Source: Phallusia mammillata
Taxonomy: Eukaryota
Direction: 5' to 3'
DNA: 64,000 bases
NCBI GenBank assembly: GCA_965637545.1
Contig: OZ281498.1
Span: 23,808,001-23,872,000 of the forward strand
The position numbers were made by a program, and so were the translations under genes. The notes below the pieces were generated by a model, which saw only the letters and a list, made by a program, of their open reading frames with translations, was not told where the DNA came from and did no database searches. This document shows positions 1-64,000 of this stretch, piece by piece. Within the stretch, counting starts at the first letter, position 1. Each line of letters begins with the position of its first letter.

Positions 1-1585
1 GATCAAGTCTTTGCAATCGCTTCTGCATAGCAAAAAAAAGATAAAATGAAATGGACCACTGTATACTTGTGTATCCTAGGGCTTGTGGAATCTTAGTTTT
101 ATATTTAAACAGCAAATATGGAAAATAAAGCATCATTTTTAGGCTGAGTGATCTACATGAACCCTTTCAGGTCTGATCCCAGTATTGCACATTTGTTTAT
201 CTTATCTTCAAAAGAAATAGTTCGAGTGTAAGCTCTTCTGCAGAGTACAACTGTATCAATTTAAAAACCGTATCAATTGGTCACAAAACGGACATGAGTG
301 ATAACGATAGAACTTTTTTGTCACAAGTTGTATTGCGGATCACAGCAACTCTACAATACAAGTTCTTTACATATTTGTGCGTTTTAATCTTGCAAGGTTG
401 CCTGCGAACAAAAAATGTAATTTGCGAGTGTGCAGTAGGATAGCTTAAAAAGGGTTAGGAAAGGCATGCGTAGTGTTAACTGCAGAAACTAACTTACTAG
501 ACTAGAACGCAACTGTTCAACCAATAAAGTGTTCACAAACCAGAACCCCACACACAGTAGCTGCGGTATGCTTACTGCTGCTTATATTTACATATCATGA
601 TAATAACATCCTGGTAACGTGTTTTCGCAGCAGTTTGTATGTTTTTCCGGACATACTTGACAAGCTTTTAGTCGTTCCACGTAGAAAGAATTACTGGGAC
701 AAAATCCTGAAGAACCTCCTTTAGGACCCATGATGATTTGGGGAATGGCATTCTGAGAAAATATGTATGTTCACTTAACATCCTTCATGCCACAGTTTAT
801 TTGTTTTAGCAAGTTATTTTCGACATTAAGTACTTGATATTGGAAGAAACAACCGCAACAAAAAGCATAAATAGAAATTTATGCCAAATGACATCCTTGA
901 CAGTATAAGAAAGTTGACCTCTACAAGTTCATAGCATGTTTTGAAAAGTGTTGATAGAAATACTAAAGTTTATGTGCCACAACTAACCTCAAATTGGCAC
1001 TCTTCATTTTTCCAAACATCTTTGTCAGCCATGCTCTGGTTTAGAAAGAAAAACAGAATCATATTTCTACATTGACTTGAATGCTTTGCAAATGCTTTAT
1101 AAACTGCAAGGTTACACACATATGCTTGATGTACCGTAGCTAATCATTGCTCAGCAAAGTAAATCTGTTTAAGCTTGACTGTTTGGCAAACCTACTGAAA
1201 ATCTTATACAACAGCACACAGGTTACTACTTTGGGTGATGTATTTCCAGTCAAAAGATAGTTTTATAATGAACTGGGCTTTGTTTCCAAGCACAAAAAAC
1301 AGACATAAATAAAACAGTTACATGCCAAACATAACGTTCTAACATTGAATGCTTGTTGGTACCAGTCTGCAGCCTTGGTTTATTACAGATTTATGCTTAA
1401 AAACAGTAAGAGGATTAAATGTATGACATTATCCTGAGGAATCGCTTAAAAGAAAACGTCGGAACGTCGTTAAAAGTTGTTTTCCAAAATCGAGAAGATA
1501 AAACAAAACGTACCTGTACAAAAAGCACCAAAAAACACAAGAAAAGACCAAGAAAATCAACTCGAAAAAACATTGTTCGTTTCAT
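1..1585 (-). CDS. Cys-rich/mucin/TM receptor family member A0 (3'-partial, runs off the window); exons 1514-1585, 988-1035, 592-752, 1-22
   Basis: Hand-spliced in frame (phases 0,0,2): MKRTMFFRVDFLGLFLCFLVLFVQ|SMADKDVWKNEECQFE|NAIPQIIMGPKGGSSGFCPSNSFYVERLKACQVCPEKHTNCCENTLPGCYYHDI|SDCKDLI. Close paralog of the gene at 3823-6598. Confidence 0.8.
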
Positions 1586-3070
1586 TTGAAAACACGTTTC
1601 AGCTCTTTCGCAATAGAGAGCGACATGAAAAAAATGACGCAAAAGTTTGCTACATCCGGACCGGTGAAGCAAAGAGCATCGGCGAATATTAAAAATCAAA
1701 CCTCTGTGAAAGGTTAGGGATGTTAGGGTTGGGGTGAGGTTTTATAATAACAATAACATTTAAACTAACTTTAAAACTCAGTTCCTAACCTTAAATTTAG
1801 ATTAAAATCCTTTTCTAACTGGTTATTAAAACAACTGTGCTCTTTACGTCACTTATCGGTATTTACCAAACGTGAGTTATTACCTTAAGCTCTACTTCGT
1901 ACTGATAACGATTGAGGCTCTGGATCTTGCTCTGTGCTATTTCTATTTAAAACAAGATTACCTGAATCTAAATTCGCAACACACACATTTTCGGAAAGAA
2001 ACTAAAAAATTTAAACTATACAATATATGCAAGCGATTTCTTTTCTGGGCTAGCCCATTAGTGTTTGCACTGACCAACGGTCAAGGGCATGTTGAAATAA
2101 GCCAATAACCCACTGAAATATAACATAGAGTTTTATTGTCTATTAGCGATTTCCGGGGTGTAAAATCCACGACCCTGTGTGGTTTACGTAAAAATATTTA
2201 AAGCAGGTTAAATTGTCAGGCCAAAGTATTGTCACAAAAACACAACCTTTAATGATATGTGATAAATCTTTTGCCCCAAAGACGATGTTTTTTATTGCTC
2301 GAATGTTTCACAGTAACTTTTGTAATACCAAATCCAACGCTGTACTGTTTAATTAAGTTATGCAAACAGTGGTCGGTTCCTGTTGTATTTTATTATCTTA
2401 CTGCACTCATGAAATATAGGTTCTAGATAAAATTCTAGGACTATAATTAAAACTTTTACTAAAGGTTTCGAAAAAAATCTTTTAAAAATTTGCGAAAAAA
2501 ACGAATTTATATGTTGATCGAATAAACAACAGAATAAATATATTAGTGTAATACGTTACAAATTTGATCAATTAGGCGTAAATATAACAAAATAAATTCA
2601 GACAGATCTATTGACACGCAAAAAAAGAAATCTAAACAATACTGTCGGCAATGTAAGCAAATCATTTAGGGCAAAAATGTGTTTACATATCGGTTCTGTT
2701 TGTGTTAAAACCTATAAAGGGGAACTTTTTGCAAAGGGGATAGATCATCTGTTAAACAACCAGTTTTACACAAGTAGATGTGCAGTACTAAGCATTCATA
2801 AAACGTTAACAACCGTAAATAGTGTCCTAAATTTCATTTTCATAGATCATATATCTGTGTACGATGGCTTTCAAGTACGATATAGGTAAAGAACATCAGC
2901 AATAAACGATACTGTGTACCTCAAAAACACTTGATTTAGGAAATAGTAAAAACCAACTTGTACGCAGTGTTGTGCAATTCAGGTGCAAATTCCTTAAGAT
3001 TCGATAGCTCGAACAGGTGATAAGAAGTTGAAACACAGTATACTAGAGCACCAGCACATTTGTCAAACAC
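340..3070. repeat. Segmental duplication unit (A0 5' half plus upstream block), paralogous to about 5360-7690; its part 2230-3070 recurs at about 11095-11930
   Basis: Long, directly visible alignments of introns and intergenic DNA. The copy at about 7390 lacks roughly 180 bp (2611-2790 equivalent). Confidence 0.85.
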
Positions 3071-3822
3071 TTACCACAAAATGCATTATTATCTACACAC
3101 TAGTGCAACATCCAGTAACCTTAAAACGATTTTGTGTACGTGGATTGCAACTACACAACACACAACACTGTGCAATGGAAAAAACCACTTGATCTCCTGG
3201 CGGTAAGGGGTAAAGCAGTGTAGATGCAATAAAATAGTGTATACGAGGCATGTTACACACACAACTTTGTTCATCAACAACAAGTGAACCGTGCTTCGAT
3301 TAGGTAGTACAGCACAGAAGTAGTACAATTTGGAATTTGGAACAACACAGTCGCAATGTAAAGTGTCCTGAACTGGAATTTAAAAAACGGAAATTGTTTG
3401 AAATACACTAAAGCGGCTGATTCTCAACGCGTCTCCCAAAGGCGTGGGCAACAATAAAAACAAACAAACAAATGGACAATTGCAAAAGCCTTATATGCCT
3501 TTATCCGTACCACATAAGCAATTTGGTCAATTACAATATTCTGACTACTTGTAACATAAAATCTTAAGTAACTCACTGGTGTCAGTGTCTCAACTTAACC
3601 GAGATTTTTTTCAATCTATGAGGGCGTTTTAAAATCCGCAAGCTGTTTAAAGAAAAGTACAGCAAAGTTTAAGACACTACAAGTTAAATGTTTGATTTTT
3701 CAACATACATGATGAGATGGTAAAGCAAAATTAGTTTACTGCCAACAAAAGGGGGGATACTAGCCTTATAATTCGAAGTCAGTGTGCACTGTCCAGTCAG
3801 TGTGCACTGTCCATACTATAAC

Positions 3823-6598
3823 TTACATATAGTTTTGATAATTTGGAACCTCTATGTAAATTGGATTAACCACAGGATTTTGCTTTTTTTGCCAGGTTTT
3901 GCAACAGCGTTTTCTAATCCAGTAGTAAACCATAGCAACTAAAACCACAAGGACAGTGCCAGAAATGCAAATTATTAACACTAGTTTTCGAGTTTCATTT
4001 CCTCCACTCGAATCCGCATGTGAGGTTTTCGGTTTTGCTGTAGTTGTATTTGGAGCAACAGGTGATGTGCTTGTGTTCGGCTGCTGTAGCAATGAGATTT
4101 TAGTTATTTGGTGGAAGACGTTACTTGGCAATAAGAAATAAGTGATTTTAAAAAACGTATGAGTTCTCAAACGACCCTACAATTTTTTATTGCAACCTTA
4201 TTCAAGTACGATGTGATAACCTCAACGAGCCAACAATTTCGTATAACAGTGGTTTGTGGCTTCTGATTTGAATAGGAATCAGACAGCAGATTTGTCCGTG
4301 TAGAATCGTTTTTAAGATTACTGGGCATGAAAATAGCAATGGGAACGTATCCAAAAGTTATTGAATAAAAAATCGCAAATCAAAAAACGTTTTCCAGGGG
4401 TTGCCGACACCTGTACTACTTCTACGTTTGTTAGAATTCGTTTTTACTTGTCACGAAATCAAAGTTCAAAAATCAATTATAACCTGAGGTCATGGCTAGT
4501 ATCTAAACGTGCAGACTTCGTAGCATGAGCTAAACTGTTACTGAAAGATTTGTGATTTCAATTGTCCAAGTACAAACAGCATTAAAACGATATTTGTGTT
4601 TTTGTTTTAACTAAACTTACAGTCGATGATGTCGTCTGCGTTTCACTTGTTGTAGAACTGACAGTGGTATCTACTGTTGGGGTTGGGGTTGGTGTTGTCG
4701 AGTCTGTGATCGAAGGTGTAACGGTCGTGCTTGGTGTACCGTAGGAAGTGGTTGTGGTAAAGACAGAAGACGCGATCAGGTGTTTGCAGTGACTTCTGTA
4801 CAGCAAAAAATAAAATAAAATAGGCGACTGTATACTTCCAGAAGGCGTGTGGCATCTTAGATTTACATTTAAACAGCAAATATAAAAATTAAAGCGTTGT
4901 TATAAGCTGTCATAGTACGCCAGGCCCATTGAAGGCGTTACAGTAAATCAATAGGCCTAGCGTACGATGGCATAGTAATCAGCTTTCATAGGTCATTCCA
5001 GTATTGAATGTTTGTTGATCTTATGTTTGAATAGAGATAGATTGAGTGCGTGTCGTCTTTTCTGTGGAGTACGACCGTATCAAATCAGTGTTCTGGGAAT
5101 TGGTGACAAAAAATGATTTGAGTGAGTTCCAGTGTTTTTTTAAAGGTGTTTTGGAGGACCGAAACGGTCCCCAAAATTTCTCCAGCGGTTTCCCAAAATT
5201 TGGACTTGCAACTACATGGCTATTTTTTGGTATTTAAATGAAACACTTGCGGTCTCTTAAAACTACTTAGCGGTCACCCAAACCAAACCTTAAAAAAACG
5301 TGTATAGTGACAACATTCGAAGCTCAATTTGATCTTGATTTTTATCCCAAGCAGTAGAACGCATCACAACAACACTACACAATATTTCGTGCGTTTTAAT
5401 CATGCAAGGTTTGCCTGCGAACAATCATATAACTAGGTAGTGTGCTGTAACTTAAAAAGGTTAGGAAAGGCATGCATAGTGTCAACCGTCGATAACTACC
5501 AAACTAGAACGCGACTGTTCAACCAATAAAGTGTTCACTAACCAGAACCCACACAGTAGCTTGGGTCACTGACTGCTGCATATACTTACATATCATGACG
5601 GTGGCATCTTGGCAGCGTGTTTTCGCAGCAGTTCGTATGTTTTCTCGGACATACTTGACAAGCTTTTAGTCGTTCCACGTAGAAAGAATTACTGGGACAA
5701 AATCCTGAAAAACCTCCCTCAGGGCCCATGATGATTTTGGGTAAGGCATTCTGAGAAAATATGTTTGGTCACTAAACATTCTGGATGCAACAGAGTATTT
5801 GTTTTTTAAGGTTATTTTCAACATTAGGTACCTTATGTTGGAAGCAACAACCGCAACAAAAATGCATAAAATTTATGTTACATGCAGCCTTAACACTTTT
5901 TGAAAGATGCTTTTTACAAGTTCATAGCATGCTTTAAAGAGTTCTCATGGAAAAATAGTTTATGTACCACAACTTACTTTAAATCTGCATTCTCCCTTTT
6001 TCCAAACATCATTGTCCGCTACAACCTTGTTAAGGAAGAAAAAAAAAAAAAACAGAATCATAATATTACTTTAACTTGGCTTAATAAGTTTCATGAATTG
6101 TCAGGCTACACAACTGTGCTTGATACAGGCATAGGTAATCATTGGTCAGCAAAGTAAAATTATTTAAGCTTGAATGTTTGGCAAACCTACTGTAAATCTT
6201 GTACAACAGCACACAGGTAACTATTTTTAGGCTGATGTGTTTCCAAACAAAATATGGTTTTATAATTATATAAGCTTAGTTGCAAAAATAAGAAAAAAAC
6301 ACAGAACAAATTAAAGTTATAGATTCCAGACACAACATAATAACATTGAACGATTGTTGGTACCAGTATGCAGCTCTACGAGAGGTTTATTACGAGTTTA
6401 TGCTTAACAACATCAAGAGGGTACAAAGTATGTAATTGTCCCGAGGACACGTTTCAACTAAGACGTCGAAACGTCGTTTAAAAATGTTTTTCAAAATCAA
6501 GACAATAAAACTAAACGTACCTGTCCAAGAAGCACCAAAAAACACAAGAAAAAACCCAGAAAATCGGCTTGAAAAATCATTTTGAATTTTTTAATCAT
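3823..6598 (-). CDS. Receptor family member A (complete); exons 6521-6598, 5978-6025, 5590-5750, 4621-4795, 3823-4083
   Basis: All GT-AG and in frame: signal MIKKFKMIFQADFLGFFLCFLVLLGQ; VVADNDVWKKGECRFK; Cys exon ...FCPSNSFYVERLKACQVCPRKHTNCCENTLPRCHRHDI; S/T-rich stalk; TM LVLIICISGTVLVVLVAMVYYW; tail RKRCCKTWQKKQNPVVNPIYIEVPNYQNYM. Confidence 0.85.
5130..5303. repeat. Dispersed ~170-bp repeat, with an inverted copy at about 29565-29740
   Basis: Reverse-complement match, e.g. ttagcggtcacccaaaccaaacctt vs aaggtttggtttgggtgaccgctaa. Confidence 0.8.
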
Positions 6599-7009
6599 TT
6601 TAGAACCTGTTTCTTTAAAGCGTGATGCAACCACATGACATGGTAAAAATGAAAAAATGACACTATGAGGCGCTATACCCAACATTGTTGTGAAAACAGA
6701 AACAATATTACTTTAATCTAAATTTGCAACACATTTTTGCGAAGAAGCTAAAAAATTTTCAACCAAAAAATATATGCAAGCGTTTTTTTTTCTGGGTTAG
6801 CTCATTAGGGTTTACAGTGATCAACGGTCGACGGCATGTTTAAGTAGGCCAGACCCGTAGAGTACTGAAATACAAAAGAGTTTCATTGTTTATTATAATA
6901 AGCGACTTTTTTTCGCTTTAGCGACTTTTTTCCGGTGCGTAAAATCCACTACCCCGTGTAGTTTACTTAAAAGATTGAAATCAGGCAAAATTTCCAGGCC
7001 AAAGTATTG

Positions 7010-8260
7010 TCACAAAAACACAACCTTTAATGATATGTGATAAATCTTTTGCCCCAAAGACGACGCTTTTTATTGCTCGAATGTTTCACAGTAATTTTTG
7101 TGATACCAAATCCAACGTCGTACTGTTTAATTAAGTAATGGAAACAGTGGTTGGAAACCTGCATGTTGTATTTTATTATCTTACTGCACTCATAAATATC
7201 GGTTCTAAATAAAATTCTGGGATCGTGATTAAAACTTTTACTAGGTTTCACAACAAATCTTTAAAAAAAATTGCGAAAAAAACGAATTTATATGTTGATC
7301 GAATAAACAACAGAATAAATATTTTAGTGTAATACGTTACAAATTTGATCAATTAGACGTAAATATCACAAAATAAATTCAGAAAGATCTAGCATTCATA
7401 AAACGTTAACAACCGTAAATAGTGTCCTAAATTTCATTCTCATTGATTATATATCTGTGTACGTTGTTTTTCAAGTACAATATAGGTAAAGAAAGTCAGC
7501 AACAAACTAAACTGTGTATACATTAAAAACACTTGATTTACGAGATAGTAAAAACCAACGTGTACGCAGTGTTGTGCAATTCAAATTCTGCAAATTCCTT
7601 AAGATTCGATAGCTCGAACTAGTGATAAGAAGTTGAAACACAGTATATTAGCACCAGTACAATTGTCAAAAACACTTACCAAAAAATGAAAACAGCTCGA
7701 AGGCAGAATGAAACATGTTTGCTGGAAAAAATGTTAGCAAACACAGCTTTACACTTTTTAAACAAAGTTTAGAATGACTTTTAATCGTACTAACTTTTAT
7801 AACGACATTCCTAACTATATTTGAACGACCAATTAGCTTTTTGTTTAGAAAAATAAAACGTTTTTGTTACAGCACAAGACACATTACTTAACAATTTGCT
7901 CAAAGACGAAATTTGCTCCAACGTGAAAAAGTGTCAAAACAATTTAGGAATAAGTGCTTTTCCGCGTTGAACAGGTCACGATACCCTAACTTGTCTAGTG
8001 AAGTCGGTATTGCAAAAGACAGTTCGTCATAAACTTTTACAAGACCAGACAAACACTTTAAAACGCAAAAAAAGGAATTATTGGTGGCGTCGATGGATTT
8101 TAAACACTCCGAGATGGTGCTGGATAGTTTTTAGCGTTGACAACACATGTGTACTTGCAAGTTTTAAAACAATTTGGTAATGCAACTGCTCAACCATATC
8201 GCAAGTTGTTTGGCCTTTTGGGGTGTACAGCACATTACAATTAAAATTAGTAGAATTATT
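7010..8260. repeat. Duplicated block (B 3' flank plus last exon), paralogous to about 11095-12510
   Basis: Near-identical runs, e.g. gctcaaagacgaaatttgctccaacgtgaaaaa at about 7897 and 12147. Confidence 0.85.
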
Positions 8261-9968
8261 GCTATGCCTAAAGGAATTTTTAAATTTCCATCCATGATTT
8301 CGTGCAGCATTGGCGGTGGTGAAACCATTACAGGTCGGGTTTCGTTAGATGTTGAGTCATTACTGGGATTTTCTGTCTTTCGCACATTCTGCAACAAAGC
8401 AAGTATTTGCCCCATTGATCAAACAGACAAAAATATGTAGCATAAGGTATGCCTGTTTTAGCTGTACAAAATTTTGTGATAAAGAGCTTCAAAAGTTAAA
8501 ATCACATTAATTACCATGTACTAATAACAATCACTGCAATTTTGTTGGTGTTTGACAAAAGACTTACAACTGTAGACGTCGTCGGCGTTTCACTTGTTTT
8601 AGTATTGATGGTTGGATCTACAATAGGGGTTTCAACTTTTGGTTGTTGTGCTGTAGATTCCGTGGTTGTTGTGCTTTTTGTGGGTTTTACTTCAGGTTCG
8701 GTTGTCGATATGTCACCATCCGTTGGTGGTGGATATTTTTCCGCACATAAGCTTTTACTACAAAGCAAATGTTTGTTGCGAATTTTGGTCAAGAACAAAA
8801 GTACTTATGAAGAAACATTTAGCCGTTAATTTTGGGCTAATTCATGTTTCATACCAGTTTCTGTTTTACGCCTACAAGCAGTTTTAAACTTTTTTTTTAG
8901 TAAGTAGTAAAAAGTAACTTAGTAAATCAATTGATTTAGCGTTAAGAGTGTATTCTGATCGGACTGCAAGTAGGTAGAAAAATATCGGTGAAAAAGCAGT
9001 TATGTAGTCATCATGTCCGCGAATGTTTTGACGTTTACCGAACGTAAGAACGTCAATACGTCAGGAACAGAATACAAGTATACAGGAATAGAATACGGAA
9101 ACCCTGCTAAATTGGCTCGGAGCTGCGTTTAGTTGTAATTAGACAACATATTATTGATAAAACATATGGGTAATGAACAACAGCTACCTACTTGGCTATG
9201 AAGCATGTAAGCAATCCATTTCTGCAGCAATTGGAATGTATGTTGGGACATGATTTGCAATCAGGATCGACATACATTTCATGTGGGGCACATAAATCGG
9301 TAGTGGTATATATTGCTCCGTTTTTGTCTATTCTTTTTATTGTTGTAATATCCTAAAAAATGAGCATTCTTACTCCTGATATGTATGTTTTGTAAAAGCG
9401 ACCAGATTTTATCTTGTGTGGTGTCAAGATTTACAATTTTATTTTTCCAAAATAAACAAAATACTTTAATAGCCCAAGCAAAAACTTTAATGACAAAAAT
9501 ACAACTTTTAGAAAAACAATTTGTTTCCTAATTAGCCTAAACATTGACAAATTGGAAAAAATGCAAGTAGATAGGTAAAAATTTTGTCTAAGTCACTGTA
9601 AGCATGAATGGTCCAGTTTTTGTCAAATATATAGATGTGAATACTAAACTTACTTGAAATGTACACGTTCCATTTTCCCACTTTACTGCATTCGCCTATA
9701 AACAGTTATCAAATAAGCAATTAAAGACAAGTTTCACAGACACTTATAAGCTTGCACAAACTTTTCAAAAAGAAATTGTACCATTGTGGCAAAAAATGCC
9801 TTTACCATTTTCCACTTTTTATTAGTAGTCTAAAGATATAGGGCTTATAACTTGTGAGAAAAAAATTACACCAAGAACACTCGTAAAAAAATTACTTACC
9901 TTATCCACAGGTTCAGCCATCAACCCCAAAGTAATAACTAATATCCAGAATATTATGAGCCTTTTCAT
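8164..9968 (-). CDS. Receptor family member B (complete, short tail); exons 9900-9968, 9654-9695, 9192-9352, 8568-8757, 8164-8388
   Basis: MKRLIIFWILVITLGLMAEPVDK|ANAVKWENGTCTFQ|DITTIKRIDKNGAIYTTTDLCAPHEMYVDPDCKSCPNIHSNCCRNGLLTCFIAN|KSLCAEKYPPP, then T-rich stalk|...TM IPLGIAIILLILIVMCC, then TPQKAKQLAIWLSSCITKLF*. Exon lengths are consistent with phases 0,0,2,0. Confidence 0.85.
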
Positions 9969-10695
9969 ATTTGATCTATAATTAGCTCGCTATTGTTTTT
10001 AAATTAGCCTGTATGTTCGTTTGCTAACTCTTATTAACTGTGTTGTTCGACGTTTTAATTTTTTGCAGCTTCAAGTTAGGTACCTGGCAGTACGTTTTGT
10101 CTGTAGACTGTAGCTTAGCTGATGTAATACCCAGAAAGTTCTCCATGCCCGGGGAAACCACCGGACGGGACAGTAGCGGGGTATGCGTTACGGGTTACAG
10201 CACTGTGCCGGTATTTCTATCAACGTACCAAGATAGGCGTTCGGAAAAAAGCTTTGGTTTGTGGGAACTTTATGCAGCGTTCTAAAATTGTTTTTTGCAT
10301 GGTTTTAAAAACGTTAAGAATTTTGACATGCCTTCACTACTCCGATAGTATCTTGTATGCGTAAAATAATCTCCTACAACACTACAAAAGCAATGTTTAA
10401 TTACCAAGAGGGTTGCTTACAGGCATAGGCTAATAGAAAGAAAATATGGCTTGTCTGCAAAACTACTTAGTGATCCGACGTTTCAACGTAAGGTCATCTG
10501 GCGATTTATGTGTCATTTTGCCGTGACGTCCGCTTTATTATGGCGTCAAAGGCATACCTACATAGAGTATGAAATACAAAAATAATGAAACCGCATCAAG
10601 TTTGTACAATTTCTACCGAGTATTTTCGTTTAATTCAATTGCTTCAAACTACTCGTCATTAGGTGATGTAATATCGATTTTTGAAAATATTAGGT
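8780..10695. repeat. B 5' half and promoter duplicated at about 17830-19905 (D)
   Basis: Exons 1-3, introns and upstream region align (e.g. gggaaaccaccggacgggacagta; actactcgtcattaggtgat). Homology ends at about 10695/19905. Confidence 0.85.
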
Positions 10696-11095
10696 ACCGT
10701 ACTTACTTTATTGAGAGCCACGGCTTATATTGTTTTTTAGCTGCCGTTTGTGCGGCTTATAAACGAGGGCGGCTTACAATCGAGGGCGGCTTTCATTTTA
10801 ATATTATACCGAAATCATTGCTACACTCCAACGTTATAAATTATTTGGGCTTCAAAACATGTATGCATGTACAGATTATACGTCGATATACGTTCCGTTG
10901 GGTACAGTTATCAACATAACCAACAGATATAAGCAAATAGCCATGCTATGTAACAACAGAAAGATGTATTAAGAAACAATAGTATCAAATATTCAAGCGT
11001 GCGGCTTACAATCGAGGGCGGCTTACATTATTTTGTTAACACCTCAACATGCGGCTTACAATCGAGGGCTTACAAAATACCTTCTTTAGTTATTG
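10695..11095. mobile_element. Truncated pogo/Tigger-like non-autonomous element
   Basis: Starts with TACCGTA and contains repeated gcggcttacaatcgaggg motifs (about 10770, 11001, 11051), as seen in pogo/Tigger-type MITE subtermini. No second TIR was found. Confidence 0.45.
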
Positions 11096-12312
11096 ACATG
11101 TGATAAATCTTTTGCCCAGAAACGATGTTTTTTATCGGTCCAATGTTTCACAGTAATGTTTGTGATACCAAATCCAACGTTGTTCAATTGTTTAATTATG
11201 TGATGCGAATAGTCGTTGGAATCATCTCGTATTTTATTACCTTGCTGCACTCACGAAACATCATTTCTAAATGAAATTCTGGGATCATAATTAAAACTTT
11301 TAATAAAACTTTCAAAACAAATCTTCGACAAAAAAGTTTGCGAAAAAGAAGTGTAGATCAAATAAAGAACAAAATAAATATTTTACTGTAATACGTTACA
11401 AATTTGATCAATCAGACGTAAATATAACAAAATAAATTCAGACAGATCTATTGACACGCAAAAAAGAAAACAATACTGTCGGCAATGTAAGCAAATCATT
11501 TAGGGCAAAAATGTGTTTACATATCGGTTCTATTTGTGTTAAAACCTATAAAGGGGAACTTTTTGCAAAGGGGATAGATCATCGGTTAAACAACCAGTTT
11601 TACACAAGTAGATGTGCAGTACTAAGCATTCATAAAACGTTAACAACCGTAAATAGTGTCCTAAATTTCATTTTCATTGATCATATATCTGTGTACGTTG
11701 TTTTTCAAGTACGATATAGGTAAAGAACATCAGCAATAAACGATACTGTGTACCTTAAAAACACTTGATTTACGAGATAGTAAAAACTAACGTGTACGTA
11801 GTGTTGTGCAATTCAGGTATGTCACGGCAATTCGAGTGCAAATTCCTTAAGATTCGATAGCTCGAACAGAAGTTAAAACACAGTATATCAGACTACTAGA
11901 GCACCAGTACAATTGTCAAAAACACATGAAAACAGCTCGCAGGCAGAATGAAACATGTTTGCTCATGTTTGTAAGTGTTAGCAAACACAGCTTTACACTT
12001 TTTAAACTTTACACACTTTAAGAGTTTTAAACTACTTGTAATCGTACTGACTTATATGGTTTTCCTGACATAATTTGAACGATCAATCAGCCTTTTTTAG
12101 AAAAAAAACGTATTAATTATAGCACAAGACATTTTTCTTAATGATTTGCTCAAAGACGAAATTTGCTCCAACGTGAAAAAGTTTTAAAACAATTTAGGGA
12201 TAACTGAAGTGCTTTTCCACGTTAAACAGGTCACAATACCCTAACTTGTCTAGTGAATTCGGTATTGCAGAAGACAGTTCGCCATAAACTTTTACAAGCC
12301 ACAGCAAACACT

Positions 12313-12560
12313 TTAAAAAGGTAAAACAGGAATTATTAAGGCATCGATGGATTTTAAATTCTCTGATACGGTACTGGATATATTTGAGCGTTGACAACAC
12401 ATGCGTACTTGCACTTTTTGAAACAATTTGGTAATGCAACTGCTCAACCATATCGCAAGTTGTTTGGCCTTTTGTGGTGTACAGTACATTACAATCAAAA
12501 TTAGTAGGACAATTATTACCATGTTGAATAGAATTTTTAACGTCCATCTATAGCGTCGAC
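12313..12560 (-). pseudogene. Orphan, frameshifted B-type TM/tail exon immediately downstream of member C
   Basis: Aligns with the B last exon (IILLILIVMCCTPQKAKQLAIWLSSCITKLF vs IIVLLILIVMYCTPQKAKQLAIWLSSCITKLFQKVQ...). It has a 1-nt deletion just before the TM and no recognisable B-type stalk start. Confidence 0.7.
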
Positions 12561-12705
12561 GGTGGTATTTATATGCGCTACTACTAGCAAAACCAGTAAT
12601 GATTTATAATCTGCGTTCGTAATTAAAAAAAAAAAAAACTTTAAAAATCGCCTTTTTTCGTATTTTGCACAAAACGAGACTGAATGTTAAAGGTTAAACT
12701 ATAGT

Positions 12706-15078
12706 TTATTGGTTAACCTCTCTGTAAGTTCTGTTGGACCCAGTATTTTGCCGTTTTTTAATCCACTGCCTGCAGAAGTAAACCACAATAGCTGAAACCA
12801 CAAGCACAGCAGTGCCAGGAATGCAAATTATTAACACTAGTTTTCCAGTTTCAATTCCTCCACTCGAATCCGCATGTGAGGTTTTCGGTTTTGCTGTAGT
12901 TGTATTTGGAGCAACAGGTGATGTGCTTCTATTCGGCTGATGCTGCACAAATTAGATTTCAATGACTTTTCTCGAAAAGCTTTTTCGGTGCCTATGTCGA
13001 AGATGTATGGGTTTTTCCCCACATTTTTTAATTTTACGGATATCGGTAAACACTGGTAGTTACTTCATTTGATAAATGGTTTAGTGCTGCATAATAAGAA
13101 ATTTTTAGGGTGGTTCGACGTTTCAGTTTGGGAATTACCCTAACAACGTTTGTGTGACAGCACAGAAATATTTCTTTTTGCATACAACCTGTTTGGAAAT
13201 TGAAGTAGGTTCAACATTTGAAGTCTGAACCTGCCTTTCAGTAGTTGCTGTCATCGGAGTGGTGGTTGTCATACGTGGCGATGGTTTTGTAACCGGTGTT
13301 GATGTGGTGGTTGAAAACATACGGAACAAGTTTTTGCAATCTGCTTGACTAAGAACAACAGTTTTATCAATCAACTGTCATACATTTACTTTGAATTAAA
13401 TTAAAGAAAATTAAAAAAAATTAATTTGCAACCTCTAGAATTTGTGCCTCGGTGCCGTGGTGATGATTTAATATTCATAAAACCTTAGCCAACACCAACT
13501 AACCTGTATTTTTGTTAATATTAAAATCAGCTGGACAAACCACTATTGCACATAAAAAAAGGTTGATTTTCCAACCCCTGCTGGAAAGGAATGCATAGAT
13601 GCGAAAATCACTTTAACACATCAAACTATGCAACTGCATTTTAACACATCTTTTTTGGACAATAATGCATGACTGTTTGATATCAGTGAAGCATTTAACT
13701 TCAATAATACAAAAAACATTCAAAGTCTCTTAGACATGATATATTTACATGGCGTTGCGAGAAATTTCTAATGCACAAATCAGTGGCCACCGACCACCAA
13801 CAAATCCACCTAAAGTGTTAGACGTTACTTGGACTCGCTGGTAAAATAACTTTATTGATTTGTGGAATGGCTGGGATATAGAGCAAAGTGGTTGAACAAC
13901 ATAGTCTATCGGGCAATACAAATAACTTGTGGTAATTTTGGAACGGAGAGAATGTAATGTGCTCCTTGTACGAAATGTTTATGTTAGTATTTGTTGGTCA
14001 CTGTTGGAGTAATTTCACCAGCTTGTGTAAAACCTGTGTCTGGGCAAATACTTAATCTATCTAAGTGCGCTGAGGACCACTGTGAGCAACATCAGATGTG
14101 AAAGCTATAACCAGCCACAAGTTAATATATACGGCATAAAGTCTTATGTACGCTATAAAAAGTTGAGAGAAGTGCGAAGGCGCTTTAAACCCTTTGCGAA
14201 ACCTCACTAACACAGATACCAAATACATTTGCTTACCTGCAAAAACATCTTAGAAGTGTGTTATTGCAACAGTTCGTGTGAGGCAATGGGCACGTATGAC
14301 ATGTATTGGATGTGAAAAATTGGTCTGGGTTGCAGTAACCATGAACATACGATCCGTCGTCTTGTCTAATTAACTTCCCTTTTCCCTTTTGTAACAAACC
14401 TCGTTTACTTTTAAGCGTTTTTGGCTGTTTCTACAGTAGGCATTTGTTCTTATTAGCCAAGATAAAAGTGATATTATTATAAAAGTTAAAAAATAATTAG
14501 CGGTATAATGAAGTTTTTTATAAACATTTTTTCACTACCGGAATGAACACAAATTGGAATTACCACGAACTGGCATGTTCCGTTATTCCGTGTAATCCGA
14601 CGTTCCTGTTTCGACTGCCAATAAAAAAAAAACATTCCTCTATAATATATAATATAATTGTCTACTAATCTTTCCATACTTCATGAACAAAATCAACACA
14701 GTTACACCATGTTAACTTACAGAAACATTGCAATTTGTATACTTCCTTTTCACACGTTTTAGCTTCTGCAAAACAAACTAAATATGAATCTGTTTATAGT
14801 TTGAACTTTAAAGAATAGATTGTAAAAAAAAAACAATTGATATGTAAATAAATGTATTCTAAATTAGTTATTTATTGTAATAACGATTTTGCATGCTTGT
14901 GTTTTATTCCGAATTTAAAATTACCTTAAAGATAAGTTTAAAATAAAGAAAATTGTAAACTCAAACACTAATGATCATGATAACTTACCTTATATGTTTT
15001 ACCGCTCCCCACTACCACCATCATCAACAAGAACAGTAGCATCATATTCACAACGCAGGAGAACATAAACCGTTTCAT
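12706..15078 (-). CDS. Receptor family member C (complete); exons 14989-15078, 14721-14765, 14237-14430, 13186-13348, 12706-12942
   Basis: MKRFMFSCVVNMMLLFLLMMVVVGAVKHIR|KLKRVKRKYTNCNVS|KQPKTLKSKRGLLQKGKGKLIRQDDGSYVHGYCNPDQFFTSNTCHTCPLPHTNCCNNTLLRCFCS|QADCKNLF, then T-rich stalk|...TM LVLIICIPGTAVLVVSAIVVYF, then CRQWIKKRQNTGSNRTYREVNQ*. Confidence 0.82.
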
Positions 15079-15559
15079 ACTTTGCTGCTAAGGCACTGGA
15101 TTAAAACGTTATATAACTCTGCAACGATTTGCCATTATTTGAACTTTTGTTAATTTGATTGTGTTTGATAGGAATTGCTACAATTTAAACAGTTTGTCCC
15201 AGGGGTGGAAAGTTCCTTGGAATGCAAGGTTTTTTCTCATACAGTTTGTTAAAAAAAAATTATTTTATTATTACACTTATTTTTAATCAAATGTTGTGAT
15301 TTTGTAGTCCCAAAACGCAACCTACAAATACGCACCTGACTGCTTTTTGATTACTTATTACATGACCTGGGACAAAACACTATAACTTCTACTATTGCTT
15401 TTAAATAAATGATTTGCTGTCTGTGTTTTTGATTTTGTACCAGTCGACTCATCCACACATTTGCCAACTGTTTTAAGTTTTGATAAATGTGTGTCACAAG
15501 TTGTGATCCACTACATGGTTGGCCGACTAGCTTGCCTATCTTAAATATTTTGCAATTCT

Positions 15560-16563
15560 AAACCACATCTCTCGATACAACTTATAAACCGGCAAAATTC
15601 GAAACAATTACATCTTAACACAACGTTAAATTCCTTGCTATTCCTACAGCAGTACGGTTACCAGTGCATTACATCAGGGACTTGTACATGAGTATCACAT
15701 GGACCTATCACTGTCCGTTTTATGTTTCGCGTCACAGCACAAAGGCGATGTGACACGAACAATGAAATTTTCCTAAGGATTCCAAATAATCAGACGCGAC
15801 CCCCTCAATCAGACGCGATTTCCAAATAATCAGACGCGTTACAAGGTGACATCATCCACATTTATATAGGATTCAACGACACAACAAATGGTTGGTTTCT
15901 AAACCACATAAGCCCACATAAATGGTGTAGGGTTTTATAAGCAACAGTAAAAAAACTTGCAAAAAAGTCAGGACATGGATATTACTGGTGGTCAGTAATC
16001 CCAGGTGGGGATAAATAATATGATGAAAACAAAAACGTTATCATGGCAAAGCAATCATTTTTATGAATATTGTAGGCGTATATGGGTTTAACCTAAATCT
16101 TATAGTTAGTAGTTACATGTGCTTTAAAGATACAAACTGCCCTTAAAGTTGGCTAACCTGAAGAAAGACATAAAACATACACTGGACTTTTTTTGACATG
16201 TCTTTGAGTCAAAAACAAACCGCTTGACGGTTTCCAGTGATCAGCTTTGTCGGTCAACAACACCTATAATTAACCAGCCCACGTGGTCCGAAAGGCATTT
16301 GTACAAATGTGCCACTTTGGTATGTTTACACTTGCCATTTTTCCAAACTCGACTTGATATCAACCAGACAAAGCCTTCTGCTTTCAAACAACGTGATGAA
16401 CTTATTGCGTATTTATTGCGGCGTGATGAACCCAGAAGAAACGCCTGACTGATCGTTGTGGTAAAAGTTGTCTACGTGTCGTCTAAGATAATGACCTACT
16501 TGTTGTTACTACTCTTAAGGCTTGTAGCATAGAGATGACACGAACACAGCAAAGACGCTTTAT
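15560..16563 (-). pseudogene. Probable decayed family member between C and D (relics of exons 1-3)
   Basis: Three relics in the correct order: an exon-1-like segment 16500-16563 (ATA-AAG-CGT-CTT vs family ATG-AAA-AGG-CTY, donor GTAGGT); an exon-2-like VWKNGKCKHT at about 16315-16350; and an exon-3-like segment after a TTAG acceptor at about 15772 containing YCCRNSKEFNVVLRCNC, with stops and frameshifts. Confidence 0.5.
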
Positions 16564-16889
16564 GTAACTGTGTTATTTACTTTTATTAGACATTAACCAG
16601 ATACATTTATCAAAACGTATGATGGTGATGCGTTTTGTAATGGTTTTTGTATATGATTCTTATTCGATCGGAAAAAAGCCTGTGTGCAGAAGAATATTAA
16701 CAACCTTTCTATTAACAACCTTCACAACGACATTTTTAGCTTCGGTTAATCATGGGTTGAATTTAACACCTAAAATGTGAAAGCCAGTATGAAGAGTTTA
16801 CTTTTTTGAACTAAAACCACATCCAATGTGAAAAGACTTGTTTCGAGGTGATTTAACACAAAAACTAAAGGCAGTTCATATGTTTTTCG

Positions 16890-19165
16890 CTAAACTGAGT
16901 CAGTAGTGTAAATTGACTCATCATCAGGTGCAGTTCTGTCGTTGTCGAGCATTTCCACGATTTCCTGTGGGTCTGATGATTGTAGTGAATCTTCGGTATT
17001 GTTCTCATTAGCTTGTAGCCTTGCCTTTAATCCCTCCATACACTTATACCGTTTGTTTCGACACAAGCATGCCAGCAAGAACAGACATATAGCGACGATT
17101 ACAACGAGGATGACAATAAGGATGACCTCGTCGTTTGGCCAAGTGGTTGTAACTGGGTTCACAATGGGACCAAGTGTTGTTTCCACCTGTACAGACTGTG
17201 ATATAAATTTAGGTGCATTTAAGTTTGTTGGCCTTAAGAGTGCTTAAAATCACTGACACGTAACTTTTTTGAAATAAGTTCGGGGTTAAGTAGGATAAAA
17301 TTATTTTTCTACATCTTAAGAATGTTTAAATCTCTATTACATAATTTTTTGTACACTTATTTTTCTTATTTCATGATTTTGAACGAGTATTGAATACTTT
17401 GCAAAGAACCTTAATGTTAAAAAAACACACAACTAAATATCAGTGTATTCAGTACAAAAAAATTAGCAATCTTCTTTTAGCTGCCCGAGTGCATGTTCTA
17501 TATTTACTAGTGGTTTTGCAAAAGCTGAACCCCATTTAATACTGAATATTTCGGTTTTCTGATAAAAGGTTTTATTAGGGTTTGACACGAGACTTACAGG
17601 CGAAGAAGGCGATGGCGCTTTCGTTGTTGTCGTTGAACTTGTGGTTGTATCCACTTTTGGGGTTTCGACCGTTGGGGCTGTCACTGGTGTTGTGGACGCT
17701 TCGGTTGTTGTGCTTGGTGTGGGTTTTATGTCAGGTTCGGGTGTTGGTGAGACCCCAGTGGGTGGCGGATACTCCGTAGCGCAAGAGCTTCTACAAAAAA
17801 GTGCTTAAATATTGGTTAATAACAACGGTGTTTATTGGTAAGGACTAGAGCCGCCCGTAAAGGCTTGCAGTTCATGCGTTTTACAACATTTTCTGTTTTA
17901 TGCCTACAAGCAGGAGTATTAGCACTTTATTGTTAACTGAAAGTCATTAAGCTGAAATATTCATTATCATTAACAACATATTCGTCGACCGCGAGTGTTA
18001 GATTAGACCGGGAGTACCAAAAAGACTGTTAAAAAAGTTGAGAACCTCTAGGTTAAAGGCTTTCGGCATTCTTCTCGCGCTATGCCTGGTTGCTCATGCA
18101 AAACATCGACATCTAGCTTTTCGTGTGTATTTCGTTTTAGCTTTAGCTTCACTATTTCATTGATCATCTGGTCTAGGTCGAACCAAATAAAAAAAATCCA
18201 ACCGGTTTAGCGAATGTGGGTTTAACATATTCCGGTTTTGTCGACATTTATTGTCCAAAAATCTAAAAACATTAAATCCTGAGCATGAATGCAAGGTAAC
18301 CTACAAATTTGGCTTTAATACGGCAACATTATTAAAATAGAATCGAATAAACTCAAAAGCTACCAACTTGTAGAAGTAACATTTATCCAATCCATTTCTA
18401 CAGCAATTGGAAAGCCCTTTGGTACATGGTGTGCATCCAGGATCAGTGTACAACTCATCTGGGCCACATAAATTAGTTGTGCTTTTTATTCCGTTTTCGT
18501 CTTTTCTTTTTATAGTTGTAATTTCCTGAAAAAAAACGCATTCTTGCATGTAAAAACAACCATCAGATTTTATCTTGTGGTATTCATGATTTACACTTTT
18601 ATCTTTTACAAAACATACAAAATAATTGAATAGCCCAAGCAAACAGGTTAACCATGACAAAAATAATACAATTGTTAGAAAAACAGTTTTGTTTCTTAAT
18701 TAGCTTCACAAATTGTTGCATTTTTTTGAAAGGAAATATGTAATTATTCATGTAAAACATTTGTCTAATGTCTCTGTTAGCATGAATGAATCAGTTTTTG
18801 TTAAAAAAATAGAACTTATGAATGCAAAACTTACCACAAATGTACAAGTTCCATTTTCCCACTTTTCTTTATGCTCCTAACGAAACAAAATAACGAATTA
18901 TTTAAAAACAAATTAAACAGACAATTATAAGCATACACAAACGTTTTACAACAAATTGTAAGTTACCATAATGGTAAAAACTGCTTTCAATATTTTTCCT
19001 ATATTATTGGTATAACTTATATTTCGAGAAAAATAAAAAAATTAGAAACAAAAATTATGTTTTTCATGAACAGCCTTAACAAAGATAATTTACCTTATCT
19101 TCTGGTTTAGCCATCATCCCGACATTAATAAGTAATATCCAGAATACCATAATAAGCCTTTTCAT
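16890..19165 (-). CDS. Receptor family member D (complete); exons 19094-19165, 18835-18876, 18368-18525, 17598-17790, 16890-17186
   Basis: MKRLIMVFWILLINVGMMAKPEDK|EHKEKWENGTCTFV|EITTIKRKDENGIKSTTNLCGPDELYTDPGCTPCTKGLSNCCRNGLDKCYFYK|SSCATEYPPP, then P/T-rich stalk|...TM VILIVILVVIVAICLFLLACLC; acidic tail ending PQEIVEMLDNDRTAPDDESIYTTDSV*. Confidence 0.87.
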
Positions 19166-20138
19166 ATTTGACTTCGAATTAGCTAACTTTGGTTTTCAAA
19201 TAATATATTCGATAACAAACTCTTTGAAACTATGCTGTTTGAAATTCCAACTCTACAAATTTCCTAAAGTTAGGTACAGGCAGTAGTGAAGTTTTGTCTT
19301 TGGCCATCAGCTGATGAACTGGTTTCTAGAAAGTTCGCCATTCAACCCCGGGAAACCACCGGACGGGACAGTACCGGGGTGACGTTACAGCCACATGTCG
19401 GTATTTTCATCAACTTACCAAGTAGGCGTTTCAAAAAAAATTGTTTAGGCAGCGTGTTAGTATTAGTTTTTTGCATGGTTTTAGAAACAGCGAAATATTT
19501 CGGCGAAGGCTACTCGTATGATCGTATCGTGTATGCGCGTAATAAGCTCGACACGTCAAAGCACTATTAAAAGTGTTGCTTCCGGGCATGGGCTACTATA
19601 ATAATATGGCTTGTCGGCAAAAGATAGGCCTATTTGTTTTTGGACGTTTTAACGTCAGTAGGTCGTCTGGCGATATATGTGTCATTTGCCGTGATATAGG
19701 TATAGATAACAATATGGCGTCCTAGGCAATTGTGCTGTTACGATTTGTATCACCGGAGAAATAAACTCAACTCAACATAGCATGAAATACAAAAACAATG
19801 AAACCGTATCAAGTTTGCGCCATTTTACCGAGTATTTTTCGTTTAATTCAATTACTCCAAACTACTCGTCATTAGGTGATTTAATATCGATTTTTGAAAA
19901 TCCTAGGTGTCAAATATTTTTGGAAGAATGTGTATATCACTCTCATCCGATATGTGCATTAATCTATTGGGCTCATCCGTTTTTCCCACATGTGTTTTCG
20001 CGCCTTCGTGGGGTTTAATTGTTATTATTATTCCTTTTGTTAATTTGTTTGTTTTTAGTTTTGTTGCGAGTTTATCTCTGTTTATATTATTGTTTGTTAA
20101 TAACTTCTTTCCAGCGCAAGAACAGCAGGTTATTGACG

Positions 20139-23100
20139 ATGGGCCGTTCGCGAAGAAAATACGGACAGGACTTCACACAACAAGATTCAAGTTTAGGTAA
20201 ACCTTAATTTTAAGCGTCAAACCCTCCGAATTACTTTCAAAAGTATTATTCTAGCAATTTTGTACTTAAAATGTATCATTCTAGAGTAGACAGTTTTTAT
20301 GAAACTAAAAAGTGGTGTGCTAGAAAACAAATGCAATGCTGTAGCTTGGAGCCTTATAATACAAATTCAGATTGGAAAACGAAACATGTTATAAAACGTT
20401 ATTTGTCACCCATAGGCTCATTTGAAGCTCATGTTACTGTTTTTAATAATCTTGTTTAAACAATTGTTTTGAGCAAATTTTTCGTGAAAGACATTTGATG
20501 TACTTTATCTAATTTTCCATCTTACCCATTTATATACTTTACTTAATCTTCTCAAATCTAATGTTACATTTCATTAGCTCGGGTATTTAATTTTAACAAC
20601 CAATCTTACATCACTACATGAGTTAGTAGTAATTTAAAGAAACAAAGTATGAACCATCACAATTTAAAAGCACCCTTTTGTTCATGTGAAAGATAAAATG
20701 TAGTTTGCTTGTTTTAGGCGACACCAACCAACTCATTATTCCATTAAAATCCACCAAGTCGCGAAAAATGACTAACACAGGACCATTGCCAAAAAAGTTG
20801 AGCAAAAAGCAACGGAAGAAACTTGAAAAAGTTTTGGAGAGCAAAAAGAAAAAAGAAAAGGTTGCTTTGTTATTTAATGTATTCAGGAAAAGACTTTGTT
20901 TTGCGTGAATATGTATAGTTGAAAAATGTGAATATATTACCACTGCTTTTGTTGTTAATTGGTAATGAACAGTTAGAATGCATAATAATTCCAGCTTCTT
21001 GTGTTCATGGAAAAAAATGTGGTTTATGTTTGGTTGAAAGTACCATCTGTCTACAATTAATGTTAGTACACATGATACATTGACTATACTTGAGTAATAT
21101 ATATAATATTAATTATGTGTGTATTTAAATTAACTCTGTCTTCTTCAACTGTTTTATCTTTTTAATAATTGTATCAAACAAAATATATTATTTGCCTTAA
21201 ATCATATACTTTTTTTTACAAACTTTAAGAATTTGTTTATTTTTTACAGAGGTCTGATCTTCTTGTGAGTTTATCACAAGTCCAAGTAGAAACAAGTGAA
21301 CTTGCTATGCTTGACAGCGTTGCACACATGGGAACAAAAAATGCAAAGCTCTCGGTTCTGTCAAAGCGTCCATTGCCTGCTGATCTTCGAAATGCCATTC
21401 AGTCGCAAAGCAATAATCCTAATATTGCAAGTGGTATAAAAGGCTGGTCGGGAAGACGTAAAAGACGCAAGAAGGAAAAGGTATTGTATGGCGATCTTTT
21501 GTTAAAGTTTAAGTTTACTTTTTTAACTTAGCTAATGCATACTTGTAGATTTTTCTACTGTACCATTTAGGTGTCAAGCTCAATGTTTATGTGTCAAATT
21601 TGAGTTATGTTTAGTAACATAAAGAATTTATAATCTTAATTTGGGTCCAGCAAATTTTTAATTAAAGCAGTTCTCATAACACATTAAAACATTTGAACAA
21701 AATACTGCAAAAAAAACGTAGGTTAAGCCTAATATTACTTATCTTTCTTTCCATACTGGACCCAATGTTTCATTAGTATCAATACTTTTTGCATTGGTAT
21801 CATGTATATATTTCTTATATAGTATTTCTTACTGGTCTTCTTCTCAGTTTATTTGTTCACAGAAATCCGGACCTAAAAAAGAAAAAGAAGTTATGGAAAC
21901 AAGTGATTCAGAGCAGTCAGAAGTATCAAATGAAAATGATGTTTCAGAGGTTTCTGATATTGAGAGTGAAAGTGACATTGTTTCAGGTAAGGATGTTGGG
22001 TTTCAAAAGAGATTACAGAAGATTTGCTTGCTGTGTTAGAATAAATTTTATAGGAAGCTAGCATTGTATACAACTGCCATCCACAGAGTATGTACACAAT
22101 GACTTTGGTTGGTATTAAAATAGACAACTTGTGTCTGACTAATAGCTTATGTGTTGAAATTGGGCATTGTTCTAAAGTATTTTTGTTGAATAGTAAAATT
22201 CTGGCTTACTTTTGGACTGTGTTAGTACACGACTTAATTTGTTAGAAACACATGCTTTACAACCTGATGAAACAAAAGTACAAATGTGTTTATTGTGTTA
22301 ATGTGACAGCTTTTTGTTGAACACTTTGTCGTCACTCTTAGACAGATTAAACCCAGTGGTCTAGTAAATTGTTTTATTGTTTGCAGTTAACATGAGTAAA
22401 TATCTATTTTTGTTGTTTCACAGAAAATGAGCAACACTTGGATCAGAATGATAATAAAGTGGTTGAAGAGAAATCAACAATCGCTGATTCTTCAGTGATA
22501 CAGGAGAAAGTGATTCTTAATCAGAACGCGGAAAATCCAAAAGGTATCTAATAGGGATGGGCCAAAACTGCAATTGTTCTGTTTGGTCGAGCACCGAGCA
22601 TCTAACGTTAACGCTCGGCCGAGCACGCTCGGTGTATTGTGACGTCACAAAGACAACCATTGTTACTCAATTTTCACTTTTTAATGTCTATTATCTAGCC
22701 ATCCGGTGCGTATAAAAGCTCCAGTCGTCCTTTCTACACGACAAACATATGACACAAATTGTTGTCTTTTTATTGAACTTAACGCTTCAAATACAACACA
22801 TGGTCATCACTAATAAGTGTAATTTATATTTGGTATATTTGCATGCAAAAATGCTAATATTTCCACGTGTTTTGGCTTAATTCGATTACGCAGCGGCGAA
22901 ACGATAGTCCCATTGGCTAAACAATCGTTCAGAAGACACACTGGTCGGCACACAAGACAGTAAAGTCATGGCCAAACGAAAAAAAGGCGGACACTCTATT
23001 TGATATTTTACCCAAAATTGCAAGATGGACTTTCCATGCTTAATTGGTGGACTTGACAGGTATTGGGAAACATGTAACTTAACATTTTTACTCTGCGAAC

Positions 23101-26100
23101 TCGGCAAATCTGACAATGCTGAACTAGAAGAAGGTGACGACCTCAAACCAAAAAATACAAGACTGTTGTCATTGTCGTCGGAAGACGAGGATGTTGAACT
23201 TTGTTTGTCAGCTTCATTTTCTTCAGCGTCTATTAAGTCCATGACTTTCGATTCAAGAAGTTGGGAGATTGACTGCAGCTCATCGCTTTCTGCCCAAGTT
23301 AATTTTATACGAGGATCCAAAGTTGATGCCAAGGCGAACTTGTTATAGTGTGACAAAGACCGAAAATATGCCTCTCTTGCTGGTGCAGATTGAGAATCTG
23401 GTTTTCGAAAACGTTTTTCGATTTGCTCTTTGAGGTCGGATACAAATCCTCCTACACCTGGAACCGTATGTGTCAGACTTTGTTCTTGAAAAAATCCCAA
23501 TTTCCGTTGTATACCCTTCACGAGTGGTAAAACAATACACAGTGAGGCTTCCTTGCTACTTATTTCGTTTGTAGCGTCATCAAAAACTTTAAGCACTTTT
23601 ACCAGTGATTTAACGGTTTCCCATTGATTAAAGGACAGTGTGTCACATATTCCACGCAACGACAAGCAGTTGATGACATCCTTTTGCTCAAGTAAGCGAG
23701 CAAGCATTGCATAAGTAGAGTTTCATCGTGTGGCAACATCCGTTATTAAACGATGGGTTGGTAATCCTCGTTCCTGTTGCTCTGCTTTTAACTTTTGGGC
23801 GTCACGGGAAGAGCGGTGGAAGTGACCTACAATCGATTTTGCTTTAGATATAATATCTCTTACTGTGCGCTGCGCACGATTTGAGCTTAAAGCAAATTGA
23901 ACCACAAGGTTTAGTGTGTGTGCGAAGCACCTAATATTAAAATACTTTCCATTGTCTATGGCTTTGGTCATATTTGCAGCATTGTCACTCACAATTGCAT
24001 ACAGTTGAATACCCCATTCTTCCCTTTGTCTGTCAATGAGGTTCAATATGGCGTGAGCAGTATGCTCGCCAGGAAATTCAGTACAAACCAGAACAGGTGC
24101 AAACACCTTCAGATCCCCCTTATCCCAAACAATGCAGTTTGCAGTTAAGCTGAGATAAGACGTCCCACACATACTTGTCCAAATGTCAGTAGTGGCGCAA
24201 ACAGGGCTTGCGGCATTGCTTATTGTTTCCTTCATTTTCTTTTTAACAGAATTGTACATTTCTGGTATAATCTGTTGAGTGAAATGTTTACGAGAAGGCA
24301 GGTTGTACCTGGGCGCAACTTCAGCCATCAGTCGACGAAATCCAGGTTTTTCAACGATGGAAAAAGGACAAAAATCTACAGCAATCATTTCTGCAATTTT
24401 TGCTGTCACTTTTGTTGCATAAGGATGAGAAGGTTCAAACCGTGTTTTTTTGGCAAAAACTTCCTTCAAAGTAGGTTGCTTGGTTGCCGCCTTACCTAAC
24501 GCTCTTTTATCTGCTTTGGTTTCCAAGTCGTGTTTTTGTCTCAAATGTCTTAACATGGACGTAGTGGTGTACGACAAAGGATCTTTTCCCCTGCTACTGC
24601 TGGCACTACAAAGCTTGCAGGTTGCTAAACACTCGTTAAGTTCTGATATAGTAAAATATTCCCAAGCGCACGAAGATTTTGACGCCATGTCTGACTTTTA
24701 GAATGAGCACATACGTACTTCAAATACACAAGACAAGACTAGTCTTTAAAATCGTTTGGTTGCACATGTTCATTGCGAAAACAAAGGAACAAATGATCTA
24801 TTGTGATCTTAACAAACCCGTTTGTGAGTTGGCCATTACTTTATTGTGCAATCAGTGCTTGCGCAATTTTAAATTTAGTTGAGAATAAGTTTACATTTTT
24901 TTAATGCTCGGCTCAGATCGGGCGACTGCTCGGCCGAGCGCCGAGCATCAAAAATCGAGATGCTCGGTACCGAGTACTCGGGTTCTGGCTCGGTTCGGCC
25001 CATCCCTAGTATCTAATGTGTGCACCCAAAATAGAACTTCTAATAGCAAACCAAAACATGCATCAAGTTTGTAGAGCTCTTCTGGCAAATGTATTTTTAT
25101 TCAGACATTTCAACGTCCTATACAGGTCGTCTTCATCAGGGTAAATAACACTGAATGCGACTAGTACAGTGCATATATATTGTATGTATATTGCAGATAT
25201 TGATAACTTGTATGTATTTATTGCAGATATTGAGCCAGCAAAACCGGAACCAGTTACTTACATCCAACTGGACAGAACCCAAGAAATACAGGTGGGTTTC
25301 ACTTGTCACAACCACAGTTTGTAAATGTCCAAGCTGTGGTTGCTTTGTTTGTGAAATATGCACTGGGTCATGTAACAACCTGCACTCCTGATGGCAAACT
25401 TGAACCCCACTTAAAATAGTACGTGAAAAATGAAACTGCTATTACTAACAGAACAAAAGCAAGGTTGAAATCTTTACATGCTCTTGCTTTTCTGTTCTTA
25501 TGTCACACTAGTTAGGCATGGAGAAACATGGGATTAAGCTGCAGTTCAGAAATTGCTTCATGAACTTTGATTAACTGGGTGTTGACCCATTTATATACTT
25601 CTATTAAACTTTATGCAACAGTATTCACCAATGATTTAACATAGTTTATTGCTGTTTAGGAGTCGCGTCTTGAGCTTCCGATACTTGCAGAGGAGCAAGC
25701 TATCATGGAAGCAATAAAGGAAAACAACACAGTGATAATCTGTGGGGAAACTGGGTCTGGAAAAACTACGCAAGTACCACAGTTCCTATACGAGGCTGGC
25801 TATTGCAAGTAAGTAACAAAACAATATGTATTTCTTGCTGATAAAAGTAATGTAGTATATTCATTACATGCTTACAAGCAAACAAAGAAACACTGATGCA
25901 GCATAACTTGCCTAGTTTTCTTATGCCATTAACCAGAGAATTTTCTCAACAAAGCTATTGTTTGGATTTACTATCCTTTATGTTTTGTACAGGTTAAAAT
26001 TTATCTAAAACTATGAATACATTAATGTGTGTATTTACTCAGATAAATCAGTCAATTCTTGTACTTTGGCATAGTCTTTTATGGTGTTGTATACTTTGAA

Positions 26101-29100
26101 CAAAATGATCCATGCCTTTGTTTGTGTTGCACAGTGGTGGTATGATTGGAATCACTGAACCACGAAGAGTTGCGGCAGTCAGTATGTCCAAACGGGTTGC
26201 CACGGAGATGAACCTTCCAAGCAGCAAAGTGTCATACCATATAAGGTATGTATGTTTTTAATGAGGATATTCAGGTATTTCATGCTAACTGCAACAAACT
26301 TATTATTCTACTAATATCACCAATATGTGTTTTGCAACTATATCAGCCAAATCCGCCATTCACCATTTGAGACCTATTTTTACACTTTATTCAATTTTGA
26401 ACAGGTATGACAACAATGTCACGAAGGACACACGAATCAAATTTATGACGGAAGGCATTCTCACGCGTGAAATGAAAGCAGATTTTCTGCTCTCCAAGTA
26501 TTCTGTCATAATACTCGATGAAGCTCACGAGAGGACGGCTAACACTGATGTGCTGATTGGTCTACTGTCAAGGATTGTGCCATTGCGAAAAAAGGTCTGT
26601 TGAAATTTTCAACTTGAAAATTGAGTTGCTTAAATGGTAAAAGATGGTAAATGTGTGTTTAAATTTTGGTTTGTAAACCTTTGTAGTGATTTAAACAGAA
26701 TAAACACCCATATACAGTTGTAATACTTGCAATTGTTCCACCAAGTAGTGTTAGTGTGTATAAAAACTGTATATAGGTGTACCAAACATTTAAAAAGTGT
26801 ATCAATTGATTTAAAGACCCCATAAGACATGTGAAGTTTTACCTAATATCTGGAAAAGTGCATTATGTGTGTAGCTGTTTAAAGGTGATCTATTCTTTTA
26901 GAAAGACAACCCGCTGAAACTGATCATAATGTCGGCTACTCTGCGAATTGAAGACTTCACTGAAAATCGGAACTTGTTTAAAATTTCACCACCATTATTA
27001 AAGGTATAAAAATTTAACCAATTAAATCTTGACAGTTTTTGCTGTGTTAATTTATGTTAATGTAAAGTCTTGTTATAATAATTGTCATGTCAGAACATAT
27101 AGCTTTTGATTCTGCAACCCTGGTTGGGTTATGAACATTTTGTTTTCAGATTGACGTCCGTCAGTTTCCCGTAACAGTTCACTTCAACAAGAAAACTCCA
27201 TTTAGCGAGGATAAAAACCAGTGTCCATATCTTAACGAAGCCTATAAAAAGGTAATTTATGTGCTATATGCTTGCTAATTCCAATTGCCTATAAATAGGT
27301 TACCCTAAGCTCTTTCCGCAAAACCATGCCATAAACGTCTTGGGCAGAGGTCTAGATGGTTTTTGATGGCACGCCAACCGATTTGCGTGTTTATATTGAA
27401 GTAACAATTTAACCTGTTACACGGCTTGTTTATAGTTTTTATCATGTCATTGTCTGAAAATTCAGCCTTACATGCACAAAACACTCTGCTTTCTCTTTAT
27501 TATTAATATGTGATGGCACGAACCACTATTATTTGGAAAAACTTTCGAACGCGAGATCATTTACACATGGAAATAACAAGTTAATTGGCACGCGTCACCT
27601 AAAAGGTTGCCGATCCCTGCCCTAGGGGTTTACAGAACCTGATGTTGGTAACCACTGCTTTAAAGTGAGCAATTATGCTAAGACTCCAAGAGCATCATAA
27701 CAAACCATATAATAAGTGATTACTGATTATAATCATTCTGTCACTGAAATTTACAAAATATTACATATTTCGATTATGGTTGCATTTTGTTTGTGTAGAT
27801 TTGTAAAATTCATCGAACCCTGCCCTCTGGTGGATTGCTTGTGTTCGTAACAGGAAAGCAAGAGGTTCATGCGTTGATGCGAAAACTCAACAACACTTTT
27901 CCAACAAAACAAGTGTTGAAAAGTCAAGACAAAGTTGCTGGAGAATCTGGTAATAATGAGTTGCATCTCTTTTGGGTCTAGTGTTGAAAAGTGTGGGTGT
28001 AAGTGACAAATTGTCACAGCTCCAAATGACTTCACTGGACTTCTAAACCTAATAAATTGGTCAAATTTGCAGTACTTTTTGTTGTGCCATGTTCATGCTG
28101 TGTCTAAAGAGAGTTTTAAACTATGCTTGATTTGTTTGTTTGGCTGTGGTTTGATAACTTTCGAACTGAAATACAAGTAAAATGTTTGGCTCACTCTATA
28201 GTGGAGCTACACTGTCCAAAGACAAACATGTTACCCTGTATGCTTCATAAGATTGTGTGTTGAACTATTTGATGTTTAGGTACACAATGCATAGTTTCAA
28301 ATGTTCTGAGCAACAAGATCATAGCAAGTATTGCATGTAAAACATCTGACTTTGGGCTTTTTCCTCAGATAATTCAATGTTTACATTTGTAGTTTTATTA
28401 AAATTCAGATTTTTTCTTGCTATGAAGATGTTTATTGAGCTAACTTGTTTCAGGAAACAAAATGCCAGAAATAAACTTGGATGATTACAAAACCGAGACA
28501 TTGGATACTTCTATTGATGATGACTTTGATGTAGAAGATATACCTGGTGGAAAACATTTGATTTCTGATGATGAAGACAATTCCGACTCTGAAATACACT
28601 TGGTAAAAATTATTGTGTTTCTTTTTAACCTAAAGGAATAAAAAATTTTAAGTTAAAACAGTACAGCTATTACAGCTGAATATGTTTTTTACTTTTAAAT
28701 TTCCTGCAGTCATGAATTAATGACCCAGAAGTTTTACAACTCAGTTGACACAGTAAATCTTCTACACTTCATGTTTCAGGATGACAGTGCTTACACTAGT
28801 GAATGTGACTCGACTCTTCCTCTTCATGTACTGCCACTTTACTCTCTACTGACACCTGCCAGACAAAAGCTTGTCTTCGAACCACCACCAGAAGGCTGCA
28901 GGTAAAAAAATATACACTATAATGTCGATCAGCAATTGTATGTGATATGCTATTAGATTTTTCCAGACTTACTTTTATATTAAACAAAACCTTAATGTAT
29001 TGTACCAAATTGAAACTACAATATACCAATAGGGATAAAGCAAACTGGCAGAGACTTTGGTTCTGCTTGTTTATGTAAAGAACAACACACTTATTTCTCA

Positions 29101-32100
29101 CTTTTATTGTCAGGTTGTGTGTTATTGCTACAAACGTTGCTGAAACGTCGCTTACAATTCCAGGGGTGAAATACGTGGTCGACACTGGAAAAGTGAAAAA
29201 GAAAATGTATGACAAGGTGAGCAAAGTCAAAAACTGGTAACATTCGACCACAGTTGTGCAATAACGAAACACTAATTGTTTCTGGATCAATTTGTATGCA
29301 AAACAGTTCAAACTTGTACTTAAATCAAGATTTTACTCATAAAAATCAAAACATTTTACTTACTAAACCTTGTTAGGAAACTTGCTTTAACAGGAAATAC
29401 TAGCATAGTGAACACACCACATGTAACGTATCATACCTGGCATTACCTTTTTCAAGAGGATTTTGCCTGTAAACTTGTTTTTTGCTGCCTAAACTGATCA
29501 TATGACATTGTTAACTAACTGCAGCCTGTCAGAAAATGTGCCTTTTTATCAAGTGCTTGTGTACAGGTTTTTTTTAAGGTTTGGTTTGGGTGACCGCTAA
29601 GTAGTTTTAAGAGACAGCAAGTGTTTCATTTAAATACCAAAAAATAGCCATATTTGCTTAAACGAATTATTTATTAGGCTAATGGCCAAATTTTGGGAAA
29701 CCGCTGGAAAAATTTAAAAACACCTTAAAAAAACACTGCTTGTGTATATTAAGACACCTTATATACATTATGATTAACCTGACATTTACAATATTCAGAC
29801 TACAGGAATATCCTCATTTCAAGTTACTTGGGTTTCGAAGGCTTCAGCCAATCAGAGAGCAGGAAGGGCGGGGCGTACAGAACCCGGTCATGCATATCGT
29901 CTCTATTCTTCAGCGGTTTTCCAGGATTTTGACGATTTTGATTTGCCAGAAATTTCGACAAAGCCAGTAGCTGGGTTAGTGTTACAGGTAAATAGTTATG
30001 GGTCCCCTTCCCTGAAGGGGACACATGTTGATTTTACTCGATTTGTTTGTTTGTTTTTTCTTTTTCTTCTTTTTTTTCTTTTTTTTCTAACCTGAAGTTT
30101 GTCCACCCTCTTTTGCCATGAAATGTTTGATGGATTTGAATGAAACTTTCACAGATGGTAGATATAGTTATGTAGATGTGCCATCTGCCTTGTTTCACTC
30201 GATAGCCCCAGTATTTACCCCACCAGCCCCCAAAGTGTAAAACGTTTTTGTATGTTGCTGCGCACCACAAACAGAAAATTTCTGTGGTGTAATAGTATAT
30301 TAAAGGCAACATACATACCTCGCTTGTGTTTGTGCAATACTTGGTGGACGATTTTGCTAGGGATGTGCCAAAATTGCAAACGTTCTGTTTGGTCGAGCAC
30401 CGAGCATCTCATGTTAATGCTCGGTGCTCGGCCGAGCACGCTCGGTGCATTATGACGTCACAAAAAATCCCCTTTCTACGTTTTAGCTCTACAAGGCCTC
30501 TTACGTCACCAGCGGTGTATTAAGCTGTACAGGCCTCAGAAGTACAGGTTTTTCCACAATCTAATACATTTGAAAAATCATTTGTTTTTGTTCATAGACA
30601 CCCTTTCGAGCACTAGTTATACCTATGTTAGCAGGGCATGAATATGCAAATTTAATGCTCGGGTCAGTTTGTGCAACTGCTCGGCCGAGCACCGAGCATC
30701 AAAAATAGCGATGCTCGGTACCGAGTACTCGGGTTCTGGCTCGGCTCGGCGCATCCCTAGATTTTGCACATACCAACCAGAGGGGTGTTAACAGCCTTAT
30801 GACGTCAGAAGTGTTAACGAATGTTGCTAATGACACCTCTAGTGGTCAGAAGTTTAAACATTGGCCGATTTGGATGAAATTTTACATGACTGTTGATTGG
30901 GTCATTGTGGGATTTCATATTTTATACTTTTGGGTGTAGAACCCATTAGTTGCCCCACTCACCCCCTAAAATGGGTGAGTTTTTTAAACAGTGTCGGAAT
31001 TAAATGAAATTGGACAGCTTGCGGGAAGACTTGGTGGACGTTCCTGCACATGTCAGTCAGAGGGGTGTTAACAGCCTTGTGACGTCAGAAGTGTTACAAA
31101 TGTTCCTAATAACACCTCTAGTGGTCAGAATTTTAAACATTGGCCGATTTGGATAAAATTTTACAGGACTGTTGTTTGGGTCAATGTGGTTTCACATTTT
31201 ATATTTTTGGGTGTAGAACCTCATCAGTTACCCCACTAACCCCCTAAAATGGGTGAAATTTTTAAACAGTGTCGGAATTAAATGAAATTTGGACAGCTTG
31301 CAGAGTTTGTCATGTATATGTGTCAATTGTTGTGTTTAACCCTGTAGTCCCAATATTTACCCCTCTTGCCCCCTAAAATGGGTGAATCTTTTAAACAATG
31401 TCTGAATTGGATGAAATTTGGATAGTTAATATATTATGTCATTTTTGGGTGTCGATTGTTCGGTTTCACCCTATAGATTTAACATTTACCTAACCAGCCC
31501 CCTAAAATAGGTGTTTTTTTGAAACAGTGTCGGAATTGAATGAAATTGGACAGCTTGTACAATTTGCTATTTATAGGTGTTGATTGTTGTGTTTCACTTT
31601 ATTTTGCCATTATTTACCCCTTCATTCCTACAAATAGAACACTAAATAGGAAATACTACAATGTGTGAATTGAATCAGATTTGCATTACTTTTAATAGCA
31701 TGATTATTTAAGCCAGGAACTGACCACAGTATTTTCTTAAAGCACCAAACTTACTGATGGTTATCTTATGAAGTGCATTGTTTTTAACTTTGCATGTGTG
31801 GGGGACCCATGAGTTTCTGCCTGCAGAAACAAGTAAGGTTATAAAAGTCATTAGGTGATATGGGACCCAATATAAAATAAGTGTAGGGAGTATATTAACG
31901 TTTCAAAATAGGTTAAAGTGTATATGCAATGGCAATATGTGCTGAGCCACCCTTCTAGTTTTATGTGAATAAACTCGAAATAACTTTGTAATGGTTCGAT
32001 CAGCCTTGAAGACTTCATACATTTACTGTAATTTGCATGTGTACGAAATCGAAAAAAGAAACTAACAACTTTTTGTTACCAGATGAAATCTATGCATATT

Positions 32101-35100
32101 GACCGCGTTGTAAATTTTCCCTTTCCTACCCCTCCTCCACTCGTAGCACTAGAGAGCGCAGAGAAGTTGCTGATTGCATTAGGAGCTGTCAATCAACCTC
32201 CACCGGCTCCAACATTAAGAGCTACAAATAAATGTAAGTTGGGTTTAAAATGTAATTGTCAAAGACAAACACTTGGATTTTTTGGACTTCTGCATTTGTT
32301 ACTGACTCCAAAATCTTTGTAGATTTTCTTGTTTATACACAGAAATATATTTAACAAAATATTGTGTGTCCAAGGGCCAATCATTTGAAACGTATTCTTT
32401 GTTGTAAATAAATGTTATTGCAAACGTTTAAGAAATCAACGCTAAGTAATTTTTTGTCTTTGTTGTTTTTAGGGTAAAATAAACAACTTTTGTGTTTTTT
32501 AAGCCATTCCATCAACTTTTGTAATGTTTGAAACGTTATTGAAACTTTCAACAAACAATTTATTTAAATTTAAGGATAAAAAAGTTTTATTTTATGCTGA
32601 AATCGTATTTTTTTCAGCTCGAAACAGCGGCAAGATTACCGAACTTGGCAAGCTAATGTCATCATTTCCGGTTCATCCGCGATTCGCGAAAATGATCGCC
32701 ATGGCAATAGAACGTCGGTCTAAAAGTAACGTCATAGCCTACGTCATCACCATTGTTGCGTCACTAACTGTTCGGGTAAGTCAACACGGCCGGTGTTAAC
32801 TGAAAAATTGAAAACAACGACTTTGCTCTGATGCAACATAACGTACTATTGGCAAAAGCTCTTTCAACTGAAAAGAGTTTGTAGTTTACAGACTACGCGG
32901 GACTCGGTGAACTACATGTTCATTTCTTTGTGTTTTAGGAACTTTTCTTTGCACCGTTGGCAAGCGAATGCGAAGCCTCCGACAAGGTTTGTGTAAAAAG
33001 TACAAATTTGTTATTTTTATTTGATGAGCCATACGAACTGCTGTGTGATTTTGACCAAAGTTAGATTTTCACCCATGCTGTTAAACTCATATTAATTCCT
33101 TGTCCATTTTCCCGAGCTCTATAAGCAAATATCAAGCTCTTGTAATGGAATATTTTTGTTGTGCCAAATTAGTATGTGCTACAAACGTAAATATGCCTGT
33201 TAGTAATGGGAAATATATTTATTTTAAATACAGAGTCCATGACTTCAGACAAGTTTTCGGTTAAAAAAGTTTTTTTCTTTAATACAATAGGTTTTGTTTT
33301 TATTTTCGTCAAAAATTTTATTTACAAAAGTTTTTGGTTCAATTCTCAACATTCAAGGACAAGGTTCGTCAAATCAGAGCACGTCTCCAGCACTTGAAGG
33401 CGCTATGGAGCAGCGTGGGCGGTGGGGCGGAACGTAAAGCGCTCGGTGACCTCATGGTGCTATTGGGGGCAGTTGGGGCAGCTGAATATTCCGGTGCTTC
33501 CCCTAGCTACTGCGCCTCGCATTGTATCAGGTACACCCAATTTTTATCAGTGTATAACTCAGTGGTCCCAACCTTTATCAACAAATCCCTCAAACACATT
33601 TTATCCTCCCTATTAGATTACATAGTAGATGCTAAATCCTTGATGTTTTATTTCAAACGAAAACCGTGGTTATGTTTTAGTACAAGAACTTTCTTTACCA
33701 TGTTAGTTTTGATTTGCTTTCAAACTGGCTTTTATTTACATTAACATTCGGTGAGCTATTAGTAGCATCATTTAGCATGAAATGGGCATATAAATATTAT
33801 TGTAAATGACAGAAACGAATAAAGCAGTGGTTCCCAACGTTTTTTTTCCATCTAATTCCTCACTTTACAATTCAAAACAGTTTTATACCTCCCTAATAAA
33901 CTACATAGTAGATGCTAAACCATACAAAGATCATTTAATATTAGCCCATTTATTAACATCACAGGTTATATTCTCTGAGCGATAGTGTAAAAAATTAAGT
34001 ACACTTCTCCCCTCAAGTTTTTAAATTTCTAACTTGGGAGGAATTCCTCCCCGGTTGGAAACCACTAAACTAACCGGAATTTGCGTTTACCCGGAATCAC
34101 TATGAACAGTACAGGGTTGTTTGGTATTTACAATCCATATGCACATAAATTGATATTGCGATTAACCGGAATTGACTGTAGTAGACAGTTTGTCATTTTC
34201 TTGTTTTTTCGTATTTCAGGCCCAAAGCGCTTTTGGAAATTCGAAAACTGCGCGCTCAGCTCACCAACACGATCAACTACGTCATCACTGATTGTGACGT
34301 ATGCATAGATCCAAAAATGCAGCCTCCCACCGATGATCAGGTATTTGAAATGTATACATGTCATATATAGACCGAGGCAAGGCAGTACTCGTGTACTCGG
34401 CTCAAAGCAGAGTTGCAAAATCGGGCTGGACTTTTCGTTTGATGCGACCGTATATCTCACGTACGATGCAAACAGTTACTTGAAAAATTGTGAACAATTT
34501 CCCTTCCTGAGTGTTGTAACATTTTGAAGTCGTAAATGAGACACAATCGCAAACCTTAGCCTTTGTGTTTAATTTAACACACAGTCATAACAGGTCAAGG
34601 CCAAGCAGTACCGCTTTGTGATTTGTCGAAATTCATTACATTTACCCCTCCACGGTAATAACATTTTATTTGCTCTAGGTTCGCTTGCTTAGGCAAATTA
34701 CCGTAGCCGCGTTCGGCGATCACGTGGCCCGATTAATTCCGAAGAATCCCGATGTTCCCGCTTCGGAGGCGAAGAAAATGCGTGGGGCGTATCAGTGGTT
34801 AGTTGGCGTGCAATATACGTTTACATCCAGGAGGTTTGCAAACTTTGACACGCCGTGTACTTTGCAGTCTTCTCATGGACGAACCCGTGTTCATTCACCC
34901 GGAATCGGTGTTGTCACGTGATCCGTTGCCCGCCTACGTCACGTTTCAAGAAATCGTTGAGATGGACGGAGGGAAACACCCTTACATGAGAGGTAATCAT
35001 CTTAAATAAAGTTCTTTCAGAAATAATTCTTTTCTATGCCACATATCAGTTAGCAACTTGAAATGTTACCTATTTTTTGCATATGAATAGTCTTAATTTG

Positions 35101-38100
35101 TCTTACTACCAGTTACATTGTGTAGCTCATTTGGTAGAGCGCGAGTCCCAGAAAGACTCCTGTCGTGGGTTCGAATCCCACCGTAAGCTTGATTTTTCTA
35201 GACTACGCTAGTCATAAGGGAATATTTTGGCGACCGGTTTGATTCGGTGTAACGCCTTTGCGCCAGGCGTACTGTAATACCAGTTGCAACAAGTCCTCGT
35301 CAAAAAAGTGTAACTTCATACTTCAAATATCCCTGATAACATTTCAGCATGTTTGATATTCATTTTTCTTTAATACAAGTTCACCATTACAGATATAGTA
35401 GCAGTAGAACCGGAATGGCTTGCATCTTTCTGCCCCAACTACTGCACATTCTCGAAACCTCTCTCATCAATGGAGCCCACGTTTGAACGCGTCACCGGTG
35501 ACGTCAGGTGCCACGTCACTGCCACCTACGGCCGGTTGGCATGGCAACTCGGAGAGGTGGAGATTTCTTTCCCACCGGGATTGGAAAGGTATTTTGCAAA
35601 CAAAAGTCAAAGTGGAGAGCTTTTAAATACAAAATTAAAGCTCAATTCAAAGATGTTTGGTAAAAACGTATTATGTACCATAGTACTCGACTCATATTAA
35701 AGGCTTTATGCCAAATTAAGCATTTAGAAGGACAAATCTAGCTTCCGGTGAGATTCGAACCCACGACTCAAACCTTTCCGGGGGCCGCTCTACCAACTGA
35801 GTAAAATATACCATATTACAGTCAAAAATCTGATGTTGTGGTTACATTTGTCCGACTTTTTTGAAAAGATTTGTTATTTTTATTGTTGATTATTTTCACC
35901 AATTTGTATTTTGTCGCAGATACCGTTGGTTTGCCCGATTTCTCCTGGAAGGACAGATTGTTACGTCACTGAAGCGTTTTGTTACGTCACTACTATCTCG
36001 TCCCGCAACTATGGTGAAGACGTGGGCAAAGTAAGATTGACTTGTGTGGGAACTTTTAAATGAGATTTTTCTTCGGTTCATTGGGATGTAGGTGCTTAAT
36101 AATAGGATACACAAACCTCTAGTATCTAGTCATTGTGTGATGAGCTGTTTAAGTTTTAGCATGGTTATTTTATACCAATGTAAACGCAGGCAAGTGTCTT
36201 TAGTTTAAAGTTGATGCTTCTAGTTGATGTTTTGGTGTTGCCTGTTGTAAAGGGTAAATTTGCACTTCGGTTCAAGCGCTTTACTTTGTTTCGGTTTTCG
36301 GTGACTTAAGGAAGTTCTTTGTGACGTCAAACAAATTGCGACATAAAATACTTTATGACGTAAAGGAGTTTCTGGTGTAGAGGTGTTTGTCAAGTAAGAG
36401 AATTTAGGGCGCAAGGCAAATGTGTGGCAGCGGTCTAAAAATACTTTCATTTAAGTTACATTGTAAGGATGATAAACCCCATTTGCTTTTTGAAATCGTT
36501 GGTCTGAACAGTTTGTTGTCTTATAGATTCATGGTTTACATATTGGTTTGTCTCAGGTAAACAAATTGTTGACGTTTTGGGACAACACTAGCAACGTGGG
36601 ATTTGAATTTTACGATTCTATGTTATAGTTGACGTGCGACAAACGAGTACATAGTAATAATTTGTCCGTTTGTAAGTTACGTTGTATTATATATAAATAT
36701 ATATTTTTTGCCTGGCGGGACCCACATCGGCTTTTACTTTTGACGCTATTATCGTCGAGGCAAAGTTTTGTTTCGTATAGATTCGTCAAAAACGAAACTG
36801 AGGCAAAGCAGTTATAACATAACCACGAACAGTAAAAAATGTTATCGTTGAGACAGTTTTCGCGAAATAGTCAAACGTATGATCTTGAACGAAACCTGTA
36901 TTTTGAGCGCATGACAAGTGTAGAGCGTTGAGTTGAATTTGTGAAAACCTTATTGTTAGTCAGATCAGATGGAAGGGTTTTCAACAGTTATCATGCTAGC
37001 ACAGAAAATTAGTCTATTTTAAAGTCAGTCAGTTAATAGGTGACAGTTATAACGAGGTAAAACAGCGAAAGAAAAAACGAAAGTAATTGTTCAGCACTGT
37101 GGATTAACACAAGACCAAGCAATAAAAAGAGAAATAACAGACAATTTTTGGGTTGCATGCATCTAGTATTAAGGTTAGTATTTTTTGTAATTTGTGAAAA
37201 CTCTTGATTTTTCTTCTTTTGCGAAAACTCTTGAAACTCTTGGTTTTTTATATGACTAGCCTATGTATTCCTTTTATAGATAGTACAAAATCACCTGATA
37301 CTTTATCAGTTTTATTCTAGGTGCGATTAAAAACCCTGGCGGTTTGACAAGGTTGCGTCAGAAGTCCTTTAATTAGCTAAATATTTCGTGTGACGAAAGT
37401 ATTAAGGCGTGAGATAGGAGGGCAATTTCAGTTTCGATTTGTAATAGTAAAGATGTCTACTTCTTTCGTCGCCATGATTAAAATCACATCGTTGTTGGGT
37501 CAATGTCACAAAATGGGTTGTGGCATGTTTTGTTTATTTACCACTTTTGCCTATAAATGATTGTCTATTTTAAGCTGCGTTTAATCTAAACATAAATTGT
37601 TTTATTTCAGCTTGCAACCACGAACAGAAACAATGTTGGGAGCTTTAAGCAGTCGCGGTGTCGATTCGAAATTGAAACTGTTGGAAGCTTGGAAGCAAGA
37701 CCAAACCTGTAAGTTATCCTAACTTTTGTTTTAAATCTATTTGCCATAGTTGTTTCTTCGTGAAGTACTTCTGTCTGAAATAATAAATTGGTCTGAAATT
37801 GGGCCCCGAACCCGGCCCGACTTGCAACTATGTGTTGGATAATTATCAAAAAAATTCTTTCTGCATAACGTATCAGCGACGGCCGTTTATTTGTAAATAA
37901 ACTTAGGCTTACCTAACAGTAGGCAGAATATACAATTATTTGCTGGAGTATTCTAAACCAGTGTTTCCCAACCTATGGGTCGCGTAAATTCTGTTGGGTC
38001 GCCTGTTTTGTGACAATTAGAGCATCTACGTTTCGTAGCGTTATTTTGTTATTTCCCAAGGCTATGAATTGTTTCCCAATAACAATTTCATGGCTATTTG

Positions 38101-38759
38101 GCGTGATAGTGAATTATTCTGTTTGTGACGTCATAATGTTTGTGTGAGATCACTATTAAGCGTTGTCTGGCTCATAATGCTTTGAACCAGCCCTAAAGTT
38201 GGCGGAAAAACGTTAATTTTTGTTTGATGTTTTTATTTTTCAAACTCGCGTTGTAATTTTCGAAAAACTTTCCTGATTTACAAACAAAAATACAACCCAA
38301 ATAGTAAGAAGGCATATCCATGGGTCGCGAGAAGCCACAAAACGAAATTTTGGTAAGTATTTGGGTCGCGACAAAAAAAGATTGGGAACCACTGCTCTAA
38401 ATAAAAATCCGAATCCAATTAAATTGTTCAAGAGGTGTGCCAAAAATGCCTTTTTTGTTATTGTTTACGCTTTTAGAAGCAATTAAATTAAACTTACAAT
38501 CAAAAACACTATGGCAGTTATGTTTTTTGAATAAACTACCTTTGAAGACCGTGTGTAATGTTCCTAACAATATAATGCCCTACTATACCTTTTTCGCCAT
38601 CAAACTTGAGAGTTTATTCGAAAACAACCACTTTGAATTGTCATGTTCAATGCTTTTTAAATCGTGTTTTTTACAGTTTTACGTAAAGCTTATTTGGAAT
38701 GGCTTCCACAATCACTACATCAACAAGTAATGGCTTCATGGCCTCCAATTAATGGTTGA
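20139..38759 (+). CDS. DHX37: DEAH-box RNA helicase DHX37 (Dhr1/kurz ortholog), about 27 exons
   Basis: Starts MGRSRRKY. Helicase motifs: [21 protein letters not shown] (25661-25808), [47 protein letters not shown] (29799-29987). DHX37-specific C-terminus [10 protein letters not shown]...LQPRTE...[23 protein letters not shown]. Confidence 0.95.
22552..25008 (-). mobile_element. Full-length hAT DNA transposon (ZBED1/Ac-like) in a DHX37 intron
   Basis: 12-bp TIRs tagggatgggcc/ggcccatcccta; perfect 8-bp TSD gtatctaa (22544-22551, 25009-25016); subterminal gctcgg/ccgagc repeats; transposase on the minus strand. Confidence 0.95.
22810..24688 (-). pseudogene. hAT transposase with BED zinc finger, inactivated
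   Basis: BED finger (AWEYF...CKLC...MLRHLRQKH), TTDIWTS and [15 protein letters not shown] motifs. TGA replaces the Trp of TRWNST at 23723-23725. The C-terminal dimerisation tail ([25 protein letters not shown]) is out of frame after ERLFSQ. Confidence 0.9.
27345..27619. mobile_element. Degenerate hAT-type MITE
   Basis: Ends cagaggtc / ggttgccgatccctg, with repeated tggcacgc motifs. The TSD is only partly conserved. Confidence 0.45.
30110..31640. repeat. Nested tandem repeat region in a DHX37 intron (~125-bp unit inside a ~280-bp duplication)
   Basis: cccctaaaatgggtg...tttaaacagtgtcggaatt...atgaaatt recurs at about 30962, 31241, 31371 and 31499; 30777-31058 is duplicated at 31058-31305. Confidence 0.75.
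30358..30759. mobile_element. 402-bp MITE derived from the hAT family at 22552-25008
   Basis: Same termini (tagggatgtgcc / ggcgcatcccta) and subterminal sequence; perfect 8-bp TSD gattttgc (30350-30357, 30760-30767). Confidence 0.93.
33826..34065. mobile_element. hAT/Charlie-type MITE; related partial copies at about 33560 and 41905
   Basis: TIR cagtggttcccaac / gttggaaaccact; shared internal tacatagtagatgctaaaccatacaaagatcattt. Confidence 0.7.
35121..35196 (+). mobile_element. tRNA-derived SINE head (pseudo-tRNA)
   Basis: A box tagctcatttggtagagc, B box ggttcgaatccc; acceptor stem broken and position 33 is not U. Confidence 0.7.
35734..35803 (-). mobile_element. tRNA-derived SINE head, inverted relative to the 35121 copy
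   Basis: Reverse complement reads ctcagttggtagagcg...gtcgtgggttcgaatctcaccggaagctagattt, matching the 35121 copy including the post-tRNA sequence. Confidence 0.7.
37960..38394. mobile_element. hAT/Charlie-type MITE
   Basis: TIR cagtgtttcccaacc / gattgggaaccactg; degenerate TSD ttctaaac/ctctaaat; internal gggtcgcg repeats. Confidence 0.75.
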
Positions 38760-40439
38760 TATCATGTCATGCAAACTTTGAAATGGGAAATGTTTACCAC
38801 TTGATGGCAGACGAGAGGTTGTCGGATGAATACAGGAATCGGTTGAGATGTTGGACAGCGATTTGTTTGTTTCAAAAATAGGTAGTTTTCATTGTCTTGG
38901 TTCAAAGTAAAGCATATAAAAATATGAAGGTGATTTGTCACATGCTTTGATTTTTTGTCTTGGCTACATTGCATTGAAAATTTACAGTCAAGAAAAATAA
39001 AACCCAATCTTTCTCGCAACTGTACATCAGATACAAATTTGTTGTCGAGCCTCCAGATTGGCTGATATAGTGCTTCTGGGTTCAAATCCCACCTCAGGCT
39101 GATTTTTTCCTTTGCAAAAAATACATCAAAAAACCCGACTTGTATTTGGTGTGATGCATTTTTCTACGTGCATACAAAAGCTTTTTTCCCAAAAAGTTTT
39201 GCTCTTAAAGACAATTTGATAGTTTTAATTTTAATGCAAACAAATTGATGAAAAGGACGAAACAATACTGAAAACGCAACGAACAATGGCAAGACAGAGA
39301 CTGAACTTCAAAAGCAAAACAAAGCGTAACAGAAGCTCGATCATATTGGTGAATGAGTTGCGGCTTGTGAATTTTTCATCTTTCGATTGTTCCCCATGTT
39401 GTTTTTGAACTACTTTCGGTTTGTCGTTGAAATACTGAGGAAATAGCTTGTACAAGTAACTTATAATGAGTTTACTTGCTTGATTCTTCGCATACTCTTT
39501 CCAAAACATTATTTTCTTCAAGCGGTTGGTATACATGAATAGCAGGTATAGTTTTGAAGATGTTCAAAAACATCTATGTGGACTGTTGTAACTTGGGGTA
39601 TAATTAAGTCCATGAACATTGTACGGCATATTGTTTTTTGTTACTTCTTTAATACGTTGTTGACGTTATAGTTGTGCCTTCAAAAATCTCCCCAATTCAC
39701 TTTTTTCGACATTGAAAACTATAAAATTCCGTTTACCGTTGACTTCTTTAAGTTCGCTTTAAATTCGCATCAAAAGAACACTTAAAAAACACCAATAGCT
39801 GCATTAGAATGGGTCTTCGAGGCAATCACTTGCTGGTGTCGAAATCCCAACATCGTTTCCATTTTCTTTGCCACAACTTTCGCTCTGTTTCGGAGCTGTA
39901 GATGTGCTCGGCCGTTCTTTTCCCACCCTAGACATCGACCAGTCGTTTTCCATTACAGCTTTGGTTTCACTTTGTGCCAAGTAGCTGCTGTAAATAAGAA
40001 ACATCAAATTTGCTGGCTTGTCCGGTTATTAAAGAACACTGTCCATGGTTGTAGTGACAAGTTTTCCGATAAAAATTAGCATCATTTTCTGCCGAAAATC
40101 TACTGCTTTTTGCATTTGCGCTGTTGTATTGCTTACTGGTGTGTGGATTTAATTTTGGTTAAAACAAGGTATACTTGGTATGTTTATCCATAAACCAATC
40201 GAACTTTTGATTACAAGTTTGCACTCGTTGTGTCTTGTAAAAGCGCACTTAGTAACGAACAACGTACAGTCTATTTGTAAGTACTAAACTGTCAAAACAT
40301 GACAAGGTTGAATGCACGAATTCTTGCTCGAAAAGCGATATGTTTTGCTTGTTGGCAAGCACCATAACCAATTGTAAGTCGAACCAATGGAATTACTGAC
40401 TACACAAAGGACACAGAATTTCGTCCTGTTGCTGCCTAA

Positions 40440-43400
40440 TCACACAACAGCGACTGGTATATTTAAGTTCAACTTGTATTTTGTAATTTGCGACTGGGTA
40501 ATAACTCTATCTGCGGGCTGTGGGCTAAAAATTCTTGACATTCTATGGTAAAGAATAACAGAGCTTCTTAGCATGGAAGATTCCCAAATATTGGTAAAAT
40601 TGCTGCACAATTATGGCCAAGTGTGAAGCCATAAGCCCTTTTTACCCAAACTGAAGCCCGGCCCGACTTACAACATTGACCTGAATAGTTTAAATATCAT
40701 GAAACCACAAGTATTAAAACCTTACCTGTCACAGCGAATCTCGCGGAAAGCGTACGTATCTGGCATGTCTTTATCGTACAGCTCCTTGTTTGTGTACATG
40801 TGGAAAATTTCCCACACCGAAAGACCCGCAGTTATCTAGGAAAACAAGACCACCTACTATTTGATAACTTGTTACTAGATTCCATATACAAGTTATGGTA
40901 CAGGGAATTTCAAACGACCAATTTCGTGCCAGGGGAATAGTTCAGTTTTTTTTGCATGAGTGTTATGACTCACTGTGAAATACGTAAGAGGATTTAATGT
41001 AATTCGATTTCCTAGACAAACTTTTGATTGAGTCAATACGGTGTCTTTTAGCAACGTAAAATTTTAGAATCAGATTTTAGATTTTTTTTTTGAGATAACT
41101 ACAGTTCGGGCCCCAAAAAAGTAAGGGGCACTGTTTAGAAGTGGAAAGAGTTGTTCTTTATAAAATTTTGGTTTTCATGTGTGAATATTTGAGCCTCAAT
41201 TCGTGGTGTGTTTGTAACTGATTTTTTGTTACTGGTATTGGTCATAACAATTGATTTAAATAAGTTCATTTTATTTTAACGCTTTGTCAAAAACATCCCA
41301 TTACGCCCCGTATCAGACTTTCAATCGTGACAACTGACGAGCTTTAGTTTATAGAAGTACGGCTTGCGTGAAACTGGATTATTTACGGCGAATTATCTTA
41401 CGAAATCAATTAAATGATAATTTGGGACCACCTACGTTCGCGCTGTCTTTACTAATTCTACTTTTTTGTGAACCAAAGGCTTTGGAATTTTCCGTAACTA
41501 TATCTAGATATACATCAGAGCACTATTATTCTGGTGTTGTGATCAACATGCAATTAACACAGGCAAATACCCTTATTATATAGGCAGAACCCATGGTGTG
41601 TTTTTATCCAAATATGTAAAGTAGGTTTGTAAGAGTGGTTTATTACAGCTTGGCTCGTGTGAAGCCACTTACCGCATTGATGCAAGTCAACATCCAGAGA
41701 AAACATGTTTTTTCCTCGCTCTCCGGTAACACACACGTGATCGTATCGTCATAGCAACTGACGTACTTGGGTACGTACATTCTGTAAGCCACAATAATAC
41801 CAACGAACGCGGTGATCTCCAAAATTAATCTGCGACAATTTAAAACATTAGTTTTGTGAAATTGATCATACGAACTAAATTTAAATTGTAATTCACCCCC
41901 TACATGAGTGGTTCCCAACGTTTATCCACGAATTCCTCACTTAACAATTTAAAACATTCTCATTCTTACCCAATAGGCTACATAATAGATGCTAAACCAT
42001 ACAAAGATCATTTAAAATTGGTTGTCTTTCATCAACTTTATAGGTTATATTCCCGGAGCTTAAGTGTCTTAAACCACACATTGATTTAAATTCCTCCCAA
42101 AAGTTAAAAAACACCGCTTATATCTCTTACCTTGTTATTGCTCTTATGAACGCCGATATAAATGTGGTTAGGCACGGCCATTTGCAGCCTTCTAGTGGAC
42201 AGCGAACGTAGTCTTGTCCGATTTCAAACGGTGTCCACGGTAAAACCACCAGCCACGGTATGACAGATGTTAGCAGGGTGAGCGCCCACCCGATAAGAGG
42301 TGATATGGATCCATGATAAGCTATTCTGCATTGAAATATGGTTAATGGCGTTATTTTGCTTCACGTATGATTGAAAGCCTGGGGTTTAGGTATTTGTTTA
42401 ACTATTTTTGAAGTTTTCGGGCAGTTTAAAATTTATTCAAATCAGCTGATTGTAAATTACAAAATACTTTGACTGATCGAAACCTGTTATCACTCACTTT
42501 AATCTTGCAAATGCGTTGATTCAAATTGTAGTGTTTCAAAGCACACAAAATCTTTTATATTGTTATATTTGATTGTACAACTCTTTATGTAGTAACAAGG
42601 CAACTTCAAGAGGCGACATAGAGCGAAAAATTCCCTTTGTCAGTGATAATAGTTCTTTTTACCGTTTTGTAAAAGCGTTTTTTAGCTTGAAATTTACGTA
42701 AATTGGCATAAATTACCTTAGACACGTTTCTCTTATTTCTACCGTGTCGTTGAATGGGTTCAGTGTCACACTGTCTTCGTCCAACTGTCTGTTGAATGCA
42801 AGCACGTTCTTTTAATAATTTTTGTAGTTAGGCAACAGTTAGAAATGTTTGTTGTAGCTTACAGCCATTTACCGGGTATTTAAAGCACAATCATTCTTCT
42901 GTCCAGCTTACATTTGCTTTTTCCTGCTTAAGTTTCCCTATAGTTATAAGCGCTTTCCATAAACAAAAATAAGGGTCAATGACTTTCATATTCAGGGTAT
43001 ATAAATTTCATGATCAACATTTTTTGCAATACCTCTAGCTTTACTTTGCTTAATCATCTTGATTCGGTGATTCTTAAACTGTTAAAAGTTGCATACAGTG
43101 CACACTCTTTCGACCTATAAGATCTTATCAGTGCAGCCTACTTATCATTTATTGACCTAATGCTTTTATGTTTAAAGGTTATTTCGTAAAACATTTTTTA
43201 GCTTGCTAAGAACACAGCACAAAATGCCACTGATTTTAAACATAGTCATGTTGGATAAAAACCATTTATTCCAGCTTACGTTGTGTTGTCGCTTCTTGTT
43301 GCGTCGCAGAAAATATGCTTTACATCGTTTGCAAACAGTCTTCCAGCCAAGGCACCGCAAATAATCAGTCGAATAATAACGAACACCTGAAACGTAAACC

Positions 43401-44426
43401 GAATATGTTGTTTGGTCTGCATGAATCGGTTCCGGTTCCAACGTTTTTTTTTTCAGTTATCCGGAGCAAAACATTTTTTACTCGTCAAATAACACACCAT
43501 CGATCCTATTAATACCCAGAACCGGTTGAAAATGGTTTGAATCCTTAACTACAGCTGTCGGAAGCGGTTCTAAGCAAATCACCTAAGTTGTATTTTTTCG
43601 ATTTTTCGCCCACCAACCATTTTTGCTTTCGATTAGTTAGTCGACACGAACCCATTTTTTACCACAGGGTTAGAATACGACTTTACATTGACATCGTACA
43701 GCTGAATAAAATCCTTAAAATATTCTGGATTAAACATAAAACTTTGGCGCTAATCTTTTGAAACATGTTTTCCAACTTGGGCCAAATTGATCCGTAAATA
43801 CAGGGAGTATTTTCTTGGCTGAAATATATTAATAAGTTTTTTTGGTATTGTCTTAACAAAGGTCGTAAAACTACGCCCCCTCCCAAAAAAGTTTTCTAAG
43901 TTTAGTAAAAACACCTGATGCGTAAAAAGATTGTGCATATGCATGCATTATAAAAATAACCGCAAGTGCTATAAATCACGATACTGCATTAATTATTTAA
44001 ATCACTGGCATTAAATATTAATAAAAAATTTCGACAAAAAAGGACACATTATAGGCGAGTTAGCGCTGCTGCATACCATTCAGTGCAACCACACGTGTTT
44101 TGTCAATACCAGTAATTTTGATGGATGTGTTTACGCTGCTGATATTTTGTGCAGACAGAATGAAAGTTAATACATGGTTTTAGCGTGTCCATAAAGCCTC
44201 ATTACTTCTGATTTGAACTGGTGAAAGTTTCTTGTTCAAAATACAAATCTTCCCTATTTTAGCAATTTCATAATTACCATAAACTGCGTGTAACCGACGA
44301 GTTGAGAAAGCGAGAACATCCCGTTTCGAATCACGTTGTTGAAGATGAGGGCTGCTAAGCAATCGCCTGTGGTGTTATTCGTTGTGCCTCCTTCCAAATT
44401 GTTTCTCAATCTCTCCTGTTGCGCTT
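40440..44426 (-). CDS. Atypical connexin (4 extracellular Cys); exons 44278-44426, 43280-43386, 42717-42788, 42131-42325, 41673-41829, 40726-40835, 40440-40542; start uncertain (in-frame ATG at 44317-44319 or an upstream exon)
   Basis: Spliced in frame: TM1 VFVIIRLIICGALAGRLFANDVKHIFCD; TCLRIAYHGSISPLIGWALTLLTSVIP (cf. connexin VCYD..PISH..W.LQ.....P); TM3 RLILEITAFVGIIVAY; CVLPESEEKTCFLWML (cf. C.VSRPTEKT.F); TM4 AITAGLSVWEIFHM. Confidence 0.8.
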
Positions 44427-47400
44427 CTGCGTGAAGATAAACAACAGTTAAAGGTTATGATCGTGCTAGTGATTGTTCAGATGGATCGGATTCTTACATT
44501 TAACTTTAAAACACTTCTGACAAAACATATATTTTCTTCTGATAAAAATTGCAATTTTTAACCTTAAGAAAAATTACCAAACATGTATTTCTGCTTTTCG
44601 ATTGGTTAAAATTGAACTCTCAACTGGCGAGAACAACCGCTAAACGAAATTACAATGCCCAGTTACTTGTTATATCTTTTTATAACAACCTGTTTCAGTG
44701 TTTTGATCTTTCAGTTGTCATTAGTTTTAAAATTTGTTACATATGTATCTTGCTCCCACGGGACATTTGTCAATGCAAACATATTAGTTTTATGATATGA
44801 AGACGTATGAAATTGATTTTGCATTTGACTGTTTAGCAGAAGGGTTATTTGGGGGTTAGAAGAGATAGATATGGCCCCGAAGCCAGTTTTTATCCGGACA
44901 AACCCCAAATTCGGCCAAAAAGTTGGCGAAATTGTGGCACAAATAATTTTAGTGTAATGTCACTGCCGAAATACAAATTTACCCCGAACCTGACTTAAAA
45001 GCTCTGCCCGACGTGCAATTCTTCAGTTGAATATGTTTTTTACGCAAATTATGAGATGTTACGTGAGTATTACGAAGTTTAATAGTCACATTGTTTATTT
45101 GGGCCAAAAAATTACGTCTAGTAGAAATTTTTTGTCGCTAATAGATATCCCAAATCAATAAAATTATTAATATATTGCCGGTCCCTCGTTCAAATACCGT
45201 GATATGAGTGACTATACCAGTGATTTTCAACCTTACTTAACACCACAAATGCCCAAGGTAGTCAGTTTGACAATTAAATGTGTCGATATTCGGATATTTC
45301 ATTGGTGGTGTCACGAGTAAAGGCCTGCACTCCGATTCCAATAAACACCTTTACATACTTATTTTTACCTGCTTTATTAGTGGTGATGATGATCTACACA
45401 AACTTTAGTTTTTCATTCAGTTTTGAATTTACCTGACAGTAAGCCTGATAAACAAATGCCAAAGTGAAAGAAAAGGAAATAATAACTCAATCTTAAATGT
45501 TTACTATTTCATCAAGGTAAACTATGTTTCACTCAACCTTTCAATACACATTATTTAAACTCACATATATTGTAGAATGCAAATCTGTATGTTTTAAACA
45601 TTAAAATGTTAACATACGTTGTACTAAAGGGCCACTCAACTGGGATTTATAAGTCTGAGTGGCTATGAGGATTTAAAATCCCTTTCAAAAGGCCAAAACA
45701 ACCTTAATCTGATCTCCGCTGTTTAGTTATGCTCTGCACTGTAACAGAGTTTGCAGTCACTCAATAAAGAACTTTCCGCTTCCAAGAATCACACCACTGC
45801 GGATGATTGCCTATTTGCTCTGTACTCTAGGGAGGTACGTTTCATCCGACCCTAAAGGTCATGACCGCCACGATAATTTGTAACATTTGACACCGTTATT
45901 GCAGTCCCAGCCAATTTTTAAGCACAGTACTTTTTAAAACGTTTAATATATAAAAAACGTTTAATACATAAAAAAAACGTAAAACGTTTAATGTTGGAAG
46001 TAGGAAAACATATTTTTGCATTTATCGCCTCTCAGTTCTCAATTAGTTGCAGTTGTTTGATTTTGACCGAGAACCTGACCTTCAAAACACACTAAATAAT
46101 CTTACCAAGTAAAGCTCTTTCATGCAACCGCCTCAAGGGTAAACTGTTTTTCTAGCGATGTGATCAAGCCCTCAAAACATCGTAAACACGTCACTAAGCT
46201 CATCCAATTTTCGATCAATAAACCTCCCAAGTTCTAGGAATTGTTTATTTTCCAGCACATTTGTTTTCAACGTCCTACCTATATTGAACACACATCGACC
46301 CTGACGAATATCTAAGGAGGCATTACTTGTAATTGTAAAGCTTGTTTAGTTTTTAGGGTTCATCTGACGTTGAACGATAAATGACTTTTAGAAACGAAAG
46401 CTAATGATTAAAACAGTATGTACCGTATTTAGTGGCATAGGTGTGAAGTATAGTTTGAGGATGGGCCTGAACTAAACTGAAACTTACTAATTTTAACGAT
46501 TTACCCAAAACTGCTTTGGGTTTCAGCATTTTTGATACCAACTTTTTTGTTTCGTACATACAGGGGGCACACGCACCTCTGGTTAAGAACCCCCGACCTA
46601 GCGTAAACAAAGCAAGGTTAAAAGATGCCAGTTACCAATAGCACAAAAAAACACTGGTTGATTTTCTACTCTACTTCATTAACCAGAATGTGTAATGATC
46701 ACAAATAAAGGTTACTTTTCTGCATTCGTTTTCGTAATTGAACTTTTGGACACTCTTATTTCTCTGTGGTTGCCGCTCGAAAATTGTCTGTACAACTTTC
46801 TTTAACCTCTAGGAGTCGTATCCCCTGAAACTCGAGCTTGTAATCATTGAGTAACGGTTTTGATAGCAGCTTGTTTTTTGATCTTCTGACCCTGGCGTAT
46901 GTAGACTATGTTGAAATATGGATATAGCCTTAACACTACTTGCAAGTGCAACCCTCAATCAAGTGCTGAAGTGGTGATGTCAAAGGCTTAGTTAAGCCGT
47001 GTTTACGCCTGGGTAAATATCCAAGACCTGAGACTATTGTCTTGCACTGAAGCGTGATGACGTGATCAACTTGATCAAAGCCTTCAATGACCCTAACGTA
47101 AACAGCTCTTTCTGGGTACAGCCTCTTGTGAAATCATATGTGGTTAAACCGCGTTTTCCAATAAACTTCGTGCAACCAAGCGCAAAGTTTGTTTAAAAAA
47201 GAAACGAACAATTTTACATATCTTCTATCAGGGACAACCTTTCACCATTTTTAACTGACCGCGATAAGAGGGTGTCAACTAAATGTCCCCCAAAAATGAG
47301 AAACTATACGTAGTGTGGCTAAATCTGAATAAAACGATAGTCAAATTCTTAAAAGCACCGACAACAACTTTGCGGCAAAATATCAATGAAATTTATAGTA

Positions 47401-47880
47401 AAAAAATATCTGAACCCTCCAGTTGTAGCTGATACAATTCAGACGTTGTTCTAACTAATGAATCTGATTACTGTTTAATCGCACTGTTGAATGATACCAA
47501 AGGCGCTATTTATTTCATTATCCGTGGTATAAGCCGTATTGCTTTGACTAAATGCTTTTTATTTCACGTGAGACCTGTTTTGTTTCCGTTGAACTTACCC
47601 GAAACTCACATTGGCAGCAGAATCGACCCTTTGCGGTCTTTTACCCTTTTAGCATTTCCCAAGCAAACGTGAATCCAAACTGTTTAATGTCACCGTTAAC
47701 TGCGCTTTGATCTTGCCAGCAACACGACTGGCTAATGTTTTTGTATCAGCGGTTTCATTTAACGCTCAATCGAGCATACAAGCAACTCGCTTGTAGTCTT
47801 TACATGATGGAAAGTGTTTCTAATAAACCATCGATTTGAAAGAATCCAAGTTGCCAATATAGTAAATAGGCCTTTTCGTG

Positions 47881-49110
47881 TTAGCTTATAAAAACAGCAA
47901 GGAAAATAAAGTTACTATAATTGTGTTTATTTTCATGTAAAATAGAAACTAGTCTATCGCTAGAAACTGTAAAATATGGTTTACTCCTACGTAAGCCTAT
48001 TAACACTGTACACGGAGCTTGATAAAAGAATTCTGACATTAGAACGACAGCAATTGTCCCTGATATGGCAAACCGTATCACCGCATGTGAGGTCAATGTA
48101 AATTTTGTTTTTGCTGATGCCATCTGTAGTAAATTACCACTTGCGCATTTCTGTCCTATTTCCGTTCATTATAGTGGTCACCGCGAGCATTTTCTTACCA
48201 CATAACCACACTTTACGTACACCATTAGATATGTTTTCATCCGCTAATACAGGACAAAACTGGTCACTATTTCAACAAACCGAACTTCCAACTGACAAAA
48301 ACCTCTTACATCTAATGTCATCTCAAAATCGTACGTGCTTTTACACCATGATTTCTCACGTAACATTTCCACCGCCCCACATTACTTGTCCATCGCCAGA
48401 ATCAAGCGTTGTATGGTCGGTAAACAGATCCACGACACGTTTTGTTATCTTGTGTGGTATTTGCGCTTCTCTCATGTGAACAGTGGATACTTGTGTTGCT
48501 GCTAGGCCTGGTTTTGGCGTCCAAGTAGTTTGTAAAACACGGCTGATGACTTATTGATAACGTAACTCAAGTTACTGGAACTGTCGTGTCTTGCCTTTCT
48601 TGCAAATACAACTTAGTTTATTACTTCAAAAATTTATATTAGGAAATATTTTAATATTGCAAATTAATTAATACAAAAATACTGTATACGCATTTTTAGA
48701 GTATATTTTTTGCACATAATATCGTGTTTCTGAAACCAACAACACCGCTCAAGTTAAGCTGAAAAACTCACAAAATGGCTCGTTGCAAAACCATAATTAT
48801 CGGTCTATCAGCTAACCGAAACCCCAAGTGTGATTGGCGGGCGGTAATACCGCGATGGCTGTAGACAATTTTTATGCTGGCTTACTTCTATCTCACTGTA
48901 CATGTGGATAAAATTAGACGGCTTGTGTGTGGTCTTTTTTAATAACAGCTGATTCTTTAGCAGTTGTGTTTAACCTGCTGGCTGTCTATGTCAAACCGTT
49001 GGTCCGTCGCAATTGGCCGGTCGTTGAAGTAATTTTTGTTGGAAAGAACGTTGCTCAACTGATTCAGACAAATCTAGTTTACTTGTACACGATTTGCTTA
49101 TCAAACTTTT
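47881..49110 (-). pseudogene. Possible remote relic of the receptor family (exon-5-like 47881-48123, exon-4-like about 48920-49110)
   Basis: Phase-0 acceptor followed by MASAKTKFTLTSHAVIRFAISGTIAVVLMSEFFY (cf. A: TAKPKTSHA...ICISGTVLVVL), with a 13-nt exact match ccgcatgtgaggt. Upstream is a phase-2 acceptor with KSC and a frameshifted S/T-rich stretch. Confidence 0.35.
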
Positions 49111-52100
49111 AAACTTTTTATTCCAAACTAAACAAAGCCTTACAGCAGGGTGGAAATAATACTTGGCTAATGTTAATGAACGTTCTTTATTGTATGCTTG
49201 CAACGAATTTGCCAAACATTGTAATGAAATAGCAGCTTTCCTGAGCTTTTCTCAAAAGTGGGCAAAACATATCTTTTTATCAGACAGCGACAAGCTAATA
49301 CTTCGCTGGCAATAGCAAATGAAACTTGCATATAAAACACTTACTAGCTTTTATGTCCTTTAAATGCATTTCTTCTCTGCTACTGAATAATGGTAGCCCG
49401 TTTTTTTTTCTAGTTGCTTTCGATTGCGCAGCAAAAGCAGAACTATAAAAACTTAAACGATGCGGCCACAGCTGTTTAAGGTGCAGTAATTTTTGTGAAT
49501 AACAAGAGTGCAGGCGTGTTCGTATTGGCGAGGTTTTGCCACAGGCTTTACGGGATTTAAAACCGATCGATCTTTTTCAGCGAAAATCAGTTTTCGGTTT
49601 TTGGATACTTTTAACTTAACTCACGTTAATTCTCCTGACACCGTAAACTCTTAGTTTTTTAGATGTGATTTCGAAGTAGTAGGGCCTTTAAAGTGGTTGG
49701 TTCAGGAGTGCGCTTCGTGTGGTCAAAATATAACCCTTTCACTGAAGTCTTGCTGATAAATTGTGTTGGGATTTTATTAATTAGTTCCGATCAAGATTGA
49801 TTAAACAAAGCGTGTGTAAAACCCACTTGAAAATCTTCTAACCCTGAAATATTATCCTGATGAAGGCGTTTTGTTTATTACAAAAACTGCTGGAAGAGCA
49901 ATACTCGTGTAAACCTGAAATGTTTAACGCTATACGGCATCTTCTGTAACGCAGCAATCCTTATTCTGGAATGCCGCTGTCAACAACTTAACGGCACTTG
50001 GCTTCTCTATCCCGTATCGCTGTTATGTTTGCCTAATTCTCTCAAATTACGTCACCTGTCAGAATTCAATGATTCTTTCAACACATCAAGTCCAAAATTG
50101 CGCCTCTTTTCTCAGTTAAGACGAAATAATCTCCCAGACTTTCTCAACAAATCTACTATCTCGTATTCAAACTGTCCTCGCTGTGTATCCACGTAACGAA
50201 CACAGAACGCCTGCCCTTCGCGCACAATGATATATATTTCACCCAGTTTCAACAAAGTTCGCCTTGATATAATAGGTTGTTTACAAGGTTTGTATCGGTT
50301 TTGAGTACGGAATCTTGCTTTTGGCAAAGCCTATGACTCTTAGGTGACTTTTTAAACCTTGTTTTGTTGTGGTTGTATTTTTTAATCACGCTAATTAGGT
50401 TTCACAGCCTTTTCTTCGGTTGATGCTAAAATGTAAGACTTAAACTTTAATTATAACTGACATTTGGAACACACCTAATGCATCAATTGACTTTCTATCC
50501 TCGTTAAGCTTTGTTTCTGGCAAACTATAGTTAAAACTGCCACCTTACAATGCCAATGTTTTAAATACTAGTTGCTTAGATCAATAATTTTTCGCTTTTT
50601 CCGTTTAAAGTTTTTGACGAATATGTGTTCAGACAGTTTTCCATTATACGAAAAGCACATGTGCCATATTTGCAGCCAATCTCTGTTACTTATAACTTTC
50701 TGCTGCCTTAAGCCTCTCCACTGTAGCGTTCGCCTATAGGGCAGTACATGGAAGTGAAGAGGGTCCATGCCCTTTGAAATTATTTTCCGCTGATAAAGAA
50801 TATGTACAGTTTTTATGTGATTTTTTTGCCTGTTTTTCCTTTTTACAAACTTTTCTGGTTTTCTTCCCCTTATTCTGTTTTGGTAAACATCTATTTTTTT
50901 CTTAAAATGCCGCAGACTTTCAATTTAATGACAACTTGGACCCCCTTGCGCCAACTTTATTGACCCGGCCCTGGCTATTAGACAGTTGCGATCAATTAGG
51001 TGGTTGCGCGACCCGTAGTGTGATGGACAGTTGCTCCGAAGCCAACTGGATTAACGGAAAATAGGCTTAAAAAAGAACTAGGCTTCAGTAATAGGATTCG
51101 TTTTTGAGTTACATTGCAAAGGATAGCGGTTGATTGGGCTTTAAGGGCTTAGGATGGTCATCTGGATACATTTTGTATTCTCCGCTACTGTTTGCATAAC
51201 ATCTAGATATCCTATAACTATATTTACACCCATTTTAACGCACATTTTCCGCCCGTTGAATCACATTTTGTCAATAGAAAAGCATTGAACAATAGTATAG
51301 ATACTGGACCTACTTATTGGCAAATACCATGTTTTCTTATAAAACATCTTCATTTTATACAAAACTTGTTTATACAAATAAGTCCACCAACATGTTGGTA
51401 ACACAGTTTTGCTAGAGCTCAAGCACTTCTTACAATGCTAAACATCACGCAAGATTAAATACAACTAATATTCTAAGATCCGAACCAGTGTACTTGTTAA
51501 TTATAAAAGCTATGATAAAATCTGATACTTGCCACAAAACGGTTCTTTTAAACTAAAACAAGCGATTCCCAGAATAACCTTATTGTAAGAAACCTCGTTT
51601 TTAAAGGTTTCTGTTGACTTAAGATGTGAAAAAGTATTTGCAAACAAATGGTGTTCTTAAACTGTTAGCTCTCTTTTACCAGGCTTTGTGCAATATATCG
51701 TTTGCTTAAGCTCAAATTTGAAACCATTACACCCAAAATACTAAGAAATTGGTTTGGAAGCAAACTTGTAATCAGATAAAAGTACAAAATCGCTCACTAA
51801 ATTCAATCTCCATCTACAATCTTTTGTTTGCGAACCTGTGCGACGCGACAAGAATGGCCAGTCCAACGCAAATCTAACAGCTTTATTGTCATTTGCTTTT
51901 CTTGTGTGTATTCAGTGGTGCAGAAGTTTTGACTGAACCAAAACTGTTATTGTCTATTTTCGTGGGATAGTTTGCGATGTCAGGTCTAGTATTTTGTGCA
52001 AACCGCTTTTCTCTGTTACTTTTGTCGTGAAATTCGAACCCACGACAGAAAACCGCGCGTGTCTGTCTGTGGAACCTAATCTTCGCATGTTGTCGGCGCA

Positions 52101-54192
52101 ACTGCCTTAAATTTGACTGACACGCCGCTCACTTCTACCAGCAATACAACATTGACTTCTTGCTTGAAACTTTGCACAACCGTGCCCATGCAACATGCTT
52201 TGTTTTGACTAGTCGCGGCCCAAACCAGTTTATGTTTTACCCCAACTAGCAGCTTCTGGATATTAGGTGGCATAATATAAGTTAGGAGAAGCTCTTGTTT
52301 CTGATTAACTGAGGCATGCTTTCACGCAACTGTAGCTACGAACGAAGATTCAGACTTTGTTTGGTTAAAGCAATGTTTGAAATAGATGCAAAGTATAAAC
52401 AATACATAGTCACGTTTCTCAACTATTTTTCATCCACCAACTACTTAAACTGAAAGTATGTTTTGGCCGAATTTAGGTCGAACCCGAAAGTACAAGACCA
52501 CAACCTCAATCTAACGAGATTTTTTCCCGAACGAAACTTGAATTTGGCCATAAAATTGGTGCATCTGCGGCACAAATGAAGCTGAGCGTCTCACTAAAAT
52601 CCAAGCCTGAACTAAAACCCGACCCGAAAAGCCCGGTCCGACTTACCGTGTTAATCTAATGTATCGTATGACTAAACCACGGAACAAATTTTAAAATGCC
52701 TGTTTCAAAGCCTTGGTTCAAAAATGGGCTGCTGAAAAGCCTTGGTTCAACTTTGAACCCCTATTTACAAGTGTTCACTTATTACTTTGATAACCCCGAG
52801 CATTTGCCAGTGTAGATTTAATTGAGAACGACCAGGGGCACGTCGGTCGTAGGTGTGCTACTTGCGCCTCTAGTGACCGTCGTGAACGTGACGTCATATG
52901 TTTGTTGTTCCGTTAACTATAGAGGTGGCGCATGGCTCAAAAACTCTACAAACTGTGTGTCTCCAATGCGTGACTTTAAAATTGATGTTTTAATTGTCAA
53001 AGCTTATTGATAACAAAAAATTTTCGCGTCAAAAGCCGTCAGTGACTTAAAACATTTGCTAATATCCTAATTAATGACATTATAATATCATCGCATTTAA
53101 AGCAGAGCTAAAGGTAGCTTTTCACTGTTCGTTAGGAGATGAATGGTTCATATGGCTAATTATAGTCAGTTTATAATTCGAATATATTTTGTGTAGGATT
53201 GTCAAGCCATACAGTATAGGAAATCATGTATAGATTTTGATACAAAACTTGGGGCCACGGCGACTTAACGTTAAAATGAAACAAATCAAAGAAATACATT
53301 GTTTTCACTCACCAGCCGCATCGCTTATGTATTTTCTCCGCTGTTGTTTTCCTTCGCACAAGTCGATCACATTTCGCTGATTTTCATCTCTTCTTGACGT
53401 CACCACGGAGTCAAAATACCCCCTCGTCATTTTTAAAGTCATTTGTCCCCTTCCGCAGTAATAACTAATACTTGGTTCTCTGCAGACAAAAGGTATTGCT
53501 CAGTTGAGGCAATGTTTATACATTAGGAAATTTAGTGCCACATTTTAGGCACTGCACTCGGCAAAACCTTGTAGTTGATAAACTCAGAACCACTTCTTAT
53601 GCCAGTGACCTAAATCTTTATTACTTTCTTCGCTTTTGTAAATAAAACTGAGTAGACTCAACTAAAAAGTTTTATAGTAAAAAACAATTTTTTGACACAA
53701 TAGATGTCTTTCTTTCCCGCTCTTCGAGTTTATACGTTGCCTGATAAGGAATTTGTTCTGTGAAGTTGGTAATTCACTTATTAAACCACAATCTTCAATT
53801 TTTTATGAGTGAAACCACTCACGTCGAAGTGCCTGACACTTATTTATTAAAACCTAGCGAGAGATCATGCTTCTGAGCTACCGAATTACCGCCAGCTAAA
53901 ACTATACCCGCCATTTGGAACCACCAATTCCGTGGCGTATAAACCTCTTGCCTACGTGCGTCATAATCCCACGTCACAACCCCCCTGTTTACATCGATTG
54001 TGACACCTGAAACCGAAATCGTTTTAAACGTCACAAGTCGTGAAGTAGTGATTTAATGGAAAGTCACCACGCACATACAACAAACTCCATTTTTATCTTG
54101 CGTGTAAACAATACCTAAGTTGCGAGTTAGTTCAGCTTTCCTTGTATTGGTAGAAATCCGCTTTGAAATTAGTTACAGATGTCCACCTCAAG

Positions 54193-54504
54193 CAGTGGTT
54201 CTCAACCTTATACGGATCGCGTACCACCTGACAACTTTTTCTATCGTTGCTTACAACCTAAACCCTGTTTGAATGGATAGACCAAAAAACAGGCCTATTT
54301 TCTCGACCCGACTAGCATATTTAGCTATTTCAAACGAATGTCCAAAACACAAGTTTCGTCCAAATCAGGGCTGACCGGTTGAGTCAGTTGAGTTGCAATT
54401 TTAAATGGGACTTAAATTAGGTATCACAGAAAGCTACTCGCGTACCACCTGAAAAGTTCCGGCGTACCACTAGTGATACGCGTACCACAGTTTGAGAACC
54501 ACTG
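54193..54504. mobile_element. hAT/Charlie-type MITE
   Basis: TIR cagtggttctcaa / ttgagaaccactg; TSD acctcaag/acctaaag; internal cgcgtaccac repeats. Confidence 0.85.
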
Positions 54505-55072
54505 ACCTAAAGTATCCAAGATTTTTGCCCGATTTTAAGTGACACTTTGATTTGGACAATTTCAAACGCATTACCGAACTTTTTGAGTTTGTTAGGCTTT
54601 AATTAGTGTTTTTAAACAAATCCAGGGCAATAAATCTAAAAAATTCCACGAACAACAAAAAATATCAACAATTCAAAAATCAATTGCAGCGAATTGTCTA
54701 AATCGCGCCCTTTATTGCCGCGTAAACTCAACATGACCTTTGAATGTTGTTCCAGCAATTGGGATCTGGCCAGTTATATTCGTCATGACGTAACGCCCTC
54801 ACATTCAGATCTCCAGTGACGTAGGAACAGTGAACCATTACACGGCATCTTAACCTCAAGGCTATGATCCCCAACTGCGGTGTAGTTTCACGCACAAAAC
54901 AAATTCCAGTGTAAGAAAACCCTGCTGTTTTACCTTTAACTTAATACGTTGGTGAAGAGCCTCTCCTTCATAAAATATCCTCGAATGTTTGTAAGATAGA
55001 GTGTTAGCACACACCAAAGCCCCCGAACATTATAACTCTTATCAAACTGCTGTCAAACCGGTTACACTAGCC

Positions 55073-55586
55073 CAGGGGTGGCCAACCCGCGGCTCGCGAG
55101 CCTCATGCGGCTCTTTGCCTGGTTTCATGCGGCTCTTAGGTTGTTGTCGAAGTTTGGGGCCACTGCGGATATCTTGGTTAGTTTGAGGCGATCTGGTACG
55201 GAAATCGTTAAATTTGAAGTAAAGCTATGACAATTTTGCTTGCCTTGAAACTGCAACCTTATGTGGCAAATTTGCTTGATTATGATGACAAATATTCAAT
55301 TGTTGAACAATGAATGATTGCTCATTGTTGCGTACAATGCGAATGAGACACAAAGCAACAGCAATATTGCAACGTGTTCCAAAATAAATAACAATCCATT
55401 GTTTTTCGGGTTATGATGAACTTACAAGTCACTATTATGTTGGTGTGCGTTTTAGAATAAATCTAGCTAAGCACAGGTCTCTGTGTGTAAGGAAATGAAC
55501 ATGTGTGCCCATGTGTATAATGCGGCTCTTTGTGGTAACATAGTAAAAAAATTGGCTCTTAGGCTTTGACCGGTTGGCCACCCCTG
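55073..55586. mobile_element. hAT-type MITE
   Basis: TIR caggggtggccaacc / ggttggccacccctg; perfect 8-bp TSD cactagcc; internal atgcggctc repeats. Confidence 0.92.
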
Positions 55587-58500
55587 CACTAGCCAATACA
55601 ACTTATGCCTTGTCACCAGCTGTACTGATTAGTTAGACCTTATAGGTAAATTACTTATCATTTATTGGCTCGATGCTTTTTTATGTGTTTTTTTTTTAAC
55701 TTTTATTGACACTGATAAGACTGACTGCTGAAAATATTGCACCAAATTGATGTTGTTTAAAACATTTAAGCCTTGTATTGCCTATCAATTACAGTAATTA
55801 ACGTAGCTTAACCAATGTAATTGAGATCTATGTGTTTTTCTGACTGTATACCCATCGTTAAAAACCAAAATACATGTCTTTTTTTCTCGCATGGTTACTT
55901 GATAAAAACTTTTCGTGTCATCCTTAAAAAATCTAAACTTTATTTCTTAACCCTCTTTATGCTGATGGTGTCCCCAAAAAGAAAAATTGTTTTACCCATC
56001 AAATAGCATTAAAACTGGTTTGTGAAAAGATACAACATTAGCTTCAAAGACCGATGTAAGATGTTTTTTATTTTAATGCGAGTTAGTTGTTAATATATGG
56101 GTTTTACTTTTATTTTTATAACACAGGTTCACGCAGTTGTTAGTTATGTTATCGACGTTGCGATAACATTATTGGTGCCATATTGTTAAAAAAATGAAAT
56201 CTGAGTTGCTTTTGTTTTAAACTCTTCTAAAACGCCAAAAATTGAACAGTGTATTGGTTGTTTGTTGTCCTTACTTACCGCTTCTATAGCTTCTCTGATA
56301 CCTTACCACTGCACACACCTGCATACTGTATTATGGAGCTTAGTTGTGGAATATGCGGCGGCTTCGTTCCGCACGTCTACAACTACTGGGAATTTTAAAA
56401 TCGCATTAGCCTCTTTTAACACCTTCACTAATCTAGACTTTACAAAACCCCATAGTCACGAGTAACAACCAAAAAACGCATCTCAGACCTTGCTTTGCTG
56501 TAGCTCGCAATCTCTTGAAATGCCTAACTTATATTGTGTTAATTGCTAACTTTAAATCATGACGTTTCTTTTTACTTAAAAACTGGCATTAAACGCCCCT
56601 TAAAAATGTTTTTATTGCTTATGCTTGTCGCATTTGACCACAAAAAAACTGTCAAAAACTTTTGTTAAAGATATTTTCCACCAGCCAAGAGCAATAAATA
56701 GCGCACACTTCCGAAGCTGTCTGGCGTACATCTCTATCTCGCCTTGCTAATTTAATTTGCGCATGTATTAGCTGGACTTCGCCTGTCGTCAAGCAGACAA
56801 CCCTTCCAAACGGCATTTACATCGATTCGTTTAGATAGGGCACCAGTATCTACAAACAGGCATTGATTTTTGTGGCTCTGTTGTTGTTATGGGGACCTGG
56901 GGTTCCTTGGGTAATTTGCAGTCTTGTAGAGAACTCTCTTTAATATGGCCTTATTACATTGGCGGCTTTGTATCTTTTACGCGGGTTTTTTTAACAAGCT
57001 TTATGAAACAAACTGTAGAGTTTGTAACGTGAACCATCTGTCTACCAAGGTAAATTACAAAAAAAAAAAAAAACGTTTTGCAGTTAAAGACTGTTGGTAA
57101 TCACTGACTATAACACAAGAAATTAAAGTAAACCAATACTTAGTGTCAGTATTTAAATCATATCGATTCTGCAATGTCAAAGTACTTTGTTTTAGATCGA
57201 TCGGTTGTAATTGCGCCAGTTATTTTTTCATTCACGAGGGACAGACAGCGACCATACGCTGGTGTCTACTCAATTTTTCCAACTAGTCGTCTCATTTTTT
57301 TTCAAAAACAATGCCTTGTATCGGCGATATTTTTTGTTAATAAAATTCAGAGATTGGGGTTGCTGGGTGTTTTAAACCCTGATAATCTTAGGTCGATATT
57401 TTTTAAAAGGATGACGTCACGAATCATGACGTCACGCTCCTGAAACTGATATTTTGCAATAAAATGTGACATGAGCAAAACGTTACAATACAACACAAGT
57501 CACTGCTCATAAAATGTCTTTGATTAACACATCTTAAGTACTTGTCAATTACAACCCCTCATTCAGTTCTCCTGATAGGAGGCGACGTCACGAATCTACC
57601 AGTGACGTAATGCTCTTAGCTTGTTGACGGCAGACATGCTTTAAAAACGTAACCTGGACCCGCACCGACGCTTTTAGACGTAAGTAGAAAAACTACGCCT
57701 ATCTCTACGAATCGATATAAAGACACAGTTGAATGAGCTTGTTTTGCCGCGTGTGTTTAACTTTTCTTGAACACAGCGCTCAAGGCATAAATAATTAACA
57801 CATCAATTTTTGTCGCTTGGTGAAAACATGTTCTCTGTCAGCCCATGGAAATTTCTCATTTCTTGTGATGGCGTCACTCTTAATTCTGACATTTGTTTTT
57901 ACCAGTCTAATCGAAATTACGTCAGCAGGCTGGTTGCCGTAGATAACATAACCTGGTTAGTAAATTTAATTACAAGTTTTACGATTTTTACTCGTTGGCT
58001 TCAACAAAACAAATAATACAGTCACCCGAATAAGCCCAATTTCGACAAAAAAATTGACGCCAACAAGAATTGCACCTCTTAGAATTAGATACTAACCGAG
58101 AAATACTTGATTGTTTTATTCTGAAATTTGTGGTCGTGTTTCAAAATCCGGCACGATTTTTGTGTTGTATGTGCGTATTTGAATTAGCTGTGACAATTCG
58201 AGCAGATGAGTGATGTTTTGCTACTTTATGGTTGCTGTGTTACTTAACCACAAGGTTATAATCCTGATTTTAGAGTTTTGTCCTGAAAAAGCCTATTTTG
58301 TTCATCTGGAAAACATGCGTTGGTGAAATTCGGTTGAATTGTTTTCTACATCGTAAGTCGTTTTGACCTTTGTGACTTGTAGTGTGACCAACTTTTCTGG
58401 ACAATAGGTTGTCGATTTGTTTTTTTACATTCGATCAGTTTCGTATCTTTCTTATGAAAAGTTTTATTTATTCTGGACATTCATGTATTCAAGTTAACCA

Positions 58501-60489
58501 TTGAAAGGCTGGCTCTGTTTCAGAACATCGATTTTGTTGATTACTTTTGATTTTCGCGCCTTTCCTCATGAAGTTTAAAACAGACAAAAAAGAAAAAGTA
58601 TGGTTGCCGCGCTTAGAAAATGCTTAATTCGGGTAATACTGATTCAAGTCAGTTGCCGACATATGGCAAGGCCTAGGCAAGAAAAATTTGTCATAACGCC
58701 TACCATAGGTCTGACATATTATGATTTGAATATGGGTATGTCTTGATCGCTGGTTTACATGAACGCTTAAAGGCTAATCCCAGTCTGCCCAGGAATTCAT
58801 GATCATCTTGGCACAATAAACTAGCATTTTTTGCTTTACTGTTCTGTGTGCACTTAACTGTTTTTTTTTTCTGTCTTATATCCTCAGCTTAATAATTCAA
58901 ATACAGACTTCACCGTTTATTTCAGTAACATGCGAGCAACAATTGGGCGAGTTGTGTGTGATTAGTTATATACAGGGGATCACGTGCATATTAGTAATTG
59001 CGAAAAAAGCTTGTTAAGTTTCACTACAAAGCAAGTTATACCGAACGATTTCAACAAAGTCGGAGCAGTAATACATTTTGACATCACTCTGACGTCAGCA
59101 GGGGTTGCGTCATGTCGATAGATGACGTCACGATTGTTTGTTTCTTGTTTTCGAAAGTAAATTGCACTTTACGGCCAAATTTTGGGCGTTTTTATATATT
59201 TGAGATGTTGTTTTTGCATGTAATGTAAACTGGCATTCGAATTGAAGTGAGTAACAAGTTTATGATGACGTTATTTATCAAACAGAGAGTGTTTGTGATG
59301 TCACTAACCGACTCGCGAGAGTACCAACTCGTTTTTTGTACCCGCGTTTACACAATGCCCGAACTACGTTATTTCGCAAGCGTAATATACAATAAGATTT
59401 TGCATAGAAGTTCGGATTAATGTGTTTCTACACTTGTCGCTTCCCGAAAACAAATCCACCAATCGCTTCTGGGGCAAAATTTAGCTTCTTAAAACATTCT
59501 TTCTGATGCATGAGCGTGACAACTTTTTTGAATACATCTACATTGGACATAGATAATGTCCAAAGCGTTTGCTTTTGTTGCTATAATGCTATGGACTGAT
59601 AAGTGCAGACGGATAACCAACAAGAAACAGCAAAATATACAAAGTCAGCTCCATTGAAATGTGGAGGGCCGACACCCATATTTGTACATATTACGAGATG
59701 CATAGATTAAAGTACTTAAGGTTTTGAAGATTTGTGTTGTAAATGCGTGGGCTGTTTTTAAAGTGGTGGTTTTTTTAACACAGGATTGTCGTTAGTGTTT
59801 GTACAAGTAACAGTTTTTAACTTGTGGTAAAAGTTTCTGACAGAAATTCAATTTCAATATATTCCATACACATAACTAGACGCGCTAGCACTATCGGTTT
59901 TCATGAGCGTGCATCGGTTTTCATGAGCGCTGTACAAATGATTAAACCACACGCATAATAAAACAGCTCAAAAACACTATTGAAGCACAATGCAGAATTA
60001 TGTGCATATATAAACGGCTCCTTGTGCATCGTTTTCCAATTTTAATACGGATTTCGTAAACAGCTGTATACAATCAACCTTAGAAGTTGTTGCAATTTGT
60101 TGGGACGTGATCTAGCTAAGAACTGGCTAAGAAACCCGAATTTAATGTGCAAAGTAGACGAGTTAAACAAAACAGGGTGGAGTAAGATATACTAAAACCG
60201 CCTTTATGTAAATGTTTGGGTGAAGAATTAAAGAAGGCGGACAAACAAAATTAAACATTTAACATAATGCAACAGTGCACCAGCAATTGTTCTTCCCCAT
60301 TAAAAACAAGGTCAATTGCTTCAAACTACACCAGTTGTCTTGGTGTGTAATTACTGTAGCGCCTGTGCAACTATACAGCTATGCTATAAAAAGCACTAAG
60401 AACAATAAATGCGGTAAAATACTTGGCGTGATATGTAGCTGCCTTGCAAAAGCTGGTGATACGCAAAGCGCTGTGGTCAGGCTTGTGAC

Positions 60490-63400
60490 TTAGAAGTTCT
60501 CGAAGTGGTGCAGGAACGTGGCTCCGTCGTATTTGTTCAGGGAGGCGCATGTCTTTTCCACAGCGTTTGTCATTGGTGGTGGCCCGCAGCTGAAAACTCC
60601 GAACTGGTTGACCTGTGAGTAGAAGTTAAATGGCTTAATGTAAGGTTATAGTTAGGATTAGGGGTTGTGCTGTTACTCAACTAATTATCTTGATTCTTTT
60701 TGGTATATTTAAGCAACACACTCAACCACCTACTTTCTTTTAAAATAGAACGCGGAACGGCAATTTGATCAGTCTCGTTTTCGATTTAATTTCCGAACCA
60801 ATTCAAACATCTAAACGCTTTGCAAAACTAGTATTTTGTCATGTTTCGTTTTGCAAGGATGTTGACTAATTTATGAGTCAAAATCCCAACACATTTTTCT
60901 TATCAAGTTGTGATTCCGGTCCAAGTTCTTACCTATAATGTTTCTACACCTAAACTCAAGTTGTCAGCAAATTACAAATGTATACCTGGCTATGTTCGTC
61001 CTCGAGGGAGGCAAAGAAGGACTTGAAGTCAGGACGTCCGAAATGGGTGACAGCTCTAAGTCCAGTAAACAAGGATTTTCCGGCTACCTTCTGGAAGTGT
61101 CTCTCACAGATGTACTGCGATGACAAGGAAAAATGTTTGTTTGTTTTCCAGAGGTGGTCTAAAATGCTTATAACACCACAGCAAGTACACTTAAATGATG
61201 TAATTAGCTAACAAAGCTGCTGTTTTTGAAGATGCGTTAATGAGTTTTGGTTTGTTTATGCGTTTGTGTTTGTACAAACAAAGTATTCTTAACGTTTCGG
61301 TTTTGGTTGTGCATTCCTAAATACGATTTAGGTAGCACTGGAGAAATACGATTTAGGTAGCACTTGATCGATTGCTTACACTTGAAAAGGCCAATATTTT
61401 CCTGAAGAGTTTAAACTTAAGGCAAAAGGGAAAAAATATACTGAAATGTTTCTTCCGAACCTTTAAAGAGTTTTTCCACTTTACAACACGACTCTCTACA
61501 TGTCTGTAATAATGTTGTTTTAAATTTATCGTTAAAGCACTCCACTTGAACTGCGCAGATGTAGCACACATCGTTCCCGGGAATCTTACCTATTTAGTTA
61601 CCATTGCACATTATAATCTCACAAACGGTTCTGTTACGTACCAACATGGTGGTCCTGAGATCAAACTTTTGTGGGAACTGGGTGATGAAGATGTGAGTGT
61701 CGAGAATTCCCGCTTTGTCCTTGCCTTCAACTTCTTGTATGATGTCGGTCAACCACTCGTATTGTTTCTGATCCCGTGTGATCCACATGAAGTAAACCTG
61801 CGAGAAAAAATGGGACTTCAAATCTGTGCACAATCATGAAAAAAAAGCATTCGTAGCAAACTAGAACGACGTTCATTACAAATTTTTACAACATGTTGAC
61901 ACTAATTAAGAAAGAAGCTTAGTCAAAACGATTTGTTCACATTGTTTTTTCTACTCTGGCAGTGGCGTTTCTGTTTTTGATCAAGCACGTTTCACACTAC
62001 TCTCAATTCTGGTGTTGAGAAGCATTTTATCGGTAAAATTCCTTCTAATAATGCATTTTTCATTCCGATGAGTTGAGATGTTCAATGCATTAAATTGGCA
62101 TAGTTTTGAAAACAAGGTTCTCTTACCCTTTTGCATTGAATCTTGAGGCCGGACTCTGCCACGTTGATCAGATCCTTGAGAATCGAGGCAAATGGTGTCA
62201 CACCGATTCCGCCGCCAACCAGCACTGAAACATCGTACTTGTACCAATCTTGGTGACCTTCGCCAAACGGTCCATCGAGATAGATCTACAAAAACAAACA
62301 ATTAAAGCTTTCTGCGCTTTGCTATACTCTCATCGTTAGCTAGTACAACCTTCCAAACTCCAAATCTCAATCAAATATCCAAACCATTTTTTGGTGACAG
62401 AAATATTAATTTTGCCTACTGAAAAGGAATGATCAGTTCTATCTGAAACAGATATTTCTGTTTTGTCTGCCGCTCTTTCTGAAACACTTCGAAAATCTGA
62501 CAACTTTGGACAGATTCGTTTACGCTGTTGCACTTTCTGTAATCTGTTGTGTCAATTTCCACACATTGCTGGAGGTTTAGGTAGCTACCTTAGGATAGGG
62601 CGAGTCTCTTAGCACTTCAGGGTTGTATATGTTTCTGAGGTTGGTTGTCCACGGTCCCACAGCTCGGATATGCAGTTTCAGTGTGTCCTCGGTGGGGGCG
62701 GAAGTCAATGTGAAGGGATGGTACTCGTTGGGGGATTGAGAAAGACAAGCGATTCGGACCTGGATGAAAAAAGTTGCCATCAGCGATTGATGAGTTCGTG
62801 GCATAAAGTTTCGTTGTCTATTCAATGGTTGAACTAAAATTTAAAGCTTGTGTGTTTAATGTCTTTTGGAGTTTCTTTTCTAGGGCGTTTGTGTTTTCTT
62901 AAAGGCAATAGTGACACTCATTAATCTTATTGCGTTAACAAGGTGGTGTGTTACATTTTGTAATGGTGCTTTGCTCTTTTAAACTGTTTTTGCCCAAAAA
63001 GGATTGTTTACATGCATTTGTGTCAAATCGGATTTTTATACATTAGTGGCTTTACTTAAAGAGACAAATTTCTTTTCAAAATCTCCACTAATTTTTACTG
63101 ATGCTAAACAGGGGAGGCTTGCAAACCTTCCCAAATCTGTTTACCCATTGTCCAGCTCTGTAGTCAAAGTTATGGGGTCTCTTGAACTCAAGGAAGGTCA
63201 CATCAGAAGGCAGAAGTTCGGCTTTTATCACAGAAATCTCGGTCTTGCTTCGGCTTAAGCTGTAGAGCTTGTCCAATGTGTAAAGCACTGCTGGTCCAAG
63301 GAAGAAATAGTAGAAAAACGGATCCTGCAAATAGAGTCTTTGTTTTAATACTGATCGAGTTGTGACGTAAAAGTTCTAATGCATTATACGTTGCATGTTT

Positions 63401-64000
63401 TGTGGAACTTTTTGCAAAGACGAGTACGGAGTTTTCCAATGCAGAAAATACTGAAAAATGACCGTTTTTCACTTTTTAACAAAGTATTTTGCTGACATTT
63501 TGATTTTCTCCTCAATTTGGAGTTTTTTATTTCTATCCAACCCAATTAAATGCGACTTGTTTTGGGGGTGCTGCCTATTTAAAACTTTCAGCAACGGACC
63601 TGCACCAAAAATCCAGCCCCGTGTAGAACCATAAAAGTGTATAGGATCACGTATCCGAAGTTATGTGTCCACCAGAACCACTTGAAGAGCACACGACGCG
63701 AGTAATCAGATGCAAACGTGTACCTGGACAGAAAAAATAGCAATATTTTGGTTGCTGTGACAAAAAGTCAATCGTTTAGGCGTCTTTAGCTGGGTTTTCT
63801 ATGATATTAAGAAGTTTATGCTGTCTTTTATGAAGAATATTCGAATTTGCTAGAGGAATGTTGTACTGTCAAAAAGTTTGTCTTGTAGCCATATCTAGAA
63901 TAACTTTGTGTTGACTTATTCAAATAGAATAACTTACATGACAATCACGGTGAGGGTTAGGATAATCCCAGTGATTCCAGTGATCGTTTGCCAGCACCAG
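60490..64000 (-). CDS. DUOX: Dual oxidase, C-terminal ferric-reductase/FAD/NADPH-binding exons (5'-partial)
   Basis: QTITGITG; FWWTHNFG...LHG; GQWVRIACL...[11 protein letters not shown]...[10 protein letters not shown]; [11 protein letters not shown]; [17 protein letters not shown]; THFGRPDF; GVFSCGPP...HHFENF*. Confidence 0.92.

What the first reader, a model, noticed from the sequence alone, without database searches (positions are those of the whole stretch)
1..19165. Tandem array of an unrecognised Cys-knob/mucin-stalk type-I receptor family with a TNFR (BCMA/TACI-like) start
Seen: five paralogs, none visible as a whole in the ORF track. The four complete ones share a 5-exon plan (phases 0,0,2,0): signal | one-Cys exon (usually W-x3/4-C-x-F) | C-x10/12-C-x2-C-x6-CC-x6-C | C plus S/T/P stalk | TM plus tail. 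The Cys are fixed while intervening residues diverge strongly. Established: the single CRD of human BCMA begins CSQNEYFDSLLHACIPC, the same C-x12-C-x2-C spacing with an aromatic pair as CPSNSFYVERLKACQVC in A/A0. However, the DxL ligand motif is not conserved and the CC doublet is not typical of TNFRs. Inference: a lineage-specific, rapidly diversifying cell-surface recognition family (immune, allorecognition or fertilisation receptors) that presents a small disulfide knob on a mucin stalk. I recognise no described family with this exact pattern.
Basis: partly seen in the sequence, partly recalled or inferred. Interest (0 to 1): 0.9.

Follow-up and report, generated by a model that had tools for sequence, protein, structure and literature searches.

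The report
Sea-squirt cysteine-knob membrane glycoprotein array
Five neighbouring, apparently intact genes in a sea-squirt-type genome encode small cell-surface proteins with a disulfide-rich head on a sugar-bearing stalk; no public catalogue searched holds them, the head only partly resembles a TNF-receptor module, and neither expression nor function has been shown.

Summary
Window 1-19165 carries five minus-strand paralogs (A is cut by the window start; A0, B, C and D are complete, 228-256 aa). All share one five-exon plan with intron phases 0,0,2,0 and 19/19 GT-AG introns. The plan is signal peptide, one-Cys micro-exon, 6-Cys exon (C-x10/12-C-x2-C-x6-CC-x6-C), Cys plus S/T/P stalk, then TM and tail. 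The Cys pattern occurs 5 times against 0 in 100 shuffles.

The genes look selected: open frames, dN/dS of 0.34-0.63 in exon 3, and only in-frame indels in exons. Transcription could not be tested, because no RNA run held the stretch.

No sequence method names the head:
- Pfam found nothing.
- PDB sequence searches gave no credible match.
- An exhaustive HMMER profile search of 1.84 billion representatives gave one spurious hit.

A modest AlphaFold model of the 40-aa core (pLDDT 62) draws BCMA, Fn14, Grindelwald, TACI and 4-1BB to the top of Foldseek. All hits are sub-threshold and cover only the first hairpin. The CC-containing second half, the DxL motif and the tails do not fit TNFRs.

Verdict: a real, unannotated, probably lineage-restricted type-I membrane glycoprotein family with a TNFR-like first hairpin. 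TNFR membership is unproven. The scan has two other notes on this same stretch and none on other DNA.

The parts
1..1585 (-). Gene A, 3' end cut by the window start. Exons 1585-1514 (signal), 1035-988 (one-Cys exon, VWKNEECQF), 752-592 (6-Cys exon), 22-1 (start of the Cys + stalk exon).
   Evidence: Model and GT-AG check. The locus is 78% identical to A0 with introns included.
3823..6598 (-). Gene A0, complete, 240 aa. Exons 6598-6521, 6025-5978, 5750-5590, 4795-4621, 4083-3823. The tail ends ...NPIYIEVPNYQNYM.
8164..9968 (-). Gene B, complete, 228 aa. Exons 9968-9900, 9695-9654, 9352-9192, 8757-8568, 8388-8164. The tail is short: CCTPQKAKQLAIWLSSCITKLF.
12706..15078 (-). Gene C, complete, 243 aa. 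Exons 15078-14989, 14614-14564, 14430-14237, 13348-13189, 12942-12706. Exon 5 is of the A0 type.
   Evidence: Exon 5 is 88% identical to A0 exon 5 over 187 nt, while the rest of the two genes does not align at the DNA level.
16890..19165 (-). Gene D, complete, 256 aa. Exons 19165-19094, 18876-18835, 18525-18368, 17790-17598, 17195-16890. The acidic tail ends in TDSV.
592..752 (-). Exon 3 of A: C-x12-C-x2-C-x6-CC-x6-C core.
5590..5750 (-). Exon 3 of A0: C-x12-C-x2-C-x6-CC-x6-C core. This is the sequence modelled in A2.
9192..9352 (-). Exon 3 of B: C-x10-C-x2-C-x6-CC-x6-C core.
14237..14430 (-). Exon 3 of C: C-x10-C-x2-C-x6-CC-x6-C-x-C core with a longer basic lead.
18368..18525 (-). Exon 3 of D: C-x10-C-x2-C-x6-CC-x6-C core.
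12421..12540 (-). Truncated relic of a B-type exon 5 (TM + tail) about 170 nt downstream of gene C's stop. It has no acceptor and lacks the first ~35 codons.
   Evidence: tblastn gives 96% identity over 23 aa. Region 11625-12540 is 82% identical to 7391-8283.

Best explanation
The stretch is a tandem array of at least five real protein-coding genes for small (about 230-260 aa) type-I membrane glycoproteins. The family is not annotated in the libraries searched and is probably restricted to ascidians or a sub-lineage.

Each protein has these parts, from outside to inside:
- A cleavable signal peptide.
- A compact head locked by about four disulfides. One Cys comes from a 14-17-residue micro-exon, six from exon 3 and one from the start of exon 4.
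- A 50-65-residue Ser/Thr/Pro stalk that should be heavily O-glycosylated and hold the head above the glycocalyx.
- One TM helix with juxtamembrane Cys (candidate palmitoylation sites).
- A short cytoplasmic tail that differs between copies: NPxY plus YxN in A0, YxxV in C, an acidic tail ending in the class-I PDZ ligand TDSV in D, and a short tail in B.

The first half of the exon-3 core most likely folds as a TNFR-type 'A1' beta-hairpin (C-P-x-N/D-x-aromatic-aromatic ... C-x2-C). The second half (C-x6-CC-x6-C, with invariant N-C-C-x-N-x-L) is a module not seen in canonical TNFR domains.

The inferred mode of action is a set of surface binding proteins that present one kind of small head and couple it to different intracellular adaptors.

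The array grew by segmental tandem duplication, with exchange of the 3' TM/tail exon between copies.

Shown here: gene structure, conservation pattern, topology features and the duplication history. Inferred: disulfide pairing, glycosylation, the partial TNFR-like fold, and any binding or signalling role.
For: Evidence that the copies are real genes:
- Five copies carry the Cys pattern against 0 in 100 shuffles.
- All have the same five-exon plan, with 19/19 GT-AG introns and 10 GTAAGT donors.
- All four complete copies have open frames, a signal-like N-terminus, one TM segment and a 47-67% S/T/P exon 4.

Evidence for selection on the coding sequence:
- dN/dS is 0.34 (A/A0) and 0.63 (B/D) in exon 3.
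- Exon 3 is 89% identical against 78% for introns in A/A0. Exons show only in-frame indels, while introns have 52-55 gap columns.
- Between subgroups no DNA similarity survives, yet C x6, N-CC, N and L remain invariant.
- The ten listed exonic variants in two DNA runs (4 synonymous, 6 non-synonymous) break no frame and no Cys.

Evidence for the partial TNFR-like fold:
- The AlphaFold core model has pLDDT 62, and 76 over residues 11-20, with a hairpin at 9-12/17-20.
- 30 of the top 50 Foldseek rows are TNFR-superfamily chains: BCMA, Fn14, Grindelwald, TACI, 4-1BB and DR4.
- The whole-core VIA matches are Meckelin, mGluR and Elapor1 segments (Z 2.1-2.5); that these are TNFR-like Cys-rich repeats is my own knowledge, not a tool result.

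Duplication and exon exchange are documented.
Against: - There is no transcript evidence. The only holders of the stretch are two genomic DNA runs, and twelve small runs guessed to be RNA from the same species label hold next to none of its words.
- Exon 2 is no better conserved than introns in A/A0 (71% against 78%). Constraint is weak overall.
- The structural models are of low to modest confidence (pLDDT 52 and 62). They were built from five sequences and lack the exon-2 and exon-4 cysteines.
- All fold matches are statistically insignificant.
- The tail motifs are short and could arise by chance.
- Function is inferred from architecture alone.
Confidence: 0.6

Rival explanations
1. [quoted passage not shown] On this reading they bind trimeric TNFSF ligands of the tunicate and signal through TRAF-type adaptors.
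For: - The spacing C-x10/12-C-x2-C with an aromatic pair equals a TNFR A1 module.
- Foldseek ranks 1-11 for the core model are BCMA, followed by Fn14, Grindelwald, TACI, 4-1BB and DR4.
- D's tail contains PQEIVE, which fits the TRAF6 consensus P-x-E-x-x-(aromatic/acidic). The sequence is and the consensus is from my own knowledge.
- Tunicates are reported to have up to 14 TNFSF ligand genes with frequent lineage-specific duplication (PMC12843592). That paper does not analyse tunicate receptor genes, so their repertoire is open as far as I read.
Against: - Pfam shows no match to TNFR_c6, BCMA, TACI or BAFF-R models, even at E<=10.
- No TNFR chain appears in PDB sequence searches at E<=10.
- The fold hits cover only 15-21 residues with E>0.8, and no BCMA chain reaches Z 2 over the whole core.
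- The second module, C-x6-CC-x6-C, is unlike the B2/C2/D2 modules.
- The DxL ligand-contact motif is absent: V-E-R in A/A0, and the hairpin is two residues shorter in B, C and D.
- No Pfam family passes its cut-off in the TM/tail exons, so no death domain was detected. Three of the four tails lack any TRAF-type motif.
- Two extra cysteines lie outside the 6-Cys core.
Confidence: 0.15
2. They are passive membrane mucins of the sialomucin type, like CD164/endolyn, the CD34 family or TMEM154. Their main job would be glycocalyx building, anti-adhesion or lubrication on an epithelium. The Cys head would be structural rather than a specific binding site.
For: - The stalk exon is 47-67% S/T/P.
- The TM/tail exons of A0 and C give weak Pfam matches to TMEM154 (E 9e-5 and 1.5e-4), and that of A0 to CD34_antigen (E 0.019).
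- Coding constraint is weak.
Against: - All those Pfam matches are below the gathering cut-offs and fall on the S/T-rich and TM stretch, so they are probably compositional.
- The stalk is short (50-65 residues).
- The most conserved part of the protein is the Cys head, with an invariant N-CC-x-N-x-L motif. A/A0 exon 3 has the lowest well-estimated dN/dS.
- The tails carry different docking-type motifs.
Confidence: 0.15
3. The copies are not functional genes. They would be decaying duplicates or chance exon-like stretches that are never expressed.
For: - No RNA support could be obtained.
- No protein of this kind is present in 1.84 billion representatives, not even from this species.
- Exon and intron identity differ only modestly.
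Against: - Four of four complete copies keep open frames across five exons each.
- 19/19 introns have canonical splice sites.
- dN/dS is below 1 and exons carry only in-frame indels.
- The cysteines are invariant between subgroups whose introns no longer align.
- The one true relic, the B-type exon-5 fragment at 12421-12540, looks different: it is truncated and has lost its stop.
Confidence: 0.08

Closest known systems
Single-CRD TNF receptors: BCMA (TNFRSF17), TACI CRD2, Fn14 (TNFRSF12A), Drosophila Grindelwald
   Same: - Small membrane proteins with one small Cys-rich head.
- The first module has the same spacing (C-x10/12-C-x2-C), with N/D and two aromatics at the start of a beta-hairpin.
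- They are the top, though sub-threshold, Foldseek matches of the core model: 15-21 residues, rmsd 0.3-1.5 A, 31-37% identity.
   Different: - There is no significant sequence or profile match.
- The second module is C-x6-CC-x6-C, not a B2/C2/D2 module.
- Two further Cys come from neighbouring exons.
- The DxL motif is absent.
- These proteins have a signal peptide and a long mucin stalk, whereas BCMA, TACI and BAFF-R lack a signal peptide (own knowledge).
- No consistent TRAF motif is present.
- No BCMA chain reaches Z 2 over the whole core.
Cys-rich segments of Elapor1, Meckelin (TMEM67) and metabotropic glutamate receptors; that they are TNFR-like / ephrin-receptor-like repeats is my own knowledge
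   Same: These are the only chains that align over the whole 40-residue core model: 35-39 residues aligned, rmsd 2.4-2.8 A. They share the generic C-P-x-x-x-aromatic ... C-x2-C-P hairpin-stack style.
   Different: Z is only 2.1-2.5 with 13-17% identity, which is not significant. Those proteins carry arrays of repeats inside large ectodomains, not a single head on a mucin stalk.
Membrane sialomucins (CD164/endolyn, CD34 family) and TMEM154
   Same: They share the type-I topology, the S/T/P-rich O-glycosylation stalk next to the membrane and short tails with tyrosine motifs. Pfam gives weak hits on the stalk/TM exon.
   Different: All hits are below the Pfam cut-offs. The head's Cys framework does not match those families, and there is no Pfam hit on the head.
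TNFR-like death-receptor array noted by this scan elsewhere in the same genome (s1-358908)
   Same: It is in the same genome. By that note it is also a tandem array of diverged receptors whose TNFR-type outer domain is missed by standard models.
   Different: That array is reported to have death domains, and these proteins have none detected. I could not read its sequence, so no comparison was made.

Membership tests
TNF receptor superfamily (CRD: Pfam TNFR_c6 PF00020; BCMA-Tall_bind, TACI-CRD2, BaffR-Tall_bind) | Significant match of the ectodomain to a TNFR CRD profile | tested here: not met
   hmmscan against Pfam-A at E<=10 on all five exon-3 peptides, both as exact exons and as longer open frames, returned 0 families.
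TNF receptor superfamily | Detectable sequence similarity to a solved TNFR ectodomain | tested here: not met
   hmmsearch with profiles A1 and A2 and phmmer with the A0 core against 177,635 PDB sequences at E<=10 gave no TNFR. The single hit was a glutaredoxin-related protein at E 0.51.
TNF receptor superfamily | A1 module: one-disulfide beta-hairpin, C-x10..15-C-x2-C with aromatic residues | tested here: inconclusive
   - The spacing and the aromatic pair are present in all five copies.
- The AlphaFold core model has a hairpin at 9-12/17-20 with pLDDT about 76.
- BCMA is at Foldseek ranks 1-11, but with E 0.8-3.3 over only 17-21 residues.
- The model rests on five sequences and is not independent of the motif.
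TNF receptor superfamily | Second module with canonical two-disulfide spacing (B2, C2 or D2) completing a 6-Cys CRD | tested here: not met
   Here the spacing is C-x6-CC-x6-C, with an invariant CC doublet. No BCMA chain reaches Z 2 when the whole core is aligned.
BCMA/TACI/BAFF-R subgroup | DxL motif at the hairpin tip that contacts BAFF/APRIL | tested here: not met
   The corresponding residues are V-E-R in A and A0. B, C and D have a hairpin two residues shorter with D-P-G, D-P-D or S-N-T. The position of the motif in BCMA is from my own knowledge.
TNF receptor superfamily | Cytoplasmic death domain or TRAF-binding motif | tested here: inconclusive
   No Pfam family passes its cut-off in the TM/tail exons, so no death domain was detected. 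Only D has a P-x-E-x-x-acidic string (PQEIVE), and A0, B and C have none (sequences). Short motifs of this kind are weak evidence either way.
TNF receptor superfamily | Binds a trimeric TNFSF ligand | not testable with these tools
   This needs recombinant ectodomains and the species' TNFSF ligands.
Membrane sialomucins / TMEM154 / CD34 family | Profile match above the curated cut-off | tested here: not met
   TMEM154 scores 22.1-22.8 bits against a cut-off of 30.3. CD34_antigen scores 15.4 bits against 26.3. The matches lie on the stalk and TM stretch only.
Membrane sialomucins (as an architecture, not a homology family) | S/T/P-rich extracellular stalk next to a single TM | tested here: met
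   Exon 4 is 47-67% S+T+P with 20-34 Ser/Thr, followed by one TM segment.
PSI (plexin-semaphorin-integrin) and somatomedin-B domains (considered because of C-x2-C-x6-C and CC-x6-C spacing recalled from memory) | Profile or fold match | tested here: not met
   There is no Pfam hit at E<=10. No PSI or SMB chain appears among the Foldseek or VIA matches of either model. The models are of modest quality, so this is weak exclusion.

The most novel reading that the evidence does not exclude
The array is a hidden clade of minimal, single-CRD TNF receptors in ascidians: an A1 hairpin plus a new CC-type second module, mounted on a mucin stalk. Standard models miss it. It would supply part of the missing receptor side for the recently described large and fast-changing tunicate TNFSF ligand repertoire (PMC12843592). 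Different copies would wire one head type to different adaptors (PDZ, PTB/SH2, TRAF6-like).
Probability: 0.15. Interest if true: 0.7.

Novelty: new variant of a known kind. Interest (0 to 1): 0.4.

Why it matters
If these genes are expressed, they add an unannotated surface-protein family to an ascidian genome. Ascidians are the closest invertebrate relatives of vertebrates.

The head begins like the smallest TNF receptors but ends in a different disulfide module. It is therefore either a very diverged branch of TNFR-like domains or an independent small fold. Either result would be useful for tracing how minimal Cys-rich receptor heads evolve.

The array also shows mosaic evolution cleanly. 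The same head exons are combined with exchanged TM/tail exons, and a discarded tail exon is still visible beside gene C.

The practical importance is moderate. Lineage-specific Cys-rich, mucin-stalked membrane proteins are common in invertebrate genomes, and nothing here yet ties this family to immunity, allorecognition or fertilisation.

Tried and rejected
- The search for homologous proteins with the D exon-3 open frame (region 59-110): no candidate. The length filter of 73-231 aa would have admitted a B-like protein.
- Exhaustive HMMER profile search of 1.84 billion representatives: the single hit, P0001, is a Cys-free 1314-aa repeat protein whose score is summed over 20 weak stretches. I rejected it as spurious. 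Caveat: a 51-position profile needs roughly 40 bits or more in a library this size, so relatives at or below about 40% identity could be missed.
- Pfam on heads, stalks and TM/tail exons: nothing above cut-off.
- PDB sequence searches, three in all: no credible match, only a glutaredoxin-related protein at E 0.51.
- AlphaFold on the whole of D exon 3: pLDDT 51.7. Its Foldseek list is noise, with HER2/3/4 and 4-1BB at E 6-10.
- RNA evidence: the look-up of sequencing runs listed only two holders, which laid reads show to be genomic. Two runs guessed to be RNA gave nothing.
- The spliced full-length proteins and the spliced 8-Cys module (exons 2-4) have no reference. I therefore did not send them to any search or folding tool and analysed them only inside scripts.
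- Positive-selection reading: rejected on pairwise dN/dS below 1. Site-wise tests were not possible with five sequences.
- WAP, Ly6/uPAR three-finger, EGF, granulin and Shisa-type Cys patterns: considered from memory and dropped, because the order and spacing of cysteines do not fit and no tool supported them.
- PolyA-signal scan downstream of the stop codons: uninformative.

Full report
**What is there**

A six-frame scan of the 64-kb window for C-x8..14-C-x2-C-x5..8-CC-x5..8-C finds five matches. All are on the minus strand within 1-19165. One hundred shuffles of the window gave none.

Around each match I reconstructed a gene from the DNA. Four genes are complete: D 19165-16890, C 15078-12706, B 9968-8164 and A0 6598-3823. 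One, A (1585-1), is cut by the window start after the first 22 nt of its fourth exon.

Every copy has the same plan:
- Exon 1 encodes a signal peptide (69-90 nt).
- Exon 2 is a 42-51-nt micro-exon with one Cys. It reads W-x4-C-x-F in A, A0, B and D, and C-x-F without the W in C.
- Exon 3 (158-194 nt) carries six Cys.
- Exon 4 starts with a Cys and continues as an S/T/P-rich stretch.
- Exon 5 holds the TM segment and tail.

Intron phases are 0,0,2,0 throughout. All 19 introns are GT-AG, ten donors are exactly GTAAGT, and the acceptors follow pyrimidine-rich tracts.

**Protein features**

The complete proteins are 228-256 aa. Each has an N-terminal hydrophobic segment after a basic start. Each also has one strong TM segment (Kyte-Doolittle mean 2.8-3.8 over 19 residues) followed by basic residues.

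All four have Cys at the cytoplasmic edge of the TM. Exon 4 is 47-67% S+T+P. B, C and D keep an N-G-T sequon directly before the exon-2 Cys.

The ectodomain has eight Cys, or nine in C. In the exon-3 core the invariant positions are the six Cys plus N-CC-x-N-x-L.

The tails are unrelated to one another. A0 ends in ...NPIYIEVPNYQNYM. C ends in ...RTYREVNQ. D has a 55-residue acidic tail ending in TDSV. B has 20 residues.

**Are these real genes?**

Transcription could not be tested. The look-up of sequencing runs found only two holders. Laid on 13180-19170, these cover introns and exons alike, so they are genomic DNA. Two same-species runs guessed to be RNA gave nothing.

The indirect evidence is good:
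- All four complete copies are open across five exons.
- Pairwise dN/dS is below 1. In exon 3 it is 0.34 for A/A0 and 0.63 for B/D.
- In the young pair A/A0, exon 3 is 89% identical against 78% for introns.
- Exons carry only in-frame indels, against 52-55 gap columns in the aligned introns.
- Between the three subgroups (A/A0, B/D, C) no DNA similarity survives outside one exchanged exon, yet the Cys framework and the N-CC-x-N-x-L motif persist.
- Ten exonic variants listed in the two DNA runs are 4 synonymous and 6 non-synonymous. None breaks a frame or a Cys.

Constraint is nevertheless weak. A/A0 exon 2 is no better conserved than the introns. There is no sign of dN/dS above 1.

**How the array evolved**

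- A and A0 are collinear at 78% with introns included.
- B and D are 69% identical over 1.6 kb, including 730 nt upstream of the ATG.
- The intergenic flanks 2249-3070, 7027-8283 and 11090-12540 are mutually 82-85% identical.
- Exon 5 of C is 88% identical to exon 5 of A0 (dS 0.33), while the remaining exons of these two genes are saturated.
- About 170 nt downstream of C's stop lies a truncated B-type exon 5, 96% identical over 23 aa.

So C once had a B-type 3' end and acquired an A0-type TM/tail exon. This agrees with the scan's separate notes on this stretch (s1-405511, s1-405570).

**What is the head?**

Sequence methods are silent:
- Pfam gives nothing at E<=10 on any head exon.
- PDB sequence searches with two profiles and one sequence return no credible match; the single hit was a glutaredoxin-related protein at E 0.51.
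- A word-based search found nothing.
- An exhaustive HMMER profile search of 1.84 billion representatives returned only one hit, a Cys-free repeat protein that I take as spurious.

The window's own proteins are not in that library either. A 51-position profile cannot see relatives much below about 40% identity in a library of that size. 'No relatives' therefore means no close ones.

For structure, only contiguous window sequence could be submitted. The models therefore lack the exon-2 and exon-4 cysteines.

The whole of D exon 3 gave pLDDT 51.7 and meaningless fold matches.

The 40-residue A0 core gave pLDDT 62.2, rising to 76 over residues 11-20, with a beta-hairpin between the first two Cys. 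Foldseek against the PDB finds nothing significant. Even so, ranks 1-11 are human BCMA (E 0.8-3.3, 17-21 residues, rmsd 0.3-1.5 A, 33-37% identity). Of the top 50 rows, 30 are TNFR-superfamily chains: BCMA, Fn14, Grindelwald, TACI, 4-1BB and DR4.

The BCMA-type matches (BCMA, Fn14, Grindelwald, TACI) cover only the first hairpin; the longer 4-1BB alignments are equally sub-threshold. In the VIA re-alignment no BCMA chain reaches Z 2. The only chains that align over the whole core are segments of Meckelin, Elapor1 and mGluR, at Z 2.1-2.5. From my own knowledge these are Cys-rich regions with TNFR-like or ephrin-receptor-like repeats.

**TNFR membership**

Met or compatible: the A1-type spacing and the aromatic pair.

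Not met:
- Any profile or sequence match.
- A canonical second module. Here the spacing is C-x6-CC-x6-C.
- The DxL ligand-contact motif.

Inconclusive: the cytoplasmic test. No death domain was detected in the tails. Only D has a TRAF6-like string (PQEIVE), which could be chance.

I therefore do not file the family under TNFRSF. I describe the head as starting with a TNFR-like hairpin and ending in an undescribed CC module.

**Most likely function**

By architecture, these are cell-surface binding proteins that hold a small disulfide-locked head on an O-glycosylated stalk. They couple it to copy-specific cytoplasmic docking motifs: NPxY/YxN, YxxV and a PDZ ligand. This is inference.

I rate a true TNFSF-receptor role at about 0.15, a passive sialomucin role at about 0.15 and non-functionality at about 0.08. 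Nothing tested here supports the immune, allorecognition or fertilisation reading specifically.

**Context**

Other notes of this scan name the genome as the ascidian Phallusia mammillata. I did not verify this. The window does contain a connexin fragment, which fits a chordate.

Beside the array lie a hAT transposon, NOX-type oxidase exons and, by eye, DEAH-helicase exons. None of these suggests a function for the array.

A 2026 paper reports up to 14 TNFSF ligand genes in some tunicates, with frequent lineage-specific duplication, and does not analyse tunicate receptors (PMC12843592). That is the setting in which the TNFR reading would matter.

**Limits**

The spliced proteins and the spliced 8-Cys module have no reference, so they were left out of all search and folding tools and analysed only in scripts.

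Noticed in passing
window 12421-12540 (-), within 11625-12540: A truncated relic of a B-type TM/tail exon sits about 170 nt downstream of gene C's stop codon. It is 96% identical to B's tail over 23 aa. It lacks the first ~35 codons and the acceptor, and its stop codon is lost.
   Followed up: partly
window 3920-4100 and 12773-12959 (-): Exon 5 of A0 and exon 5 of C are 88% identical over 187 nt (dS 0.33), while all other exons of the two genes are saturated. This points to exchange or conversion of the TM/tail exon between non-sister paralogs.
   Followed up: yes
window 16890-17060, 3823-3920, 12706-12790, 8164-8230 (-): - All four tails have Cys at the TM/cytosol boundary, which are candidate palmitoylation sites.
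- D ends in TDSV, a class-I PDZ ligand, and contains PQEIVE, which fits the TRAF6 consensus.
- A0 has NPIY and YQN.
- C has YREV.
These are motif readings only.
   Followed up: no
window 13980-14179: Contig word depth in the two DNA runs jumps to about 12,200 and 3,100, against about 250 and 80 elsewhere, and several contigs break here. This indicates a high-copy repeat inside intron 3 of gene C.
   Followed up: no
window 5216-5298 and 29569-29651: An 83-bp segment is 98.8% identical in inverted orientation between intron 3 of A0 and a distant site. It is probably a small mobile element.
   Followed up: no
window 22889-24697 (-): A hAT-type transposon lies here. One open frame has a BED zinc finger (E 8e-8) and a DUF659 match below its Pfam cut-off; the next has the hAT C-terminal dimerisation domain (E 2e-7). 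The two frames are adjacent but separate, so the transposase may be interrupted.
   Followed up: partly
window 61597-62840 (-): These exons carry the ferric-reductase-type FAD-binding (E 7.5e-9) and NAD-binding (E 7.5e-8) domains, indicating a NOX/DUOX-type oxidase gene.
   Followed up: partly
window 26289-35697 (+): Open stretches carry DEAH-box helicase motifs read by eye ([16 protein letters not shown]). Pfam gave no hit on three short pieces at E<=0.001.
   Followed up: partly
window 41646-41921 (-): This is a connexin fragment (Pfam Connexin, E 3.7e-5, below the cut-off). It fits the scan's separate note on a connexin at 40440-44426.
   Followed up: partly
window 14786-14827: Both DNA runs carry contigs that skip 40 bases here (a single T stands in their place) in intron 1 of gene C, at about half of the local depth. 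It looks like an allelic deletion.
   Followed up: no

What the first reader, a model, noticed from the sequence alone, without database searches (positions are those of the whole stretch)
3960..17186. Ectodomains and TM/tail exons are shuffled independently between paralogs
Seen: B and D share exons 1-4, introns and promoter but have unrelated last exons. A and C have very different exons 1-3, yet their last exons are nearly identical over about 120 nt (3960-4083 vs about 12818-12940; I count about 5 mismatches) and diverge abruptly in mid-TM. Inference: unequal crossover or gene conversion pairs binding modules with different signalling tails, as in paired activating/inhibitory receptor clusters.
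Basis: partly seen in the sequence, partly recalled or inferred. Interest (0 to 1): 0.72.

Follow-up and report, generated by a model that had tools for sequence, protein, structure and literature searches.

The report
Mosaic tail exons in sea-squirt receptor array
In a tandem array of small membrane-receptor genes of a sea squirt, the last (membrane-anchor and tail) exon has a different history from the binding-domain exons in at least two genes, the ordinary result of copying and unequal recombination between neighbouring gene copies, with no sign of an activating/inhibitory pairing.

Summary
A's and C's last exons match at 120 of 125 nt (synonymous divergence 0.03), although their Cys-domain exons are 48% identical and saturated at synonymous sites. 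B and D align at about 69% from 730 nt upstream of the ATG to about 35 nt into intron 4. Their last exons are unrelated.

New here:
- The array has nine tandem paralogs, plus one on another contig.
- A fifth gene, Z, sister of A, has its last exon about 1 kb left of the window.
- The mid-TM "break" is where C switches from A-like to 63 nt identical to Z. This three-way mosaic is non-random (0 of 5000 permutations).
- C's cytoplasmic tail is its most diverged part.
- A truncated B-type last exon lies just downstream of C's last exon.
- The non-coding spacers after A and C share a 300-nt tract at 98%, in the same register.

Best reading: non-allelic recombination. One terminal exon was replaced, at least two gene-conversion tracts followed, and B or D has a partial-gene chimera at its 3' end.

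The paired activating/inhibitory analogy fails: no ITIM, ITSM, ITAM or buried TM charge.

No read evidence could be obtained. The scan noted similar mosaic clusters elsewhere in this genome.

The parts
3823..6580 (-). Gene A. Exons: 6521-6580 (signal), 5978-6025, 5590-5750 (Cys domain), 4621-4795 (Thr/Pro stalk), 3823-4083 (T1-type last exon: juxtamembrane, TM, tail with NPIY/YIEV).
   Evidence: All exons have AG/GT borders and consistent phases. The gene is collinear with Z at 70-88%.
1..1573 (-). Gene Z, sister of A, cut by the window edge. Exons: 1514-1573, 988-1035, 592-752; the stalk exon starts at 22. Its T1-type last exon lies outside the window at G000:C5:23806748-23807014.
   Evidence: Genome search.
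8164..9968 (-). Gene B. Exons: 9900-9968, 9654-9695, 9192-9352, 8568-8757, 8164-8388 (T2-type last exon: TM plus a 20-aa tail).
   Evidence: In the whole genome the T2 type occurs only here and as the relic at 12421-12540.
12706..15078 (-). Gene C. Exons: 14989-15078, 14721-14765, 14564-14614, 14237-14430 (Cys domain), 13189-13348 (stalk, weak GTTGTA donor), 12706-12942 (T1-type last exon).
   Evidence: The Cys exon is nearest to paralog Y1 (63% nt; tree support 77/82) and not to A or Z.
16890..19165 (-). Gene D. Exons: 19094-19165, 18835-18876, 18368-18525 (GTTGGT donor), 17598-17790, 16890-17186 (T3-type last exon: TM plus a 59-aa acidic tail).
   Evidence: The T3 type is unique in the genome.
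12815..12939 (-). Tract 1 of C's last exon: A-like, 120/125 identical to A 3959-4083. Encodes the extracellular juxtamembrane stretch and the start of the TM.
   Evidence: A-C 96.0% with dS 0.031; Z-A 89.6% with dS 0.21.
12752..12814 (-). Tract 2 of C's last exon: 63/63 identical to Z. A differs at 82% plus 3-nt and 9-nt deletions. Encodes the second half of the TM and the first tail residues.
   Evidence: A run of 11 consecutive Z=C informative sites, 0 of 20000 permutations. Two-breakpoint maximum chi-square 38.4, 0 of 5000 permutations.
12706..12751 (-). Tract 3 of C's last exon: the cytoplasmic tail. It is the diverged part (56-67% to Z and A, 24-nt deletion, NPxY lost, YREV kept), while Z and A stay 82% alike.
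12421..12540 (-). Truncated relic of a B-type (T2) last exon, 166 nt downstream of C's stop codon. Homology to B starts abruptly at 12540 (= B 8283). The acceptor and the first 105 nt are missing, the stop codon has changed to CAA, and no phase-0 AG acceptor lies in its open frame.
11090..12540 (.). Duplicated block downstream of C (relic + flank F' + spacer element R3). It equals B's 3' half-exon + flank F + R2 (7027-8283) at 80-95%.
1950..3083 (.). Spacer element R1, between A and Z. The other copies are R2 (6700-7688) and R3 (11090-11923). R is specific to this cluster (only 3 copies in the genome) and has no Rfam match. R1 and R3 share a 300-nt tract at 98% (2634-2933 vs 11468-11767) inside 73-78% flanks, in nearly the same register (offset 8834) as the A/C exon tract (offset 8856).
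8535..10695 (-). B's 5' module (promoter, exons 1-4, first ~35 nt of intron 4), homologous to D 17570-19908 at 66-69%, with sharp ends on both sides.

Best explanation
This is a tandem array of a lineage-restricted family of small type-I membrane proteins in a sea squirt. Each protein has a signal peptide, one Cys-rich knob of about 55 aa built across three exons, a Thr/Pro stalk, a TM segment and a short tail.

In the five right-hand genes (Z, A, B, C, D) a phase-0 intron separates the stalk exon from the TM/tail exon, so the last exon can be exchanged without breaking the frame. Three kinds of non-allelic recombination have acted on it.

1. Terminal-exon replacement in C (inferred). A roughly 250-nt island carrying the Z/A-type last exon sits in otherwise non-homologous C sequence. 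Immediately downstream lies a truncated B-type last exon.

2. Later interlocus gene conversion (shown at sequence level). After the Z/A duplication, one tract of about 125 nt was exchanged between A and C, and one of about 63 nt between Z and C. This makes C's last exon a three-way mosaic. The non-coding spacers downstream of A and C were exchanged in the same register.

3. A chimeric 3' end in B or D (shown as a pattern; the mechanism is inferred). B's 2.2-kb 5' module is a copy of D's. It joins a different last exon about 35 nt into intron 4.

The outcome is different combinations of ectodomain and membrane or tail exons. Nothing shows that these combinations were selected or that they signal in opposite ways.
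For: Gene models with consistent phases.

Discordant divergence for A versus C: the Cys exon is 47.6% identical with 91% of synonymous sites differing, while last-exon tract 1 is 96.0% identical with dS 0.031. This is younger than the Z/A split (dS 0.21-0.26).

Z and C are 63/63 identical in tract 2.

The site patterns are clustered. The run test gave 0 of 20000 permutations. The two-breakpoint maximum chi-square test gave 0 of 5000.

dN is about equal to dS in tract 1 (4 non-synonymous changes, 1 synonymous), so constraint does not explain the identity.

The T1 exon has only 3 copies in the genome. In C it is an island: its intron and 3'UTR match nothing else.

The relic B-type exon has a sharp breakpoint and no usable acceptor.

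The R1/R3 non-coding tract is 98-99% identical, in register with the exon tract.

The B/D block has sharp ends. B5 and D5 are unrelated, and each type is unique in the genome apart from the relic.

The Cys-exon tree gives B+D 100/99 and C+Y1 77/82.
Against: The AU test on the 53-column Cys alignment does not reject a (C,Z,A) clade (p 0.116). The incongruence therefore rests on divergence levels and a shared 2-aa indel, not on a well-supported tree.

The direction of each exchange, and the order of the rearrangements around B and C, cannot be resolved without an outgroup.

For B and D, differential loss of two ancestral alternative last exons is not excluded.

C's stalk-exon donor is non-consensus (GTTGTA).
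Confidence: 0.75

Rival explanations
1. Common descent plus strong purifying selection. All genes inherited a T1-like last exon, and its 5' part is simply conserved in A, Z and C.
For: The shared stretch encodes the juxtamembrane/TM region, which could be constrained. The AU test does not reject a (C,Z,A) clade on the Cys exon.
Against: Synonymous sites are as homogenised as non-synonymous ones (A-C dS 0.031, dN 0.044), whereas synonymous sites in the Cys exon are saturated. C is closer to A and to Z in these tracts than Z is to A, its whole-gene sister. The six other paralogs have non-alignable last exons. The non-coding R1/R3 tract is 98% identical.
Confidence: 0.03
2. Assembly or polishing artefact. 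Short tracts were copied between paralogs by mis-mapped reads during consensus polishing, or contigs were mis-joined.
For: The tracts are short (63-125 nt) and lie between paralogs that are already similar. No reads could be examined.
Against: Across the array the paralogs are only 70-90% identical, with many indels, so a mis-join is unlikely. The window has no Ns. The relic, the B/D breakpoints and C's diverged tail with an in-frame 24-nt deletion are structural features that polishing does not produce. All reading frames stay open.
Confidence: 0.07
3. For B and D only: the ancestor had two alternative last exons (T2 and T3), and each daughter gene lost one. No exon was imported.
For: Homology ends inside intron 4, where a deletion could start. 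Two other genes of the array carry tandemly duplicated last exons: X, and Y1.
Against: No relic of T3 lies near B and none of T2 near D. The T2 block (exon half + flank + R) is 80-95% identical to its copy behind C, so it is younger than the B/D split at 66-69%. B's D-like module also has a sharp upstream end at 10695.
Confidence: 0.15
4. An adaptive paired-receptor system. Recombination is retained by selection because it couples one binding module to opposing signalling tails.
For: The tails differ in motif content: NPxY/YxxPhi in Z and A, YREV only in C, a 20-aa Tyr-free tail in B, and a long acidic tail in D. The genes form a tandem, fast-evolving surface-receptor family.
Against: No cytoplasmic ITIM, ITSM or ITAM and no buried charged TM residue. 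The B and D ectodomains are only 58% identical, so they are not a matched pair. Conversion also hits non-coding spacers, which points to general recombination activity. The tract that A and C share is not the tail.
Confidence: 0.1

Closest known systems
Interlocus gene conversion and unequal crossing-over in tandem immune-type receptor families: KIR (PMC2768862), CEACAM (PMC2832619, PMC5112662), Siglec-11/16 (PMC5701461)
   Same: Tandem paralogs. Short tracts of near-identity embedded in diverged genes. Hybrid genes whose 5' and 3' parts have different histories. Exon borders in compatible phase.
   Different: In those families conversion typically homogenises the ligand-binding ectodomain between partners with opposite ITIM or ITAM-adaptor tails (abstracts shown). 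Here the homogenised piece is the juxtamembrane/TM part of the last exon, the ectodomains are very different, and no ITIM, ITAM or charged-TM logic is present.
Mosaic or chimeric receptor clusters already noted by this scan elsewhere in the same genome (notes s1-375418, lectin receptors; s1-368972, RIG-I-like receptor chimera with a leftover exon)
   Same: Same genome. Tandem clusters. Front and back halves with different histories. A broken leftover exon marks a joint.
   Different: A different gene family and locus. Those notes are unchecked AI notes and were not re-tested here.
TNF-receptor-type cysteine-rich domain (BCMA/TACI-like single-CRD receptors)
   Same: A single small Cys-rich ectodomain on a type-I stalk. 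The top structural neighbours of a low-confidence model are TNFR-type CRDs: 4-1BB, DcR3, DR6, CD40, BCMA and class-C GPCR CRDs.
   Different: No Pfam hit. No PDB sequence-profile hit at E up to 10. All Foldseek E-values are at least 2, on a model with pLDDT 60.7. The Cys pattern C-x12/14-C-x2-C-x6-CC-x6-C has a CC doublet. Membership is not established.

Membership tests
Interlocus (ectopic) gene conversion tract | A tract of sharply elevated identity, bounded by much lower identity, between non-allelic copies | tested here: met
   A-C 96.0% over 125 nt and Z-C 100% over 63 nt. The adjacent segments are 82% and 56-67%, and the flanks do not align.
Interlocus (ectopic) gene conversion tract | Synonymous sites homogenised as much as non-synonymous sites (recency, not constraint) | tested here: met
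   Tract 1 A-C has dS 0.031 and dN 0.044. Z-A in the same tract has dS 0.21. In the Cys exon, A-C synonymous sites are saturated (pS 0.905).
Interlocus (ectopic) gene conversion tract | Non-random clustering of informative sites (GENECONV or maximum chi-square type test) | tested here: met
   A run of 11 Z=C sites, 0 of 20000 permutations. Two-breakpoint maximum chi-square 38.4, 0 of 5000 permutations.
Interlocus (ectopic) gene conversion tract | Mosaic confirmed in independent raw reads or haplotypes | not testable with these tools
Exon shuffling / chimeric gene by unequal or illegitimate recombination | Incongruent per-exon relationships | tested here: met
   Nearest paralog by exon. C's Cys exon is nearest Y1 (63% nt), while its last exon is nearest Z/A (93%/88%). 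B's exons 1-4 are nearest D, while its last exon matches only the relic behind C. Caveat: the AU test on 53 columns is not significant (p 0.116).
Exon shuffling / chimeric gene by unequal or illegitimate recombination | Compatible intron phases at the exchanged border | tested here: met
   The stalk exons of Z, A, B, C and D all end in phase 0, and all their last exons start in phase 0.
Exon shuffling / chimeric gene by unequal or illegitimate recombination | A physical footprint of the rearrangement | tested here: met
   A truncated T2 exon sits at 12421-12540 with a sharp junction. B/D homology ends sharply at 8535/17570 and at 10695/19908.
Paired activating/inhibitory receptor cluster | ITIM or ITSM in the cytoplasmic tail of one partner | tested here: not met
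   A regular-expression scan of all last-exon peptides found none in a cytoplasmic tail. The only [SIVL]xYxx[IVL] matches lie in or at the TM of paralog X.
Paired activating/inhibitory receptor cluster | A charged TM residue (adaptor coupling) or an ITAM in the other partner | tested here: not met
   No ITAM. No charged residue inside any TM window, apart from a Lys at the outer edge of B's.
Paired activating/inhibitory receptor cluster | Near-identical ectodomains on the two partners | tested here: not met
   The B/D Cys exon is 58% identical at amino-acid level and 75.6% at nucleotide level (dS 0.40). A and C are 37-41% identical at amino-acid level.
TNFR superfamily CRD (BCMA/TACI-like) | Significant sequence or profile match to TNFR CRD families or to solved TNFR chains | tested here: not met
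   Pfam: no family at E up to 10. PDB profile search: 0 hits at E up to 10.
TNFR superfamily CRD (BCMA/TACI-like) | TNFR-type CRD fold | tested here: inconclusive
   The AF2 model of the Cys exon alone has pLDDT 60.7. The Foldseek top hits are TNFR-type CRDs, but at E 2-8 and probability at most 0.3.

The most novel reading that the evidence does not exclude
The phase-0 intron before the TM/tail exon acts as a recurrent cassette-exchange point in a tunicate-specific surface-receptor family. Under this reading, selection keeps new ectodomain and tail combinations, and keeps a shared juxtamembrane/TM interface (for example for a common co-receptor). That would make it an invertebrate-chordate counterpart of vertebrate paired-receptor evolution, built on a non-Ig, possibly TNFR-like, scaffold.
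Probability: 0.1. Interest if true: 0.6.

Novelty: new member of a known kind. Interest (0 to 1): 0.33.

Why it matters
The locus is a clean, small example of how tandem receptor arrays produce new combinations of ectodomain and membrane anchor. A relic exon and datable conversion tracts are still visible. It occurs in a tunicate gene family that no database recognises.

The process itself is textbook: gene conversion and unequal recombination in tandem families. The scan has noted the same process at other clusters of this genome. Its value is therefore mainly for annotation. It shows that B and C are chimeras and that per-gene trees of this family will mislead. It may also serve as a marker of high ectopic-recombination activity in this genome.

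Tried and rejected
- Pfam scans of the Cys-domain and last exons gave no family for the Cys exon. The last exons gave only sub-threshold, compositional TM hits such as TMEM154.
- A profile of the 10 Cys exons found nothing among PDB sequences and nothing among 1.84 billion representative proteins. No cross-species comparison was therefore possible.
- The AF2 model of the Cys exon was too weak (pLDDT 60.7) for a reliable fold assignment.
- Rfam gave nothing in 1-20000, so the conserved spacer R is not a known RNA.
- R is not a genome-wide repeat. It has 3 copies, all in this cluster.
- I looked for another donor for A's divergent TM segment, and for homologs of C's last intron, C's 3'UTR, the B and D introns 4 and the D-C spacer. 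None was found.
- I asked whether the relic could serve as an alternative last exon of C. Its open frame has no phase-0 acceptor.
- I considered a class-I PDZ ligand at D's C-terminus (…DSV). It was rejected because position -2 is Asp, not Ser or Thr.
It was re-run from coordinates.
All searches were exon by exon, by reference.
- The word-index protein search was not used. Its length window excludes full-length relatives of single exons, and the exhaustive profile search was already blank.

Full report
**What is there**

The window (G000:C5:23808001-23872000) comes from a 240-Mb, AT-rich chordate genome. Earlier notes of the scan call it a sea squirt, probably Phallusia mammillata (unchecked).

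On the minus strand of 1-19165 lie five tandem genes of one family. All exon borders are AG/GT and the phases are consistent.

- A: 6521-6580, 5978-6025, 5590-5750, 4621-4795, 3823-4083.
- B: 9900-9968, 9654-9695, 9192-9352, 8568-8757, 8164-8388.
- C: 14989-15078, 14721-14765, 14564-14614, 14237-14430, 13189-13348, 12706-12942.
- D: 19094-19165, 18835-18876, 18368-18525, 17598-17790, 16890-17186.
- Z: 1514-1573, 988-1035, 592-752, and a stalk exon starting at 22 that runs off the window. Its last exon lies about 1 kb to the left, at window -1252..-986.

Each protein has a signal peptide, a Cys-rich knob spread over three exons, a Thr/Pro stalk, a TM segment and a short tail. In the Cys exon the invariant residues are C18, C31, C34, N40, C41, C42, N44 and C49.

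Four more paralogs (Y2, Y1, X, W) lie further left, and one (P6) lies on contig C6. The array therefore has nine tandem members plus one dispersed copy. P6 sits in a segmental duplicate of the left end of the array.

**Checking the observation**

A and C. The repeat finder and BLAST confirm the similarity of the last exons. Elsewhere A and C are homologous but very distant. The Cys exon is 47.6% identical at nucleotide level, with 91% of synonymous sites differing. No other nucleotide similarity is detectable.

B and D. They are collinear at 66-69% from about 730 nt upstream of the ATG, through exons 1-4 and introns 1-3, to about 35 nt into intron 4 (B 8535, D 17570). There the homology stops.

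Their last exons give no BLASTP match to each other. The B type occurs in the genome only in B and in one relic. The D type is unique.

**The A/C pattern is a three-way mosaic**

Adding Z changes the picture. Z and A are whole-gene sister duplicates: 70-88% identical through exons, introns and flanks, with dS 0.26 in the Cys exon.

C's last exon falls into three parts:

| Part of C's last exon | Window coordinates | Encodes | A-C | Z-C | Z-A |
|---|---|---|---|---|---|
| Tract 1 | 12815-12939 | juxtamembrane and TM start | 96.0% (dS 0.031) | 90.4% | 89.6% (dS 0.21) |
| Tract 2 | 12752-12814 | TM second half and first tail residues | 82%, plus 3-nt and 9-nt deletions in A | 63/63 identical | 82%, same deletions in A |
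| Tract 3 | 12706-12751 | cytoplasmic tail | 67% | 56% | 82% |

In tract 3, C also carries a 24-nt deletion and has lost the NPxY motif.

The "abrupt divergence in mid-TM" is therefore the switch from an A-like tract to a Z-identical tract.

The clustering of site patterns is non-random. A run of 11 consecutive Z=C sites was reached in 0 of 20000 permutations. The two-breakpoint maximum chi-square of 38.4 was reached in 0 of 5000 permutations.

In tract 1, four of the five A-C differences are non-synonymous. Constraint therefore does not explain the identity; recency does.

In these tracts C is closer to A, and to Z, than Z and A are to each other. At least two exchanges must therefore post-date the Z/A duplication.

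**C's T1 exon is an island**

Homology to Z and A starts about 17 nt upstream of the acceptor and ends at the stop codon. C's last intron and its 166-nt 3'UTR match nothing else in the cluster. The T1 exon has only three copies in the genome.

Directly after the 3'UTR, at 12540, homology to the 3' half of B's last exon begins abruptly and continues through B's 3' flank and the spacer element R. This is 11625-12540 aligned with 7391-8283, at 80-95%.

This relic lacks the acceptor and the first 105 nt. Its stop codon has mutated to CAA, and its open frame contains no phase-0 acceptor. It is a dead remnant that marks a rearrangement joint.

The simplest reading (an inference) is that a T1-bearing piece replaced the 5' part of a T2-type last exon at the C locus. 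Equivalently, a T2 block was pasted behind C6. Later conversions then used the roughly 250 nt of T1 homology.

**Recombination is not confined to exons**

The 1-kb spacer element R occurs only three times in the genome: 1950-3083, 6700-7688 and 11090-11923. It has no Rfam match.

R1, behind A, and R3, behind C, share 300 nt at 98% (2634-2933 vs 11468-11767) inside flanks of 73-78%. The offset of this tract is 8834. The offset of the A/C exon tract is 8856. About 750 nt of non-homologous sequence of similar length lies between the two tracts.

This indicates that the A and C units pair out of register and exchange sequence, coding or not.

**B and D**

B's 5' module (8535-10695) is a copy of D's, with sharp ends on both sides. 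It sits between two copies of the T2-F-R block: the relic block upstream and the intact one downstream.

The T2 block copies are 80-95% alike. They are therefore younger than the B/D split at 66-69% (dS 0.40 in the Cys exon).

I read B as a chimera: a D-like 5' module joined to a T2 last exon. I cannot order the events. Differential loss of two ancestral alternative last exons is not excluded (rival 3).

**How general is the shuffling?**

By Cys exon the family falls into these groups: Z+A; X; Y2+W+P6; C+Y1 (support 77/82); and B+D (support 100/99).

By last exon the groups are: T1 (Z, A, C); T2 (B, plus the relic); T3 (D); T4 (Y2, W, P6); T5 (Y1, in two copies); and T6 (X, in two copies).

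Z/A and Y2/W/P6 are concordant. C and the B/D pair are not.

The AU test on only 53 columns does not reject a (C,Z,A) clade (p 0.116). The incongruence therefore rests on three things:
- the contrast between saturated synonymous sites in the Cys exon and dS 0.03 in the last exon;
- a 2-aa indel that C shares with Y1, B and D;
- the island structure of T1 in C.

All exchangeable borders are phase 0.

**Function**

No tail carries a cytoplasmic ITIM, ITSM or ITAM, and no TM carries a buried charge.

- Z and A have NPxY plus YxxPhi, which are endocytic or PTB-type motifs by established knowledge.
- C keeps only YREV.
- B has a 20-aa tail without Tyr.
- D has a 59-aa acidic tail.

What A and C share is the juxtamembrane/TM part, not the tail. 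The analogy with paired activating/inhibitory receptors is therefore not supported. In the known cases conversion homogenises ectodomains (for example Siglec-11/16, PMC5701461; CEACAM, PMC2832619; abstracts), which is the reverse of what is seen here.

**Family identity**

The Cys exon has no Pfam hit, no PDB profile hit and no hit among 1.84 billion representative proteins. A low-confidence AF2 model (pLDDT 60.7) has TNFR-type CRDs as its nearest neighbours, but none is significant (E at least 2). "TNFR-like" stays a lead.

**Limits**

Neither the assembly nor the splice junctions could be checked against reads.

Every search was exon by exon, by reference.

No outgroup species was reachable, so the direction and order of the events are inferences.

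**Verdict**

The process is ordinary for tandem receptor arrays and has been noted by the scan at other clusters of this genome (s1-375418, s1-368972). The signalling analogy is unsupported.

Noticed in passing
L002/L003: window -12303..-10729 and -9200..-7645 (G000:C5 about 23795700-23800360): A 1.6-kb segment holding paralog Y1's stalk/TM/tail exon and its 3' flank is duplicated at 92%. The two copies flank a 506-aa open frame that looks like a LINE-type endonuclease/reverse transcriptase (window -9314..-10831, same strand). This could be retroelement-associated duplication of a terminal exon.
   Followed up: partly
L002: window -15727..-15514 vs -15030..-14789: Paralog X has a local tandem duplication (76-80%) of its stalk/TM exon. 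This may be a spare or an alternative terminal exon.
   Followed up: no
L004 (G000:C6:5539001-5549000): A segmental duplicate of the left end of the array lies on another contig. It carries an X-type terminal exon (2657-2887), a W-like gene P6 (Cys exon 5282-5439, terminal exon 6316-6606) and W's downstream flank at 85%.
   Followed up: partly
window 1950-3083, 6700-7688, 11090-11923: The roughly 1-kb intergenic element R is conserved at 82-99% between spacers, which is better than the introns of the flanking sister genes. It occurs nowhere else in the genome and has no Rfam match. It may be a shared regulatory region or simply a conversion hotspot.
   Followed up: partly
window 5216-5298 vs 29569-29651: An 83-nt inverted match at 99%, between intron 3 of gene A and a site 24 kb away. 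It is probably a small mobile element.
   Followed up: no
window 10730-11080 and 15781-15840: Short tandem motifs lie in the spacers upstream of B (GCGGCTTACAATCGAGGGC-like, several copies) and upstream of C (AATCAGACGCG, three copies). Function unknown.
   Followed up: no
window 592-752, 5590-5750, 9192-9352, 14237-14430, 18368-18525: The Cys-knob domain has no Pfam, PDB or large-library relative. Its weak structural neighbours are all TNFR-type CRDs. Paralogs Y1, Y2, W and X encode stalk and TM in one exon, whereas Z, A, B, C and D have a phase-0 intron between them.
   Followed up: partly
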